52,499 nucleotides of DNA from positions 1 to 52,499 of the forward strand of contig JANMQQ010000036.1 in assembly GCA_031370545.1 (NCBI GenBank), read 5' to 3'. Numbering within the stretch: position 1 is the stretch's first letter; every line of letters starts with the position of its first letter. The DNA comes from Gammaproteobacteria bacterium. GTDB taxonomy: Bacteria; Pseudomonadota; Gammaproteobacteria; SG8-11. Under the pieces are notes generated by a model. It saw nothing but the letters and a program-made list of their open reading frames with translations. It was not told the DNA's origin and made no database searches. A program made the position numbers and the translations under genes. Shown piece after piece: positions 1 to 52,499 of this stretch.

Positions 1-93
1 CTGCGCTATCGCCGCCGGTTTCATTCCCATCGAAAGTTGCGTTTGGATCATCGTCCGTTCTTCAATGCTCAATTGCTTGTAGTTTTTTCCCAT
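1..93 (-). mobile_element. IS30-family transposase gene, first 31 codons only (continues off the left edge)
   Basis: The minus-strand ATG at 93..91 opens MGKNYKQLSIEERTMIQTQLSMGMKPAAIAQ, which I recognise as the HTH N-terminus of IS30-family transposases. An 11-bp stem (93-103 / 110-120) with GGGAG in its loop sits on the start codon. The fragment is too short for the ORF track. Confidence 0.55.
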
Positions 94-170
94 GCAACAT
101 TTTCTCCCAAAAATGTTGCACTTGGGGTTTGAGCGCGCCCAGTCGGAAAATAAGCTCGGGGGCAGCTATT

Positions 171-2315
171 CTATCGTGTAGCAGTGAACACGACTAAGGC
201 ACTCGGCTTTGCGCCAGTAGGAATATTGCCAGCTTCTTTTAGCATGCCGCTGGCTGAATCAATCGAGTAAATGGAAACGGTATTGGAACCTTCGTTCGTA
301 ACATACACAAAGCGTCCAGAGCCTTCCACCGAAATCGCCACAGGTGCTGCGCCTGACTTGACTTGCCCTACTCGTGTGAAGCGACTTTGTGCAGTATCGG
401 CATAGTAAACAGTAATGTCATTGGAACCCTTGTTGGCCACATACACATAATGCCCGCCGGGGTGCACCGCAACGGCGGTGGGGGATGTCCCTGCTGGAAA
501 TGGCGAACCAGGCACCGCTTTGACTTCACCATTAAAAATATTGATTGAATAAACACCTAATGCGTTAATGCTGCCATGCGCTAAGTAAAGAAATTTACCA
601 CGCGGATCGGCAGCAAGTGCAACGGGATTCTTTGCGACTTCAAAAAAGATCCGGTCTTGACTTATTTCATCAGCCATCGGCCCGGCGCTGTAATAGCGGT
701 AAACGAATACTCTGCTGTCGGTCGCATCCACAACATAGCTAAACCGAGATGCCGGGTGCAGCAAAACGCTGCGTGGCTCAACACCCGCTGGACGCGGAAA
801 GACAATTGCCGGCTGATCGACTTGCGTCAGCTCCCGCAACGTCCCAGTTGTACTATCCACGACAAAGATCGACATGGCATGTTCAGCGGTATTCGCGACG
901 TACGCATAGTGGTCGTTGTAATCGAGCGCGAGTGAACGCGGATCGTTACGCGTTTTAATTGGCGAGCTCGGAATTTCTTTAGGAATTCCCGTTGTAGGAT
1001 CAACCTGGTAAGCCGAAATCGTATTAGATCCGGCATTAGTTACGTACACATATCGGCCGGTTGTGTTAACGCTCACTGATGTAGGATTGATGCCGGTAGG
1101 CCGGGTCGCCACAGCTTTCAAACTACCATTCTCTGCATCAATGCGATATGCAGTCAGTGTGTTATCGTCGGCGTTGGTGACGTAAATCGACTGAGGCTGA
1201 AACTCTACCGGCTTATCGCCCGAAACTATCGCCATTGCACGGGGGCCTGGTCTTGACCAAGTGGTTTCGAGCGCGTTTAATGCGCCGGTTCCCGAATCAA
1301 CTGCATAGGTCGTGATGTCATGCGAATCGTAGTTGGGGCTGAAGGCAAATTGCCCGGAAGGTTCCATTACTAATGTGGCTGGAAGTTTGCCTATGGCCGC
1401 GAAGGGCGATCCGACAATAGCCGTCAACCCTCCGTCGGCGATGTTTACGTTGAACCCCATGACGCCGCCAAAAAAATCGGTTGCGTAAAGGTGTCTTCCC
1501 TTCGAGTCGAGACGGATACCGAAGGGAAACACTTTGGAGCCAAGAGCGAACTCATTCTGACGCTGCAAAACTCCCGTTACAGAATCAATGGCGTAGGTGA
1601 GGATGCTTTTGGTATTCCAACTCGTCAAAAATGCGAATTTGCCACTGGGGTGAATATCAATAAATTGGGGCGCATCGCCTGCCGCATAGGGGGAGCCGGG
1701 CAGATTGGTTAGTGTGCCTGTGAGCGGGTCGATGCGATAACCCGATACATTGTCATCCATAATATTCGTCATATAGACAAATTGTCCCGAAGGCGCGACA
1801 GCCACCGAGCGCGGCATCTTGCCACCGGGGAAGGGCGCACCTTTAACCGGAGTGAGCTCGCCAGTCTGGGCGTTAATCGCCATTGCGCCAATGTTTAGGG
1901 AGTTGCGACCCGCCAGATACAAGTACTTTCCTGCTGGGTCCGTGGCCATCCAAAACGGTGAGCTAATCTTAGGATTGTAAGGTGACCCCGGCAGTGGGGT
2001 TAAACGCCCAGTCATTGAATCAACCGCAAATCCAGACACTCTCATCGACGTTTGCTGCGAAACGTAAACGAATTTTCCAGACGGGTGCGTCACGACGGAT
2101 GAGGGGAATTTCCCAACAGGGACATGCCCGTTGTGGCGCAGTTGACCAGATCTGTTATCAACGATAAAACCAGAGAGGGTGTTGTCGTACGAATTCACGA
2201 CGTAAGCGAAGCGCGGCACTTCCGATCCGGCCGGTAAGGCGGCTGTGCTGGCAATAACGACCACCGCAATTCGCATCAACCTTAACATGCCGTCACGACC
2301 ACGCCGCTCAATCAT
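171..2315 (-). CDS. Secreted tandem 7-bladed beta-propeller protein (lactonase / YVTN-repeat family)
   Basis: 714-aa ORF with a signal-like segment MLRLMRIAVVVIASTAALPAG. It has about 14 repeats of the type GRYVYVTNAGSNTISAYQVD / GRFVYVTNEGSNTVSIYSID / GKFVYVSQQTSMRVSGFAVD, typical of lactonase-type propellers, which implies two propellers. It begins 15 nt after the cytochrome stop, so it is the last gene of the operon. Confidence 0.8.
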   Translation of the reverse strand: MIERRGRDGMLRLMRIAVVVIASTAALPAGSEVPRFAYVVNSYDNTLSGFIVDNRSGQLRHNGHVPVGKFPSSVVTHPSGKFVYVSQQTSMRVSGFAVDSMTGRLTPLPGSPYNPKISSPFWMATDPAGKYLYLAGRNSLNIGAMAINAQTGELTPVKGAPFPGGKMPRSVAVAPSGQFVYMTNIMDDNVSGYRIDPLTGTLTNLPGSPYAAGDAPQFIDIHPSGKFAFLTSWNTKSILTYAIDSVTGVLQRQNEFALGSKVFPFGIRLDSKGRHLYATDFFGGVMGFNVNIADGGLTAIVGSPFAAIGKLPATLVMEPSGQFAFSPNYDSHDITTYAVDSGTGALNALETTWSRPGPRAMAIVSGDKPVEFQPQSIYVTNADDNTLTAYRIDAENGSLKAVATRPTGINPTSVSVNTTGRYVYVTNAGSNTISAYQVDPTTGIPKEIPSSPIKTRNDPRSLALDYNDHYAYVANTAEHAMSIFVVDSTTGTLRELTQVDQPAIVFPRPAGVEPRSVLLHPASRFSYVVDATDSRVFVYRYYSAGPMADEISQDRIFFEVAKNPVALAADPRGKFLYLAHGSINALGVYSINIFNGEVKAVPGSPFPAGTSPTAVAVHPGGHYVYVANKGSNDITVYYADTAQSRFTRVGQVKSGAAPVAISVEGSGRFVYVTNEGSNTVSIYSIDSASGMLKEAGNIPTGAKPSALVVFTATR

Positions 2316-2330
2316 GAAGCTTAGACTTGG

Positions 2331-5138
2331 CTATGGGACCTGTATGCAAGCTTCACTACTCATGGCCATCCAAAACATACCGTCTTCACCATTCCCGGGC
2401 GGACCAGCGGAACCACAGTTTGTATCTTGCCACTGCCCGCTAGCACCAAAACTCCGCACTTTTAATGCAGCTCGGTTGTAGTAGGGCCCAGCAAGAAAGC
2501 CATTTGTTGTCTGTATCCGAACCTGCCCGCGCTCCGCAGTTGCGGTGTTCTCAGCGCCGACGTCATTCAGATTTACTAGAAATACTTTATTCTTCCAGCC
2601 ATGAGGTACGGCGACGTGACATAAATTACACCGAAAGGTATCAACCGCATTGGCGTGAAAAAGGTGCAAATTAACACCCATTGCACCCATGGCCATGCCA
2701 CCACCCATAGCTCCTCCGCCCATTCCCATGCACATCATCCCACCACCACCTCCACCACCCATTCCACCACCACCCATTCCACCATTCGCCATGCCACCAA
2801 CACCGCCACCCATCATGCACATTCCCGCTCCACCCAATGCAAATCCGCTGTTTTGTGCAGCGGTTTGAGCTGTATCTGCATACTGACCATAGTCGTGACA
2901 CTTGAAACAAATGTGTGTTCGCACATCCGGATTACAGGGCGCCCTATTAGCTTGGCCGCACGCATCCTCGCCAGTGCCACCAATCAAATCACCAGACCAC
3001 TTACCCTTGAGGAGAAAATTATTGGACGAACCATGCGGCCCCCAAACATTGCCATTCTCCCCACCATCCGGAACAACCGTACCTGCCTGAGTATTAGATC
3101 CGTGACAGTCGGTACAGTACATTGTTTGCACGCCCACAAACCTAAATGGGACATTCCAGTTGCGAGCATCCGCATGGCGAGCGGTTGGATCACGGCCAGT
3201 GTCGCTACGCACTGGATGCCAACTGCGATGATTGTTGGATTGAAAATTTACTAAGCTGGTCGCTGGCCCTGTATTGGCAGGAGCAGGTCCGGACCCGCTA
3301 TCTTGGGTTGTTACAGGTTCACCGCGATGGTTTGCTGGCGAGTTGTACTCATTAGCTTGGTTGGTGTACTGGGTCATTTGATTTGTGCCTGGGGCTGTAC
3401 CGCCCCTAAAAGAACCCAACATCGGTGGTGTTGCCCCGTAGGCGTAATTCGAATGACACTTTAGGCAGACCTGATACTCGCGAGTTACGTAAGGTTGGCC
3501 TACATCAGTAGGACTATTTACAGTCGGATCGCCACGCTTGATAGTGAAGGTAATGTTGCCCTCTGGCAAAGCGTTAAAGTTGCTTGATCCATATGTGGGC
3601 TCGACGCCCCACATGCCTTTCAATACCCCGGACGCGAGATTATTGTGCTGAGTGCCCCCGGTCATGTCGTGTGTATGCGTGGGCCCTGCATCCGGAGTAT
3701 TAGGATTCGCGTTGAAGATTCGATTCCTGATCACTCGGTGCGGGTTGTGACAGTCGGTACACTCCACATGGCGGTTGTTAAGATTGCCGTATCCCAGATT
3801 AACTCGTGCCTCAATGAAATCTTTGCCCGCCTGTGTAACTGCGGTCTCAGTTCCGATGTTGTGCACCTCTGGCGTAGCGCTATTTAGATTGAAGCCATTT
3901 GCCTGATCAGTTGAGGTAATCGGCATGTGCGTGTTGCCGGGGGTCGTAAAGTCGGTTTTGATATCGGGTACTGGCGTATTTAATCCTTGAGCGTTGAGCG
4001 TGCCACCATCAGATGAATGGCAGGCAAAACACGTTTGTTCAATAGCTGGATTTCCACCCTGCTTGATCAAGTAGCCGCTAGCACTAATTTTAGTCGGACC
4101 ATCGGTGCCCTCACGCAACAGGCGTCGAGAGCCTTGCACGGTGTGAATGTCATGACATGCCAAACAGGCAGTTTCCCATACCTGCTTCCCCTGCGGAAAA
4201 TCACGTACTGCCGCTGCTGCCGTTGTATATGTCCCAGTTGCAACTTGGCTATTGGCATGAGCGGAGCCGACCCATCCCTGCTTATCGTGGCAGGCGAGAC
4301 AAATAATATCTCGTGCCGGATCAAAAGCCGTGGCGGTCGGCGCACTAAGCTGAAAACGCGACGCACGCAGGAATTTGATATTTTCATTATTGAGTACGTT
4401 ATTGTCACGAATGTGCGGGTCATGACAGGTATTACACTGCACCATGCCTTCTGTTGCTCCAGGTGTTTTAGGCTCTAAGGGCAGCAGCGGCTTAACTCCC
4501 CTTTTGCGCACCCCGACGTACTGCGAGGTGGCAGGATCCCTCATATCGCCATCTTTTAATGCCAACGCTGAGTTAAACGTGAGAGAAATGGGATGGTCAT
4601 TTCGTAGATTCGTGCCGATGAAGCGAGTAAAGCCGGTATCCGTTCCTTCGCCAGGTGCCATTACACCATTTGGACCCGTGCCCTGCATTGCGATATCCGC
4701 AGTCAGTGGGTTTTGGTCCGTGAATGCACCCGTGAGTACATTCACCGCACCAATCGCCATGGTCCCGTCGTGACACGACAGGCATAACTTTGAAATACCG
4801 CTGGGCTGATCTAACGGCACATCAGGGCCAGAAGTCGCGTCAATCGATCCCGAACGATAGGTGTCGTAAACAGCGCTTGATAGCTTGCGATTCCACAATG
4901 GGGCTTGGGCCGTCTCAGCTGCATGAGGGGTATGGCAGAACACACAGATTTGTTTTTCAGTCGTTGCCGAAACTACGCGACTAGCACCCCCGGCCAAGTT
5001 GGGGGTGATGGCTGAGGAAAAATTATGCTTGGTGTTACGAATGTCGGCGATGCGCGCAGCATAGGTCTGGCTTAAAGAGAGCAAGCTCAATGCCGCAAAA
5101 AGCGCAATTACAATGATTTTAAACCGTTTGGTCCCCAT
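2331..5138 (-). CDS. Secreted undecahaem c-type cytochrome (paired-CXXCH type) with internal Gly/Met-rich tract
   Basis: 935-aa ORF with signal peptide MGTKRFKIIVIALFAALSLLSLSQTYA. It has 11 CxxCH motifs (CVFCH, CLSCH, CNTCH, CLACH x2, CFACH, CTDCH x2, CLKCH, CFKCH, CNLCH). Several are in the CxxCHxPH form seen in Geobacter-type multihaem cytochromes. Confidence 0.9.
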   Translation of the reverse strand: MGTKRFKIIVIALFAALSLLSLSQTYAARIADIRNTKHNFSSAITPNLAGGASRVVSATTEKQICVFCHTPHAAETAQAPLWNRKLSSAVYDTYRSGSIDATSGPDVPLDQPSGISKLCLSCHDGTMAIGAVNVLTGAFTDQNPLTADIAMQGTGPNGVMAPGEGTDTGFTRFIGTNLRNDHPISLTFNSALALKDGDMRDPATSQYVGVRKRGVKPLLPLEPKTPGATEGMVQCNTCHDPHIRDNNVLNNENIKFLRASRFQLSAPTATAFDPARDIICLACHDKQGWVGSAHANSQVATGTYTTAAAAVRDFPQGKQVWETACLACHDIHTVQGSRRLLREGTDGPTKISASGYLIKQGGNPAIEQTCFACHSSDGGTLNAQGLNTPVPDIKTDFTTPGNTHMPITSTDQANGFNLNSATPEVHNIGTETAVTQAGKDFIEARVNLGYGNLNNRHVECTDCHNPHRVIRNRIFNANPNTPDAGPTHTHDMTGGTQHNNLASGVLKGMWGVEPTYGSSNFNALPEGNITFTIKRGDPTVNSPTDVGQPYVTREYQVCLKCHSNYAYGATPPMLGSFRGGTAPGTNQMTQYTNQANEYNSPANHRGEPVTTQDSGSGPAPANTGPATSLVNFQSNNHRSWHPVRSDTGRDPTARHADARNWNVPFRFVGVQTMYCTDCHGSNTQAGTVVPDGGENGNVWGPHGSSNNFLLKGKWSGDLIGGTGEDACGQANRAPCNPDVRTHICFKCHDYGQYADTAQTAAQNSGFALGGAGMCMMGGGVGGMANGGMGGGGMGGGGGGGMMCMGMGGGAMGGGMAMGAMGVNLHLFHANAVDTFRCNLCHVAVPHGWKNKVFLVNLNDVGAENTATAERGQVRIQTTNGFLAGPYYNRAALKVRSFGASGQWQDTNCGSAGPPGNGEDGMFWMAMSSEACIQVP
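2676..2834 (-). repeat. Low-complexity coding tract: 53 codons of Gly/Met (30 G, 14 M, 5 A, 2 C, 1 V, 1 N) inside the undecahaem cytochrome
   Basis: It translates as GGAGMCMMGGGVGGMANGGMGGGGMGGGGGGGMMCMGMGGGAMGGGMAMGAMG, between haem motifs 10 (CFKCH) and 11 (CNLCH). On the plus strand it appears as runs of ccacc/cat. Confidence 0.9.
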
Positions 5139-5250
5139 AGAATCCTCGTCGCGCAGCGGATTGAGTTACGAGCTGGCACGTTCGCAAGTTGCTGCCTGTA
5201 TCAGGGGTGACAACCACTTCCGCATGTAAGTATGCCGTAGGTCAAGCCGC

Positions 5251-6297
5251 TCACTTCGATAAACCACCAATATATTCGAGAATCACTACGCGGCTATTGA
5301 ACATATCGGCAACATAGACGCGACCCCTAGCGTCAGACCAAACACCCGATGGCAAATAGAACTCCCCGATTTCAGATCCCGTACCACCGATAGGCAATAG
5401 TAACTGACCATCTGGCGAATATACTAACAAATGATCGTAATACGATTCTATAACGTAGACGCGACCCGCCCGATCAACAGAAATCCCTTTAGGCCGCGGC
5501 AGGTCACCAACATTCAACCCGCGTCGACCAAACTTAAGCACGTACTTACCTTCGGGAGTGAGCACCTGTATCCGCGAGTTGAGAGTATCCGTCACATACA
5601 ATTTGTTGTTAGCGAAGGCCAGGAAAGTTGGAAAGTTGAATTCCCCGATCCCTTCGCCCCGTTGACCGATGACCTCGCGTAACTTGCCTTCATCATCGAA
5701 GACTTTGATGTTGTGTGCGTGGGTATCAGAGACGTAAATTCGGCCTGTTTTTGGGTCACGCGCAATCCCGGTAGGTCGCTTGAGTATGCCATCGCCAAAA
5801 GATCCTAGTGGCTCACCATTGGGTCCAAGCCGAATAACCTCGGCTAAATCGGCATCCGCGACCAGCAGTTGGCCGTTCGCACCTGCTACGATTCCTGACG
5901 GAGTAGCAAATTTACGCGATTGCCCGGCGTCGTCCCAAAACAATAGCTGACCCTTCGGTTCATCAAATACAAATATGCCTCGACGCCCAACATCGGTGAT
6001 GTATACCCGTCCGCGTGCATCGTCGACCACTCCCGACTGAGGTCGCTGCAACATCAACCGATCCGGTTCCGAACTGGCCAGCCCAACCAACCAGCGCAAG
6101 ATTTTTTCAAACCTGCCGCCTTCTTCCTTGAAAATATTGTCTTCCCCGGTGAACTGGCCCACGTAGCGGTACCGCGCCATTTCGGGCTGTTGCGGCCAAA
6201 CTCTGCTTTCACCCGTCGCTTCATAGCGCAAAAATGATTTGGTCTCACCGCAGGCGACAAGTGTTGTCAATAAAAAAATAATTGCTAGAACGCGCAT
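5251..6297 (-). CDS. NHL-repeat six-bladed beta-propeller lipoprotein
   Basis: 348-aa ORF with lipobox MRVLAIIFLLTTLVAC|G. It has six NHL-like blades: GRVYITDVGRRGIFVFD, GQLLVADADLAEVIRLG, GRIYVSDTHAHNIKVFD, NKLYVTDTLNSRIQVLT, GRVYVIESYYDHLLVYS, GRVYVADMFNSRVVILE. Confidence 0.85.
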   Translation of the reverse strand: MRVLAIIFLLTTLVACGETKSFLRYEATGESRVWPQQPEMARYRYVGQFTGEDNIFKEEGGRFEKILRWLVGLASSEPDRLMLQRPQSGVVDDARGRVYITDVGRRGIFVFDEPKGQLLFWDDAGQSRKFATPSGIVAGANGQLLVADADLAEVIRLGPNGEPLGSFGDGILKRPTGIARDPKTGRIYVSDTHAHNIKVFDDEGKLREVIGQRGEGIGEFNFPTFLAFANNKLYVTDTLNSRIQVLTPEGKYVLKFGRRGLNVGDLPRPKGISVDRAGRVYVIESYYDHLLVYSPDGQLLLPIGGTGSEIGEFYLPSGVWSDARGRVYVADMFNSRVVILEYIGGLSK

Positions 6298-6315
6298 GTA
6301 TTCTGGGTGGTTGCC

Positions 6316-7422
6316 TTACTGCACGATGATCGGGAGAGCGTCGTTGTTGTCAGTTACAACACGAAACGCTTGAACACGGCGATTCATGCTGTCCGCAACA
6401 TACAATATGTTTTGATCTGATAGCCACATGCCGGTGATCTGTCTGAACCGACCGGGGGCGTAACCAGTGCCGCCGATGGTCGCAACGAGCCGGATGTCGT
6501 CAAATATCTTGATAGTATTGTCGGAGCGATCACTCACGAAAATGCGATTGCGCTTATCAACTATGATGGCCGTAGGCCAAATAATTTGTCCGCGCGCGAT
6601 TGAAAATCGAAACGCCCCAGTATTGATATCAATTTCCTGGAGCGGCAACTCCAGTCGATCAGCAACAAAAAGGGTATCTTTACCCTTTGCGATAGCAGTA
6701 ATTGCGCGAAATTTACCAGGACCTTGGCCCCGTGAACCGATTGCAGACATGGCTTGGCCAGTTTTGCTGAAGATCACAATATGGCTATAGCTACCATCGG
6801 CGACATATATCTGTCCGCGCACCTCATCCACGACAACATCAACGGGCCGCGCCAAATTAGCCGCATCGGCAAAACGGCGAACGAAATTTCCATTGGCATC
6901 AAAATAAAGCACTTGTTTACCGACCGGATCAGCGACGTAAAAACTAAGATCCGATTCGACTGCCATGCCTGCAGGGTCGCCGACGAATTGGCTACCCGCC
7001 AGCGCCAAACTTTGAATCGCTTTTGTGGTGAGGTTATAGCGATAAATCGCGCGCGTGCCCGCATCAACGATCAACATCTGGTCTTTTACACCGCCTACTG
7101 CAACTGGAGTTAAAAATGTTACGGTGTTCCCCGCGCCCACTATGATGCGCGCGAATTCGCCCACTGCACCGCTCGCCATCTCTTGTCGACCACCGGTAAT
7201 GGGCTCCATCGCAACCAAAACTTCGGGATCCCCCGGACGTGTGTAACTGGTGAGCGGACTGACTGGCCGAGTGGTCGGCGCGGCTTTTTCCGGTGCCGTT
7301 ACCGATGATTTCAATTCAGCAACGCTGCAACTTGCAAGCATGATAATGCCCAGCACCGGTGTAAGTGCTCGCCAAGTCGGAGCGTGATTATCTCGGAGGG
7401 GTGCGATGATCGGGCAGCGCAT
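6316..7422 (-). CDS. NHL-repeat six-bladed beta-propeller lipoprotein (paralogous module)
   Basis: 368-aa ORF with probable lipobox ...VLGIIMLASC|S. Six blades are visible: DQMLIVDAGTRAIYRYN, LSFYVADPVGKQVLYFD, GQIYVADGSYSHIVIFS, DTLFVADRLELPLQEID, NRIFVSDRSDNTIKIFD, NILYVADSMNRRVQAFR. The exact start is uncertain. Confidence 0.8.
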   Translation of the reverse strand: MRCPIIAPLRDNHAPTWRALTPVLGIIMLASCSVAELKSSVTAPEKAAPTTRPVSPLTSYTRPGDPEVLVAMEPITGGRQEMASGAVGEFARIIVGAGNTVTFLTPVAVGGVKDQMLIVDAGTRAIYRYNLTTKAIQSLALAGSQFVGDPAGMAVESDLSFYVADPVGKQVLYFDANGNFVRRFADAANLARPVDVVVDEVRGQIYVADGSYSHIVIFSKTGQAMSAIGSRGQGPGKFRAITAIAKGKDTLFVADRLELPLQEIDINTGAFRFSIARGQIIWPTAIIVDKRNRIFVSDRSDNTIKIFDDIRLVATIGGTGYAPGRFRQITGMWLSDQNILYVADSMNRRVQAFRVVTDNNDALPIIVQ

Positions 7423-7474
7423 AGAGCAACCTGTACCGCAGTGTCGTCCGGAAAAATGCGTGAAAAGTTTTATC

Positions 7475-8035
7475 TTACCGCAACCCTACATTGTCGCGAG
7501 GAACGCTGTGGCAGCGATTGCATTCCAGCGGCGGGAACGCCACTTTGCCATGGCAAACCCCGCAAAACTCGCCTTCAATAATGGCCGCCATAGTTACAAA
7601 ATTTCCACCGCGTTGAGGCAGGAAAATTTCTGGATGGCAGTTTTTACACGTTAACCATTTTGTATGAGGTAAATGGGGAAACCGCACATACGGCATCGAT
7701 GCGGTGTTTTTGAAAATCACATCGAAATCGACCGAGTGCATCTTCTCTGTCCCTGACAGCCCGGTTCGCGGATTAACCATGCCTTTGTCGAGCGTGTCTA
7801 CCCAATTAATGACGCCACGCTGATCGCGCGGGAAGTTCGCCATAGCTTCGGAAGGGGGTTGTAAAATCCTAACCGCGTCATTGGTCGCATCGTGAATTCC
7901 ATCCTCGGCAATTGGAACAACATGTCCGTTCAATTGAAAATGTCCGGCACCTTCATCGGCCACCGCAGGCACGGCCAGCATACCCAACACTAATGCAACA
8001 CGCACACCACTCGGCACTGAACCACGCATAGTCAT
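7475..8035 (-). CDS. Periplasmic c7-type trihaem cytochrome (paralogue C)
   Basis: 186-aa ORF with signal MTMRGSVPSGVRVALVLGMLAVPAVA. It has three CxxCH motifs (CKNCH, CGVCH, CNRCH) in the c7 pattern VRFPHLPH..C..CH...M...G.FCGVCHGKVAF...C..CH. Confidence 0.85.
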   Translation of the reverse strand: MTMRGSVPSGVRVALVLGMLAVPAVADEGAGHFQLNGHVVPIAEDGIHDATNDAVRILQPPSEAMANFPRDQRGVINWVDTLDKGMVNPRTGLSGTEKMHSVDFDVIFKNTASMPYVRFPHLPHTKWLTCKNCHPEIFLPQRGGNFVTMAAIIEGEFCGVCHGKVAFPPLECNRCHSVPRDNVGLR

Positions 8036-8052
8036 GTTCCGATCCCTATTGG

Positions 8053-9660
8053 CTACTGACTGACTCCGGCCAACCGCAAAGCACGCTGAATTTCCTCTGT
8101 TGCCGCTAACATCAGACTAATCGCTTCGGGATAGTTTCCAGCCTTGGCTTTTCCATCCGCTTCAGTTTTGCGCGCCCGTCCCTTCACTACATAAGTATCC
8201 ATTAATTTCACCACCGCCTCAGCAGGTTTCTTTTCTTCAAGTGCAACCGGAATCAACTCCTCATAACTTATGAACCGTTTACGTTCATATTCGTATTCAT
8301 CCGCAGGTGACTCGAAATTTAAATCATAGACGATGGTTTGGGCATTAAGCATCGCCTGGATCGCCTGCGTAACCAAGCGCTCGGCTTTAACAAGCAATTG
8401 TGTTGCCTTTTCGTGCTGCCCCTTATCACTCAGCGCATGGGCATCGCTGGCCAAGCCATCGACTTTGACGTGATCATAATCTACTGCCGCTGCAGCGCCA
8501 CGCTTCTTCACTGTGCGCTCAAAACTCCGTTTGTGCGAGTCCTGGAAATTCTTCAGGGTGTCTAACGCTTCGACGTAACGTCCACGTTGAAGCTTGGCCG
8601 CTTCTTCATTCGAAGTCGAACGCGTTGCGGCGGTGACAAGCTTTAACGCCTCTTCGGCGAGGGCCAGCGCTTGACTATTATGCCCATTGCCCAATTCTTG
8701 ACGTGCGGCTTGCACCTTACTAGTCGCACTGGAAAGAGCACTTTTTGCAGATTCGTTATCCCCTTCGGCTACCGCTTTGGTGGATTTTGACTGCAACATT
8801 AATTCAGCCAGCATGAGTTTCTGCTTGGCCGTATCACTAACATTGACTCTGGGGCCACTGGAAATTCCGGCGGCAACCTCCGGCGTATCTGCGATGCTTG
8901 TGGCCAATAACCGATTAATTTCAGCGCTCGATGCTGTCTTGTTCACTACCGCAACTTTGCCACCCATCGAGCTGTGATTACGGCATTGGTAATAAACAAT
9001 GTCAGGCGTGCTTTCCGTTGGCGACACTACGATAAGACCGCGGTAGGTAAACTGACCCTTTATTCCTTCGGTCACCGTTCCGCCACCCCATCCCATCGGA
9101 CTGGTCGAAAAATAGACGTCATGGAGCGGATTGGTTTGTACATCAAATTCGTAAACTTCCCCGCGCTTCAAAACCACAGACTTGCCTGGAACATTGTCGA
9201 GCAGGAAACCCAAATGATGCCCTTTGCCAAAATTGGGGTGCGCAGGTGTTTTCTCAGCCACAGTAATCACAAAATGATTCGGCCCCTTTTTAGGGATCGG
9301 AGTAGGCGTTGGAAAGAGCGTTGCGGTCGGAACCGGAGCGACTAAGGGCGACGCAACAGGAACCTTAGTTATTAAGGGTGGGGGGGCAACCACCGCCGCA
9401 GGCTTCATCTCGACCGCAGGCGGGTTGGGATCGACGACCACCGGTTCGGGCGCCTTTTGTGCAACCGATTTCTCCGCCACACCGGTTTTATCGACGGATG
9501 TTGATCCAGGGGCTTCCTGCTTCTGCTGTGTGACTGGGGGAGATTCAGGAGTTACTTGCGCAGCGGCAGCTTCCTTCTTGGTCGTCGCTGGGGTACCGCA
9601 GCCCGCGATGAATCCCACAACTATCGCTGCCAATAATAAAGTATTGCTGGCTCGACGCAT
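8053..9660 (-). CDS. Lipoprotein with cupredoxin (type-1 blue copper) domain and long helical C-terminal domain
   Basis: Lipobox MRRASNTLLLAAIVVGFIAGC|G. I prefer the start at 9660 (AAGGTG 8 nt upstream) over the ORF-track start at 9681. A roughly 110-aa Pro/Ala/Val linker follows, then a cupredoxin-like core with His in NPLHDVYF (9121-9123) and YYQCRNHSSMGGKVAVVN (Cys-x2-His-x2-Met, 8965-8985). The last roughly 290 aa are Ala/Lys/Glu-rich and helical. Confidence 0.75.
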   Translation of the reverse strand: MRRASNTLLLAAIVVGFIAGCGTPATTKKEAAAAQVTPESPPVTQQKQEAPGSTSVDKTGVAEKSVAQKAPEPVVVDPNPPAVEMKPAAVVAPPPLITKVPVASPLVAPVPTATLFPTPTPIPKKGPNHFVITVAEKTPAHPNFGKGHHLGFLLDNVPGKSVVLKRGEVYEFDVQTNPLHDVYFSTSPMGWGGGTVTEGIKGQFTYRGLIVVSPTESTPDIVYYQCRNHSSMGGKVAVVNKTASSAEINRLLATSIADTPEVAAGISSGPRVNVSDTAKQKLMLAELMLQSKSTKAVAEGDNESAKSALSSATSKVQAARQELGNGHNSQALALAEEALKLVTAATRSTSNEEAAKLQRGRYVEALDTLKNFQDSHKRSFERTVKKRGAAAAVDYDHVKVDGLASDAHALSDKGQHEKATQLLVKAERLVTQAIQAMLNAQTIVYDLNFESPADEYEYERKRFISYEELIPVALEEKKPAEAVVKLMDTYVVKGRARKTEADGKAKAGNYPEAISLMLAATEEIQRALRLAGVSQ

Positions 9661-9801
9661 TGATTCACACCTTCGACGCATGATTGATATGAAATTTATA
9701 ATCGAGCAATTCCTCCCCTGCGATGAGCAAATTCACAATCGTATGCTCATAACGCAGACGGGTGCGCGAACGCACCCGTACTGACTCCTAATCTTAGGAA
9801 A

Positions 9802-10479
9802 TTAGCGCCACGGATTTTTTACGCTCGCGGAACTGAGCGGCGGCTTCCAGTCATCCGGCTTTGGTTTGGAATGGCATTTTTTGCAGGACAGCGTGGTGAT
9901 TGGAAATGATACCTTGCCGTGGCATACGCCGCATTTTTGTCCGAGCAATATCGCCGACATATTGATCTGGTTTGCGCCCTTCTGCGGAATAAAAATCTTC
10001 GGATGGCAATTGGAACAATGCAACCATTGCGTATGCGGCTTATGCGGAAAAACGACGTCGGGCATGGACGCCTTGACTTCCCGAACGATATCTAAATCCA
10101 TCACGAGCGCTTCGACACTGGGATCAACACGATCATAGCGAGGATTCAGAAAGCCTTTTTGCAGCGCCTGCACCCAGTCGACATAGTTGCCGAACTCTGT
10201 TGTGGGCAACCCCTCGTAAGAAACCAACGGGGGCTGCAACACATGACTACCTTCGTTATCCGGATCATGGATACCGTCTTCCGGAGGCGGAGCGTTCCTT
10301 TGCTTGGGCTTCTTCAACAAACGATTAAACACATTCGCGGTACTAACTTTATTTGCGTCCGAATCAACTTCCTTTAACTCCATAGATTTCTTGGTCGCTT
10401 GCGTTTCAGCTGCCACTGCACCTGCGGCAGGCACCGTTGCAGCTATCAGTATCACTATCGTTTTAACAATGCTGTTCAT
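9802..10479 (-). CDS. Periplasmic c7-type trihaem cytochrome (paralogue B)
   Basis: 225-aa ORF with signal MNSIVKTIVILIAATVPAAGAVA. It has CSNCH, CGVCH and CKKCH in the same c7 pattern (VVFPHKPH..). It shares the N-terminal EDGIHD...LQPP...W[VD]..L.KG..NPR module with the 7475-8035 product. Confidence 0.85.
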   Translation of the reverse strand: MNSIVKTIVILIAATVPAAGAVAAETQATKKSMELKEVDSDANKVSTANVFNRLLKKPKQRNAPPPEDGIHDPDNEGSHVLQPPLVSYEGLPTTEFGNYVDWVQALQKGFLNPRYDRVDPSVEALVMDLDIVREVKASMPDVVFPHKPHTQWLHCSNCHPKIFIPQKGANQINMSAILLGQKCGVCHGKVSFPITTLSCKKCHSKPKPDDWKPPLSSASVKNPWR

Positions 10480-10518
10480 GACATTTTCCTTCCCCGAATT
10501 CTATTTTCTGCCGAACCA

Positions 10519-10995
10519 CTATTTAGCGGGCTTCGCGTCGCTCTTATCCGCAGGTTTATCCTGCGCATCAGCAGGCTTGCTGTCTTGTAACGACTTATAC
10601 GCAGGGGCCACCAAACGTTGCACGGTGCTGCCGTGAATTTGCGTCGGCGTGCCGGGGATACCGGAATGGCACATCCCGCAGTTTTCTACGGACCAGGAAA
10701 TCTCACCGTTATGGCAAGCACCACAGAATTGCCCGTCGATAATTTTGGCCATGGTGATTTTGTTACCACCCGCCTTGAACTGAAAGCCCAGATCAGCGTG
10801 GCACACTTTGCAGCGAAACCGAATGCGATGATACCAATGCGGAAACACCACTGGCCGCATGCCGGCAGCATCGGCATAATTATTAATGACAACATCCGCG
10901 TACTCGGCTTGCGCCGAGACAGGCACAAACAATCCAGCGACGCCCGCAAACACCGCCAGCGCCAACCACCACTCCTTAGTCTTTTTGATATTCAT
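10519..10995 (-). CDS. Periplasmic c7-type trihaem cytochrome (paralogue A, short form)
   Basis: I moved the start to ATG 10995 (MNIKKTKEWWLALAVFAGVAGLFVPVSAQA, with GGAGAGAG upstream). It has CKVCH, CGACH and CGMCH with VVFPHWYH. The C-terminal tail is Lys/Asp/Ala/Pro-rich. Confidence 0.85.
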   Translation of the reverse strand: MNIKKTKEWWLALAVFAGVAGLFVPVSAQAEYADVVINNYADAAGMRPVVFPHWYHRIRFRCKVCHADLGFQFKAGGNKITMAKIIDGQFCGACHNGEISWSVENCGMCHSGIPGTPTQIHGSTVQRLVAPAYKSLQDSKPADAQDKPADKSDAKPAK

Positions 10996-11058
10996 AGCCA
11001 CTCTCTCTCCCCGAAAAAACACTCTTAGTATGTGAAAGCGCACCGATAGTACAACAGC

Positions 11059-12963
11059 TCAAAAACTTCGTACAGCCTGGAAAGTCATCGAATATGCGCG
11101 TTGCCCAGGGCCAGCGTCGGTTACGCGTGCAGCTAAATTTAATGCTAGCAGACCAATCCGATACGAGAGCGAGTTATCCCAGTCCTTTGAGGCTGTGGAC
11201 TGAGTACGCTCGTCTTTCAATAATGTGGGTACCGATAATCGGGAATTAAATAACAAGCCGTGTACACCTAAAAAACGGCTATGAACATAGCCAAAATTAG
11301 CGGAAGCTGCCTTGCTGGTTTTACCGATATCGTTGATCGGAGAATTATTCGTGTTGTCAGTAGCTTCCCTATCCGGTGTACTGGCACGGCTTGCCTGGAA
11401 ACTCACACTACCTGATAGACTGCTCAACCTTGACAATTCTTGATTTCGCGCCAGTTGCGCACTCAAGACTTGAGACGCACTGGTTTGTCGCCCAAAGCTT
11501 CGCGAGTCAGATAACGATGTGCCAGCGCTAGTGCTCCCACCGAATCCGGAGTGATTCCACCCCAACGACATCGAACTTGAAAACGAACGACCTATATAGT
11601 CGGAATCACTGGACTTGGAACCTGACGCATTCTGCCCAAACGAAACGTTCATTCCAGCGTTGCGCCCCAAACTTATTGAACGTCCCAGTTGATGTGACGC
11701 ACTGACGCTAACGGAGCGCTGACTCTTTGTTTCCGTCACTGAAGCTCCGCTGCCTTCCACTGGGGTAGTTTCGCTACGACTCACACTGTTACTTACGCCA
11801 ACCCCGACATTCCAACCGTAGTCAAAACCGAAAATTCGATACTGGTCGGACGGAAGACTCGTTGAGAGTGACTGCGTGGAACTGACAGATTGACTACCTC
11901 CCGCATCAGCCACGCTCACACCCACGCCGCCGTTAACAATAAAGTTGTGCGCGAATTGGTAGGATGCGCTCGCATTTGTTGAAACACCTCGCGACGCCGC
12001 CCCGGACAACACCGTATAAATAAGGGCACCGCCACTAATATTGTAAGGTCGGTGTTCAGGTCGCCAGTAGAATGAACTTGATACTTGTTCATAAGCTGTG
12101 CGGAATGTTTCGGTACCCCCCCCGGTAGACGCTGCCCCGGAATAACTGGCGATGGAATTTACTCCCACTTCCCCCGAAGGGAAATAACTGTGGCTCAGCA
12201 AAAGGTTGGAGCTAGTACTTGTAATATCGGACTGCGCGGGATCGTTTTCGAAATACCCGCCCCCTAATCCAAAATCGTGGTACGGCACCCGTTTTCGAAT
12301 TTGAAACCCAAGTGATCGGTCGACTGAATTACCAGTTTGATAGCTCGCTGAACCCGTGTTGTGATCAAACCAAGCGTTTATATTGGTGCCATCTAATGTG
12401 TTGTAAGTTTGGCGGATATAAAATCGACGTGTCTGAGAGCTTTGTCCGTTTAACAACGCGCTGTTGCTGTCCTGCCGACTATCCGACTGCGCAAATCCAA
12501 AGTTAGTGGGAAACCGGCTCTCTGGAAACAAAGTAAGATCCACGCTGCCGCTCAGAGATTTTGAAGTAGCCTCAGAACTAACACTGCTGCCTGATCGACC
12601 TAGGCCCAGTCCAACACCCGCACCCATAGTTAAAAACCAAGGCTGCCAGAAGTATCCGCCACCGTTCAGACTTAGAGTTACATTTGACTGCTCTGATTCT
12701 GAATCAGCAATGCGCGAGTAACCGTAGCCATAACTCAAACTGCCGCCAAGGCCGGTGGGAATAAAATATTCCGCATGAACTTCGCTAGGCGAAGCGTATG
12801 AAAATAGCGCGACAACACCCGCAGTCACTAACGACCGAGCACGGGAAACATCCGTAGAGTAACGGCGCAATTGATGTGACAACAGCACTGAACCCCCGAC
12901 CCCTAGACCTACGTTACACGGACGACTGCGCGCTCGCGGGGAACCGAAGCGGCGCACCAGCAT
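11059..12963 (-). CDS. Large outer-membrane beta-barrel protein (putative porin component of the redox operon)
   Basis: 634-aa ORF that is very Ser/Gly/Tyr/Asn-rich with alternating patterns. It has no CxxCH and no long hydrophobic helix after the signal-like ...LVTAGVVALFSYASPSEVHA. The C-terminus YSMTFQAVRSF ends in Phe, like an OMP beta-signal. The true start may be the GTG at 12888. Confidence 0.6.
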   Translation of the reverse strand: MLVRRFGSPRARSRPCNVGLGVGGSVLLSHQLRRYSTDVSRARSLVTAGVVALFSYASPSEVHAEYFIPTGLGGSLSYGYGYSRIADSESEQSNVTLSLNGGGYFWQPWFLTMGAGVGLGLGRSGSSVSSEATSKSLSGSVDLTLFPESRFPTNFGFAQSDSRQDSNSALLNGQSSQTRRFYIRQTYNTLDGTNINAWFDHNTGSASYQTGNSVDRSLGFQIRKRVPYHDFGLGGGYFENDPAQSDITSTSSNLLLSHSYFPSGEVGVNSIASYSGAASTGGGTETFRTAYEQVSSSFYWRPEHRPYNISGGALIYTVLSGAASRGVSTNASASYQFAHNFIVNGGVGVSVADAGGSQSVSSTQSLSTSLPSDQYRIFGFDYGWNVGVGVSNSVSRSETTPVEGSGASVTETKSQRSVSVSASHQLGRSISLGRNAGMNVSFGQNASGSKSSDSDYIGRSFSSSMSLGWNHSGFGGSTSAGTSLSDSRSFGRQTSASQVLSAQLARNQELSRLSSLSGSVSFQASRASTPDREATDNTNNSPINDIGKTSKAASANFGYVHSRFLGVHGLLFNSRLSVPTLLKDERTQSTASKDWDNSLSYRIGLLALNLAARVTDAGPGQRAYSMTFQAVRSF

Positions 12964-13042
12964 ATCGACTACGTCGCGACTGACTCATGGAATAAAACAT
13001 GATGTACTTGGCCCTCCCGCCACCCCGTCCCCGAACCAACAT

Positions 13043-13072
13043 ATTATGAATAACGACTTTTCTTGAGTGTAA
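13043..13072 (-). promoter_or_regulatory. Candidate sigma70 promoter for the redox operon
   Basis: On the minus strand the sequence reads TTACAC-N18-CATAAT, in the 144-nt gap between the lnt stop and the barrel ORF. This is pattern match only. Confidence 0.25.
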
Positions 13073-13107
13073 GCCACCGTCGTTCGCGGTGTAAACCGTT
13101 GGCGCGC

Positions 13108-14616
13108 TCAGACAACTTGTTGCGGACGCATTCGAGCAACAAACAAAATCATCATCATCATGAATAACAGTGGCGCGATGAGTGCTACGTTTCCAAATCG
13201 CGCATAGGGCGTCGCACCCTGCATCGGCTGCACGTTCGCACGCAACACAACCGCTTCGAATTGCGGAGCTTGTGCTATTGAACGACCGCGATGATCAATC
13301 ACCGCAGTCACTCCAGTATTGGTGGCGCGCAACATCGGTCGTTGTGTTTCTATGGAACGCATACGTGCAATCTGCAAGTGTTGATGTGGCGCCATTGAAT
13401 TACCAAACCACGCGTCGTTACTCGTATTGATCAGCACGGCAGCGCTCGGCAAGGCGTTGATGACTTCCTCGCCGAAGGCATCTTCGTAGCAAATCGACAC
13501 GCCCATTGCGTACCCTGCGAGCTTTACAACTGGAGAACTGGGCTGAGTACTGAAGTCAGGCAGTGGCACCTGCATGAATTCCATCAGCCCACCGAGCATC
13601 GCGGCGAACGGAATGTACTCACCAAAAGGGACCAGGTGTTGTTTTGAATAAATCTGCTCGGGACCACCCACACTCACCATGCTGTTGTAGTACTGCTGGG
13701 TACGCGCGTTCATCACCGGCATACCAATAAACACATCGGTTCCGGCATTGCGCGCCTCTTCACCCAACTTAGTCAGAAATTCCTGCGCTTGATGGTAGAA
13801 CACCGGTAACGCGGTTTCCGGCCAGATGATCAAGTCGCTGCCCCAGTTCAGTCGTGTGTTCTCGACGTACCAGTCGATGGTGGGTTGACGTTGCTCCGGC
13901 TGCCATTTGATATCTTGCGAAACATTGCCCTGCAGCAGCGCTACCTTGATTGGCGCGCCCGCAGGCGTCGCCCATTCAATTGACGCTAAAGCCGCTATGC
14001 CCACGGTCAGCACCACAACACTGGGCAACACAACTTTCAATACATTGGCGCGCTGCGCAAATGCGATTAGCGCCGCCAAAAAACTCACCGCCCACGAAAC
14101 GCCGTAGACACCCAAGATTGGCGCGATGCCAGCCAGCGGAGAATCCACCTGGCTATATCCGACAGCCAACCAGGGAAAACCGGTAAATATCCAGCCCCGG
14201 CACCATTCACCCAGCGTCCACAACGCAGATACTGCCAGCGCGTTACTCCACAACGCTGCGGGCTGTCGAAAATAGCGCACTAATAGCCATCCGCTGACGG
14301 CCGGAAACAACGCCAGGAATAGCACAAATGCCAATGTCAACAACGCGCCCACCGGCGCCGACACGCCACCGAAATCATGCATGCTGACGTAGACCCAACT
14401 AACACCGACGCCGAACATTCCGACGCCAAACAAGAAGCCGCTCCGAAACGCTTCGCGCGTAGACGCGTGGCGCCACACAAAAAACAACGCGGCGAGACTC
14501 ATAAAAATAAGCGGGTAAAAATCGAAGGGGGCAAACGCCAACGGAACGATTAATCCCGCTGCGGTTGCCAGAGCATAACGTCGTTGTGACGTTGACAGCA
14601 GGGTGTCGAGATTCAC
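13108..14616 (-). CDS. lnt: Apolipoprotein N-acyltransferase
   Basis: 502-aa ORF with a multi-TM N-terminal half, then a CN-hydrolase domain (WPETA..., ...GVSICYEDAF...). It lies in the conserved position after corC. Confidence 0.9.
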   Translation of the reverse strand: MNLDTLLSTSQRRYALATAAGLIVPLAFAPFDFYPLIFMSLAALFFVWRHASTREAFRSGFLFGVGMFGVGVSWVYVSMHDFGGVSAPVGALLTLAFVLFLALFPAVSGWLLVRYFRQPAALWSNALAVSALWTLGEWCRGWIFTGFPWLAVGYSQVDSPLAGIAPILGVYGVSWAVSFLAALIAFAQRANVLKVVLPSVVVLTVGIAALASIEWATPAGAPIKVALLQGNVSQDIKWQPEQRQPTIDWYVENTRLNWGSDLIIWPETALPVFYHQAQEFLTKLGEEARNAGTDVFIGMPVMNARTQQYYNSMVSVGGPEQIYSKQHLVPFGEYIPFAAMLGGLMEFMQVPLPDFSTQPSSPVVKLAGYAMGVSICYEDAFGEEVINALPSAAVLINTSNDAWFGNSMAPHQHLQIARMRSIETQRPMLRATNTGVTAVIDHRGRSIAQAPQFEAVVLRANVQPMQGATPYARFGNVALIAPLLFMMMMILFVARMRPQQVV

Positions 14617-14625
14617 GTGGGTGGC

Positions 14626-15501
14626 TTACGGAGCGCCATCGGCGGAATGCGCGCGTGTGACTTGTAACAATTGAATACGACGACTATCGGCGCGCAGCAC
14701 CTTGAATTGAAACGCTCCGAACGTGACCACTTCGCCACGCTTCGGAACGCGGCCAAATTCATTGGTCACCAAGCCGCCCACGGTGTCGAATTCGTCATCA
14801 CCAAATCCGGCGCCAACTTCCAGATTGAAGTCTTCAATCGGCGTGATGCCCTTCACCGTGAAGCGCGCATCGCTGACTTTTACGATGTTCGCGTCATCGT
14901 CGATATCGTGCTCGTCTTCAATCTCACCGACGATTTCTTCCAGCACGTCTTCGATCGTGACTAATCCCGCGACGCCACCGTACTCATCGACAACAATCGC
15001 CATGTGATTGCGGCTGGTGCGAAATTCGCGCAGCAACATGTTGAGCCGTTTGCTTTCCGGAATGAACACGGCCGGGCGCAACACATCGCGCAGATTGAAG
15101 TCGTTCTCTCCAGGCGCTGCAAAATAGGTCAGCAGATCCTTCGCGAGCAGGATTCCAATCACCTCATCCTTGTTGTCCCCGATCACCGGAAAGCGTGAGT
15201 GCGCCGACTCAACCACAATCGGAACGATATCCTCCGGCGCTTTATCGTGCTCGATGACCACCATTTGCGCGCGCGGAATCATGACGTCGCGCACTTGCAT
15301 TTCGGAAACTTCCAGCACGCCTTCAATCATCACCAAGGCGTAAGGGTCCAGCAGCTGACGCTGCTCGGCATCGCGCAGCAACTCCATGAGCTGATCGCGA
15401 TCTCTAGGCTCGCGCGAAAGCCGGTCGCCGATACGCTCCAGCCAGGAGCGCTGCGTTTTCTCACCGTAGCTGGCGCTGGACTCCAATTCGTCGTCGCTCA
15501 T
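14626..15501 (-). CDS. corC: CBS-pair / CorC_HlyC domain magnesium-cobalt efflux-type protein
   Basis: I moved the start to ATG 15501 (MSDDELESS...), which overlaps the ybeY stop as ATGA. It has CBS-domain sequence ([14 protein letters not shown]...) and a C-terminal transporter-associated domain. Confidence 0.9.
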
Positions 15502-15983
15502 TTTTTCTTCACGCTGTGCATTGTTAACTCGGCATAGGGGTTGGCAAATCCCAATGCTTCCAGAATCTCGATCTCGAGCGCCTCCATCACGCGCGCCTCG
15601 CGCACCGCCTGATGATCGTAGCCCAACAAATGTAAACACCCGTGCACCGTCATGTGCGCCCAGTGCGCTTGCGCAGGCTTGTGTTGCTCGCGCGCCTCGC
15701 GCAGCACCACCGGCGCGCAGATGACCAAGTCGCCGAGTAGCGGTACCGGCACCTCTGGACTGAGCTGCGCAGCAAAAGATAACACGTTGGTGGGGCCGCG
15801 CTTACCACGGTAGGTGTGATTTAAATAGGCGCTTTCTTCCTCGCCGACCACTCGTAGTGCGAGCTCCGCATCGCGGCGACGCGGTGCCAAGGCAGCTCGC
15901 ACCCAGATCCGGAACTCACGCGCCAGCGGCACAGCCGAAGCGGCGATACCCGCCGCGCGCTGGATATCCACTTTGATACTCAT
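15498..15983 (-). CDS. ybeY: rRNA maturation endoribonuclease YbeY
   Basis: 161-aa ORF with the metal-binding motif [11 protein letters not shown]. It overlaps the ybeZ stop. Confidence 0.9.
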
Positions 15984-16981
15984 CGACCCGGGCTTGTGTC
16001 ATAACCCGCGCCCTTTTCATAATCATCGTACGCATCGACAATGCGCTGGATCAGCGGGTGACGCACCACATCGCGAGAATCAAAAAATGTAAAGCTAATA
16101 CCCTCGACCTGCCGCAACACTTTAGTGACTTGCAACAGGCCGGACGGCGTCGCGCGTGGCAAATCGACCTGGGTCACATCACCGGTCACCACGGCAGTGG
16201 AATTAAATCCGATGCGCGTCAGAAACATTTTCATTTGTTCAACGGTGGTGTTTTGCGCTTCGTCGAGAATAATAAATGCGTCGTTCAAGGTGCGGCCGCG
16301 CATATACGCCAACGGCGCGACTTCGATGACATTGCGCTCGATCAGCTTGGCCACATGCTCGAAACCGAGCAGTTCATACAACGCGTCATATAGTGGTCGC
16401 AGATAGGGGTCAATTTTTTGCGTCAAATCGCCAGGCAAAAATCCCAGGCGCTCACCCGCTTCAACTGCCGGGCGCACCAGCACCAGTCGTTGTACCTGAT
16501 CACGTTGCAGCGCATCCACAGCGCAGGCGACTGCAAGGTACGTCTTGCCAGTACCTGCCGGGCCAACGCCGAAATTAATATCGTGCGCCCGGATGTTGTT
16601 CAAATATCGGTTTTGCGCCGCACCACGCCCGGTCACCAAGCCGTGTTTCGTGTGTATGACAACAGGCTCGTCCATCACGGCGTTATTCGCCTTGTTCATA
16701 CCCGCCTCCTGCAAAAGCAAATGCACCATGTTGGGCGTGAGTTGTTGGGTAGCGGATTGATCGTAAAGCGTGCTGAGAATATGCGATGCCGCGTGCACCG
16801 ATTCACTTTCGCCGCTGACATGCAATGCGTCTTCGCGTAATTGAATTTTGACGCCCAGACGATGTTCGATTTGTCGCAGGTGCTCATCAAATTTGCCAAA
16901 CAGATTCGCCAACCGACCGTTATCGGATGGAGTCAAGACCAGGTCGTTTGAAATAAGTGCGTGCGACAAGGGAGTCAACAC
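15980..16981 (-). CDS. ybeZ: PhoH-like ATPase
   Basis: 333-aa ORF with Walker [13 protein letters not shown] and the PhoH-like motifs LRPLYDAL / ILDEAQN. It lies between miaB and ybeY. Confidence 0.9.
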
Positions 16982-18336
16982 GCCCCGCTGACAATGCGCT
17001 CGGGAACGCGTCCGGCAGCAAGCTCGCCGCGCATCGAATTAGTCAGGGCTTCGGTGATGCGCACCGCGACGAACTGCCCTGTCAACGAAGCATCGCCGTC
17101 GAAATTCACCACACGATTGTTCTCGGTACGCCCGGCCATCTGGCGCGGATCTTTACGCGACGGCCCTTCCACTAGAATCTGTTGTACCGAACCAACCATT
17201 GCGACGCTGATCGCTTGCGCGTGCTTAAGCAGGCGCTCTTGCAGGGTAGCCAGGCGTTGCTTTTTCGTTTCCATGCTCACGTCATCCGGCAAGCTGGCCG
17301 CCGGGGTGCCAGGTCGTGCGCTGTAAATGAAACTGTAGGACGTGTCGAATTTAATGTCGTCCACCAAGGCCAGCATCGCCGCGAAATCGGTTTCCGTTTC
17401 ACCGGGAAAGCCGACAATAAAATCCGTCGAGATGCTGATGTCCGGGCGCAGCGCGCGCAGGCGCCTGATCTTGGCTTTATATTCCAGCACGGTGTGACCA
17501 CGCTTCATTAAAGTCAAGATGCGATCCGAGCCGTGCTGCACCGGCAGATGCACATTGCTCACCAGCTGGGGCACCTCGGTATAGACGTCGATCAATGCAT
17601 CGGAAAATTCCAGCGGATGCGAGGTGGTGTAGCGAATGCGCCCAACACCGTCGATGGCGGCAATATAGCGGATCAGCAGCGCCAGATCGGCGATGTCGCC
17701 GTCGTGCATCGCACCGCGATAGGCGTTGACGTTCTGACCCAGCAGATGAATTTCGCGCACGCCCTGCTCAGCCAGCTGCACGATTTCGGCGATCACATCG
17801 TCGAAAGGCCGACTGATTTCTTCGCCACGCGTGTAGGGCACCACGCAAAACGTACAATATTTGCTGCATCCTTCCATGATCGACACGTAGGCTTTGGGGC
17901 CGTCCGCGCGCGGTTGCGGCAAGCAGTCGAATTTTTCGATTTCTGGAAATGACACATCCACTTTCGGCCGCTGTGTCGCACGCGCAGCGTCCAGCATCGC
18001 AGGCAAACGGTGGATGGTCTGCGGTCCAAAAATAAGGTCAACGTAGGGCGCGCGTTTCAAGATCGCCTCGCCTTCCTGGCTGGCAACGCAACCGCCCACG
18101 CCAATCACCAAACCCGGGCGTAGCTGTTTCAGCTCCTGCCAGCGACCCAATTGCGAAAACACTTTTTCCTGCGGCTTCTCGCGCACGGAACAGGTGTTGA
18201 GCAGCAGCACATCGGCCTGCAACGCATCAGTGACGATTTCAAACCCGTGCGACTTGGCGAGGATGTCCGCCATCTTGCCCGAGTCGTACTCGTTCATCTG
18301 ACAACCGTGCGTCTGAATGAAAAGTTTTCCGCCCAT
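16975..18336 (-). CDS. miaB: tRNA-2-methylthio-N6-dimethylallyladenosine synthase
   Basis: I moved the start to [19 protein letters not shown]. It has the radical-SAM motif [11 protein letters not shown] and a TRAM C-terminus. Confidence 0.95.
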
Positions 18337-18478
18337 ATTTCGCCTGCTAAAAAAGGGGGTTAGGCTACACGTTTTCACGGTTTTTTTCTACCGCAAGTCC
18401 ATGACCATGCCGGGCTCATTACCGGCCACCAGGTACCGATATAAACACAAGCTCACCACCCGCAGGCGCATTTCAGCC

Positions 18479-19621
18479 ATGGCCGAACTTTCTGAAAAAC
18501 CGCACGTCATCATCATCGACGACTCCAAACTCATGCGCGTGTCGATAAGAAATGTACTGAAGGATGAGTTTCATTTAACCGAGGCGGTGGATGGTGAACA
18601 GGGTTGGACTTCGTTGTGCGGCGACCCCACCTTGCAAGTCGTAATCACCGATGCACAAATGCCCGGCATTGACGGCTACGAGCTGATAGCACGCATTCGC
18701 GCCAGCGAAAATGCCACGATCCGCGCCGTGCCCATTATCATGATCACCGGTGCCGACGATCAGTCCGCGCGCGAGCGCGCGTTACAGGTGGGCGCGACCG
18801 ATTTCATTACCAAACCCTTCGACCGGACCCAATTGCTCGCGCGCACCCGCGCGCTGGCGAAATCCGACCAAACCACGCGCAAGCTGGTGCAGACCTCCGA
18901 GGCACTTGCAGAGCAAGGCGCGGTTGACCCGATCACGGGTGTTAGCAGTCGGCGGTTTTTTGTCGAGCGCGGCGCGCAAGAGCTGGCGTTCAGCACCCGG
19001 CGTGCACAGGATCTCTCGGTGATCGCATTGCACGTTGATCATTTTGCAGATCTGCAAAAGCGACTCGGCGAAGCGCACGCCAATCAATTGTTGTCGTGGG
19101 TTGCTAAAAAACTTAAAGACACCGTACGTACTGAAGACACACTTGCGCGCATTGATGGCGCTGCATTTGCCGTGATCGCAGCGGGCGCGGGGCGGCTCGA
19201 AGGTGCCGTGTTGTGTGATCGCGCGCGCAAGGCACTCAGCGCCGCGCCCTTCAGCAACGGCGGGATCACCATCCCAGTCACCGCAAGCATCGGCCTGGTG
19301 TGCTTGAGTTTCGACAAGCTTGACACTATCGAAAAATTTCTCGCACTTGCCGATCAGCGCGCGGCACGCGCGCAAAGCGAAGGCGGCAATCGCACCGTTG
19401 CAAGTAACGCAGCCGAAAAGAAAACACCCGCCCAAAACGAACCGATTCCCGGCATCGACGCCGCCTTGCACTTGCTCGCGGCACGCAATATTGATCGGCT
19501 GCAACCGCACTTCATCAGCTTGATGCGGCGCATGCTGCCTTTGTTTGAAGCAGCCGATCAGCGTTTGCAACTCGGGCTGGGCGACGCGCTTGCGACTATC
19601 AAGAAGCGGCTGGAAAAATAG
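18479..19621 (+). CDS. Response regulator: REC domain + degenerate GGDEF domain
   Basis: I moved the start to ATG 18479 (MAELSEKPHVIIIDDSK). The REC domain has VITDAQMPGIDG and ...ITKPF. The GGDEF-type fold (DPITGV..RR.F) has DGAAF in place of GG[DE]EF, and RTED lies five residues upstream (I-site spacing). Confidence 0.8.
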   Translation: MAELSEKPHVIIIDDSKLMRVSIRNVLKDEFHLTEAVDGEQGWTSLCGDPTLQVVITDAQMPGIDGYELIARIRASENATIRAVPIIMITGADDQSARERALQVGATDFITKPFDRTQLLARTRALAKSDQTTRKLVQTSEALAEQGAVDPITGVSSRRFFVERGAQELAFSTRRAQDLSVIALHVDHFADLQKRLGEAHANQLLSWVAKKLKDTVRTEDTLARIDGAAFAVIAAGAGRLEGAVLCDRARKALSAAPFSNGGITIPVTASIGLVCLSFDKLDTIEKFLALADQRAARAQSEGGNRTVASNAAEKKTPAQNEPIPGIDAALHLLAARNIDRLQPHFISLMRRMLPLFEAADQRLQLGLGDALATIKKRLEK

Positions 19622-19740
19622 TTTTATCGCCGTCACACCTCGCTGTTGATACCCACAACCACCGGCATTGCGAGTGATCATTTTTTCACTTGCTTTTGCC
19701 GGGTCGATACGGCCTCATCTGATTTTTTGGAGGCCGCCCC

Positions 19741-21033
19741 ATGGCAAAAATAAATTTGAGCGTGAAAATCCTGATCGGCCTGCTGGTGGGTGGAATCTTG
19801 GGGGTTGCGGCAAAGGCGCTGGGTCATGACTCATCGTGGTTGCCGTGGATAGTAGAAAATATTGCACTGCCGTCCGGACAGATTTTTTTACGCCTGCTGT
19901 TCATGCTGGTCATTCCGATGCTGTTCTCGGCGCTGGTGATTGCGATTTGCGGACTGGACGTACGACACCTGGGACGCATGGGTGGCCGCACGCTCGGTTA
20001 CACCGTGGTTGCATCATTGATTGCGGTGTTGATTGGCATGGGGCTTACTAATTTGATTCAGCCCGGTGCCGGACTGCCGGAAGAGGCCCGCCAGATTGCG
20101 AAGTCGAACAGCGCAACCGTCACCATCCCAAAACTCCCCGATACCACCGGCGTCGCCTTGCTGGTGACGATGGTTCCCGACAACCCGGTCAAAGCCGCAG
20201 CCAATGGCGACATGATCGGCGTGATTCTGTTCTCGTTGATTCTTGGTGTGGGCTTGTCGATGACTCGCACGCCTGCCGCATTGCGCCTGCGTGAAATAAT
20301 TGAAGGCATTTACGATGTGAGCATGACGCTGATTCACGGCGTGTTGAAACTTGCCCCCTATGGCGTCGCTGCGTTGATTTTTACCATGACTGCACGCCTG
20401 GGCACCGACCTGCTGCCCTATCTGTTGAAGTACGTCGGCGTAGTGTTGCTGGGTTTAGGGTTGCAAATGTTTGTGGTGTACTCGCTGGCGGTGCGTTTTC
20501 TCGGTGGGCGCTCACCGCTGGAATTTTTCCGCAGCGTACGCGTTGCGATGATCACCGCATTTGCCACTGCGTCGTCGAGCGCAACCTTACCCACGGCGCT
20601 CACCGTCGCCGAAGAAAATCTCAAACTCCCACGTCACGTCAGCCGCTTTGTGCTAACCGCCGGATCAGCGATGAACCAAAACGGCACGGCGTTGTTTGAA
20701 GGCGTCACGGTATTATTTCTGGCACAGCTATTCGGCGTCGACCTGAGCCTCGGCCAGCAATTCCTGATCATGTCGATCTGCGTGCTGGGCGGCATCGGCA
20801 CCGCCGGAATTCCCGCCGGTTCACTGCCGGTCATCGCGATGATCCTGGTCACCTTCGGCATCCCGGTCGAAGGCCTGGCGCTGATCCTGGGCGTCGACCG
20901 TTTTCTCGACATGTGCCGCACGACGCTGAATGTAACCGGTGATTTGGTTGCTGCGGTGTATGTGGCGCGGGGAGAGCCGCAGCAGGAGATAACAATTGGC
21001 ACCGAACCAAGATCATCGGACGTTAATCGCTGA
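19741..21033 (+). CDS. Dicarboxylate/amino acid:cation symporter (DAACS family)
   Basis: 430-aa polytopic ORF with family-typical segments (...ATASSSATLP..., ...AGSAMNQNGTAL..., ...GIPAGSL..., ...DRFLDMCRTTLNVTGD...). GGAGG lies upstream. Confidence 0.85.
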   Translation: MAKINLSVKILIGLLVGGILGVAAKALGHDSSWLPWIVENIALPSGQIFLRLLFMLVIPMLFSALVIAICGLDVRHLGRMGGRTLGYTVVASLIAVLIGMGLTNLIQPGAGLPEEARQIAKSNSATVTIPKLPDTTGVALLVTMVPDNPVKAAANGDMIGVILFSLILGVGLSMTRTPAALRLREIIEGIYDVSMTLIHGVLKLAPYGVAALIFTMTARLGTDLLPYLLKYVGVVLLGLGLQMFVVYSLAVRFLGGRSPLEFFRSVRVAMITAFATASSSATLPTALTVAEENLKLPRHVSRFVLTAGSAMNQNGTALFEGVTVLFLAQLFGVDLSLGQQFLIMSICVLGGIGTAGIPAGSLPVIAMILVTFGIPVEGLALILGVDRFLDMCRTTLNVTGDLVAAVYVARGEPQQEITIGTEPRSSDVNR

Positions 21034-21045
21034 GGTTGCCCCACC

Positions 21046-21540
21046 GTGCACTACGAACATTTGATTCAGATCAATGATCCCAACGATCTGGAAATTGAAC
21101 CGCTGACTCGCGAGCAGTTGTGGCTCGGCCTGGTCGCGCGCGCTGAGCGACCGCAGTATTTTCTGATCGGCATGGACGAGTGCCGGATTGTGGAGCGCAG
21201 CGGCGACACGCTGCGCCGGGAGATGCGTTTTGGCGCTGCGCTCGTGCGTGATCGCGTGACCTATACGCCGCAGGTGCAGGTGAGTTTTGATGTCGAGCCG
21301 TCGGTTGAAGTGACCGGCGCACGACTGATTATCCGCATCGAAGAACCCAGGCCGGGAGAGTTGTTTCTGCGGTTTGCCTACACCCTGCAAACCACATCCG
21401 ACGACGCGGTCAGCGAGCTGGATGAATACCGCAAATCAGCCTACCGGGATGCCGACATCGACACCGTGCGCTTGATCCGGCAACTCGCGGCGACCGGCAT
21501 GTTTTCCTCCGATGGTCCCGGCAATGTGGAACTTCACTAG
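21046..21540 (+). CDS. Small SRPBCC-fold protein (DUF1857-like)
   Basis: 164-aa ORF with a GTG start. The N-terminus ...INDPNDLEIEPLTREQLWLGLVARAERPQYF resembles the DUF1857 family as I remember it. No search was run. Confidence 0.45.
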   Translation: MHYEHLIQINDPNDLEIEPLTREQLWLGLVARAERPQYFLIGMDECRIVERSGDTLRREMRFGAALVRDRVTYTPQVQVSFDVEPSVEVTGARLIIRIEEPRPGELFLRFAYTLQTTSDDAVSELDEYRKSAYRDADIDTVRLIRQLAATGMFSSDGPGNVELH

Positions 21541-21578
21541 CGCTCGACAATTCGAGCCGCACTCCGACGGATCCGGCA

Positions 21579-22220
21579 TCACGCCTCCGTCGCACGCCAC
21601 AGGTACCATGCCGCGACGGAGCGGTAAGGCGCCCAACGTTGACCAATCAATGCCAGCGCTTGCGGGGCGATCATCATGTCCAGCCGCATGGCCTTGGTGT
21701 ACCCGGCGCGCACACCGTAGTCGTCGATCGGCAGAACGTCCAATCGCCCAAGCGAGAACATCAGCATCATCTCCACGGTCCAGCGACCCACACCTTTGGC
21801 CTGAGTGAATGCTTCGATAAGATCCTCGTCCATCCGCTTCGCCAGTCCTCTACGGTGCGTGGGTATGACGCCTTGCTGAGCCTTTGTGGCGACGTCGCGG
21901 ATGTAGCTCAGTTTCTGCCGCGACAATCCGGCCGACCTCAGTTGCTCGTCAGTTTTTGTCAATACCAGGCCCGGATCGGGAAACAGCGCACCGGGAAACA
22001 GGTCGATGAAGCGTCCCATGATGGTCGCCGCCGCCTTGCCGTTGAGTTGCTGGTACATGATGGCGCGCACCAACGCTTCGTAGGGCGAGCGCCGCCAGCT
22101 GGGTGAGAGCCCGCAGGGTCCGTGGGTGTGAATCAGTTTGCGCAACACGGGATCAGCACGGGTAAGAAAAATTTCTCCCTCGCGCAACGCGATCGCGAAT
22201 TTACTTTTTGTCATTGGCAA
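21579..22220 (-). CDS. DNA-3-methyladenine glycosylase II family (HhH-GPD)
   Basis: 213-aa ORF with the helix-hairpin-helix segment AFTQAKGVGRWTVEMMLMF and the catalytic-Asp region VLPIDDYGVR. Confidence 0.8.
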   Translation of the reverse strand: MPMTKSKFAIALREGEIFLTRADPVLRKLIHTHGPCGLSPSWRRSPYEALVRAIMYQQLNGKAAATIMGRFIDLFPGALFPDPGLVLTKTDEQLRSAGLSRQKLSYIRDVATKAQQGVIPTHRRGLAKRMDEDLIEAFTQAKGVGRWTVEMMLMFSLGRLDVLPIDDYGVRAGYTKAMRLDMMIAPQALALIGQRWAPYRSVAAWYLWRATEA

Positions 22221-23316
22221 CTTTGGGTATGAGCGCGGTACGCGGGCGCTCGAGCAACTTCCTGAGCCCGCTCAGCATCGGCTTTTCAATGACGTAGTAA
22301 ATGATCGTGCCGATAATAATAGCGGAGATGACCTGTATCAAAACGATCATGGTGATATTCAGGTAACCCTCGTTGCCCAATTCAAGATAACGGATGAACC
22401 ATCGCGCCAATTCGAATACGGCCGCGTGGAAAAGATAAATCGAATAGGACGCGTCGCCGAGAATTTTTAGTGGGCTCAAATGAATCCCGCGGAACACGTG
22501 AATAAAAACCAGGACAATGATGGACGCAGCGACGGCGAGCACATATTTATCGTTAACACTTGACCCGCTATTCAATAGCAGAAATCCGACCACCCCAAGC
22601 ACAATGAGCGGCACGCGGTTGAAGGTCAGATGCTGCGTCTGCGTGTAAACATAAAACACCATCATGCCGAACACGAATTCGATCAAAATACTGGCGGTGT
22701 AGACCAGCCCGGCAATATCAGTGAACTTGTGAATCTTGCCTGTCAACACCAGGGCCACGAGAACCAGCGAAGCCGCAAACAGCCGGTAGCTGCGAAAGAA
22801 CATCGACAGTGCAAACAGACCGTAGAAAAACATTTCGTAATTCAATGTCCATCCTTGAATCAGGACGGGGAATATTTCGCCAACCTCCTCTTCGTCGATG
22901 CTCAAATGCGGGATAAAGAAAAAATCTTTAACGATGGCGATTAAATCGGGGTTGAGGTTGAGGAGCAGGTCGATTGCGGAATTCGCCTTCGACAGCCCGT
23001 CAATCCAATACGGCGCCGACGTCCACAACAGTGCGACCCAATACAGCGGCACAATTCTTATGATGCGCTTGGTCAGGAATATGAAGCTCTCGCGCGCAAC
23101 TGATGAGTCGCGATCAACGTGCCGGGTGGAATAGGCCATGATAAAACCGCTGATCACAAAAAATATGTCAACACCCCGCGCGCCGACGCCGGTCCACACT
23201 GCGAGGTCGGTGAAGTAAGAACGCGAATGGAAAAAAACCACCATTAATGCCGCGACGCCGCGCAGGTATTGAATACCGATAATGGCGTCCGCTTTTTTCA
23301 GAGTTTCCGTCGTCAT
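22201..23316 (-). CDS. Membrane acyltransferase family 3 protein
   Basis: 371-aa ORF with about 10 TM segments. The N-terminal IQYLRGVAALMVVFFH motif is typical of acyltransferase_3 O-acyltransferases. Confidence 0.8.
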   Translation of the reverse strand: MTTETLKKADAIIGIQYLRGVAALMVVFFHSRSYFTDLAVWTGVGARGVDIFFVISGFIMAYSTRHVDRDSSVARESFIFLTKRIIRIVPLYWVALLWTSAPYWIDGLSKANSAIDLLLNLNPDLIAIVKDFFFIPHLSIDEEEVGEIFPVLIQGWTLNYEMFFYGLFALSMFFRSYRLFAASLVLVALVLTGKIHKFTDIAGLVYTASILIEFVFGMMVFYVYTQTQHLTFNRVPLIVLGVVGFLLLNSGSSVNDKYVLAVAASIIVLVFIHVFRGIHLSPLKILGDASYSIYLFHAAVFELARWFIRYLELGNEGYLNITMIVLIQVISAIIIGTIIYYVIEKPMLSGLRKLLERPRTALIPKVANDKK

Positions 23317-23460
23317 AAATCAGCCGTTACCAACCACCTGGAAAAACGGAGCCTACCATCGTGGCCCGCTGCGAAGTGACGGCACGGTCTCGTAAACGAT
23401 TATCGGGGCAAACAGCAACAATCCATTGCAAGAGTGCAACCTCGATTCCTTTCGGAAGGC

Positions 23461-23487
23461 AAAAAAAGAGGGCGTGAAGCCCTCTTT
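23461..23487 (-). terminator. Rho-independent terminator
   Basis: Stem AAAGAGGGC (23465-23473) pairs with GCCCTCTTT (23479-23487) around a 5-nt loop. On the minus strand it is followed by a T-run (the A7 at 23461-23467). It lies 30 nt after the small ORF stop. Confidence 0.7.
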
Positions 23488-23516
23488 GATGGTGGGTAAA
23501 ACGTATCGCCACCGGC

Positions 23517-23777
23517 CTAGATTTGCAGCGCACCTGGAGCTGGTTGTACCGGAACTTCTTGCTTCACTTCCGCACCCGGGACCGCCGAGGGCTCGGTCTT
23601 GACTGCATCTTGCGATGCTGACCAGCCGTGAGAATCCACGCCGTCTTTTGATATCGCCGCAGACATGTCTTTGTGTGCGCCTTTCTTGGAAGCGCAAGAT
23701 GCGCCGTCCGCCAATGCCGCCCCGGATAAAACCATAACCGAGGCGAACGCCACCACCGTGATCAAACCTGTTTTCAT
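23517..23777 (-). CDS. Small secreted hypothetical protein
   Basis: Start chosen at MKTGLITVVAFASVMVLSGAALA|DG, a clear Sec signal. The remainder is low-complexity with no recognisable family. A terminator follows it. Confidence 0.35.
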   Translation of the reverse strand: MKTGLITVVAFASVMVLSGAALADGASCASKKGAHKDMSAAISKDGVDSHGWSASQDAVKTEPSAVPGAEVKQEVPVQPAPGALQI

Positions 23778-24104
23778 GCGAGTGCTCTCCATAGTGATCA
23801 ACCGAATCGAGTGCTGCGTTATTCCGCTGCACAGCCTACTTGTCTTCTCTCAACGCCGACGATTACGGCCTCATCTTCCTCGTTCCGCTCCGTTGGATCA
23901 AGCCGAGGCGGCACGGGTCAAAACGCGCGCTTGCTGTCGAGCAAAAAATTGCGGCTATATTTTACTGGGGGCGTTGCACTTTGAACTTACGCCAAACAAC
24001 AAACAAAACGTGGCCTGAGAGGGGTCGTTGCAGGACCGCGCTACAGCATGGAACACGGACATGACAATTTTTGATTTATTGATCAGATCGACTCCCGTCG
24101 CATT

Positions 24105-24353
24105 ATGGGCATGATCTTCATCAGCTATCGCCGCGCGGATGCCGGTGGCCATGCGGGCCGCCTGTTCGACCGCCTGCGCCACTGGTTCGATGCCGAGGTG
24201 ATTTTCTACGATTTGGACGGCATCGACATCGGCGAGGTTTTTCCCGAGCGCATCGAGTACGCCGTTAACCATGCAGCGGTGGTGCTGGTGCTGATCGGGC
24301 CGGACTGGCTGGAAAAAATTTACTGCCTCTTAACAAAACTCAGCCGAATTTGA
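24105..24353 (+). pseudogene. TIR-domain gene fragment, truncated by insertion of an IS1595-type element
   Basis: MGMIFISYRRADAGGHAGRLFDRLRHWFDAEVIFYDLDGIDIGEVFPERIEYAVNHAAVVLVLIGPDWLE matches the N-terminal two thirds of bacterial TIR domains. The reading frame leaves TIR-like sequence at about 24320, where the element's inverted repeat begins. Confidence 0.6.
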
Positions 24354-24749
24354 CGGGTAAATGGGTTGCACAGACGCCGAGCAGTCGTGCTGGGAGTTCG
24401 GGTTCGCAGTGTCGGCGGTTGAATCGGTAACAGAATTCATCCAGAACCACTTCACCAGGGGCAGCTTGGTCGAATGGAACAACGTGCCGGAAATCACCGA
24501 ATGTTGCTTGTGACAGCCACTGCACTGATACAACCCCCGGCTGGGCAAACGATGCGCGTGCGCGTGGCCGCAGGCCGGGCAGTGGAAGCCCTGCGGCCAG
24601 CGTTCTTTGAACAAATACGCTTGGCACGCGTCTTCTTCTCCAAAGCGCCGTTGCCAAAAAACTCATCGCTTCCTTTTTCATCGCACCACCCCTAACTGGT
24701 TGTTCGTGCAGCACAACATAAAACTTTTGCTGAGTTTTGTTAAGAGGCA
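24324..24749 (-). mobile_element. Internally deleted, frameshifted IS1595-family element (MITE-like, about 426 bp)
   Basis: Perfect 21-bp terminal inverted repeats: TGCCTCTTAACAAAACTCAGC at 24324-24344 and its reverse complement at 24729-24749. Inside, the transposase N-terminus with Zn-ribbon (FKERWPQGFHCPACGH...LYQCSGCHKQHSVISGTLFHSTKLPLVKWFW) is joined directly to a C-terminal piece (DEFCYRFNRR...) in another frame. The DDE core is missing. Confidence 0.7.
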
Positions 24750-25013
24750 ATTTTTTTTAATGCGGTCAACCAAGTGTAAATCGGATTCCGACCCCAATAT
24801 GGATGCAGCCTTAGATGCCATTTGACTTCATATAGATGTAAACCGAACCTAGATATGCAACTACGCAAGCCTGACCTGACCTCATGCCCCCCTGACTCTC
24901 GTCATGACCAGCGCCATTAAGATCGATTATGACATCGTGGCCGTTCTTCGCATCGGCGACCTGTCCGCTAGCAAGAAAAGCCGTCTCGCATAAACCGCTT
25001 ACCAACAGATGAT

Positions 25014-27078
25014 CTATTTCAGTGTGTGTCGTGTGCCGGGCCCCCCCGTACCGGGATTGAAATCCTTTGCCAAATCCGGCGTATCTGCGTTGGCAGTACC
25101 TTTGAACGCCCCATCGTCCACATGGACAGTGATTGCTTGAGTGTCAAATAAGCCTTGTTTGTCGGATACTTGAACTGTCAAGCTGTAGGTTTTGTCTTCA
25201 TCAGGATGCTTGATGAACGACAGCTGGCCAGTGGTTTTGTCGATGCTGAAAATAGCATGACCCGCCATGTCAAGGCCGGTTCCGGCGACGATGGAGTAGC
25301 TTCGTGCATCGCCTTTGTCGGGATCTGTTGCCTGTATCGTAGTCACGCCACGCCGACCATGCTCAAACGCATCTTCGCCGATCACGTAGTCAGCGCGATC
25401 ACCGCCCCCACCAGACGTAATTACAGGCGGTTCGTTGACATCGGTTACTTTGACCTTGATCAATTGGGTATCTTGGCCGAAGTCACCGTCGGAAACGCCG
25501 ACCAAAACTTCGTAGATTCCGTCGTGATTGGCATCATTGGGATGTTCGAAATCCGGGGAGGTGATGAAAGCCAGTACCCCCGACTCGATCTTGAATAAGC
25601 TCCCATCCACTCCGCCGACGATCGAATAGGTAAGTGCTTGATTAATGTTCTGGTCCGTGGCGATGACCGTGGTCACACCAGTCGTGTTCTCTGCGACAGC
25701 TACATCCGCCGTAACCCCGCCGCCGTTCGATTTGATGACAGGGTCAAAGTTGTAGAGCGGGTTGAAGGCTCGAAAAACATCTCTCTGATTATTGGTGTCG
25801 TTTGGGACGAGATTGGTAGAGTCGCCCTGGAATGCGATGTACTTGCCGTCAGCCGAGATGACAGGATGAATGCCGAACTGATCGCCTTGAACACCCTGGG
25901 CGTTGACCGATACCATGACGATGGCGCCGGTCAGCATGTCTTTTACGAACACATCGTTATTATCTTTGGTGTCGCCTGCAACGAGGTTGCTGGCGCTACT
26001 GTCGAACGCAACATAGCGTCCGTCGGCAGAAATGACCGCATTGCCGCTAAAATCGTTTCCTGGTGTGCCATCAGCCGCAGCGGATACTAGTTTGGTGTCA
26101 CCGGTGATGCGGTTCTTCCATATGATGTCCCCGGGACCAAAAGGATGGTCCGATGACACGGGCACGATGTCGGTGGCTTCGGTGTAAAACACCGCGTATT
26201 TAGCATCCGGTGTCATCGTCATACTCAAGGAAAGACCATTGGCCGATCCAGGACCGCTTGACGACTTCGAAATGAGTTCAATCCTACCCGTCAATAAATC
26301 TTTGATAAAGGCATCCGTGGCGCCGTTGTTGTCGCCAGATACCAGATTGTCGGCATCGCTCTCGAAATACACGAAGCGGCCGTCGTCGGAGATGACTCCC
26401 CCATCGCTGTTGCCATTCCCGAAGACGGTATGGCCCCCATCGACCGTTCCCGAGACAAGCACGATTTCGCCGGTAGTCATGTTTTTGACGAATACGTCCT
26501 TGTTCCCATCGATGCCGGGGTCTGTATCGCCAGCCACAAAATTGTCAGCAAAGCTGTCGAATGCCACGAATTTTCCATCGGGCGTTGCCATGCCGTTAAA
26601 ACTGTTAAAATCATCCTTGGATGACATGGCCGGCGGAGTCGGTAGCCGCCGAGACCAGCGTTCTGGTATTTGTTGCGAGGTTGACCAGAATGACATCCCA
26701 TTTATTGTTGTTATCGGCGCCAAGTCCCAGCAGATTGTTTGCCGAACTGTAGAACACGGCATACTGGCCGTTGCTGGTGAGTGATCCCGCCAAACTGGCC
26801 TTATTGCCGGTATGGCCATCGATTCCGGAAATGAGTTGAAGGTCGCCCGTAAGCATGTCCTTGAGAAACACGTCCTGCGTAAGATTGAGGTCGTTGCCCG
26901 GGGGCACGAAATTGTCCGCAAGCGTGAAGAACAAAACGTAGCGACCGTCCGCGGACATCAGCGAGTGAGCGAAATTTAGTGTTCGGCTGAAACCATTGCC
27001 TTGTGTACCGTTCGCGGCGACAGAAACGAGGTTGATCGAATACGAATCGATTGCATTGGACATGATTTCACCCTTCAT
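25014..27078 (-). pseudogene. Frameshifted gene for a PD40-like beta-propeller repeat + two cadherin-like domain protein
   Basis: The ORFs 26611..27078 and 25014..26921 overlap in different frames. The repeat unit (..DG[RK][YF]V[AV]F.S.A.NLV..D.N...DVF[VI]KD[ML]LTG...LVS) continues across the junction if one base is restored near 26620-26632. The C-terminal half has ...VKVTDVNEPPVI... cadherin-type modules. Confidence 0.7.
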
Positions 27079-27288
27079 TAATACACTTCAGTGAATGGCC
27101 GCGTCGGACTTGCCCTTTGGATCGAACTTTATTGAGAAATCGATTGCCATCTAGACACGCGATTTCGATTCGCACAAATGACATCGAACCGGAATTTCTA
27201 CGAGCCTTGCCAAGTGTAGAGCTAAACAAAATTCCGGCCAACTATTAAAGAGTCTTCCACTGCAAGATGAGCCTGAACAGGGGCCGCA

Positions 27289-27357
27289 CCAGAAAAGGGG
27301 ACGCTACCCAGAAAAGGGGACAGAAAAGGAGGGACAGAAAAGGGGACGCTTCCCTTT
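27289..27357. repeat. Four direct copies of CAGAAAAGG(A)GGGA, the last embedded in a hairpin
   Basis: The sequence reads ccAGAAAAGGGGAcgctaccCAGAAAAGGGGACAGAAAAGGAGGGACAGAAAAGGGGAcgcttccctttt. The final AAAAGGGGA-cgc-TTCCCTTTT can fold and lies about 27 nt downstream of the minus-strand HigA-like ORF. Confidence 0.6.
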
Positions 27358-27383
27358 TACATGCTAACCGCTTGTGTTGCTTC

Positions 27384-27632
27384 TCAAAAGAACACTGCAG
27401 GAGAAACCCCAAAACGTTTGGCGAGCCCCGTGATCTGGCGCGTGTTTAATTCGCGCTTGCCCGCCAGCACTTCGGATACCACGCCTTGGCTGCCGATCTC
27501 CGGTATATCCGTTTGCCGCAGTCCGTGCTCATTCATGAAAAATTTTATCACGCTTTTCGTTTTGGCTGCCTGCGCTTGCGCTCGATAACGGGATTGGTTG
27601 CCGGTAACATTCACAGTTCCTATCGCGTCCAA
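27384..27632 (-). pseudogene. HigA-like XRE-HTH antitoxin, C-terminal half only
   Basis: IKFFMNEHGLRQTDIPEIGSQGVVSEVLAGKRELNTRQITGLAKRFGVSPAVFF aligns by eye with the C-terminal HTH half of E. coli HigA (..LMDQYGLTLSDLPEIGSKSMVSRVLSGKRKLTLEHAKKLATRFGISPALF). There is only a TTG start, no N-terminal domain, and no higB partner. Confidence 0.55.
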
Positions 27633-27639
27633 TTGCCCT

Positions 27640-27960
27640 ATGCTGCTGAACTACTCCTATGGTGGACAATTGCAGCGCGTCACTAACGCATTGGGCCAGA
27701 GCACGACATATAATTCCTACGACGCGGCGGGGCGGTTGTTGTCAATGGCCGACGCCAACGGCCTGCAAACCCAATACAGCTATGACTTACGCGGGCGCGT
27801 GCTGAGCGTGACTAAAACTCCAGCGGGCGGATTGTCCCGCGTCACGACCACCACCACGACTTCGCCGGACAAGTCCGCAGCGTGACCACGCCCGACAGCG
27901 TCGTAATGACCTACGCCTACGATGCCGCGCACCAGCTTCTCAGCGTCACCGACAATCTCG
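27640..27960 (+). pseudogene. Rhs/YD-repeat protein remnant (frameshifted)
   Basis: YD repeats are visible: LNYSYGGQLQRVTNALGQSTTYNSYDAAGRLLSMADANGLQTQYSYDLRGRVLSV. After the ACC-repeat run near 27850 the repeats continue in another frame (DFAGQVRSVTTPDSVVMTYAYDAAHQLLSVTDNL). There is no N-terminal or toxin end. Confidence 0.6.
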
Positions 27961-28134
27961 ACGACAAAAAGTCCGCCCTACCAACACCTCGATCTTCGAA
28001 CCAACGGCGCCCTTGTGCTCAGTCTTGACACTATTTGCGACGCCAATACAACGCCCTTGCGTATGCCCGGCAATTGCCACGCCGGGTGCGCTACTCTATG
28101 TTTGTAGCAATTCCAACGAAGGAGCATTGCAATC

Positions 28135-28563
28135 ATGACTGCGTCACCCGTGCACGATCTCACGCCCAAGCAGGCGTATGAGCTGTTACAAAAAAACCCC
28201 CGCGCCGTAATGATCGACGTGCGCTCATCCATGGAATTTTTGTTCGTGGGCCATCCCAAAGGCGCGATTCATCTGCCTTGGATTGACGAGCCGGATTGGA
28301 AAATCAATCCACAATTTGCGCCGCAGGTGCGGCAGGTGATGTTGGGTGGAATCAGTGCGCATGAAGGGCAGAGCAGTGCGCCAGTGATATTGATTTGCCG
28401 CAGCGGGAAGCGCTCGTTAGAAGCAGGTGAATTGTTGGTCAAAGAAGGATTTGCCGAGATTTATCACGTTACCGAGGGGTTCGAGGGCGAGCTCGATGAT
28501 ACCCATCATCGCAGCACAACAGGTGGTTGGCGCTATCACGGCTTGCCTTGGGAGCAATGTTGA
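28135..28563 (+). CDS. Single-domain rhodanese-like sulfurtransferase
   Basis: 142-aa ORF with the active-site loop LICRSGKRS and AAGGAG upstream. Confidence 0.85.
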   Translation: MTASPVHDLTPKQAYELLQKNPRAVMIDVRSSMEFLFVGHPKGAIHLPWIDEPDWKINPQFAPQVRQVMLGGISAHEGQSSAPVILICRSGKRSLEAGELLVKEGFAEIYHVTEGFEGELDDTHHRSTTGGWRYHGLPWEQC

Positions 28564-28634
28564 CCACGCTGCGCGTTGGGCTGGCCGGTGCGCCATGCTA
28601 AGCTTGCGCGCCTATTTTTCATGACGGTAGACCC

Positions 28635-32330
<3,696 letters not shown>

Positions 32331-32527
32331 TTGCGTCATAGCGTGTCGTGTTTCGGAAAATTTGATCCTTATATAAATACACATGGGCATGGATCGTGGG
32401 TTTTGATTGCCAATATTAATTAGTGTTGAGTTATATTCCTGTGCAGTGAAATTTATTGAGATGGCCGGATATCGCAAAAGTAGGCATTTGGCCAAAACGT
32501 TGTATCAACATGAGGCGGAGGAGTGAT

Positions 32528-32977
32528 ATGAAATTGGTACTTGCAAAGCTCGCAGTGGTAGTTGCTTCGGTGGCTTTATTGGCTGGAATTTCAGTTGCGG
32601 CAGAAATCGCGACGCCCGCAAAAAAGCCGCACAACATGGTCATCCAGCTTTCGGAGGACAATGAAAAAGTCGCGAACCTGGCACTTAACAACGCGGTTAA
32701 CGTGCAAAAAGAAGTCGGCATCGACAATATCAACATTGAGGTGGTTTCCTTCGGCCCGGGGTTGAAGATGATGCTCAAAGACAGCCCGGTTGCAGGCCGC
32801 ATCAAGGACCTCGCGCTGCAAAATGTCACCTTCTCGGCGTGTGGAAATACGATCAAGAAATGGGAAAAAGACAACAACGCCAAAGCTGAAATCGCCGCAG
32901 GCGCGCGCATGGTACCGGCGGGACTGGTGCGGATACTTGAATTACAGGAGAAGGGTTGGAGCTACGTCCGGCCCTAA
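32528..32977 (+). CDS. Secreted DsrE/DsrF-like (COG1416-type) protein
   Basis: I moved the start to ATG 32528 (GGAGGAG upstream), giving signal peptide MKLVLAKLAVVVASVALLAGISVAA. It has ...VVSFGPGL...FSACGNT...VPAGLVRILELQEKGWSYVRP, which is typical of this family as I remember it. Confidence 0.55.
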   Translation: MKLVLAKLAVVVASVALLAGISVAAEIATPAKKPHNMVIQLSEDNEKVANLALNNAVNVQKEVGIDNINIEVVSFGPGLKMMLKDSPVAGRIKDLALQNVTFSACGNTIKKWEKDNNAKAEIAAGARMVPAGLVRILELQEKGWSYVRP

Positions 32978-33188
32978 ATTTTCTGGATGTAAACACGGAT
33001 CGCACTTCCGCGCTTATCGGGCGGTGCGATGCGGTTATGCAGTAATCTACACACATAAAAAAACGGTCTTTGCGTTCAAGCTTCGTCCACGAACGCATTC
33101 TCAGGATGGAAATTAGTTAAACGATCTGTAGATGTTTGGCAGTGATGATGTAGACGTCCTAAAAAACACGATCAATAAGGAGCGGGTG

Positions 33189-34163
33189 ATGAAATTAGCG
33201 CAAAAAGTACTGACTACGATGTTTGCAATGTCGATGGCTCCGGCAGTATTCGCAGCTGCGGTTGAGCCGGGCGATGGTGGTGATGCAGATTACCGGACGT
33301 TTTATTCCGATGGAAAAGTTGACTTGGGCAAGATCGGCGACTCGTACACGGCGGATCTGGTGGTGTACCTGGCGGGTAATCAATTCATGGTCATCGAAGA
33401 GTTGATGAAGGGGTTCCTGAAGAAAACACCCGGCATCAAGTCGGTGTTTGTTGAAACCATTCCGCCCGGTCAGATTCTGTCTGACCAACTGCTCAAACAG
33501 GGCGAGATCAACGGTCAAAAAATTGCGATGAATCCTGACATATATGCAAGCGTCGACGTCGGCCACCTCAAGAAATTGAAGAGTGTCGGCAAGATGGAGC
33601 AGTACCAGACCTATACCCACAACAAGCTGGAGTTGATGGTTGCAGCCGGTAATCCTAAAAAGATTAAGGGTGTTGAGGACCTGAAGCGTGACGATCTGGT
33701 GCAGTCGCATCCGAATCCGCTCACCGAAGGCATCTTCAAATTTTACGGAGCCGAGATGCTGAAGGATCTGGGTATCTATGACAAAGTCACCGGCGGTAAA
33801 GAGTGCAAAGGGTGCTGGGCGGTGGCGAACAAGACCTGGTTCACCGAGCGTCATCATCGTGAAACGCCGGATCGCATCGAAAAAGGTGAAGCGGATGTTG
33901 GCATCGTGTGGGCCACAGAAGTGGCGCACGCCAAGGCCACGGGTCGTAAGGTGGACGGTGTTGCCATTAGCGCCCCTCTCAACAAGCAAGACAAAGCTGG
34001 TTATGTGATCGGTGCGTATAAAGATGGCCGCAACGCGAAGAACGCGGCGGCATTCCTGGCCTATTTGGCAACGGATGAAGCGCAGGCGGTTTACGCAAAA
34101 TATGGCTTTGCAAAAGCGTCTGCGGATGAACTGAAGGCAAAAGCCATCCCCGACGCCAAGTAA
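33189..34163 (+). CDS. Periplasmic ModA-like oxyanion/solute-binding protein (orphan)
   Basis: I moved the start to ATG 33189, giving signal MKLAQKVLTTMFAMSMAPAVFA|A. It has the PBP type-II features ...VYLAGNQFM..., GEADVGIVWATE and AAAFLAYLATDEAQAVYAKYGF. There are no adjacent permease or ATPase genes. Confidence 0.55.
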   Translation: MKLAQKVLTTMFAMSMAPAVFAAAVEPGDGGDADYRTFYSDGKVDLGKIGDSYTADLVVYLAGNQFMVIEELMKGFLKKTPGIKSVFVETIPPGQILSDQLLKQGEINGQKIAMNPDIYASVDVGHLKKLKSVGKMEQYQTYTHNKLELMVAAGNPKKIKGVEDLKRDDLVQSHPNPLTEGIFKFYGAEMLKDLGIYDKVTGGKECKGCWAVANKTWFTERHHRETPDRIEKGEADVGIVWATEVAHAKATGRKVDGVAISAPLNKQDKAGYVIGAYKDGRNAKNAAAFLAYLATDEAQAVYAKYGFAKASADELKAKAIPDAK

Positions 34164-34202
34164 TCGGGTATAATCCTGCCCGCCACTCTTTAGGCGGGAT
34201 CG

Positions 34203-34234
34203 AAACCGCCGCCCTCTGGGCGGCGGTTTTTTTT
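34203..34234 (+). terminator. Rho-independent terminator
   Basis: AAACCGCCGCCC-tct-GGGCGGCGGTTTTTTTTT lies immediately after the binding-protein gene. Confidence 0.85.
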
Positions 34235-34269
34235 ACAAATTCGTTATCAAATTTACGAGCTGTGAATCC

Positions 34270-36093
<1,824 letters not shown>

Positions 36094-36196
36094 TGTCGAC
36101 ACGCCGGTTGCGGTCAACCGGCGTGTGCAGACACTCATCACCAGCATTCTTGTGTTAAAGTTTTTGCTTCAGTCAGGCCAGTTTTAGGGAGGGACT

Positions 36197-36757
36197 ATGA
36201 TCGGCAAAAAGAACGTGGTGTTTGGGTTTCTGATGTTGGTGGTGACGGCGGCCTTGGGTCCTTACATGGCGGTGAAGTTGGTGCCAGGTGTAGACGAAGC
36301 GCGCGTCGTGAAGCAGGAAAAAGTGGGGCGCCTGCAACAACTGCAAGAAAACAACTTTGAAGAAGATCTGCAAGCCTTGCCAACCGACGCGATTGCCAAA
36401 GCCAACACCGCAGGCATCCTTGCACTGAATATGCTTTACAACGCACAGGCGCCGATCGACGCGATTAAATCCGGCCCGCACGCGCACGGCAATCTGGAGT
36501 CGCTGCTTAACATTGCTGCGGGTATCGCTCTGTGTTTCATCGCTGTTGCACCACTGTTCAAACAAATCATCAGTTGGTTGTTTATCCTCGGTACCTTGTT
36601 GCACTCGGGCGCGTTGTATCTGGTGGTTGCACTGGACCAATACTGGGTGTTGCCGGTGATAAAGTCTGGTATCGGGCCGGTGCTGGTATTGGCGGCATTG
36701 CTGAGCATCGGCGTGGCGGCGTTCATCGGATTTAAAGGCGAGCCGGTAAAAGACTAA
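36197..36757 (+). CDS. Hypothetical integral membrane protein
   Basis: 186-aa ORF with 4-5 hydrophobic helices (VVFGFLMLVVTAALGPYMAV, IAAGIALCFIAVAPLF, WLFILGTLLHSGALYLVVAL, IGPVLVLAALLSIGVAAFIGF). No family was recognised. Confidence 0.45.
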   Translation: MIGKKNVVFGFLMLVVTAALGPYMAVKLVPGVDEARVVKQEKVGRLQQLQENNFEEDLQALPTDAIAKANTAGILALNMLYNAQAPIDAIKSGPHAHGNLESLLNIAAGIALCFIAVAPLFKQIISWLFILGTLLHSGALYLVVALDQYWVLPVIKSGIGPVLVLAALLSIGVAAFIGFKGEPVKD

Positions 36758-36769
36758 GCCGACCACGCC

Positions 36770-37720
36770 ATGCGCAATCTCTATCCGCTGATCAAGCCCT
36801 ATGTTACGCACAGCCTTGCAGTCGATTCGCTGCACGTGTTGCACGTGGAGGAATGTGGCAATCCACAAGGCGTGCCGATTGTGTTTGTTCACGGAGGTCC
36901 AGGTGCCGGGTGTGAACCACAACATCGCAGCTTTTTTGATCCCAATGTGTTCCGCATTGTGTTGTTTGATCAGCGCGGCTGCGGCAAATCCAAGCCGCAC
37001 GCTGAACTTGAAGGCAACACCACGCAAGCCCTGGTTGCGGACATGGAACACATCCGCACCATTCTCGGCATCCAACGTTGGGTTGTGTTCGGTGGTTCCT
37101 GGGGTTCCACGTTGGGGTTGGTATACGCACAGGCCCATCCTGGGCGCGTCTTAGGTTTGATCCTGCGCGGTATTTTTTTAACTCGCCCGTGGGAGATTCA
37201 ATGGTTTTACCAAGAAGGTGCCAACCGTCTTTTCCCGGATTACTGGGAAGATTTTTTAGCGCCGATTCCACCCGAAGAACGCCACGATCTGGTGCAAGCC
37301 TACTATCGCCGTCTCACCGGTAAAGATGAAATCGCCCGCATGTCTGCGGCCAAGGCATGGTCAGTGTGGGAAGGGCGCTGCGCCACATTGAATCCGAACA
37401 AACATGTGATTGATCACTTTGCGAGTCCGTACACCGCGTTGAGTTTGGCGCGGGTCGAATGTCACTATTTTGTAAACAACAGCTTCCTCGCTCCTGATCA
37501 AATTTTACGCGATGCGCCGCGATTGAAAGATATTCCCGGCGTCATCGTGCATGGGCGCTACGACTCGGTGTGCCCAATTGCCAGCGCGTGGGAGCTGCAT
37601 AAAGCCTGGCCGCAGTCTGATTTGCGCATTATTTCCGCTGCCGGACATTCTGCTTTTGAGCCGGGTATCGCCGACGCATTGGTGCAAGCCGCCGATGCGA
37701 TGGGCGCGAAATTTAAATGA
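36770..37720 (+). CDS. pip: Prolyl aminopeptidase (proline iminopeptidase)
   Basis: 316-aa alpha/beta hydrolase with HGGPGAG, the nucleophile elbow GGSWGSTL, and a C-terminal ...GHSAFEP. Confidence 0.9.
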
Positions 37721-38175
37721 TCGCATTACTGCAGCGCGTGAGCGCTGCACGTGTCGAAATAAAAAACTCAACAGTTGGCGCCATCGAGCGCGGTATCCTG
37801 GCACTGATCGGCGTGGAGCGCGGCGATGAATGTGCAAATGCCGACCGGCTGCTTGAGCGCATGCTGGGCTATCGCATGTTCTCGGATGCACAAGGCAAGA
37901 TGAATTTAAGCGTGCAAGACATCGGCGGCGGAGTGTTGCTGGTGCCGCAATTTACGCTCGCAGCGGACACGCGCAAAGGCATGCGACCCGGTTTTACAAC
38001 AGCAGCGGAACCGGGCGAAGGACGAAGGCTATTCGAGTATTTGGTCGGGCAGACCAGTGCAAAACATGTCGATGTTCAAACCGGAATCTTCGGTGCTGAT
38101 ATGCAAGTGATATTAGTCAACGACGGACCCGTTACATTCTGGTTGCAGGTGAAGCCGCCAGCCGCCGCGCAATAA
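37717..38175 (+). CDS. dtd: D-aminoacyl-tRNA deacylase
   Basis: 152-aa ORF reading [14 protein letters not shown]...[12 protein letters not shown]...VSQF-like [15 protein letters not shown].. ...GPVTFWL. It overlaps the pip stop (ATGA). Confidence 0.9.
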
Positions 38176-38719
38176 ATATCAGCGCCGCGCCCGCCGCAAA
38201 AAATAACCACTGCCACGTCGAATTGACCGGAAATTTTTCCACTCCCAGGCCATAGAGCGCAACAAACCCAGCCCACGTCGGCCCCGCACAATGCGCCATC
38301 ACCGTTACGTAGGTGTGTGACAGCATCACCAACGCAGCACCAGCGGCTGCCGATCCTAAAATATGGCGTGGTCGCGCAATCATTTTTGCAATCACAATGG
38401 CACCCGCCACATGCAACAACAACGACAAGGCATCAAATTCCAGCGTCCACAAATACAGGCCGCTTTGTGCGTCGTAAGAGCCGATGGCCAATACACTTTT
38501 ATCGGCGAGAATTTGCAGTGCGGCCCACGGATTGTCTTTCCAGATTACCGAGAACATCGGGAGGTACTGTGAAATCGGAAACAGCAGGTTGTTCACCATC
38601 TCGCGATTGAGAATTGCCAGCGCCAGAGTTTCGAGCGCCATCGCGGCAAACAAAATAATCACGCTGGTGGTGAACAGCGAACGGGGTGCGACAAAACGTT
38701 TGCTCGACATGCCTATCAT
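38132..38719 (-). CDS. Hypothetical integral membrane protein
   Basis: 195-aa ORF with about 5 TM helices. It is convergent with dtd, and their 3' ends overlap by 44 nt. No family was recognised. Confidence 0.45.
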
Positions 38720-38801
38720 CCTAACAAGTTATCCCATTGTCGACCGTGGGCAACACCGACTTTAATTCGTACAATGCCCAATCAAACGCGGAGCCTGGCT
38801 C

Positions 38802-39629
38802 ATGGCACTCTACGCCATCGGTGACATTCAAGGGTGTTACGACGAACTACAGCGACTGCTGGAAACGCTGCGGTTTGATGCGCGTGCAGATCAACTCTGG
38901 CTGGTGGGCGATCTGGTCAATCGCGGCCCGAAGTCGCTGGACGTGCTGCGATTTGTCAAATCGTTGGGTGATGGTGCGATCACCGTACTGGGCAATCATG
39001 ACCTGCATTTGCTGGCGATTTCCGTCGGCATCGACCGCGCGAAGCACGACGACACCCTCGGCGACATTTTGAAAGCGCCAGATCGTGACGAATTGCTCGA
39101 CTGGCTGCGCAAGCAGCCACTGCTACATCATGACGCCACGCGCGGTTATGCGATGTTGCATGCCGGGTTGCCGCCGCAATGGGATTTAGCGCAAGCGCAA
39201 CGCTGCGCAAGCGAAGTGGAAGTGATGTTGCGCGGCCCTGATTACAAAGAATTTTTTCAGCACATGTATGGCAACCAGCCCGATTTATGGGATGAAGGAT
39301 TGTCCGGTTGGGCGCGCCTGCGTTTCATTGTGAATTGCTTTACGCGGCTGCGTTATGTGGATGAGCACGGACGGATTACACACAAAGAAAAAGGTGCGCC
39401 GCGCGTGCACAGTCGCCTTACTCCATGGTTTCGCGCGCCAGAGCGCAAAAGCGCGGCGAGCAAAATTGTTTTCGGTCATTGGTCAACACTAGGCTTGGTG
39501 CTTGAGCACAACGTCTGCGCGCTGGACACCGGATGTGTGTGGGGAGGTGAACTCACGGCGCTGCGATTGGATGGGGACCGCGTTCCGACTAAGATCAAGT
39601 GCCCGCAATTGAGCGACCCGGAAAGTTAA
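38802..39629 (+). CDS. apaH: Bis(5'-nucleosyl)-tetraphosphatase (symmetrical)
   Basis: 275-aa ORF with MALYAIGDIQGCYDEL, GDLVNRGP and GNHD, the metallophosphatase motifs of ApaH. Confidence 0.9.
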   Translation: MALYAIGDIQGCYDELQRLLETLRFDARADQLWLVGDLVNRGPKSLDVLRFVKSLGDGAITVLGNHDLHLLAISVGIDRAKHDDTLGDILKAPDRDELLDWLRKQPLLHHDATRGYAMLHAGLPPQWDLAQAQRCASEVEVMLRGPDYKEFFQHMYGNQPDLWDEGLSGWARLRFIVNCFTRLRYVDEHGRITHKEKGAPRVHSRLTPWFRAPERKSAASKIVFGHWSTLGLVLEHNVCALDTGCVWGGELTALRLDGDRVPTKIKCPQLSDPES

Positions 39630-39635
39630 AAAAAA

Positions 39636-39658
39636 GCGGCCCGCGTGGAGCGGGCCGT
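39636..39658. terminator. Bidirectional rho-independent terminator
   Basis: GCGGCCCGC-gtgga-GCGGGCCGT is flanked by A8 upstream, which gives a T8 tail for minus-strand transcripts, and by TTCTT downstream for apaH. Confidence 0.7.
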
Positions 39659-39882
39659 TCTTGACAATAAGTCAGAGCTTTTATTCGTAACCGTTTTGCG
39701 CGGTGGTCCACAAGCCGTTGTCAGCCGAGGCTTGTTCGATTAGTTGTGTCGCTGCTGGCGCGGCCTGCACTTGCGTCTCGACCGTGTGTTGCGTTGGCAG
39801 GTAGGTTTCACCTGCGCCTTCCGTGACGATGCAGCTCATCATCTCGTCGGCCTTCAGGTTGGGCGGGCATTGTGCAGCCACC

Positions 39883-40044
39883 AGTATCACAACTCGTAAA
39901 TATCAGAACAACTGAAACGGATGGATTTTTTTGCCCTGCGAGGCGCAGACGCGAAGCAATACTGTACGTATTGCAAGGGGCTGCAACGACGCAGGGCGAA
40001 AAAAGACGCCGTTTCATGTTCTGATATTTACGAGTTGTGATACT
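39883..40044. repeat. 162-nt near-perfect palindromic element (28-bp perfect terminal inverted repeats)
   Basis: AGTATCACAACTCGTAAATATCAGAACA at 39883-39910 is the exact reverse complement of 40017-40044. There are further paired blocks inside: TGAAACGG/CCGTTTCA, T7GCCCTGCG/CGCAGGGCGA6 (14 of 15), and a central GCAATAC-tgtac-GTATTGC. Confidence 0.85.
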
Positions 40045-40423
40045 AGCGTTGACCCCAACAGCGAAAATCCCGCGACAACAGAAACGACGATTTTATTTGT
40101 CATTGTTAACCCTCTCTACGGTAGTTGGTATTTGCGTTCGGCACTGCCCAAGTGCAGCAACGCAGCTTCAGTCTCGCGAATGCTTGTTTGCAAGGCGATG
40201 GGTTGTTTGCGTCGGCGTCGTGCGTAACTGGAGAGCCCCACGCCAAAAAATTTATGATCAACTCTTCACTGCGACGAATCAAGTGTGGAACAGCGCTCAC
40301 AAAGTATTAGATGCAGTGTGCGCTTTAGACTAAAAACCAGCGATGCGCGAATATCCGCCAATGCGCAAGCCACTTCGCTGGCGAGCACGAAATATATTGT
40401 CAAGACCGCGACGAAATTGAGTA

Positions 40424-40918
40424 TCAGGGATTACGTTCGAGTATCAGGAAGGTGCAGTCGTAAAGATTATTTTCATCCGCTTTGCGATCAATGTGCGTTA
40501 CTTCATGCCAGGCGTGCGCGTCGAAATCGGGAAACCAGGCATCGCCATCGAAGGTGTGATGGACCAGGGTGAGATACATCCGCTGGGTTTGCGGGAGTAC
40601 TTGCGTGTAAAACGATGCGCCGCCGATGACCATCACCTCCGGCACATCACCGGCAACTTGAAGAGCGTCCGCAATGGTATGGCTGACAACACTGCCATTG
40701 GCGCGATAACTCAAGTCGCTGGTCACGACAATATTGGTGCGACCCGGCAGCGGCTTTGCGCCGAACGATTCAAACGTTTTGCGCCCCATCACGATGGGCT
40801 TACCCAGGGTGTGTTCGCGAAACCACTTCATGTCGGCAGGTAACTTCCACGGCAGCCGGTTCGCGACGCCGATCACGCGGTTGTCCGCCATCGCCGCAAT
40901 CAGGGAGATGCGCGGCAT
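40424..40918 (-). CDS. folA: Dihydrofolate reductase
   Basis: I moved the start to ATG 40918 ([53 protein letters not shown]), overlapping the thyA stop (TAATG). Confidence 0.9.
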   Translation of the reverse strand: MPRISLIAAMADNRVIGVANRLPWKLPADMKWFREHTLGKPIVMGRKTFESFGAKPLPGRTNIVVTSDLSYRANGSVVSHTIADALQVAGDVPEVMVIGGASFYTQVLPQTQRMYLTLVHHTFDGDAWFPDFDAHAWHEVTHIDRKADENNLYDCTFLILERNP

Positions 40919-41712
40919 TACACCGCCACCGGCGCCTTGATGGCGGGATGGCATTGATAATTGTCGAGCTTGAAGTCGTCGTATTTGAAATCGAAAATTG
41001 AGCGCACGGCGGGATTGATGTTCAACGTCGGCAGCGGGAAGGTGCTGCGCGCGAGTTGCGTGTCGGCTTGCTCAATGTGGTTGAGATACACATGCGCGTC
41101 GCCGAGCGTGTGCACAAAATCGCCCGGCTGCAGATCGCAGACTTGTGCGATCATGCGCGTCAGCAGCGCATACGACGCAATGTTGAACGGCACGCCTAAA
41201 AAAATATCCGCGCTGCGCTGATAAAGCTGGCACGACAGCTTGCCGTTGGCGACGTAGAACTGAAACAGCAAATGGCAGGGCGGCAGCGCCATGTGTTCGA
41301 TCTCGCCCACATTCCACGCGCTGACGATTAACCGACGCGAATCAGGATTGCGTTTGATCTGTGCGATCACCTCGCTGAGCTGGTCGATGCTGCGCCCGTC
41401 GGCGGTGGGCCACGAGCGCCACTGCTTGCCATACACCGGGCCCAGGTCGCCGTTCGTGTCGGCCCACTCGTCCCAAATGCTCACACCGTTGTCGCGCAAA
41501 TATTTCACGTTGGTGTCGCCGCGAATAAACCACAACAGCTCGTGAATGATCGAACGCAGGTGCAGTTTTTTTGTTGTCACGACCGGAAACCCGGCGGCGA
41601 GATCGAAGCGCATCTGGTAGCCAAACACACTCAGCGTGCCGGTGCCGGTGCGGTCTTCCTTGTGCGTACCGTGGGTGCGCACGTGGCGTAATAAATCGAG
41701 ATATTGCTGCAT
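40918..41712 (-). CDS. thyA: Thymidylate synthase
   Basis: 264-aa ORF reading [26 protein letters not shown], with the active-site PPCH in [13 protein letters not shown]. Confidence 0.95.
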
Positions 41713-41721
41713 GCGCGCGGC

Positions 41722-42108
41722 TTACTCCGGGGTGTGGCACACCGCTTCAATATTGTGGCCGTCCGGGTCAATCACGAAGGCGCCGTAGTAGTTTGGATGG
41801 TAGTGCGCCCGCAATCCCGGCGCGCCGTTGTCTTTGCCGCCCGCAGCAAGCGCGGCATGATAAAACGCATCGACGGCTTTGCGAGTGGCAGTGCGAATCG
41901 CGACATGCACGGTTGAACGGCTGGTCGTGCCGCGACTGATCCAGAAGTCAGGCTTTGGCGCCTCACCAAAACCAGCCACATCGGCGTGGCCAGTGACCGA
42001 GGCGGGAAATTCCATCAGCAACGCATAGCCCAGTGGCGCCAGCGCGGCGGTGTAAAACGCTTTGCTGCGTTCGAAATCGTTCACATCAACACCAATATGG
42101 TCGATCAT
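41722..42108 (-). CDS. VOC (glyoxalase/bleomycin-resistance/dioxygenase) family protein
   Basis: 128-aa ORF reading [19 protein letters not shown]...HVAIRT...[12 protein letters not shown]. Confidence 0.8.
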
Positions 42109-42911
42109 GTGGAGCGCCCTACCGCAGCGGCGTGCTTGCGATACGCCACCACCAGCATCGCAATGCCTATCGGTACCAAGGGCGCAGAAAGAATTTGCCC
42201 CATCGTCAGCCAGTCAAACGCAACAAAGCCCAGTTGCACATCGGGTTGACGGAAAAATTCGACAAAAAATCGGTAGCTGCCAAAGCAGATCAAAAACAAA
42301 CTCGACACCGCCATGGTCGGGCGGGGCTTGCGTGAATACAGCCAAATAATAGTGAAAATCACCAGGCCGCCGAGGAACGCTTGATACAATTGCGATGGAT
42401 GGCGCGGCAACTGATCCGGCGCATTTTGGAACACCATGCCCCACGGCACGTCGGTGACGCGACCCCACAATTCACCGTTGATAAAATTGCCAATGCGTCC
42501 GGCGCCGTAACCCAGCGGCACCAGCGGCGCAACGAAATCCGCGACCTGAAAAAAACTGCGCTGTGTGCGGCGCGCGAATATCGCCATGCCAATAATCACA
42601 CCGAGCAAGCCGCCATGAAACGACATGCCCCCTTGCCAGATTTTGAAAATATTCAGCGGCTGCGTGATGTAGTTGCTCAGGTCGTAAAACAGCACGTAAC
42701 CCAAGCGCCCGCCCAGAATCACACCGAGTGCGCCGTAGAACAATAAGTCGCTGACCTCTTCAACCTTCCAGCCCGAGTCAGGTTGCTTGGCGCGCAGAGA
42801 ACCCAGCCAATAAAAAGACAGAAACGCGACCAGATACATCAGGCCATACCAATGCACTTGCAGTGGGCCGAGACTGATCGCAACCGGGTTGATGTCGGGG
42901 TGAGTAAGCAT
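42105..42911 (-). CDS. lgt: Prolipoprotein diacylglyceryl transferase
   Basis: I moved the start to [27 protein letters not shown]. It has the ...[14 protein letters not shown]... signature. Confidence 0.9.
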
Positions 42912-43002
42912 GGTGCGGAATGTTAACACGCAGAATCCGGCAGGCAACGCGCTACAATGTTGCGCAACGATCTCCTGCGAGAAAATTTTTTATAAAACGC
43001 CT

Positions 43003-43860
43003 ATGAAAGTACCGAAAAGACTGCAACCGCTGGTCGACGATGGCCTGGTTGACGAAGTGATTTCCCAGTTGATGAGCGGCAAAGAAGCGCAGGTTTACGT
43101 CGTGCGCTGTGGCGCCGCGACGCGCTGCGCCAAAGTTTACAAAGAAGCTAACCAACGCAGCTTCCGGCAAGCCGTGCAATATCAGGAAGGCCGCAAAGTA
43201 AAAAACTCCCGCCGCGCCCGCGCCATGGGCAAACGCACCCGCTACGGACAAAAAGAATCCGAAGAAGCCTGGCTCAACGCCGAAGTCGACGCGCTGTATC
43301 GACTGGCCGCCGCAGGCGTACGCGTGCCGACGCCGTTTGGATTTGTCGATGGAGTGCTGCTGATGGAGTTGGTGACCGACGCTGACGGCAACGCGGCACC
43401 GCGACTCAATGATGTAGCACTGACCCGCGAGCAGGCGTTGGAGTATCACGCCCGCATCATCGCGGAAATCGTGCGCATGCTGTGCGCAGGTCTCGTGCAC
43501 GGCGATTTGTCACCCTTCAACGTGCTGGTGGACAACCACGGCCCCGTCATTATCGACCTGCCCCAAGCCGTCAACGCCGCAGGCAACAACAGCGCGGGCA
43601 TGATGCTGGAGCGCGACGTTGACAATATGGCGCTGTACTTCGGCCGCTACGCCCCCGCGTTACTCAAAACCGACTACGGCAAAGAAATCTGGGGATTATA
43701 TGTCGGCGGTAAACTCCAGCCTGACACCCCGCTCACCGGACGCTTCGAGCGCCCCACCGCAGAGGCCGATGTCGCCACCGTGATGCGCGTCATCGAACAT
43801 GCGCGTGAACAGGAAGCGGAACGGCGGCAGCGGGAAGTGGCGGCGCGGGAGGGGGAGTAG
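43003..43860 (+). CDS. RIO1-like atypical serine protein kinase
   Basis: I moved the start to ATG 43003 (MKVPKRLQPLVDDGLVDEVISQLMSGKEAQVY). It has the ...LVHGDLSPFNVLV... catalytic loop and IIDLPQAV metal-binding loop. Confidence 0.8.
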   Translation: MKVPKRLQPLVDDGLVDEVISQLMSGKEAQVYVVRCGAATRCAKVYKEANQRSFRQAVQYQEGRKVKNSRRARAMGKRTRYGQKESEEAWLNAEVDALYRLAAAGVRVPTPFGFVDGVLLMELVTDADGNAAPRLNDVALTREQALEYHARIIAEIVRMLCAGLVHGDLSPFNVLVDNHGPVIIDLPQAVNAAGNNSAGMMLERDVDNMALYFGRYAPALLKTDYGKEIWGLYVGGKLQPDTPLTGRFERPTAEADVATVMRVIEHAREQEAERRQREVAAREGE

Positions 43861-43988
43861 GGAGTGCAGGTTGTAACCTAAATTTTTAAATGTTATTACA
43901 CGACCCAAGCAACGCCCAGCTTTGGAAAAGCAGTTGTAGCTGGATTGTTGAGCCGCAGGCGGGAATGACGATGATGATCTAACTCAAA

Positions 43989-44854
43989 TCAATCCGGCTT
44001 TGTTGCCGCCGCCTGTAACAAGGGCCAACACTGCTTGCGCAGTTCGTCGAGCACATCCGCAAGCGGCGGCGCGGTGAGTCCACTGCGCGTGAGAAATGCC
44101 TGCCATAGGGTCTGTCGACTCACAGCGAAATCAGGCGCAAGCCCGGCAGGTAGCGTGGCCGGCAATGCGGTTTGCCGCCGTGCGAACGTTGCACGAATCG
44201 CAGCCGGTAACACTGTGTGGTCAATATTTTCGTAGCGCATCAACACCCACAGATCGAAATAGTCTTTGACGCGTGAATTGAATCCGGCCAGCTTCACCAT
44301 CGCCTCCAGTTTTTCCCCACGACAGTCTCCAGTGGATACACTGCCAACACCGGTGTCGGCATATCGAGCAAAGTTGGATAAGCGTGTTGCGATGGAGCCG
44401 GTGTGACTGCATCTCCAAAACCAATGTCGCATTGCACGGGAATACGTGCGCCGTCGAGTGTCGCCGTCATGCTGACTCGCACGCCGGGGTATCCGGCCTC
44501 TTTCCGAATCTCCACCGCGCGCACCGAATCGGTGTTGAAGACCAACCCGTCATCCGCCGTCATATCCAAGGAAACAATCTGGCGAAACACTGCGGCACAG
44601 TGTTCGGGGTCGGCCTCGCCGAAGCCTAGAAAATCAGCATCGCGTGTCGGCCGCTGCGTGAGATCAAACCACAAACGAAACAACAGAGCGCCCTTGAGTA
44701 CGAAGCGTTCGCGATGGACCGACTGCGCTAACCGATAAAGTAGGCGTTCCAACGCATAGTTGACCAGCATCTGTTGGAAATCTTCGTGGCGTTCGCGCGC
44801 CAGGTTGAGCAAGCGTTGCCGGATCGAGGCTGCACTATTGGCCTTTCCCGTCAT
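43989..44854 (-). pseudogene. abiEii: AbiEii/AbiGii-family nucleotidyltransferase toxin, disrupted by a 1-nt frameshift
   Basis: ORF 44294..44854 (..RPTRDADFLGFG.., ..YPLETVVGKNWRRW*) and ORF 43989..44432 (..GEKLEAMVKLAGFNSRVKDYFDLW..) are the two halves of one AbiEii protein. Adding one G to the G4 run (C4 on the plus strand, 44315-44318) restores ..ETVVGEKLEAMV... Confidence 0.8.
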
Positions 44855-45459
44855 GCCACCAGGGCCTCAACATACGGCCGCAGCACCGCCTGAACGCGAC
44901 ACACACGCGCCATTTTGTCGAGCTCATCCAGCGTAAAACATCGCTGTTGCCAGCCTTCGCGCAGCGCCTCAATGGCGACATCAAGACCAATGTGATTACG
45001 GAACTTGAAACAGTCCGCCACCGTTTTCGCCATTGAATACACCCGCACCGTTCCGCCCGCGCGTTTATGTTTCTCGATACTGGCGGTATAGGCCGCGCCG
45101 GAAAAATGCACGATGCGCAACGGCGGATAGTCCTCGAGTTTGTGCCACGCGCTTTTGGGCAGCGCTAGCCACACCACGGACGGCGATTGAGTGGTGATCT
45201 CATGAAACGCCAATGCCGAGAGCAGGCACAGAACTCCTTGTGGATAGCGGTGCATCACCTGTACCCAACTATCGCTGGCGTCCCGAACCGTTGCGAGTTG
45301 ATAAACGCCTCGGCGCACACGCACGATGCGCCTCTGATCAACCAGCTCCGCCAGCGTGCGAAACAGCACCGGCCGCGACAGGCCCAGGCGCTCGAAATCC
45401 GCTACCTCTGCATTGCCCCGCTTGGTGATGTATTTGAGTATAGCGTCTGACCCGGCCAT
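44851..45459 (-). CDS. abiEi: AbiEi-family type IV toxin-antitoxin antitoxin / transcriptional regulator
   Basis: 202-aa ORF with an N-terminal wHTH (..LSRPVLFRTLAELVDQRRIVRVRRGVYQL). It overlaps the abiEii start by 4 nt, the typical abiEi-abiEii arrangement. Confidence 0.75.
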   Translation of the reverse strand: MAGSDAILKYITKRGNAEVADFERLGLSRPVLFRTLAELVDQRRIVRVRRGVYQLATVRDASDSWVQVMHRYPQGVLCLLSALAFHEITTQSPSVVWLALPKSAWHKLEDYPPLRIVHFSGAAYTASIEKHKRAGGTVRVYSMAKTVADCFKFRNHIGLDVAIEALREGWQQRCFTLDELDKMARVCRVQAVLRPYVEALVA

Positions 45460-45467
45460 GAGACATT

Positions 45468-45495
45468 CCTAGTTACTTAAATATATGTAACTAGG
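45468..45495. promoter_or_regulatory. Candidate AbiEi operator: 9-bp perfect inverted repeat
   Basis: CCTAGTTAC-ttaaatatat-GTAACTAGG lies 9 nt upstream of the abiEi start codon, next to an AGGA RBS. Confidence 0.4.
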
Positions 45496-45588
45496 TTAGT
45501 CTCCAGTGTTGCCAAGCGCAATACGCATCTCGGCCAGTTCCGGTGTAACCGGACTTAAGTCTGTAATTCCATCCGTTATTTTATCGAG

Positions 45589-47553
45589 TTAAGAAATCCA
45601 CTCCGAGGGAATAAGGCTCATGCCATTTCTCCACTCCTCGAAAGCAACCACATTTGGGATATCACCCCAAACGTCACGCGGCGCATGATCGAGCACAATC
45701 ACTTGTAGGCGTCCTTTTGCTGACGCAACAACCTGCGCCAATGTTTTAAACGCCTTTCGTACTGCTTCGATATCTTCATCTTTGATTTGCGGTTCCTCAG
45801 GTATCTCGCCCTCACGAACAACTAGCTTTTTCGGAAAATATACTTGGCTGGGTTGGTCCATCACCAAGAAGCTTGGCACGGGGCTGTGATCAAGACTCAG
45901 GAAAAACTGCTGGAGAGCAAGAGTGACAGCGATGTGGTATGAGAGCCAGTTCGAACCGCTACCGATTTCCGAGAGATAGTCGTCACGGTTGACTCCGGTG
46001 ACCTTGACTGTCAGATCGTCGATTTCTAACGATACGGGGTCATCCGGTCGTTCGCTATCGAGCAGTGGCATTAGGCGCGCGGTATTGGCATTTACTAAAC
46101 GCAAAGCTCTTTGTTTCCTTTCTTCAAGATTCTCTCGACGCAGCACCTCATTTAGTTGTCGGTATTGCTCTCTCAACTGATCCACTTCAGAACGTAGACC
46201 TCCTTCATCCCCAAGTCGACGATGAAGATCCAGTGCACTTTCAAGTCTTCCGACAAATCGCTCAGCTCTCTTGCTTTGATATTGCTGCGCTCTTGCTGAC
46301 TCTGATCGCTGGGTTAATGCCGTTTTGCGAACCTGAATCGCTTTGAGCTTCTCCGTGGTCTCGCTGATGTCAACTTGCACTCGTTGCATTTCACGATCAA
46401 AGGCAGCAGGTATTTCAAAGTCGCCTCCGGCGTCATTTTCCAACTCCGCCAGAGATTTTTTCAACTCATTCAACTGTTCACTTGGCTTCATATTGCCTCC
46501 ACATATCGGGCAATTCGCTTTTCCGTCTGCATGTTGTCCAATCCAATCCGCAAGCTGCAAACGATCACGCTGAATATGAAGAGCCTCGTGATAGTTCGAA
46601 GCGCTCCCACCAATTCGACTCATCTCAGTCAATCGGCGCCGAAGACCTGTGAGGTCGAGAGAAACTTGCAATTCTTCCGCTTCCAATCCATTTAACTCCT
46701 GAACCGCTTGGGTAATCGTGGCGGTGCTCACGGCGAGCGTCACGTCAGTCCGATGAACTATATTTTCTAAGAGACTGATCATCTCTTCATGGACAATCTG
46801 ACCCTCAGTAGCTATCAGGCCGAGCTCGCGCGCTTCACTGACTTTTGTCTGAAGCTCTGCTACCCATTGTGCAGATACTTCGGCTGCATCCTTTAGTTCG
46901 CGCTCCTTCCGAGTAAGGTCGCTTTTCAGTCGCTTCAGTTCATGTTGTTTTGCTAGCAGTGCCGGTGTGATTGCGCCAAGAATGTACGGAAATATTTTCC
47001 TGAGCCTTTCGCGATGTTCATATCTATCGGTTTTGAAGAAAAACACCTCGGGATTTGCGATCACATTCTGAGGTTGAAAAAGGAAGGCACTTAGATCGCG
47101 AAAGCTGGGCCTCGCGTCGAATCCGCTTTGAGAGTCACCGAGTCCGAAGTCTAAATTGGTAAGACCCGCTAACTCATCAAGTAGCCGCCTAACGTTTCCT
47201 GCGTTTGTATTCTTGGTTAAGGTTTTAGGCACATCTAAAATTGTTGGAGCCTCCAACAAAAACATATCCTCAGTCGCCCGTTGCGCGCCTGGCTCGCGAC
47301 GAGCAAATAATTTGTCACCTGTACTCGTTTTCACTACAACGCCGAACCACTCAGATGCTTCTCGAATGGTTTTGACGGGAATCGAACAACTGCTGGATGC
47401 GAGACAGTAATCGATAATGGGAATGACCGCAGATTTTCCGGTTCGCGACGCTCCGCTAATTACGGTCACCTTCCCAGTTTCGAAACGAACTCGACGAGGT
47501 GAGAACGTTGAGTTTCGTGGCCACAAAATAATCTCTTTTATTTGAAAAAACAT
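45589..47553 (-). CDS. lmuB: Lamassu LmuB: SMC/Rad50-like ABC ATPase (DUF3732 type)
   Basis: 654-aa ORF with the N-terminus IKEIILWPRN...VTVISGASRTGKSAVIPIIDYCL (Walker A) and a roughly 300-aa coiled-coil middle containing CPICGG. The C-terminus has GSGSNWLSYHIAVTLAL and FLVMDQPSQVYFP (Walker B/D-loop). Confidence 0.85.
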   Translation of the reverse strand: MFFQIKEIILWPRNSTFSPRRVRFETGKVTVISGASRTGKSAVIPIIDYCLASSSCSIPVKTIREASEWFGVVVKTSTGDKLFARREPGAQRATEDMFLLEAPTILDVPKTLTKNTNAGNVRRLLDELAGLTNLDFGLGDSQSGFDARPSFRDLSAFLFQPQNVIANPEVFFFKTDRYEHRERLRKIFPYILGAITPALLAKQHELKRLKSDLTRKERELKDAAEVSAQWVAELQTKVSEARELGLIATEGQIVHEEMISLLENIVHRTDVTLAVSTATITQAVQELNGLEAEELQVSLDLTGLRRRLTEMSRIGGSASNYHEALHIQRDRLQLADWIGQHADGKANCPICGGNMKPSEQLNELKKSLAELENDAGGDFEIPAAFDREMQRVQVDISETTEKLKAIQVRKTALTQRSESARAQQYQSKRAERFVGRLESALDLHRRLGDEGGLRSEVDQLREQYRQLNEVLRRENLEERKQRALRLVNANTARLMPLLDSERPDDPVSLEIDDLTVKVTGVNRDDYLSEIGSGSNWLSYHIAVTLALQQFFLSLDHSPVPSFLVMDQPSQVYFPKKLVVREGEIPEEPQIKDEDIEAVRKAFKTLAQVVASAKGRLQVIVLDHAPRDVWGDIPNVVAFEEWRNGMSLIPSEWIS

Positions 47554-48054
47554 TCAGAATCTCACCTTCAAGGTATTAGTAATTTCGTGCATGGTCAGTA
47601 GGCCGCACCAAGCGCCAAGCTTCTCAGAATTTTTCATCAAACGCTTAATGTCAGGTGCTATACCTGCTACCGCTTGGGTCGTCGACAACGGGACTACAGT
47701 TGCAGCGCTTAGATGAAGTAAGTGAGATGCGAAAGCCAGACGAATGGACTCAATACTTAGCTGCCGCAGCGTCAGCATCCGATTGTGAATGGCCAGTAGG
47801 AGATCTTGTTTGGAGTTCTCGGGCTCACCGAACTTTGCAGCAAACATCCGTAATCCCGACTTCTTTTGAGTATTGTTTACAAACGCTTCAGTTTTTTCAT
47901 GTAGAACGATGGGAAGCACAAGAAAGAGAAGGGGGAAAGGTGCCGGGTCGTGCGTGCGGTGAGTAGTCACATACCCACATGCAAACCGCCAAATTAGCCC
48001 TGCCCCCAGCGCAGGGTTCTGTATATTCCGCACCTCTTGTGTCAACACACTCAT
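47554..48054 (-). CDS. lmuC: Lamassu LmuC / ABC-3C middle component
   Basis: 166-aa ORF between the effector and the ATPase. Its start overlaps the lmuA stop (ATGA) and its stop abuts the lmuB ATG (TGAATG). The call rests on size and position. Confidence 0.65.
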   Translation of the reverse strand: MSVLTQEVRNIQNPALGAGLIWRFACGYVTTHRTHDPAPFPLLFLVLPIVLHEKTEAFVNNTQKKSGLRMFAAKFGEPENSKQDLLLAIHNRMLTLRQLSIESIRLAFASHLLHLSAATVVPLSTTQAVAGIAPDIKRLMKNSEKLGAWCGLLTMHEITNTLKVRF

Positions 48055-49301
48055 GCTGCGTCTGAGGCTAGACTTTTAAGTAAATCCCGATAGCGTGGGT
48101 GCCAGCCAATGACCTGACTGTCGGATAATCGATGAAAACACCCCGAAATAAAATGTGAGGGTGGCTCCATGCCCTGCACCTTGCCCGCATGAAGCATGCA
48201 GCGCGCATGCAACAACCGTCCTCGTTCAACTTCTTCTACTGAAGCGGCCTCAACATCGGTGGCACGGCGATGATTCGCCCAGGTCCGGCTAAGGTTGTCG
48301 TCTAACTCCGCAAACGACTCGTCATGAACGTCACCTGCCTTACTCCAAAGCACGCGATTCGAACACGCTTGCAGAAAATCACTGATTGCCGCTAGCTTGT
48401 CATCAAAACTTATCTCAACAAGATCAAGTTGCTGAACAAACATGTCGGGTAAGTGCTGCTTCGTTTCCTCATCCAATGGTTTTCTTGCCATGCTTTTCAG
48501 AATTAACTCACGGTCCACCATTCGGACATAGGCTACATATTCTCCATGGAAGTCGTCATGCGAAATATACGCGGGTAGTTTCTTTTCGAGCTGTTTGTCG
48601 ATTTGTCGTTTCACCCAGCCGCACAACTTGTCGGCCACATCGAAGACTCTCGCTCCTGAAACCGGACCACGACGTATTTCGGCTTCAATGTCTGCTTGTG
48701 GACTGCCGCTTCCGCATACAAGCTGAAAATTTACTATTAGTGGAACTAGAATGTTCTCATCGGTTTCGAAAAACGGATTTACATAACGAGCGAGACTCTC
48801 TGGCAACTCAATTCTATCTTCAACATCCGGAGCATTACCCGATAGAATTCCTCGCGCTTTTGCCAATGCTGATAGGGCTTCCGCACTAGAAGTAGCACGA
48901 CTAAATTCCGCAACGACATCGCCGCTAACCTGTCGCGAAACGTACAACTGAAAATTGGTTTGAGCTGGTACAACACATCTGGTTTTTACAAGCTCTATCC
49001 AGTTATAAAATGTTTTCCAAAGGAAAATAGACCGGTCAGCCACTGGATTATTGGTTAATGCACTCTTGGACTGCACAAGCAGGCTCTCGCCGGTCGCTGT
49101 TTGTTCCGCCACATCATCGAAAACCTCTAGGCTGCAAATGCTTCCAGGTCGCGCCTCAAGAAGCATCATGGTCAACCGCGTGTATTGAAGCCCATAACCA
49201 AGCGCCTGTCCGGCGGCAGTTGCCGGAGTTTTAGTTCCCTTGTTAATTGGGGTCTTCTTGCGTGCCATAAGAGTGATATCCAAATATTTTGTGGCTGACA
49301 A
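48051..49301 (-). CDS. lmuA: Lamassu LmuA effector with N-terminal Cap4/DUF4297-like restriction-endonuclease-fold nuclease
   Basis: 416-aa ORF. Residues around LEVFDDVAEQTATGESLLVQSKS (49063-49131) fit the D...(E/Q)xK nuclease motif of Cap4-type LmuA. I could not assign the C-terminal roughly 300 aa. Confidence 0.65.
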   Translation of the reverse strand: MSATKYLDITLMARKKTPINKGTKTPATAAGQALGYGLQYTRLTMMLLEARPGSICSLEVFDDVAEQTATGESLLVQSKSALTNNPVADRSIFLWKTFYNWIELVKTRCVVPAQTNFQLYVSRQVSGDVVAEFSRATSSAEALSALAKARGILSGNAPDVEDRIELPESLARYVNPFFETDENILVPLIVNFQLVCGSGSPQADIEAEIRRGPVSGARVFDVADKLCGWVKRQIDKQLEKKLPAYISHDDFHGEYVAYVRMVDRELILKSMARKPLDEETKQHLPDMFVQQLDLVEISFDDKLAAISDFLQACSNRVLWSKAGDVHDESFAELDDNLSRTWANHRRATDVEAASVEEVERGRLLHARCMLHAGKVQGMEPPSHFISGCFHRLSDSQVIGWHPRYRDLLKSLASDAA

Positions 49302-49558
49302 TGCAGAATAGAGTCAATGAGAGTGTGCCACCCCAATGAGTATGTCGAACCTGCGTCGTTTTGTTTTCAGTCTTGTTGTTTCGGCTAAGCAGTCGAGTCG
49401 TTCTCAACGTTTTCATTTTTATGTTGTAGAAAGCCTAGCACACAGAACTGCACGGCGCGCCGAGCCGCCGCATCCGACCAATCTCACCTTTTCCGCCAGC
49501 CATTCCGGGCCCGGTGATTCTCACCGGCACGGAATCAGGTCCTCTCTAATTTGAGAGA

Positions 49559-50800
49559 TCATTTTGGATCGATCCTATCCTCAGGCACTTTCTCGCGGCG
49601 CGTGAGCAGAATAAATGGCAACGCCAATAACTGGATGCCAGCGCCGACAAGGTAAGACGTGCCATAGCTCCACACATCGGCAACCTTGCCCAGCGCAGGT
49701 TGCGCGAATACACCGCCGGATGAAGTGAGAAGGTTATCGGAAGACAGAACCGTCGCGCGTTGTGCCGACGGGATCAAGGCATTGATGAACGCATCGCGGA
49801 TCGGCGACGTTGCCGCGAACATGATTGCCCAGATCGTTAACATCGCCAATGCGAACCAAAAATTGGGTGCGAGCCCGATCAGTAGCAGTGCACTCGCGCT
49901 CATGAGTAGACCCACGAGCAAGACCGATGTGGCGCGGCGAAACACTTTATGCACGTAATGCACCAGCAAGCCGCCCGCAATCTGCGCGCCCGCGACGATC
50001 GCGGCGGCGAGCCCCGCGATGGCAAACGAATCGCTCTTGCCATAAAGCTCGAGCAGATACGGCTGCATCGCATAAAAGGTGTAGATGCCGACGCCGCCGC
50101 TGAACGGCGCCGCGAGCATTAGCCAGCGCACTGGCGGATTGCGCAAACCATAATCCAACGACGACTTGAGAATGCCGCGCGCCTCTTGCAAAACCGAGGC
50201 GTTTTTTCGCGGCGTGAAGCCGATGTCGCGCATTAACAGGAAGGCCGCGACGAATGTCACCGCAAGGATGGCGGTGCGCACCAGATACGGCACACCTAGA
50301 TTCGTCATCTGCGCGAGTGCGCCGCCCGCCACCGTTCCCGCGAGCATCGCCACACCTCCGGCGATTTGCCCCTTTGCGAACGCCGCCTCCAATGTGCCTT
50401 GGTATTTCGTCGCGTTTAGTCCATCGACCAGCCACGCCTCGGTGGCGCCCGAGAAAAATGTAAAGCCAAGCCCCAGCAGCATCGAAGCCAGCGCCCACGC
50501 CCATAACGGTGCACTGATGTTCCACATCCAGAAATACAACAATGTCGACGCCATCAGCGTCGCCGAGCCAAGCAAGTATGAAGTTCTGCGCCCGAATGTA
50601 TCGGCGACAATTCCCGTCGGCACTTCAAACAGCACCATGCCGACGGTAAAGACGGCGTTCGCGGCGAACGCCTCGGTAATGCTTAAACCCGCATCAAGTA
50701 GGAACAGCGTATTGATACCCCAGATCAACGACGAGGCCAGCGTGGAGAGCAGCGTTAGCGTGATATAGATTCTAAGGACCTGCTCGGCGGTTGTTTTCAT
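49559..50800 (-). CDS. MFS transporter
   Basis: I moved the start to ATG 50800 (MKTTAEQVL...). It has about 12 TM helices and an MFS loop motif, GIVADTFGRR. Confidence 0.85.
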   Translation of the reverse strand: MKTTAEQVLRIYITLTLLSTLASSLIWGINTLFLLDAGLSITEAFAANAVFTVGMVLFEVPTGIVADTFGRRTSYLLGSATLMASTLLYFWMWNISAPLWAWALASMLLGLGFTFFSGATEAWLVDGLNATKYQGTLEAAFAKGQIAGGVAMLAGTVAGGALAQMTNLGVPYLVRTAILAVTFVAAFLLMRDIGFTPRKNASVLQEARGILKSSLDYGLRNPPVRWLMLAAPFSGGVGIYTFYAMQPYLLELYGKSDSFAIAGLAAAIVAGAQIAGGLLVHYVHKVFRRATSVLLVGLLMSASALLLIGLAPNFWFALAMLTIWAIMFAATSPIRDAFINALIPSAQRATVLSSDNLLTSSGGVFAQPALGKVADVWSYGTSYLVGAGIQLLALPFILLTRREKVPEDRIDPK

Positions 50801-50985
50801 TTCCGTCCAGTGTATTGGACTCGAATCCACATGCGCATCGGCAGAACAACGTAAAAGCCGGAAGATAAATTTGTAGGCCGATGTGAGAGCGGACCTAATT
50901 TGGGGCCGCTCGATTTCGGAAAAGAGGAAGGTTATCCTTCCGCTACTTCGAGGTTGAAGACTTCACCGCCAACAAGGATGTCTAT

Positions 50986-51798
50986 TTGAAACTTTATCGT
51001 CTTCTTTTGCTCTGCGCTGCGGCCACGCTGTGCGCTTGCGCTACCGTCAACGATACACGCAACTTTGCCAACAGCGCGTCGGAGTTAATGGCGTACCGCG
51101 CTCTCACGTTGTACTGGGCCGCGACCTACGAACGTGAGCGGCGCTTTTTGTTCGACGCCGATCTGGCGCAATCCAAATCTGAAGATGACGTACGCCAGAC
51201 GGTGGTGCCGGATGTGCTCAACATCCACACCACCGTCGCGCGCTACTTCACGACGCTCGCGCAGCTTGCGGGTGATGAAGCCAACGCGACCGGCTCATCC
51301 GCGGATGTCGCGGCGAAGTCGATCAAGCAATTGCCGCTCACCGGTCTGAACGATCAGCACGTGGATGCTTATGCCAAGCTTGCCAATCTCATCGCAGCGG
51401 GTTACCAGCGGCACTTGATCGCAAACTATGTGCGCGACGGCGACGCGCCCTTGCAAACGCTACTGGCCGGCATGCACCAGGTGTTGCGCGTGTATCAAGG
51501 CACGTTGCGCAATGAACTTGGGCGCGCGGGCGTTCTCATGCTGGTCGAGCGCAATACGCCGCAGGGCAAGACGCTGGCTGCGCTCGCCAATGCCGAATAT
51601 CGCCGCGTGGAAATTGAAATTGAAACCACCCGCAAACGCATCGATGCGCTCGACACGGCGATCATCAAAATCGGCGAGGGGCACCAAAAGCTGGTCGCCG
51701 ATGTTGCGCTGAATCGTGATGACCTGAAACTCGCTTTGCGCAATATCACCGGCGAATTGAATGCGCTGCATTCGAAATTACAAACTCTGCGGGATTAA
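50986..51798 (+). CDS. Hypothetical helical lipoprotein
   Basis: TTG start with AAGGA 9 nt upstream. Lipobox LKLYRLLLLCAAATLCAC|A. The remainder is predicted helical or coiled-coil, and no family was recognised. Confidence 0.45.
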   Translation: MKLYRLLLLCAAATLCACATVNDTRNFANSASELMAYRALTLYWAATYERERRFLFDADLAQSKSEDDVRQTVVPDVLNIHTTVARYFTTLAQLAGDEANATGSSADVAAKSIKQLPLTGLNDQHVDAYAKLANLIAAGYQRHLIANYVRDGDAPLQTLLAGMHQVLRVYQGTLRNELGRAGVLMLVERNTPQGKTLAALANAEYRRVEIEIETTRKRIDALDTAIIKIGEGHQKLVADVALNRDDLKLALRNITGELNALHSKLQTLRD

Positions 51799-51801
51799 AC
51801 C

Positions 51802-52233
51802 ATGGCAACAAATAACGACAACGGACTGGACTCTGTCGAGCGCGTGCTGGCAGCGGCGGATGCATTGACCGCCGCCGCCGACGCCGCGCAAGCGTGGATC
51901 AAGCAGCAGATTGATGAGCGTGCGATTCAAGCGGCTCAGGCACACGAGTTGTTCACGGCGGCGAATCAAATTCGCGGCATGGCCAACGTGATCTACACCA
52001 CCGCTGCGGCTGCGGTCGTCAAAAACCTCGGCGAATCACAAACCGCAGTGCTCACGGTGATCAAAGAAGCCGAAAAAAACATCGCGCAAATCCGCACCGC
52101 CAAACACATGATCGACTTGATTGCGGACCTGATTGCATTGGCCGCCGCGATCAATACGGGCAAACCCAAGTCGATCATCGCGACCATAAATGAAGTGCGC
52201 AACGATGTCGGCACGGTGATCGCCGCGCGTTGA
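51802..52233 (+). CDS. Hypothetical Ala-rich helical protein
   Basis: 143-aa ORF starting 4 nt after the previous stop, so translationally coupled. It has no signal peptide and no recognised family. Confidence 0.4.
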   Translation: MATNNDNGLDSVERVLAAADALTAAADAAQAWIKQQIDERAIQAAQAHELFTAANQIRGMANVIYTTAAAAVVKNLGESQTAVLTVIKEAEKNIAQIRTAKHMIDLIADLIALAAAINTGKPKSIIATINEVRNDVGTVIAAR

Positions 52234-52374
52234 GCAGTCCTTGCGCCGCGAGAGTCGCGGTCTAAGTGCCGGGTTTAACTCTTCCGCTCCCAGTCATAGG
52301 GTGCCAAGTAAGGCATCCGCGCTCGCCTTGCAATAAGCGCACGCGGATGCCTTTACCCTAGGTTGTGTTGACAT

Positions 52375-52499
52375 TTACCGCAGCCAAATGAGGGCGCCGA
52401 CGAAAGACAGCATGCTCAAGTAATTCATCGCCAATTTCTCGTAGCGCGAAAAAATTCTACGGTAGTGTTTCATCTTGCCAAAGAAGCACTCGATCAAAT
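52375..52499 (-). mobile_element. IS5-family transposase gene, last 40 codons only (continues off the right edge)
   Basis: The minus-strand translation LIECFFGKMKHYRRIFSRYEKLAMNYLSMLSFVGALIWLR* matches the conserved C-terminus of IS5-family transposases (..IE.FF.K.K.FRRIATRY.K....F......). Confidence 0.65.

Follow-up and report, generated by a model that had tools for sequence, protein, structure and literature searches.

A Uet gene cluster with a clade-specific double-propeller component, a putative trans-outer-membrane electron conduit in a gammaproteobacterium

Results

A nine-gene block in a 52,499-nucleotide stretch of gammaproteobacterial DNA (the window) was analysed, and eight of its genes correspond one to one, with unchanged order, to uetCDEFGHIJ of the Uet ("undecaheme electron transfer") cluster. 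With a probability of about 0.7, we read the whole locus as uetCDEFGHIJ joined by a clade-specific tenth component (here the ninth gene), together encoding a putative trans-outer-membrane electron conduit. Uet was named in 2022 in Candidatus Tenderia electrophaga and predicted to serve in trans-outer-membrane electron transfer (Eddie et al. 2022, bioRxiv 10.1101/2022.05.06.490989). The published set, from this organism and Tenderiales, is uetABCDEFGHIJ-ccsAB-nrfG-batABD (bioRxiv 10.1101/2022.05.06.490989), and Uet is also known from Gallionella (PMC10734462) and Leptothrix (PMC13386937). No biochemical or genetic test of any Uet protein was found in the searchable literature, where papers from 2025-2026 still call the function predicted. 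Shared with the published system are the barrel UetC, the trihaems UetD, UetE and UetG, the cupredoxin UetF, the NHL proteins UetH and UetI and the undecahaem UetJ. The locus is a variant of this known, uncharacterised system, minus some of its usual genes and plus an extra propeller partner.

A check of the open reading frames and translations of the window gave nine co-directional minus-strand ORFs between positions 171 and 12963, separated by gaps of 15-120 nt; all coordinates below refer to the minus strand. Six products carry Sec-type signal peptides and the other three lipoboxes (LASC, 368 aa; LVAC, 348 aa; IAGC, 542 aa), and the locus contains 20 CxxCH motifs (3+3+3+11), all as described in an earlier note on this DNA. 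Lipobox-like motifs turn up again in relatives of the UetF, UetH and UetI families, and seldom in the other families of the locus. The note had also hinted at a lower GC content, which holds weakly overall (0.517 in the block vs 0.548 in the remaining window) and more clearly at third codon positions (0.47-0.60 vs 0.60-0.76 in housekeeping genes).

UetJ has more than 4400 relatives, and the species genomes that carry one number at least 588. Conservation of the block, a check proposed in the note, was found in the form of a C-to-J order kept in 45 of the 80 species-level loci compared; since this order is kept in dozens of other genomes, the grouping is more than chance. Each of the eight core proteins has an ortholog in a Candidatus Tenderia sp. 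locus (L016; identity 25-75%) and in GCA_006218035.1, both with unchanged gene order. Named carriers include Tenderia, Gallionella, Sphaerotilus, Magnetococcales, Nitrospinota and Thiodiazotropha, which are mostly aerobic or microaerophilic lithotrophs. Sphaerotilus mobilis DSM 10617 and Hydrogenophaga sp. RWCD_12 are among the carriers in culture.

The earlier note had read the locus as a candidate new type of porin-cytochrome conduit whose composition matches none of the established systems it listed. The locus is indeed not Mtr, Pcc, Cyc2 or Rus; however, Uet received its name in 2022, along with a comparison across genomes, later papers cite it, and its orthologs stand in the same order in Tenderia and many other genomes. 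We therefore rejected the claim of an undescribed type, which has almost no chance of being right. Its functional half, a conduit built from a barrel, multihaem cytochromes and a c7/blue-copper relay, agrees with the prediction in the literature, all of the note's domain calls hold, and the undecahaem, trihaem and NHL set that it ascribed to Ca. Tenderia electrophaga, as lacking functional proof, is indeed described there.

The uetC product (11059..12963) is a protein of 634 aa (19% Ser, 12% Gly) with the C-terminus ...AVRSF, ending in Phe, and matched nothing in Pfam or NCBIfam. An AF2 model based on 56 relatives (mean pLDDT 83.5) has 28 long strands across residues 68-633 and shows UetC as a plug-less outer-membrane β-barrel, bearing out the barrel-like character noted earlier. 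Residues 1-42 are disordered in the model and helix 45-56 corresponds to the signal peptide; the first ATG is probably not the real start, which would lie further downstream. The published prediction for UetC likewise has 28 strands, and the same-position ortholog in the Ca. Tenderia sp. locus is 25% identical. Foldseek returned generic large barrels only (TM <= 0.40). The MtrCAB/MtoAB/PioAB conduits (PDB 6R2Q) follow the same logic of a barrel with multihaem cytochromes, with a barrel of similar size (26 vs 28 strands), but an MtrA-type decahaem is missing here (27.5 bits vs a cut-off of 192), and UetC has no detectable sequence relation to MtrB (no Pfam match), their fold likeness being generic (TMq 0.33).

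Three genes encode secreted c7-type trihaem cytochromes with three CxxCH motifs each, and HMM searches, another check suggested in the note, assigned them to TIGR04257/PF14522. UetD (10519..11043; TIGR04257 64 bits, PF14522 E 5e-15) is 74-84% identical to its orthologs in loci L016, L001, L010 and L052. UetE (9802..10479; TIGR04257 60.7 bits) consists of a C-terminal c7 domain preceded by about 130 aa, and UetG (7475..8035; TIGR04257 60.5 bits) is its paralog, with 47% identity between the two within the window. In UetE, the c7 domain has its match in the dodecahaem protein GSU1996, at domains C and D (PDB 3OV0, E 1.5e-27). The c7 domains of all three are homologous to the Geobacter GSU1996/PpcA family, from which they differ in forming three separate proteins, two of them extended at the N-terminus by a domain of about 110-130 aa with no recognised fold.

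UetF (8053..9681, likely start 9660) is a lipoprotein of 542 aa with the lipobox IAGC. Behind it lies a disordered Pro/Ala-rich tether of about 100 residues (9301-9597; AF2 pLDDT <50 at residues 22-117). Two folded domains follow, each modelled with pLDDT >90: a cupredoxin domain with a type-1 copper site (8941-9279) and a domain of about 270 aa that is helical (8071-8844). The single type-1 copper site recognised earlier is confirmed by the ligands H180, C226, H229 and M232, which are invariant among 53 relatives. No Pfam cupredoxin family matched, and sequence similarity to solved cupredoxins is marginal (pseudoazurin, E 0.035); with the model as Foldseek query, the best matches were rusticyanin and plastocyanins. 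UetF thus shares the cupredoxin fold of rusticyanin from the Acidithiobacillus rus operon, but differs from rusticyanin and Laz in its conserved helical domain and in a ligand spacing of C-x2-H-x2-M, and the Uet cluster here, unlike the rus operon, contains neither Cyc2 nor an aa3 oxidase. Laz, the lipid-anchored azurin of Neisseria, is likewise a lipoprotein with a Pro/Ala-rich linker.

UetH (6316..7422, 368 aa; PF01436 NHL and PF17170; lipobox LASC at residue 29) and UetI (5251..6297, 348 aa; PF01436 NHL, E 1e-28; lipobox LVAC at residue 13) are NHL-repeat β-propeller lipoproteins. UetH is 38-54% identical to the same-position orthologs in L016 and L010, and UetI 52-56% identical to its orthologs. 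UetH was predicted to be cytoplasmic in the published Uet work (Eddie et al. 2022), whereas here both proteins carry lipoboxes.

The ninth gene (171..2315) encodes a protein of 714 aa with a Sec signal and no lipobox. The lactonase family PF10282 matches it over its full length (E 8e-81), which implies two 7-bladed propellers; with UetH and UetI, this makes up the four propeller modules counted earlier. It lies outside the published uetA-J set and is missing from most Uet clusters. Directly 3' of UetJ it was found in L004, L007, L010, L019, L022, L084 and L085, and in a metagenome scan seeded on the 714-aa protein, 35 of 38 informative, independently found copies directly follow a UetJ gene. 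Tandem UetJ-propeller arrays exist, in which the propeller was duplicated jointly with UetJ, and in a neighbour-joining tree all propeller-linked UetJ sequences fall in one clade. This pattern identifies the double propeller as a clade-specific partner of UetJ, accessory rather than integral. The earlier note had counted the lactonase-type protein among the integral members, which does not hold.

Among 11 relatives of the double propeller, we found no invariant His, Cys or Glu and no other obvious catalytic set, the invariant residues being mostly Gly, Pro, Arg and Tyr. This bears on whether the locus encodes a periplasmic or surface redox enzyme, in which NHL/lactonase-type propellers would act on a soluble substrate while the cytochromes and cupredoxin carry the electrons off, on the model of quinohaemoprotein dehydrogenases and hydrazine synthase. 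The 714-aa protein does partially match hydrazine synthase beta, quinohaemoprotein amine dehydrogenase beta and gluconolactonases, but all of these matches are far below the family cut-offs. An enzyme of this kind is very improbable, given also the absence of the double propeller from most Uet clusters and the fact that the NHL proteins are lipoproteins accompanying a 28-strand barrel. Most likely, the double propeller is a non-catalytic, one-to-one structural partner of UetJ.

UetJ (2331..5138) is a secreted undecahaem cytochrome of 935 aa with a Sec-type signal, 47% identical to its Tenderia sp. ortholog. Its 11 CxxCH motifs are invariant in a 13-sequence alignment, and exactly 11 are present in 85 of 89 relatives. 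At about 85 residues per haem, it is far bulkier than MtrA, which weighs against the conduit reading. A Gly/Met-rich insert (2676-2834), found only in the immediate subclade of the window, is, with the 3' propeller gene, an addition to the published system. The N-terminal four-haem unit (about 4284-5054), at residues 16-243, matches the OmcE filament subunit (PDB 7TFS) with E 3e-20 as a single sequence and 4.6e-26 as a profile; the alignment pairs the first three haem motifs and the His residues of the NTKH, TPH, NDHP and DPH motifs. UetA of canonical clusters aligns with OmcE end to end, four haem motifs included (7TFS, E 8e-24; also 9YUQ). By these alignments, the OmcE nanowire subunit has homologs both in UetA of canonical clusters and in UetJ, here as its first four-haem unit. 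In the remainder of UetJ, no OmcE-like repeat was detectable.

OmcE clusters, as in Geobacter sulfurreducens and Desulfuromonas soudanensis (7TFS, 9YUQ), comprise two multihaem cytochromes, two β-propeller lipoproteins, OmcE and a large β-barrel, beside resB/ccsB (bioRxiv 10.1101/2025.10.22.684050). Uet clusters have the same list of part types, with barrel and propellers likened by type from descriptions, and canonical ones adjoin resB/ccsB-type genes. A tentative reading is accordingly that the locus mainly serves to export and anchor an extracellular cytochrome polymer of the OmcE type, as a proteobacterial counterpart of the Geobacter/Desulfuromonas cluster: UetC and the two propeller lipoproteins would secrete and hold the cytochrome, and UetJ would either be the cargo or form the base or tip of a filament, which in canonical clusters UetA would build. 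The OmcS companion operon has been proposed to supply folding and secretion functions, and the Uet authors raised polymers as a possibility. Against this, the window has no uetA and hence no separate OmcE-like subunit, the rest of UetJ has no detectable OmcE-like repeat, and a filament has not been seen in any Uet-carrying organism. The locus also differs from OmcE clusters in the seven further haems that UetJ fuses to its OmcE-like unit, and in having a cupredoxin and three c7 trihaems. Polymer export refines the conduit reading and does not exclude it.

The flanks of the block depart from the published arrangement, in which uetA (tetrahaem) and uetB (PPIase) lie upstream and ccsBA-nrfG-bat genes follow. 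Here lnt takes the upstream place, with the same lnt-uetC junction as in the related locus L084, and none of the following genes is present within the contig, which ends in the N-terminus of a transposase (1..103; translation MGKNYKQLSIEERTMIQTQLSMGMKPAAIAQ), which we take to be IS30-like and note as context only. Because uetA, uetB and ccsBA, conserved in most clusters, are absent from the contig, a point on which the earlier note was silent, the system could be incomplete here. The lnt-uetC intergenic region (12964..13107) is a candidate promoter only: it has one sigma-70-like match at 13095-13066 (TTTACA-18-TACACT, 9/12), a weak signal since such matches are no commoner there than in shuffles. 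Among the 30 larger ORFs scanned in the rest of the window there is no inner-membrane quinol oxidoreductase, in line with the note, and no respiratory or carbon-fixation gene, so that the window is silent on host metabolism.

Discussion

Type-1 copper proteins typically belong to oxidative chains of high potential, the rusticyanin chain being one example, and are not known to be used by metal reducers. The invariant copper protein and the lithotrophic habit of the named hosts favour an inward flow of electrons through the putative conduit. The same architecture could work outward, in the manner of Mtr, Pcc and OmcE, and reduce extracellular Fe(III)/Mn(IV) oxides, electrodes or partner cells: the cytochrome modules have their nearest solved relatives (OmcE, GSU1996, PpcA) in metal reducers, and Mtr-type conduits are considered reversible (PMC10734462). 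We consider this direction unlikely, as the copper protein is invariant in the family and the named hosts oxidise Fe(II), sulfur or cathodes. That CymA/ImcH/CbcL-type quinol dehydrogenases are unlinked in the compared loci is a weak further argument, the comparison having covered Uet, Ccs and Bat proteins only.

Expression in Ca. Tenderia electrophaga on the cathode bears on the conduit reading in both directions. The trihaem genes rank with the most strongly expressed genes, and the expression of the undecahaem gene groups with that of respiratory complexes (PMC5371394); the lack of differential expression of the undecahaem gene with electrode potential (PMC5371394) counts against it.

In the conduit that we favour, UetC and the two NHL lipoproteins would hold or pass UetJ, giving a haem chain that links the cell surface with the periplasm. 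On the periplasmic side, electrons would travel through the three trihaems, with nine haems in total, which would be free or docked in the mouth of the barrel. The tethered cupredoxin UetF would deliver the electrons to complexes of the inner membrane whose genes lie elsewhere in the genome. The likeliest direction is inward, with Fe(II), minerals or another solid as the donor and a high-potential chain as the acceptor.

The nine-gene block is a variant of the Uet cluster

Translation of the contig yielded nine minus-strand open reading frames, running from 12963 down to 171 and separated by 15–120 nt. A motif count gave 20 CxxCH haem motifs, distributed 3+3+3+11. Lipoboxes are present in the 542-aa (IAGC), 368-aa (LASC) and 348-aa (LVAC) proteins, and Sec-type signal peptides in the remaining six. 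In HMM searches, three c7-type trihaem proteins matched TIGR04257 at 60–64 bits (cut-off 40), and NHL repeats were found above cut-off (PF01436) in two of the lipoproteins, UetH and UetI. A lactonase-type seven-bladed propeller signal spanned the whole of the 714-aa protein encoded by the last gene (171–2315), which is thus matched over its full length as two propellers. The 935-aa protein (UetJ) gave paired-CxxCH and c3-type matches (Pfam, NCBIfam), and no curated family in Pfam or NCBIfam matched the 634-aa Ser/Gly-rich protein or the 542-aa lipoprotein. The gene content set out in the earlier note is therefore borne out.

More than 4400 relatives of the undecahaem protein were found, and the nearest ones indicate that the DNA probably comes from an uncultured gammaproteobacterium. 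The neighbourhood of one relative, in GCA_006218035.1, encodes in order a tetrahaem cytochrome, a PPIase, a 599-aa protein without Pfam match, two c7 cytochromes, a 455-aa protein without Pfam match, a further c7 cytochrome, two NHL proteins, a 904-aa multihaem cytochrome, ResB, CcsA, a TPR protein and BatD. This order exactly matches uetABCDEFGHIJ-ccsAB-nrfG-batABD, the "undecaheme electron transfer" cluster of Candidatus Tenderia electrophaga and Tenderiales (Eddie et al. 2022, bioRxiv 10.1101/2022.05.06.490989). In the naming of that study, UetA is a tetrahaem cytochrome, UetB a PPIase, UetC a barrel with 28 predicted strands, UetD, UetE and UetG c7 trihaems, UetF a cupredoxin, UetH and UetI NHL proteins, and UetJ the undecahaem cytochrome.

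A scan with a UetJ alignment, taking one genome per species, detected the protein in at least 588 genomes, and the best 80 of these loci were compared by tblastn with the proteins of the window. The order from C to J (C..D..E..I..J) is kept in 45 of the best 80; A and B lie upstream in 41 and resB follows J in 63. The hosts include Gamma-, Beta- and Alphaproteobacteria, Magnetococcales, Nitrospinota, Nitrospirae and Myxococcota, and two are cultured isolates. The window shares the gene order C-D-E-F-G-H-I-J with the canonical cluster of locus L001 and with a Candidatus Tenderia sp. genome (L016). Its positional orthologs in the latter are 25% (UetC), 74% (UetD), 75% (UetE), 37% over 99% of the length (UetF), 59% (UetG), 38% (UetH), 52% (UetI) and 47% over 98% of the length (UetJ) identical, and those of UetC among the compared loci are 25–33% identical. 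Divergence within the cluster is very uneven: UetD is 74–84% identical from Gammaproteobacteria to Nitrospinota, and the barrel UetC falls to about 25% (loci L016 and L052 compared).

The window thus carries a variant of a known cluster of predicted function, from the clade in which UetJ is accompanied by a double propeller. The earlier note was right about a similar gene set in Candidatus Tenderia, and its assignment to extracellular electron transfer is plausible as a class of function. Its proposal of a new type of system does not hold, since eight genes are the same in type and order as those of a cluster named in 2022.

Genomic context and origin of the block

The block has a slightly lower GC content than the rest of the window (0.517 vs 0.548), as a hand count had hinted. 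Third-position GC is 0.47–0.60 in the uet genes vs 0.60–0.76 in housekeeping genes of the same contig. This difference, together with the scattered taxonomic distribution, suggests that the block was acquired horizontally.

Directly upstream of the block lie miaB-phoH-ybeY-corC-lnt, and further housekeeping genes include metH, typA, thyA, folA and lgt. Scans of the window detected neither respiratory genes nor any tRNA or Rfam feature. A defence island on the minus strand (44294–49301) occupies the lowest-GC stretch of the window (0.48) and comprises an AbiEii toxin gene (44294–44854) and an ABC-3C three-component system (DUF3732, MC3, CTD7; 45589–49301). The sole CxxCH motif elsewhere in the window (24330–24614) was considered as a cytochrome and rejected: it lies in a zinc-ribbon fragment, which we take to be a piece of an IS1595-type transposase. 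The surrounding region (23800–27100) is degraded, with many short overlapping ORFs, and includes a cadherin/PD40-repeat surface protein that is apparently split into ORFs of 635 and 155 aa.

By tblastn, uetA, uetB, resB, ccsA and the TPR gene are absent from the whole window, the sole match to UetA being the N-terminus of UetJ; batABD and nrfG-like TPR genes are also absent downstream within the contig. Upstream of uetC lies lnt instead. Since an independent relative (L084, UetJ 80% identical) has the same arrangement, corC-lnt-uetC...J-propeller, the lnt-uetC junction is genuine. At the other end, the contig stops 170 nt after the ninth gene, within a transposase fragment at 1–103 (minus strand) located 67 nt beyond the stop codon of that gene; the fragment presumably encodes the N-terminal part of an IS30-like transposase. 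Displacement may explain why the canonical ccsBA genes are missing here, or the genes may lie beyond a break in the assembly. A metagenomic relative (L086, propeller 68% identical) has the order J-propeller-ResB-CcsA-TPR. In two other loci, a HemN-like radical-SAM gene with a CxxxCxxC motif follows the propeller at the usual ccsBA site (L010:15021–16430, L085:10730–11059), and in L010 it is itself followed by three FGE/sulfatase-modifying-like genes. Promoter and terminator scans gave matches no better than those in shuffled sequence.

UetC is a large barrel and UetF a tethered cupredoxin

In an AF2 model of UetC built on 56 relatives (mean pLDDT 83.5), residues 68–633 form 28 long strands joined by short loops, and a plug domain is lacking. 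The Cα diameter calculated from the barrel geometry is about 5 nm, similar to the published figure (bioRxiv 10.1101/2022.05.06.490989). Foldseek against the PDB retrieved nothing more specific than large barrels in general (TonB-dependent receptors, LptD, ushers and MtrB; TM ≤ 0.40), the top TMq being that of LptD (up to 0.40), and gave no functional lead beyond "large barrel".

The window differs from other conduits. In contrast to MtrCAB and MtoAB, it has no MtrA/MtoA-type decahaem, since the NCBIfam decahaem models score far below their cut-offs; UetC does not fit the MtrB/PioB barrel family, having no Pfam match and a TMq of only 0.33 to MtrB (6r2q_B); and in Cyc2 a haem motif is fused to the barrel, whereas UetC contains no CxxCH. 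The absence of a decahaem and of a barrel-fused haem had both been noticed earlier and stand.

In UetF, residues H180, C226, H229 and M232 (numbering from the MRRASN start) are invariant in 53 relatives; spaced as C-x2-H-x2-M, they make up a predicted set of type-1 copper ligands. In the model, the lipobox is followed by some 100 disordered residues rich in Pro and Ala, then by a β-sandwich (residues 128–240) and a helical domain roughly 270 residues long, with pLDDT >90 in both folded parts. The best Foldseek matches are rusticyanin and plastocyanins. A profile search against PDB sequences returned designed helical proteins and pseudoazurin (E = 0.035) and was unusable alone, so the cupredoxin assignment rests on the fold and the invariant ligands. 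In E. coli, the residue after the lipobox Cys bears on the membrane destination of a lipoprotein; by this sorting rule, the Gly at that position in UetF suggests that the protein is anchored in the outer membrane. The C-terminal domain (residues 273–530, 8071–8844) is all-helical, conserved and modelled with pLDDT >90; it carries the invariant patch QTIVYDLNFETPxDEYEYE, and no solved structure matches it. Source annotations of relatives read TPR or HEPN protein.

UetJ and UetA are homologous to the nanowire subunit OmcE

UetJ has 11 CxxCH motifs and a signal peptide. Searched against the PDB, its profile matched 7TFS (E = 4.6e-26), the filament subunit of the nanowire OmcE (PMC12954529), and Desulfuromonas soudanensis OmcE (9YUQ, E = 1.3e-18). 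With the UetJ sequence of the window alone, residues 16–243 align with OmcE residues 10–209 (E = 3e-20); the alignment retains the first three haem motifs and the His of the NTKH, TPH, NDHP and DPH motifs, and the fourth haem motif of UetJ comes next, at C280. The OmcE-like part is confined to the first ~285 residues (4284–5054). In the remainder, hhalign detected no OmcE-like repeats and similarity at the level of haem motifs only. UetA of the canonical cluster (L001:828–1652) aligns end to end with 7TFS (E = 8e-24), and the N-terminus of UetJ is homologous to both UetA and OmcE. This link was absent from the Uet and OmcE literature searched. UetE, one of the trihaems, has a c7 domain that matches domains C and D of the dodecahaem c7-type protein GSU1996 (3OV0, E = 1.5e-27).

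Residues 769–821 of UetJ (2676–2834), between haem motifs 10 and 11, form a low-complexity Gly/Met-rich insert with 14 Met, which in sequence resembles Cu(I)-binding Met motifs. A dense G/M run (27–29 of 30 residues) occurs in only four of 88 UetJ proteins, those of the window, L084, L085 and L010.

A refinement of the conduit model, in which Uet corresponds to the machinery of the OmcE nanowire, has to be weighed here, and we regard it as a tentative and somewhat unlikely reading. The published description of OmcE clusters lists two multihaem cytochromes, two β-propeller lipoproteins, OmcE and a large barrel, with adjoining resB/ccsB (bioRxiv 10.1101/2025.10.22.684050), a parts list that parallels Uet, and the OmcS companion operon has been proposed to fold and secrete the wire. 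The likeness of the window to the OmcE cluster in its large barrel and two propeller lipoproteins is one of part types, by description only. The OmcE cluster encodes a free tetrahaem subunit, whereas the window has no stand-alone subunit; the full-length homolog is the UetA of canonical clusters.

A secreted double propeller tracks UetJ

The published uet set does not include the ninth gene: the term "lactonase" is absent from the paper on Uet, and "propeller", which occurs there four times, always refers to the NHL proteins (bioRxiv 10.1101/2022.05.06.490989). A propeller gene follows uetJ in seven genome loci (L004, L007, L010, L019, L022, L084 and L085), some of which contain tandem J-propeller-J-propeller arrays. 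In a neighbour-joining tree of 89 UetJ proteins (no bootstrap), all propeller-linked copies form one clade, beside the Tenderia-like clade.

As a non-circular test, metagenomes were scanned with the propeller alone as seed. The scan returned 41 copies of the double propeller at full length. Upstream sequence sufficed for a judgement in 38, and in 35 of these a uetJ gene lies directly upstream. One of the exceptions is the second propeller within a J-propeller array. Stand-alone UetJ-propeller pairs (L113, L114) and UetJ-only paralogs (L030, L035) were also seen with no other uet gene within 10 kb, and one Thiohalomonadales MAG contains three UetJ loci.

The propeller protein carries a Sec signal, lacks a lipobox and has no invariant His or Cys among 11 relatives. 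On these grounds we read it as a probable structural partner, not an enzyme.

A combined reading of the OmcE homology and the propeller is less likely still than the counterpart reading, and we offer it as improbable. Here Uet would be the lithotroph's OmcE nanowire machinery, with electron uptake served by an OmcE-like haem chain that the barrel and the two NHL lipoproteins mount on the cell surface. UetJ, an OmcE unit fused to seven further haems, would be the long-sought base or tip piece, and in canonical clusters UetA would polymerise on it. The clade of the window would have dropped the polymerising subunit; UetJ and a secreted double propeller dedicated to it would instead form a surface module that is complete in itself and open to duplication, as in the tandem arrays and in the pairs far from other uet genes.

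Discussion

Our preferred reading remains an electron conduit. The parts list and the localisation signals are the observed part, and from them we infer the following working model. The barrel UetC and the two NHL lipoproteins would hold or pass UetJ, giving a haem chain from the cell surface to the periplasm; on the periplasmic side, electrons would be carried by the three trihaems, which are strongly conserved; and the tethered blue-copper protein UetF would connect to inner-membrane complexes encoded elsewhere. Two points favour inward electron flow, with oxidation of Fe(II), minerals or cathodes: a copper carrier of type 1 that is invariant is a feature of high-potential chains, and those hosts that have names are lithotrophic oxidisers. 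In later papers Uet is still described as a predicted porin-cytochrome complex (PMC10734462, PMC13386937, PMC12575090). Experimental support is confined to biocathodes of Tenderia, on which its expression is high (PMC5371394), and the literature searched contains no genetics or biochemistry of Uet.

The window adds no new system, and a specialist would recognise Uet at once; the analysis sharpens the targets for tests. The new points are the homology, at sequence level, of UetA and UetJ to a nanowire subunit of solved structure, a model of the 28-strand barrel with good confidence, an invariant predicted blue-copper site on a tethered carrier, and a previously unnoted partner protein that tracks UetJ almost perfectly. 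Genetics is feasible, since the cluster has cultured carriers, Sphaerotilus mobilis DSM 10617 and Hydrogenophaga sp. RWCD_12, and concrete experiments can build on the homology to OmcE, the propeller partner and the evidence for the copper site. Electron uptake from solids by neutrophilic iron oxidisers and cathode-grown autotrophs is a largely obscure process, for which Uet, widespread across the genomes of at least 588 species, is one of the few candidates.

Follow-up and report, generated by a model that had tools for sequence, protein, structure and literature searches.

The closest described counterpart of the protein considered here is UetJ of 'Ca. Tenderia electrophaga', an undecahaem cytochrome that is predicted to be extracellular and is encoded by the uetABCDEFGHIJ cluster, in which ccsAB is listed after uetJ and UetF is termed a cupredoxin; the extracellular site of UetJ and its role in electron uptake are predictions in the literature, too (bioRxiv 10.1101/2022.05.06.490989). 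UetJ-type cytochromes occur in at least 587 species-level genomes from iron-, sulfur- and cathode-oxidising lineages and are candidate entry points for electrons from minerals or electrodes. To our knowledge, no cytochrome of this type has been characterised so far. In a stretch of 52,499 nucleotides of gammaproteobacterial DNA (JANMQQ010000036.1; hereafter the window), an initial annotation had drawn attention to a Gly/Met-rich tract inside such a cytochrome, proposing Cu(I) binding or a tether between two cytochrome lobes as its role.

Host cytochrome and gene neighbourhood

The host of the tract had been described as an undecahaem cytochrome, and its 935-residue reading frame indeed contains 11 CXXCH motifs, a number shared by all 120 closest homologues; the N-terminus is a signal-like sequence. 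Homology and gene order indicate that the protein is not an anonymous cytochrome but the UetJ of a Uet electron-uptake cluster (Table 1). Its relatives at 46-47 % identity are encoded by 'Ca. Tenderia sp.' MAGs (loci L017-L019), with tblastn matches covering residues 1-914 at L017 and L019 (not Ca. T. electrophaga itself), and the 11 CXXCH motifs, the signal peptide and the order of the genes are common to the window and Tenderia. The N-terminal ~240 residues are OmcE-like (match to 7tfs; E=3e-20 by sequence, E=4.4e-5 by Foldseek with a TM score of 0.66 normalised to OmcE), and the sole MtrC-like Pfam match covers residues 231-332, in the haem region.

Synteny with the Tenderia uet cluster is conserved in the order UetC-D-E-F-G-H-I-J; in the window and at orthologous loci, the set comprises three c7-type trihaem cytochromes, a UetF-like protein, two NHL propellers and a protein of UetC size. 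No family match was found for the latter, and, as a difference from Tenderia, neither UetA nor UetB adjoins UetC in the window cluster. The copper-type neighbour claimed by the initial annotation appears to be present, in that the UetF-like protein keeps a type-1-copper-like His-Cys-His-Met motif, which is conserved in three orthologues (lowest identity 48 %); searches with this protein gave no Pfam cupredoxin match and no significant PDB sequence match. Among the window ORFs scanned, there is no cop, cus, cue or pco-like copper-homeostasis gene.

Whereas ccsAB follows uetJ in Tenderia, the gene next to UetJ in the window encodes a lactonase-type protein that probably consists of two propellers, because the Lactonase-family matches span its whole length. 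This gene follows UetJ at 9/13 two-Cys loci, 0/46 no-Cys loci and 0/15 one-Cys loci (classed by the linker described below), and in L085 both genes are co-duplicated. The propeller is a candidate partner of the two-Cys UetJ subfamily; the two traits characterise a single subclade, however, so that shared ancestry confounds their association.

Table 1. Features of the window, with positions counted from its first nucleotide
Feature	Position	Strand	Evidence
Lactonase-type beta-propeller, 714 aa, secreted, directly downstream of UetJ	171..2315	-	Pfam PF10282, 8 stretches, E=8e-81
UetJ orthologue, 935-aa secreted undecahaem c-type cytochrome, 11 CXXCH	2331..5138	-	ORF, motif count, homology, synteny
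C-terminal Cys pair C908...C931	2346..2417	-	conservation
Haem-binding motif 11, CNLCH, aa 837-841	2616..2630	-	invariant in 120-sequence alignment
NLHLFH motif, C-terminal anchor of variable loop	2655..2672	-	conservation
Gly/Met tract, 53 residues, aa 769-821	2676..2834	-	reverse-strand translation, composition, pLDDT
MMCM border M801 M802 C803 M804, second Cys of pair	2727..2738	-	direct reading
Perfect tandem duplication, 15-nt unit x 2.2, encodes G-M-G-G-G	2752..2784	.	Tandem Repeats Finder
MCMM border M773 C774 M775 M776, first Cys of pair	2811..2822	-	direct reading
SGF motif S764 G765 F766, N-terminal anchor of variable loop	2841..2849	-	conservation
Haem-binding motif 10, CFKCH, aa 744-748	2895..2909	-	invariant in 120-sequence alignment
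Extra Cys pair C727...C735 (CX7C)	2934..2960	-	sequence comparison
NHL beta-propeller, UetI position	5251-6297	-	Pfam NHL, gene order
NHL beta-propeller, UetH position	6316-7422	-	Pfam NHL, gene order
Trihaem c7-type cytochrome, UetG position	7475..8035	-	TIGR04257, E=1e-16
UetF-like lipoprotein, His-Cys-His-Met type-1-copper-like motif H187, C233, H236, M239	8053..9681	-	motif conservation
Trihaem c7-type cytochrome, UetE position	9802-10479	-	TIGR04257
Trihaem c7-type cytochrome, UetD position	10519-11043	-	TIGR04257
634-aa protein at UetC outer-membrane beta-barrel position	11059..12963	-	position and size as UetC in L001, L002 and the Tenderiales paper

The Gly/Met tract and its DNA

The 53 residues originally quoted are the exact reverse-strand translation of the tract interval, and a recount returned the same 30 Gly, 14 Met, 5 Ala and 2 Cys, the two further residues being one Val and one Asn; Gly thus makes up 57 % of the tract, and His, Asp and Glu do not occur in it. 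ORF translation and motif scan place the tract in frame between haem motifs 10 (C744) and 11 (C837), and its Cys residues have the mirrored contexts that had been described (C774 in MCMM, C803 in MMCM), with a spacing of 28. The composition is far from chance, because Gly and Met account for 44/53 residues against a background of 0.117 elsewhere in the protein (binomial tail 1.4e-32) and 2000 whole-protein shuffles yielded at most 21 of them in any 53 consecutive residues. In a scan of all six frames, no second such tract was found in the window.

On the + strand, the tract DNA is an imperfect CCN/CAT repeat. Tandem Repeats Finder reports a period-3 array with 79 % matches and a sole perfect tandem, which covers 33 nt (100 % matches, score 66); the longest word repeated exactly is 18 nt. 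GGT is enriched among the tract Gly codons (17/30 versus 24/88 in the remaining gene), and the codons are heterogeneous, unlike those of a young pure repeat.

One explanation would be misassembly, as the region is of low complexity and the metagenome contig of low coverage; either the whole tract or its length could then be wrong. A Logan contig from the source-like run X1 matches 2331-2781 exactly but stops inside the tract, and 2782-3040 is found in no contig of this run, at ~7x depth. An error is nevertheless extremely improbable, because the reading frame and both conserved flanking motifs are intact, the longest exact repeat and the perfect tandem are far shorter than a short read (of assumed typical length), and independently assembled orthologues carry tracts of 59 and 69 residues at the same place with the same borders. 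Within the tract, the independent X1 contig agrees exactly with the window at 2676-2781.

Linker forms and length variation among homologues

The linker from haem 10 to haem 11 is free of Cys at 49 of 75 species-level loci, with one Cys at 15 and two at 11. The no-Cys form, found in most of the distant relatives, has 31-50 residues between motifs 10 and 11 and no tract; Tenderia spp. UetJ differs from the window protein in that its linker, of 55 residues, has only one Cys (GGGSCLAVPD) and lacks a Gly/Met tract. In one gammaproteobacterial subfamily, the linker includes a Met-flanked Cys-x(1-3)-Cys turn, which is enlarged to Cys-x(13-48)-Cys in the window clade. Two loop Cys are present in 97 of the 120 closest proteins, at spacings of 1, 2, 3 (the mode), 6 and 13-48. 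The motifs that anchor the variable loop are widely conserved: SGF is found in nearly all homologues (alignment A2 has S748 and G749 of P0028 as invariant positions), and NLHLFH, with N823, H825 and H828 as invariant columns of the 120-sequence alignment, is kept even in homologues devoid of Cys or tract; its His residues are probably distal haem ligands. The suggested tether between two lobes fits this arrangement poorly: because the tract is an excursion from a short linker, held between the conserved SGF and NLHxFH anchors and bordered by a Cys pair, it is more readily understood as a closed loop.

Alignment of close orthologues, proposed at the outset as a check, shows that tract composition is kept while tract length varies. 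The MCMM border is unchanged in P0002, P0003, P0009, P0010 and P0012, and both borders stay fixed in cluster members despite differing spacer lengths. Slippage, which had been suggested from the DNA repeat, fits the in-frame indels seen between proteins with 99 % identity outside the tract, all of which fall within it: P0003 and P0123 share 99.2 % identity over 499 flanking residues with no flank gaps, and their loops differ by 2 residues; P0005, P0128 and P0129 have gap-free flanks and loops of 41, 40 and 43 residues. All length variants observed are whole-codon differences, and in five sequences at 93-99 % identity (cluster 6) the loop length is constant. The tract is a floppy surface loop of variable length that is restricted to its lineage.

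Among relatives, loop length varies widely and the Met count ranges from 0 to 15. Four close relatives (P0007, P0011, P0026 and P0047) lack Met throughout the linker from haem 10 to haem 11; both in this linker and past haem 11, their tracts are of the Gly/Trp or Gly/Phe kind. Other relatives (P0092) have tracts of Gly and Cys only. Tracts of the Gly/Met, Gly/Trp or Gly/Phe kind are also present at two further loops in the vicinity of these haems; the Gly-rich tracts of the family are nearly confined to three sites that flank haems 10 and 11, with 56 at the Cys pair, 32 beyond haem 11 and 14 ahead of SGF, as opposed to 2 in other places. None lies at the extreme C-terminus, the nearest stopping 9 residues short of it (P0054, 916-936 of 945). 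Separate tracts of one protein mostly have the partner residue in common: M in most proteins, W in both tracts of P0026 and F in both of P0047, with W plus one F in P0007. The expansions affect different sub-sites in different clades, and tracts are retained in a subfamily whose members share as little as about 50 % identity.

Disorder and Cys pairs

Disorder prediction had also been proposed, and AlphaFold2 models the tract as disordered, with a pLDDT below 50 at residues 771-816 and a range of 32-48 for the tract, at a pTM of 0.79 for the whole model; the minimal CX3C form of the loop also scores below 50. C774 and C803 lie at the base of the loop, which a disulfide between them most likely closes, and the loop sites would be close to each other and to haems 10 and 11, which presumably lie at the end of the chain. 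The total of non-haem Cys is even in 99/120 proteins, the commonest pattern (upstream/loop/downstream) being 0/2/2. C727...C735 is confined to the window protein and its two closest relatives, and this pair shows that the window clade acquires non-haem Cys two at a time. Further downstream, C908 is invariant and C931 at least 90 % conserved, and the two are presumed to form a structural disulfide. A single loop Cys occurs in 19/120 close homologues, 18 of which have an odd Cys total; the loop site tolerates a free thiol, and a purely structural disulfide therefore fits poorly.

The Cys pair might be a redox-active disulfide or thiol switch, similar in concept to the CX8C of MtrC/OmcA, or Met and Cys might protect or gate the terminal haems, be it as sacrificial antioxidants or as relays for hole hopping. 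In the subfamily, the pair is conserved 5-25 residues ahead of the invariant NLHxFH His motif; strained disulfides with redox activity typically have short spacings such as CXC, CXXC and CX3C, and the side chains of Met, Cys and Trp are oxidisable. Such a function is nevertheless very unlikely: a redox potential can hardly be tuned at spacings between 1 and 48, the Phe variants have no redox activity, homology to MtrC domain III is lacking (the only MtrC-like Pfam match lies in the haem region), and haems near Fe(II) or cathode potentials would probably not reduce a disulfide readily.

Spacer composition, selection and metal binding

Spacers of at least 6 residues (407 residues, pooled from sequences that share phylogeny and are therefore not independent samples) consist of 64.9 % G, 27.0 % M, 5.4 % A and 2.7 % other residues; G, M and A thus constitute 97 %, Ile and Leu are absent and charge is almost nil. 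Of the residues one nucleotide away from a Gly codon, 2/27 are charged, as opposed to about half expected under equal acceptance. The composition of the tract looks to be under selection; its purity could partly stem from rapid repeat turnover instead. A rival reading is a neutral by-product: slippage of a GGN-GGN-ATG seed would have expanded a surface loop into a tolerated low-complexity segment that has no function of its own and whose composition simply reflects the repeated unit. The lack of a tract in most of the family, Tenderia included, the polymorphic and unconstrained length, the DNA repeat signature with its GGT enrichment and the predicted disorder all agree with this. It is unlikely all the same, given the persistence of tracts down to the identity level quoted above, their recurrence at three separate loops and at different sub-sites in several clades, the strong filtering of substitutions (Ala accepted, charged residues, Ile and Leu almost absent), the heterogeneous codons and the partner residue that the separate tracts of one protein largely share.

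Alternatively, the two Cys thiolates and the Met thioethers may bind Cu(I) or another thiophilic ion, e.g. Ag(I), and so sense or buffer metal or relay electrons next to the terminal haems, perhaps in connection with the copper protein UetF. The ligand chemistry (two Cys in MCMM/MMCM plus 14 Met) suits this role, and Met, never swapped for Ile or Leu, is enriched next to both Cys: it directly precedes the second Cys in 60 % of 96 two-Cys homologues and directly follows the first in 49 %. The second Cys is followed by M in 45 % and by G in 35 %, otherwise by L, S or F; H does not occur at this position. Most M-M spacings in the spacers are 1-5 residues, like the MxM and MxxM motifs of copper-binding segments; the lone Cys of the 19 homologues suggests that a functional thiol is possible, and the His-Cys-His-Met set is kept in UetF. 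UetF is, however, non-discriminating, because it also accompanies the tract-less UetJ in the cluster of 'Ca. Tenderia electrophaga'. Cu(I) binding by the tract is possible but weakened by the Met-free relatives that have Trp or Phe in its stead, and a soft-metal site appears doubtful overall: Gly/Cys-only tracts exist, a fixed site geometry is missing in view of the varying Met count and loop length, His, Asp and Glu are absent from the tract, copper-homeostasis genes were not found among the window ORFs scanned, and paired Cys in extracytoplasmic proteins are usually oxidised.

A possible contact loop at the end of the haem chain

Tentatively, the tract is best read as a flexible contact loop where the chain of haems ends on one side, set in size by slippage and probably closed by a disulfide. 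The loop would have grown by in-frame codon-repeat slippage from a small Met-flanked Cys-x(1-3)-Cys turn that sat between the SGF and NLHxFH anchors, in the C-terminal module bearing haems 10 and 11. With C774 and C803 at its base and presumably bridged, its length would drift freely, and its composition would be kept as Gly spacers and sparse Met 'stickers' with little Ala, no charge and no Ile or Leu. Together with the equivalent tracts that relatives carry at the two neighbouring loops, it may form a flexible, uncharged, polarisable brush round the last haems, which could make adaptive, low-specificity contacts with a partner: the downstream propeller, another cytochrome nearby, or an electron donor that is a solid or a soft metal. 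The loop would remain outside the haem wire and would have no defined stoichiometric metal site. The specificity for Met and the Met residues flanking both Cys would equally suit a thioether or soft-metal role, which counts against a contact loop.

A more far-reaching proposal, quite improbable at present, is that a low-complexity tip of the 'sticker-and-spacer' kind, made up of the Gly/Met, Gly/Trp and Gly/Phe tracts around haems 10 and 11, gives an extracellular cytochrome a new capability. In one version, multivalent self-association or docking to the co-duplicated propeller would knit UetJ into a conductive surface layer; in another, which applies to the Met/Cys-rich proteins, the tip would capture a thiophilic metal or a metal-sulfide surface at the electron-entry haem. 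The Cys pair of such a tip would be a redox- or metal-sensitive clasp. In the literature searched, no description of a functional disordered domain within a haem wire was found.

If the variable tip around the last two haems decides what the wire contacts, be it a partner protein, a cytochrome, a mineral or a soft metal, it would be the specificity-determining part of the system, and such a role would explain why some genomes retain several UetJ paralogues whose differences lie mainly in the tract loop. Disordered regions under selection for composition are rare in bacterial extracytoplasmic redox proteins, and the tip would then be one of them. Should the tract instead be a tolerated product of slippage, annotation would still benefit, as these genes break short-read assemblies at this place and a copper site should not be the default annotation of the tract.

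Comparison with known systems

OmcE of Geobacter sulfurreducens (7tfs), homologous to the N-terminal part of UetJ, is a 4-haem nanowire subunit of ~200 residues and has no counterpart of the C-terminal tract module. A conserved CX8C disulfide in a beta-barrel domain is characteristic of outer-surface cytochromes of the MtrC/OmcA/UndA type, which have in common with UetJ a non-haem Cys pair in an extracellular multihaem cytochrome. In contrast to these, UetJ belongs to a different family and fold, and its Cys pair resides in a disordered loop at spacings from 1 to 48; with the MtrC-like match restricted to the upstream haem region, a redox-active CX8C element was rejected.

Three further assignments were considered and discarded: (i) an MxCxxC copper site of an HMA domain, where GMxCxxC sits in a ferredoxin-like beta-alpha-beta-beta-alpha-beta fold, as Pfam and NCBIfam gave no HMA match and the Cys spacing is 28 (1 to 48 in the family) in a segment predicted to be disordered; (ii) a non-canonical haem site (CXnCH, MccA type), as His never follows the second Cys; and (iii) a phase-variable contingency locus, in which a long perfect repeat of short units turns the reading frame on and off by changing length, as the repeat is imperfect, the variants are whole-codon ones and the five sequences of cluster 6 are constant in length.

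With the Cu(I)/Ag(I) segments of CopA/PcoA/CueO, CusF, CopC and Ctr1, the tract shares Met clusters, a spacing of 1-5 residues and an extracytoplasmic location. Segments of the CopA/PcoA/CueO/CusF type have repeated MxM, MxxM or M-x-H motifs, in which Met is usually accompanied by His, Asp or Glu, and in CusF a Trp also contacts the metal. The UetJ tract differs in having none of these three residues, in its high Gly content, in the unconstrained Met number and loop length, in the existence of Met-free relatives and in the lack of a copper-resistance context in the window. Nor are host and operon of a copper-handling kind: the host is a multihaem cytochrome, and UetF is a candidate for a cupredoxin of the electron-transfer type.

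The (GGM)n tails of GroEL and the G/M and G/F regions of Sis1-type class-B J-domain proteins are flexible hydrophobic contact elements; like the UetJ tract, they are disordered and Gly-rich with sparse Met or Phe. In chaperones, G/M and G/F versions of such tracts coexist (e.g. PMC11978752, PMC12571646). These chaperone elements are cytoplasmic, C-terminal or interdomain and devoid of Cys. A GroEL-type GGM tail was rejected for the window protein, as the tract is internal (aa 769-821 of 935), its host is a cytochrome and composition alone is alike. The UetJ tract, an internal loop of an extracytoplasmic cytochrome with two Met-flanked Cys at its borders, is not homologous to the chaperone elements.

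A Gly/Met tract between haem motifs 10 and 11

The tract in the undecahaem cytochrome UetJ is real: minus-strand translation yields exactly the 53-mer quoted in the initial annotation (30 Gly, 14 Met, 5 Ala, 2 Cys, 1 Val and 1 Asn), and the residue counts and mirrored Cys contexts described there are reproduced, with C774 in M-C-M-M and C803 in M-M-C-M. Its proposed placement between haems 10 and 11 also holds, as the tract lies in an intact frame after the tenth CXXCH motif (C744) and before the eleventh (C837). Gly and Met occupy 44 of the 53 positions, as compared to a fraction of 0.117 in the remaining UetJ (binomial tail 1.4e-32), and in 2000 shuffles of the whole protein no 53-aa window contained more than 21 of these residues; chance cannot be the source of this composition. 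A second Gly/Met tract of this kind was found in no other frame of the 52.5-kb window.

At the DNA level, the plus strand displays the CCN/CAT repeat that had been pointed out, albeit an imperfect one: an array of period 3 (79 % matches) was detected by Tandem Repeats Finder, the sole perfect tandem element is a 15-nt unit present 2.2 times (2752-2784, coding for G-M-G-G-G), and the longest exactly repeated word has 18 nt. Read support, taken from Logan contigs of DNA runs, is partial, the contigs breaking within the tract: the best-matching public run has a contig that is identical to 2331-2781 and ends inside the tract, whereas 2782-3040 is uncovered at about 7x depth. The stretch was found in none of the RNA-seq runs. 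The partial coverage is the one point that speaks for an assembly artefact; such an origin is nevertheless highly improbable, because the frame and the conserved motifs on either side are undamaged, the repeats are far shorter than the length assumed for typical short reads, and independently assembled orthologues possess tracts of 59 and 69 aa with the same borders.

The host protein and its gene cluster

By haem count, homology and synteny (see table), the host protein belongs to the UetJ family. The gene order, UetC-D-E-F-G-H-I-J, corresponds to that of the 'undecaheme electron transfer' cluster of "Ca. Tenderia electrophaga"; the study that defined this cluster predicts that UetJ serves as an extracellular haem wire through which electrons are taken up (bioRxiv 10.1101/2022.05.06.490989). 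The loci of the closest orthologues keep the same order. Pfam and NCBIfam searches with UetJ returned generic multihaem domains, nothing more specific. The window's UetJ shares 46-47 % identity with UetJ relatives of Tenderia sp. MAGs, and relatives occur in at least 587 species-representative genomes from Gamma-, Beta- and Alphaproteobacteria, Magnetococcales, Nitrospinota and Myxococcota, the carriers including Gallionella, Rubrivivax, Sphaerotilus mobilis and Hydrogenophaga.

Over its N-terminal ~240 residues, UetJ shows homology to the Geobacter OmcE nanowire subunit 7tfs (sequence E=3e-20; Foldseek E=4.4e-5, TM 0.66) and also matches 9yuq_N, from a 16-chain entry named 'putative multiheme cytochrome c' (E=6e-14), which poses the question whether UetJ can stack head-to-tail. 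PDB sequence and fold searches retrieved this OmcE-like module only and no template for the tract-bearing C-terminal module.

Features of the UetJ locus and of the remaining window
Feature	Position (nt)	Strand	Remark
Lactonase-type propeller protein, 714 aa	171-2315	minus	directly after UetJ
Undecahaem cytochrome UetJ, 935 aa	2331-5138	minus	eleven CXXCH motifs
Gly/Met tract of UetJ	2676-2834	minus	residues 769-821
OmcE-like N-terminal module of UetJ	4410-5093	minus	residues 16-243
NHL propeller	5251-6297	minus	UetI position
NHL propeller	6316-7422	minus	UetH position
Third trihaem cytochrome	7475-8035	minus	UetG position
Lipoprotein, 542 aa	8053-9681	minus	UetF position
c7-type trihaem cytochrome	9802-10479	minus	UetE position
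c7-type trihaem cytochrome	10519-11043	minus	UetD position
Protein without family match, 634 aa	11059-12963	minus	UetC position
lnt	13108-14616		adjoins the UetC-size gene
Protein with cadherin, Big_9 and PD40 repeats, 635 aa	25014-26921		probably a surface protein
AbiEii/AbiEi-type toxin-antitoxin pair	44294-45459		defence system
ABC-3C defence-like set	45589-49301		DUF3732, MC3 and CTD7 domain proteins

The cluster starts here at the UetC-size gene, and neither the tetrahaem UetA nor the PPIase UetB known from the Tenderia cluster adjoins it (window 11059-14616); in a homologous locus, L002, a rotamase gene lies upstream of the UetC-size gene. Downstream of the propeller, the same locus (L002 15099-20430, genome of the homologue P0010) encodes a HemN-like radical-SAM protein and four proteins of the FGE-sulfatase family; the corresponding region falls beyond the window start. 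The rest of the window holds housekeeping genes and two neighbouring defence systems; the repeat-containing 635-aa protein has no long ORFs on either side (about 23.8-25.0 kb and 27.1-28.6 kb).

The lactonase-type propeller, a secreted protein of ~700 aa, directly follows UetJ in 9 of 13 loci with two loop Cys and in none of the 61 others (0/46 without Cys, 0/15 with one Cys), an association that is confounded by phylogeny: all nine loci belong to the window's subfamily, and the remaining four two-Cys loci encode distant CC- or CxxC-type proteins. The homologous locus L085 has two copies of the UetJ-propeller pair (propellers at 12900-14972 and 18055-20226), and L084 contains four UetJ paralogues with different loops and a propeller at 4230-6368; in both loci the first UetJ copy has the longest loop. 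Judging from this gene neighbourhood, the propeller is a candidate partner of UetJ.

NCBI calls the Tenderia UetJ a 'pseudogene' (bioRxiv 10.1101/2022.05.06.490989). A frameshift within the tract is unlikely to be the reason, as the UetJ genes retrieved from Tenderia spp. have no tract. On a 4489-nt ENA contig, a UetJ with a Gly/Trp-type tract is split into products of 693 and 187 aa (P0131/P0134); its frame appears to break in the vicinity of the conserved NNW...PF, some 70 residues ahead of the tract, which does not appear to have caused the break.

Anatomy of the segment across the family

The segment between haem motifs 10 and 11 follows a common frame, CFKCH...(N/D)SGF...[variable]...N-L-H-x-F-H...FRCNLCH. 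N823, H825 and H828 are invariant in all 120 aligned sequences, and since they are retained even in homologues without Cys and without a tract, the two His are probably haem ligands. Of 75 loci at species level, 49 have a variable part free of Cys, 15 carry a single Cys there (among them Tenderia spp. with GGGSCLAVPD) and 11 carry two; the Cys-free linkers span 31-50 aa between the haem motifs. The tract is therefore not part of the core haem wire. It is specific to one UetJ subfamily: close orthologues share it with the same borders and variable length, whereas it is absent from most distant loci.

Among the 120 closest proteins, 97 have two loop Cys, with a spacing of 1 (11 proteins), 2 (12), 3 (45), 6 (14) or 13-48 residues (14); in the window protein it is 28, in its closest relatives 38 and 48. 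The long tract thus arose when a small Cys-x(1-3)-Cys turn, for instance G-M-C-G-M-G-C-M-G-G-M-G-G, was expanded. A tree built on non-loop alignment columns indicates more than one expansion event: growth occurred between the two Cys in the window's clade, outside them in the C-x6-C clade, before SGF and after haem 11 in another clade, and after haem 11 only in the C-x1-C clade. The tract is one of three Gly-rich hot spots that flank haem motifs 10 and 11 in sequence; of the Gly-rich tracts in the 120 proteins, 56 surround the Cys pair, 32 follow haem 11, 14 precede SGF and just 2 lie at other places.

Length dynamics and probable compositional filtering

The evolutionary behaviour of the tract is clear. 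Within 90 %-identity clusters, all differences in linker length fall inside the tract, while its MCMM and MMCM borders stay constant. Over 499 flanking residues, the homologues P0003 and P0123 share 99.2 % identity and have no gap, yet there is a two-residue difference in loop length; P0005, P0128 and P0129 have loops of 41, 40 and 43 residues, again with no flank gaps. All variants differ by whole codons, i.e. tract length is labile by in-frame insertion and deletion, and five sequences of 93-99 % identity show no length change; this combination indicates an indel hot spot rather than a hypermutable switch. Phase variation was rejected, the repeat being imperfect and the variants whole-codon only. 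GGT accounts for 17 of the 30 Gly codons in the tract, as compared to 24 of 88 elsewhere in the gene, and this bias, the perfect 15-nt duplication and the in-tract indels all fit slippage by codon units, in line with the mechanism suggested initially.

It is rather unlikely that the tract is a neutral product of such slippage. The composition is restricted: in pooled spacers of at least six residues (407 aa), Gly makes up 64.9 %, Met 27.0 %, Ala 5.4 % and the rest 2.7 %. In 27 cases the residue is of a type that a single nucleotide change separates from a Gly codon: 22 of these are Ala and only 2 carry a charge, as compared to about half expected with equal acceptance of all such neighbours. 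Ile and Leu do not occur in these spacers although they are the commonest one-step neighbours of Met, and Met is enriched beside Cys (60 % just before the second, 49 % just after the first). As the pooled sequences are not phylogenetically independent, these figures are an indication, short of a formal test, that the composition is filtered.

Predicted structure and probable Cys pairing

An AlphaFold2 model of UetJ, built with the 120-sequence alignment (pTM 0.79), places residues 771-816 at a pLDDT of 32-48 between flanks at roughly 75-84; the tract is thus predicted to be disordered, and the minimal CX3C loop of the short-loop paralogue P0028 also stays below 50. The total of non-haem Cys is even in 99 of the 120 proteins, the dominant pattern being none upstream, two in the loop and two downstream (84 proteins). 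Every aligned sequence has C908 and at least 90 % have C931; the C727/C735 pair was gained together by the window protein and its two closest relatives. In an extracytoplasmic protein, even totals and paired gain suggest three consecutive disulfides, with C774-C803 closing the loop.

A caveat on the proposed loop disulfide comes from 19 homologues with a single loop Cys: 18 have an odd non-haem total, which suggests that a free thiol is tolerated at the loop site; it may even be used. By inspection, most of them carry NLHxGH instead of NLHxFH, and this class would position a free thiol a few residues before the presumed haem-ligand motif. The class includes L017-L019 (Ca. Tenderia spp.), P0071, P0072 and P0082. 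That the Gly/Met tract itself is a redox or antioxidant element appears improbable.

Possible copper site or contact surface

The initial annotation regarded a Cu(I)-binding or metal-sensing loop as attractive, citing a cupredoxin in the same operon. Several features are in line with this proposal: neither Ile nor Leu ever takes the place of Met, Met sits beside both Cys, and thioethers combined with two thiolates would suit Cu(I) well if the Cys were reduced. The number and spacing of Met are unconstrained, however, and close relatives exchange Met for Trp or Phe while retaining the Gly-spacer pattern. The non-Gly partner residue is largely constant across separate tracts of one protein and is Met in most; P0026 has Trp and P0047 has Phe in each of two tracts, P0011 has Phe in its single scored tract and P0007 has Trp with one Phe, and all four proteins have no linker Met and keep a CxxC pair. 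Such an exchange points to a shared physical property rather than to thioether ligation. A Cu(I) site thus seems unlikely, though not negligibly so, and the present evidence does not justify labelling the tract a copper site.

Mainly because Met is exchangeable for aromatic residues, we tentatively prefer to read the tract as a 'contact brush', short of considering this probable. C774 and C803 would form a disulfide, the three hot spots would be close spatial neighbours where the haem chain ends on one side, and the Gly-rich tracts would offer a flexible, uncharged and polarisable contact surface.

The claim of a cupredoxin stands in part: UetF retains H187, C233, H236 and M239 (His-Cys-His-Met) in orthologues down to 48 % identity, but it has neither a Pfam cupredoxin hit nor a significant PDB sequence hit. 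This four-residue set is compatible with the published assignment as a cupredoxin (bioRxiv 10.1101/2022.05.06.490989), and the copper status of UetF rests on both. UetF also accompanies the tract-less Tenderia cluster and therefore does not discriminate between the hypotheses. Its lipobox IAGC is followed by a ~90-residue Pro/Ala/Val-rich low-complexity linker (aa 40-130) and the cupredoxin-like domain; the C-terminal ~280 residues look helical by eye, their non-significant PDB hits being designed helical proteins only. Taken together, these parts suggest a tethered periplasmic copper protein. Among the window ORFs scanned, no copper-homeostasis or ccsBA gene was found.

Two further metal-site readings were rejected: a twelfth, non-canonical haem site (CXnCH), as no His follows the second Cys, and a CuA-like site (C-x3-C...H...M), as the nearby His are invariant even in Cys-free homologues and must serve another role.

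Comparison with known systems

The tract is a genuine structural trait of an environmentally widespread cytochrome family. None of the searched papers that mention UetJ discusses its loop, the word 'methionine' is absent from the main text of the Tenderiales preprint (bioRxiv 10.1101/2022.05.06.490989), and a literature search for Gly/Met tracts returned mainly chaperone papers, on GroEL tails and the G/M regions of J-proteins, and no cytochrome. The tract itself is a member of no defined family. With the 53-mer as sole query, a protein search gave 30 candidates, none of which scored, probably because such a sequence is discarded by the composition filters of HMMER. It lacks the tested defining features of the HMA MxCxxC site, the CXnCH haem site, the MtrC-type CX8C motif and contingency repeats, and it resembles Met-rich copper segments in Met density only. 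In composition and presumed flexibility it is like the GGM tails of GroEL and the G/M and G/F regions of J-proteins, from which it differs in location, host and Cys borders; the most suitable class is that of Gly/Met low-complexity loops, be they functional or tolerated, in this case with a new host and a Cys clasp.

Follow-up and report, generated by a model that had tools for sequence, protein, structure and literature searches.

The uetF locus and its neighbourhood

The window, that is, the whole stretch of 52,499 nucleotides that was analysed, contains an open reading frame on the minus strand (Table 1); the plus strand of the region 8053–9660 is full of stop codons. All motifs named in the earlier note on this DNA, the lipobox IAGC, NPLHDVYF and YYQCRNHSSMGGKVAVVN, are present in the translation of this minus-strand frame. 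Besides the ATG that opens the frame, a second in-frame ATG is found at position 9660, the end coordinate used in the earlier note, which is preceded 7 nt upstream by the SD-like sequence GAAGGTG and yields a protein of 535 aa. This ATG is likely the true start, and the database copy of the protein also begins there, with a length of 535 aa.

The gene is assigned as an orthologue of uetF, a gene of the uet porin-cytochrome cluster. Here, Uet stands for "undecahaem electron transfer" and the cluster comprises uetABCDEFGHIJ; in 'Ca. Tenderia electrophaga' the protein ALP54627.1, whose gene is flanked by those of the trihaem cytochromes UetE and UetG, has been named "Cupredoxin UetF" and was described as being "much larger" than the cupredoxins azurin and rusticyanin, UetJ as an extracellular undecahaem cytochrome and the trihaem cytochromes as predicted periplasmic proteins (bioRxiv 10.1101/2022.05.06.490989). 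For the Uet cluster, a role in the uptake of electrons from extracellular minerals or electrodes has been proposed in Tenderiales-like Gammaproteobacteria, and UetF is the sole non-haem redox component that has been proposed for it. The published description of UetF includes neither the lipobox, the tether and the ligand set nor an account of what the helical domain is. The earlier note had regarded the architecture as one not known from characterised systems, yet the protein had already been named as UetF of the uet cluster. The feature is real, and the protein is a new member of an already named, uncharacterised family.

Both flanking genes encode c7-type trihaem cytochromes (UetE and UetG), in agreement with the location given previously. 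The order UetC-D-E-F-G-H-I-J present in the window recurs in 80 of 80 related species loci, as far as the contigs reach, and these syntenic loci include two 'Ca. Tenderia sp.' MAGs. Homology to Tenderia was measured against these MAG loci (L060 and L071; tblastn E-values of 8e-87 and 4e-83, 34% identity, residues 3–541), and the full-length identity to the proteins of the genus Tenderia amounts to 34–37%. The clusters differ at their ends: Tenderia possesses uetA and uetB, whereas the window's clade lacks them upstream and lnt abuts uetC, and uetJ is followed by a 714-aa double propeller in the window's clade but by ccsAB in Tenderia. With its cupredoxin domain and its size of 535–542 aa, the protein of the window is, like the published UetF, far larger than soluble cupredoxins.

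In Tenderia, the gene Tel_16525 lies among three trihaem cytochrome genes and shares their transcript; these cytochrome genes belong to the most highly expressed ones, and peptides of Tel_16525 have been detected (PMC5371394). From its gene position, Tel_16525 is taken to be UetF. A UetF entry was not found in the supplements of the Gallionellaceae paper. Among the sequencing runs listed as containing the sequence, none is of RNA, and the best DNA run is a freshwater-sediment metagenome from which this DNA may stem. An identity of UetF with the conserved inner-membrane protein known from PCC3/PCC4 clusters was ruled out: that protein has five transmembrane helices and two W-x3-H-x13-H (bis-His) motifs (He et al., 2017), whereas in UetF the signal helix at the N-terminus is the only such helix and these motifs are absent.

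Table 1. Position of uetF and of its predicted parts in the window.
Feature	Position	Strand	Remarks
uetF open reading frame	8053..9681	minus	542 aa from ATG 9681; stop codon 8053-8055
Signal peptide ending in lipobox IAGC	9598..9660	minus	lipobox 9598-9609, residues 25-28
Disordered Pro/Ala/Val/Thr/Lys-rich tether	9286..9597	minus	104 aa; pLDDT 33-48 (AF2)
Cupredoxin-fold domain, residues 133-250	8932..9285	minus	eight strands, pLDDT >90 (AF2, DSSP)
His148	9238..9240	minus	in the conserved loop K-x3-H-P-x-F-G-x-G, which joins strands 1 and 2; possible second-sphere residue
His187	9121..9123	minus	predicted first copper ligand; loop before strand 189-192, next to invariant Asp188
Ligand loop C233-R-N-H236-S-S-M239	8965..8985	minus	between the last two strands of the model
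Short helix 252-264 and low-confidence linker 267-277	8851..8931	minus	joins the two folded modules (AF2)
Helical bundle 1, residues 279-363	8593..8847	minus	matches three-helix bundles, e.g. DUF4398 PA2901 (Z 10.2, 95 aligned)
Helical bundle 2, residues 363-453	8323..8595	minus	shares a 60-residue helix with bundle 1
Helical bundle 3, residues 455-541	8059..8319	minus	conserved C-terminal motif RALRxxGV
Best-conserved helical block, residues 447-486, QTIVYDLNF..EYEYE..SYEELIPVA..KKP	8224..8343	minus	candidate partner-binding surface

Lipoprotein signal and tether

The end of the signal peptide fits the pattern [LVI][ASTVI][GAS]C of SPase II substrates, with lipidation predicted at Cys28 and with Gly at position +2. 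The lipobox Cys is kept in 68 of the 81 orthologues, and Asp at position +2 is found in none of them. This bears out the lipoprotein signal proposed before, with lipidation itself being a prediction. UetF would thus be exported via Sec and subsequently lipidated at Cys28, and it is probably sorted to the outer membrane, a location proposed because residue +2 is not Asp.

The protein then continues with a Pro/Ala/Val-rich tether, which had been estimated at roughly 110 aa and is found to be slightly shorter and of low pLDDT throughout. Its most frequent residues are proline (22), alanine (16), valine (15), threonine (12) and lysine (10), and its length varies across the family between 63 and 150 aa with a median of 104. 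From this flexible tether of about 100 residues the remainder of UetF would hang.

A similar arrangement is known from Neisseria Laz, a lipid-modified azurin of the outer membrane in which the lipobox is followed by a flexible, Ala/Pro/Glu-rich linker and one type-1 cupredoxin; Laz has been reported to be exposed on the cell surface. UetF shares with Laz the lipobox, the flexible linker and one cupredoxin domain, whose type-1 site is predicted in the case of UetF. In contrast, Laz belongs to the azurin family with a C-x4-H-x3-M loop, has a much shorter linker, lacks the C-terminal helical domain and is not known to belong to a porin-cytochrome cluster. The resemblance of a lipobox followed by a long linker to Laz, together with the extracellular cytochrome UetJ encoded in the cluster, would fit a UetF located on the cell surface, whose copper centre would be reduced directly by Fe(II), minerals or UetJ outside the cell. 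However, an ordinary signal peptide without a lipobox is present in 12 of the 81 orthologues, and the long tether is missing in 11 of these, which fits a soluble periplasmic protein better. Further, we noticed no gene for the export of surface lipoproteins in the cluster, and a periplasmic location is predicted for the trihaem neighbours, so that a surface location is considered very unlikely. The occurrence of orthologues lacking the predicted lipid anchor is newly described here.

The predicted copper domain

Structure prediction, suggested earlier as a check, yielded an eight-stranded domain in the AF2 model, and cupredoxins dominate the Foldseek and VIA fold searches with this model. The VIA search gave 124 cupredoxin chains at Z ≥ 8, and the best match is the N-terminal T1 domain of the Hyphomicrobium nitrite reductase HdNIR (Z 9.8, rmsd 2.8, 97 aligned residues). 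Rusticyanin follows with Z 9.2–9.6 over 104–110 aligned residues at 15–16% identity and was found by Foldseek at a probability of 1.0; taken together, the model matches rusticyanin, the N-terminal domain of HdNIR and laccase domains at Z 8–10. Here, residues 122–246 of the model align with residues 11–155 of rusticyanin, and Met239 lies seven residues from the aligned end, as does Met148 of rusticyanin, which is the sole, indirect sign that the four ligands may come together in one site.

In the species-level orthologues, His187, Asp188, Cys233, Asn235, His236, Met239 and Gly240 show no exchange in any of the 81 sequences. Since the mean column identity of the family is only about 40% (alignment of 36 sequences), the ligand motifs are not due to chance. 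Hence, the putative set of four ligands put forward in the earlier note, His187/Cys233/His236/Met239, is present, invariant and placed in agreement with the modelled strands. Given this invariance and the fold, UetF would bind one type-1 copper via His187, Cys233, His236 and the axial Met239 on a minimal loop of amicyanin length.

The comparison with amicyanin, also made previously, holds for the length of the loop but not for the family. Amicyanin has the shortest natural ligand loop, C-x2-H-x2-M, and in both proteins this loop is followed by a Gly/Lys-Val strand. However, sequence homology between the two is not detectable, and amicyanin, like other classical cupredoxins, has Asn directly behind the first His, where UetF has Asp. 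Moreover, amicyanin is soluble with methylamine dehydrogenase as partner, whereas UetF carries a predicted lipid anchor. As to the profile searches proposed earlier, a marginal PDB-profile match to pseudoazurin (E 0.03) places the Cys and His of UetF on those of pseudoazurin, but no classical cupredoxin Pfam family such as Copper-bind appeared among the 25 families listed, out of 29 (E ≤ 0.1, 36 members scanned), and the domain probably belongs to PF25489.

A further comparison is offered by rusticyanin of Acidithiobacillus ferrooxidans, which is among the best structural matches of the copper domain and is located between the outer-membrane cytochrome and the periplasmic cytochromes in the electron-uptake chain of Fe(II) oxidation. 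Unlike UetF, it is soluble, has a C-x4-H-x4-M loop and acid-stable high-potential adaptations, and lacks a helical domain.

A role of the Cys/His/His/Met site in copper handling, i.e., as chaperone, for sequestration or sensing, or in a nitrosocyanin-like catalysis was considered as an alternative to outer-sphere electron transfer. Nitrosocyanin is among the fold matches, some relatives of the domain occur together with MopE-type copper-binding motifs, and a nearly invariant extra histidine, His148 (79 of 80 UetF), appears to lie in the loop that borders the copper site in classical cupredoxins. Nevertheless, the ligand set and its spacing are those of electron-transfer type-1 sites, the gene lies among cytochromes and not among copper-homeostasis genes, and in the wider family His148 is retained in 59 of 69 sequences and replaced by Asn, Asp, Ser or Tyr in the remaining approximately 15%, as is expected for a second-sphere residue. 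A function in copper handling or catalysis is therefore regarded as highly improbable.

Relationship to the PF25489 family

Judged from its sequence, the copper domain of UetF is probably a member of the large PF25489 (At5g54830-like domain) family, a relationship that has not been described previously. The protein of the window itself scores 19 bits against PF25489 (20.5 bits in the genome search), below the cut-off of 27 bits, but its orthologues reach up to 33.2 bits, and in a Pfam scan PF25489 matched 34 of 36 members of the UetF family. Likewise, a phmmer search with the copper domain retrieved PF25489-bearing proteins at E-values of 1e-65 to 1e-15. In an alignment of 69 sequences of the wider family, drawn from 1148 matching clusters, the putative ligands are conserved as well (Cys in 67, His in 66 and Met in 67 of the 69 listed relatives), and the motifs K-x3-H-P, H-P/D-x-Y and Y-Y-x-C-x2-H-x2-M-G are common to the PF25489 relatives. 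One difference concerns the first His, which is followed by Pro in the family but by Asp in UetF.

In other members of PF25489 the domain occurs singly, in tandem arrays or fused to DOMON, MopE-motif, SprB or globin modules, whereas the three-bundle helical domain is found in UetF alone. A solved PF25489 structure was not found by a sequence search of the PDB. The PDB matches obtained with a profile of the small domain were discarded, as they are artefacts of GB1/TEV-tag fusions and not true relatives.

The helical module

In the AF2 model, helices span residues ~252–537, with a helical domain of about 265 aa and a mean pLDDT of 89, which agrees with the long helical region to which the earlier note could assign no family. 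The pTM of 0.40 implies that the model does not fix the position of the two modules relative to each other. As modelled, the helical part consists of three tandem three-helix bundles without a significant known relative, and it is newly described here. An invariant His or Cys was not found in this domain in the family alignments. Comparison of the bundles by hhalign (bundles 2 and 3: probability of 92% over 37 columns; bundles 1 and 2: 59%) gives a suggestive but weak indication that they are internal repeats.

The search for this domain in other proteins, which had been recommended earlier, gave no significant known family with Foldseek, VIA, PDB profiles or the ESM Atlas. Foldseek returned nothing at E ≤ 0.001. 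The VIA-wide matches were rejected as three-helix bundles of a generic kind, since their Z-scores of at most 11.4 do not reach the range in which matches between helical folds carry information. Each third of the domain superposes on a three-helix bundle, such as those of DUF4398 PA2901 and EzrA, but all Z-scores fall below this range, including that of the spectrin-like rod of EzrA (Z 9.6 over 162 residues). The PDB-profile matches, comprising designed helical and TPR proteins only, were likewise dismissed. The ESM Atlas gave unnamed clusters only, with hints to DUF4398/OmpL37 at 0.82. For YfdX (PF10938), the window's protein shows no match; one relative scores 28.6 bits against a cut-off of 26.6, and further relatives give weak matches below the cut-off (E 1e-4 to 0.02).

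Copper-free forms and the possible role of the helical rod

A six-frame genome search revealed a UetF that consists of a signal peptide and helices only. These cupredoxin-less forms of 277–307 aa occupy the UetF position in four uet clusters and are tandem-duplicated in two of them, which shows that the two modules are separable. Since 12 of the 81 orthologues have no lipobox and some clusters have no copper domain, neither the anchor nor the copper centre is obligatory for the Uet system. In a tree of the helical domain, the cupredoxin-bearing forms do not group together (p-AU 9.4e-6), which points to repeated loss or gain of the cupredoxin. A word-based search for short stand-alone helical proteins gave eight matches, seven of them on contigs of ≤5.2 kb, and a search with the short UetF gave 14 proteins, for which "hypothetical protein" was the only cluster name. 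The best-conserved helical block, which contains the sole low-confidence loop of the helical domain (residues 450–452), is also kept in the cupredoxin-less and stand-alone relatives.

This raises the question of whether UetF is mainly a structural or docking protein, in which the rod organises the trihaem cytochromes, NHL propellers and barrel, and the cupredoxin is dispensable with its copper off the main path. The copper-free clusters and their tandem duplicates, the scattered position of the cupredoxin-bearing forms in the tree and the location of the best-conserved block outside the copper site, in the helical domain common to all forms, would be in line with this. An alignment of the cytochromes by this protein has already been proposed (Eddie et al., 2017; PMC5371394). 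However, the four ligand residues are 100% invariant in 81 species where the cupredoxin is present, and at identities of 33–100% this indicates strong selection on the metal site itself. A mainly structural role is therefore held to be unlikely, although such a role is compatible with the relay function favoured below and not opposed to it.

Proposed function of UetF

The anatomical reading of the protein as lipoprotein signal, tether, cupredoxin and helices is supported by conservation, the AF2 model and the fold searches. UetF, with its predicted lipid anchor, combines a probable blue-copper domain for electron transfer with a rod of helical bundles. On balance, it appears reasonably probable that it acts as a tethered type-1 copper relay and helical docking rod in the electron-uptake conduit Uet. 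Here, the gene context suggests that the cupredoxin domain would serve as a high-potential one-electron relay, which would take electrons from the neighbouring trihaem c7 cytochromes UetD, UetE and UetG. These in turn would be fed by the extracellular undecahaem cytochrome UetJ through the UetC barrel, and the relay would hand the electrons on towards periplasmic or inner-membrane acceptors. The direction of the electron flow and the partners of UetF are inferred from the gene neighbourhood only. The C-terminal rod of three three-helix bundles, which has no conserved metal ligands, most likely docks UetF to other Uet components and is the part kept in uet clusters with a copper-free UetF.

A wider reading can be offered more tentatively, and we consider it possible but rather less than even in likelihood: PF25489 would represent a large, so far unrecognised clade of type-1 copper domains with UetF as its electron-uptake member, and the helical module would be a new Uet-specific docking family that has repeatedly gained or lost the copper module. 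Counted at 50% identity, the clade concerned numbers over 1,000 clusters, and it has a loop of amicyanin length. If this is true, some of the related conduits would have copper as their exit node and others would do without it.

Significance

There are few candidate routes by which neutrophilic chemolithoautotrophs could take up electrons from solid donors. The Uet cluster is among them, and no copper centre other than that of UetF is predicted for it. If the haem chain is followed by a type-1 copper of high potential, this would help to explain how such organisms can operate with cathodes poised near +0.3 V. With about 120 aa, the soluble copper domain lends itself to spectroscopic and electrochemical work as a first target. 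UetF is also tied to a large, structurally unsolved domain family with the same ligand motif. Furthermore, the modularity of UetF separates the roles of its parts, with anchored and soluble as well as copper-bearing and copper-free forms serving as natural comparisons for the contribution of the copper.

The uetF gene and the uet cluster

The lipoprotein gene described in the earlier note is located on the minus strand and encodes 542 aa, while the plus strand of 8053-9660 translates into a string of stops. Position 9660, taken there as the upper coordinate, is the second in-frame ATG. A Shine-Dalgarno-like GAAGGTG lies 7 nt upstream of it, and a start at this ATG agrees with the database copy of UetF (535 aa). 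Residue numbers used here count from the ATG at 9681.

The genes from UetC to UetJ follow exactly the order published for uetABCDEFGHIJ of 'Ca. Tenderia electrophaga'. The same order recurs in 80 of 80 related loci, two of them from 'Ca. Tenderia sp.' MAGs, over the stretch that each contig covers. In the defining study, UetC was described as a beta-barrel, UetD, UetE and UetG as c7 trihaem cytochromes, UetH and UetI as NHL propellers and UetJ as an extracellular undecahaem cytochrome; UetF (ALP54627.1) was listed as a 'Cupredoxin', 'much larger' than azurin, rusticyanin or plastocyanin, perhaps with another role (Malanoski and colleagues, bioRxiv 10.1101/2022.05.06.490989). Both neighbours of uetF are trihaem cytochrome genes, as had been noticed, and of the c7 type. 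A 2017 metatranscriptome paper named Tel_16525, which lies among the trihaem genes, a tetratricopeptide-repeat protein; it was co-transcribed with the three trihaem genes, which ranked with the most strongly expressed ones, and peptides of Tel_16525 were identified (PMC5371394). From the gene position, we infer that Tel_16525 is UetF.

Later papers treat Uet as a predicted porin-cytochrome complex and add nothing further on UetF, and proteins of this type are labeled 'hypothetical' in public databases. Thus, the architecture, which the earlier note did not know from characterised systems, is uncharacterised but already named. The feature itself is real and was read correctly; new are the analysis of the ligands, the assignment to a family, the dissection of the helical module and the variants that are anchored, soluble or copper-free.

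Features of the uet cluster in the window and UetF-related genes at loci of other genomes
Sequence	Feature	Position	Strand	Description
Window	Gene after uetJ	171-2315		714-aa double lactonase-type propeller
Window	UetJ	2331-5138	minus	11 CXXCH
Window	UetI	5251-6297	minus	NHL propeller, lipobox LVAC|G
Window	UetH	6316-7422	minus	NHL propeller, lipobox LASC|S
Window	UetG	7475-8035	minus	trihaem
Window	UetF	8053-9681	minus	gene under study
Window	Hairpin	9758-9779	minus	perfect 9-bp stem, UUCG tetraloop
Window	UetE	9802-10479	minus	trihaem
Window	UetD	10519-11043	minus	trihaem
Window	UetC	11059-12963	minus	barrel
L084	Tandem short UetF	5857-8682		cupredoxin-less
L087	Tandem short UetF	5090-6828		cupredoxin-less
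L085	UetF paralogue	5656-6840		392-394 aa, cupredoxin-less
L088	UetF paralogue	5647-6825		392-394 aa, cupredoxin-less
L091	Protein matching part of UetF	5974-6780		268 aa

The window cluster has no uetAB upstream of uetC. Instead, lnt sits immediately upstream of uetC in the window (11059-14616) and in its closest relatives (loci L002-L005 as compared with L006 onward), so the published tetrahaem UetA and isomerase UetB are missing at this place; more distant loci carry a UetA-like tetrahaem gene of 270-350 aa before uetC. The propeller gene following uetJ is present in 13 of the 80 loci. The gap from the uetE stop to the uetF start contains the hairpin ACGGGTGCG / CGCACCCGT, which is not followed by a U-run and could serve in stabilising or processing the operon mRNA. 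Since UetH and UetI also start with lipoboxes, the cluster has three genes for predicted lipoproteins, and Asp is absent from position +2 in all of them.

The predicted copper domain

A word-based search found 99 relatives, nearly all full length and unnamed, and scanning one genome per species yielded 172 encoding loci, the best 80 of which are all from Gammaproteobacteria MAGs. The ligand-type residues proposed previously, the His of NPLHDVYF (His187) and the Cys-x2-His-x2-Met set of YYQCRNHSSMGG (Cys233, His236 and Met239), are identical in 81 of 81 orthologues, together with Asp188, Tyr190, Asn235 and Gly240; His148 is identical in 79 of 80. Mean column identity in the 36-sequence family alignment is about 40%, so these motifs do not reflect chance.

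The structure prediction that had been suggested places these residues in a cupredoxin fold. In the AlphaFold2 model, built with the family alignment, residues 130-250 form eight strands with pLDDT >90. The loop immediately ahead of strand 189-192 holds His187, strand 228-233 terminates in Cys233, and the loop preceding the last strand (241-246) contains His236 and Met239; in the model, this is the canonical cupredoxin layout. Using the whole 542-aa UetF as query, Foldseek matched rusticyanin, plastocyanin, nitrosocyanin, pseudoazurin and multicopper-oxidase domains, with probabilities of up to 1.0 and E values near 1e-2. Re-alignment of the top matches gave 124 chains at Z>=8, the best being the N-terminal type-1 domain of Hyphomicrobium denitrificans nitrite reductase (Z 9.8, rmsd 2.8, 97 aligned), with rusticyanin also among the best (Z 9.2-9.6, 104-110 aligned). 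An independent all-against-representatives search returned small laccase, rusticyanin, nitrosocyanin and a copper-bound Bacillus cupredoxin at Z 7.3-8.2. Furthermore, the family profile matches pseudoazurin weakly (E 0.03), with Cys and His falling on the pseudoazurin Cys and His.

The sole Pfam match of UetF is PF25489 (At5g54830-like domain), which scores 19 bits for the protein of the window, below the 27-bit threshold, and matches 34 of 36 UetF relatives with a top score of 33 bits. An exhaustive phmmer search with residues 128-252 matched 1148 clusters at 50% identity (260 at E<=1e-10), comprising single-domain proteins of 140-260 aa, tandem arrays and giant proteins; the window's genome holds one copy only. 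Among the very large relatives (P0101, P0103, P0120, P0171), some combine three or four domain copies with SprB repeats and copper-binding motifs of the MopE type, while fusion with a bacterial globin occurs in one and a DOMON domain in another. A 69-domain alignment, a subset of the 1148 clusters, revealed the common signature K-x3-H-P-x-F/Y-G-x-G, then H-P-F-Y, then Y-Y-x-C-x2-H-x2-M-G, with the first His conserved in 65, Cys in 67, the second His in 66 and Met in 67 domains. UetF has His-Asp where the wider family has His-Pro. At the His148 position, about 15% of the wider family have Asn, Asp, Ser or Tyr, which fits a second-sphere residue better than a ligand. Sequence search detected no solved structure of any PF25489-type member.

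As proposed for UetF, rusticyanin works as a cupredoxin within an electron-uptake pathway; Neisseria Laz, like UetF, combines a lipobox, a flexible linker and a cupredoxin, and amicyanin has the same ligand-loop length. The label 'amicyanin-like' therefore holds for the loop but not for the family: UetF belongs to none of the three, being assigned to PF25489 by sequence and to UetF by context.

Anchor and tether

The signal peptide ends, as previously read, in the lipobox IAGC (Cys28), and the long Pro/Ala/Val-rich tether comprises 104 aa (P 22, A 16, V 15, T 12, K 10). The lipobox Cys is present in 68 of 81 orthologues, with Gly, Ala, Ser, Val or Gln at +2; Asp is found there in none, which by the E. 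coli rule suggests outer-membrane sorting. Tethers span 63-150 aa (median 104) and are rich in Ala, Pro, Glu and Val. Twelve orthologues carry an ordinary signal peptide instead, so the anchor is common, not obligatory; in eleven of them the tether is nearly absent (441-467 aa), while the one at locus L044 (493 aa) retains a long linker. A contig end cuts off one further sequence. The existence of soluble forms speaks for action in the periplasm.

The helical domain as a separable module

The roughly 290 helical residues noted after the copper domain are present. Modeled alone (residues 276-542, 41-sequence alignment), the domain is predicted with a mean pLDDT of 89 as nine helices in three consecutive three-helix bundles, the first two sharing a 60-residue helix. 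Profile comparison of bundles 2 and 3 (probability 92%) hints at diverged repeats. Foldseek gave no match at E<=0.001. In a representative-wide search, each third matched only generic three-helix bundles, among them the DUF4398 protein PA2901 (Z 10.2) and a designed uranyl binder (Z 11.4). The EzrA spectrin-like rod matched at Z 9.6 over 162 residues; all these Z values are below the informative level for helical matches. No invariant His or Cys occurs in the family alignments of this domain, which makes a second cofactor unlikely. Its most conserved block, residues 447-486 (QTIVYDLNF ... EYEYE ... SYEELIPVA ... KKP), contains the only low-confidence loop of the model and is therefore a candidate partner-binding element.

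The proposed search for this domain in other proteins found copies without cupredoxin, both in and outside uet clusters. When 300 genomes drawn from the whole class were searched in six frames, about 20 proved to encode a full-length UetF, and many matches covered the helical part alone; ten of the latter were studied more closely. At four of these, a protein of 277-307 aa with signal peptide and helical domain, lacking C-x2-H-x2-M, stands in the place of UetF, flanked by UetE and UetG, and in two of the four clusters it is duplicated in tandem (L084, L087). L084 also encodes a UetE with four CXXCH instead of three and an extra UetD-like trihaem protein. Other copies lie outside uet clusters, including a lipoprotein of 392-394 aa that keeps lipobox and long tether, joined directly to the helical domain (L085, L088). 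It adjoins response-regulator-like genes and, by gene size and order only, an apparent RND-type efflux pair; both genomes also encode full-length UetF. The protein at L091, outside a uet cluster and upstream of a 1220-aa ORF, matches only UetF residues 103-352, the cupredoxin with C-x2-H-x2-M and the first helical bundle.

All cupredoxin-less forms share the conserved block and a C-terminal RALRxxG motif; none matches a Pfam family above threshold, and weak YfdX matches recur. On the helical-domain tree, the copper-bearing forms are not one clade, implying that the copper module was lost or gained more than once. Constraining them to one clade was rejected (p-AU 9.4e-6), for a group defined after seeing the tree and with some long branches.

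Proposed function and implications

UetF probably binds copper of type-1 character, one ion being held by His187, Cys233, His236 and Met239. Somewhat less firmly, we favor a one-electron relay between the trihaem cytochromes and downstream acceptors. The helical rod would provide docking. Anchoring in the outer membrane on the periplasmic side is proposed with less confidence than the relay. The main alternative treats the helical rod as the scaffold that is essential and the copper center as an optional tuning element; it is compatible with the data and differs from the relay mostly in emphasis.

The window adds one more UetF orthologue to the family; judged from the DNA sequencing run that matches it best, it probably stems from a freshwater-sediment metagenome. 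Homologues labeled 'Kaarinaea lacus' (P0044, P0045, P0049) are taxonomically placed in the cyanobacterial family Nodulariaceae, and their contigs probably stem from a gammaproteobacterium that accompanied the cyanobacterium in a non-axenic culture and entered its assembly. In that case, the culture may harbor a growing organism with a Uet system.
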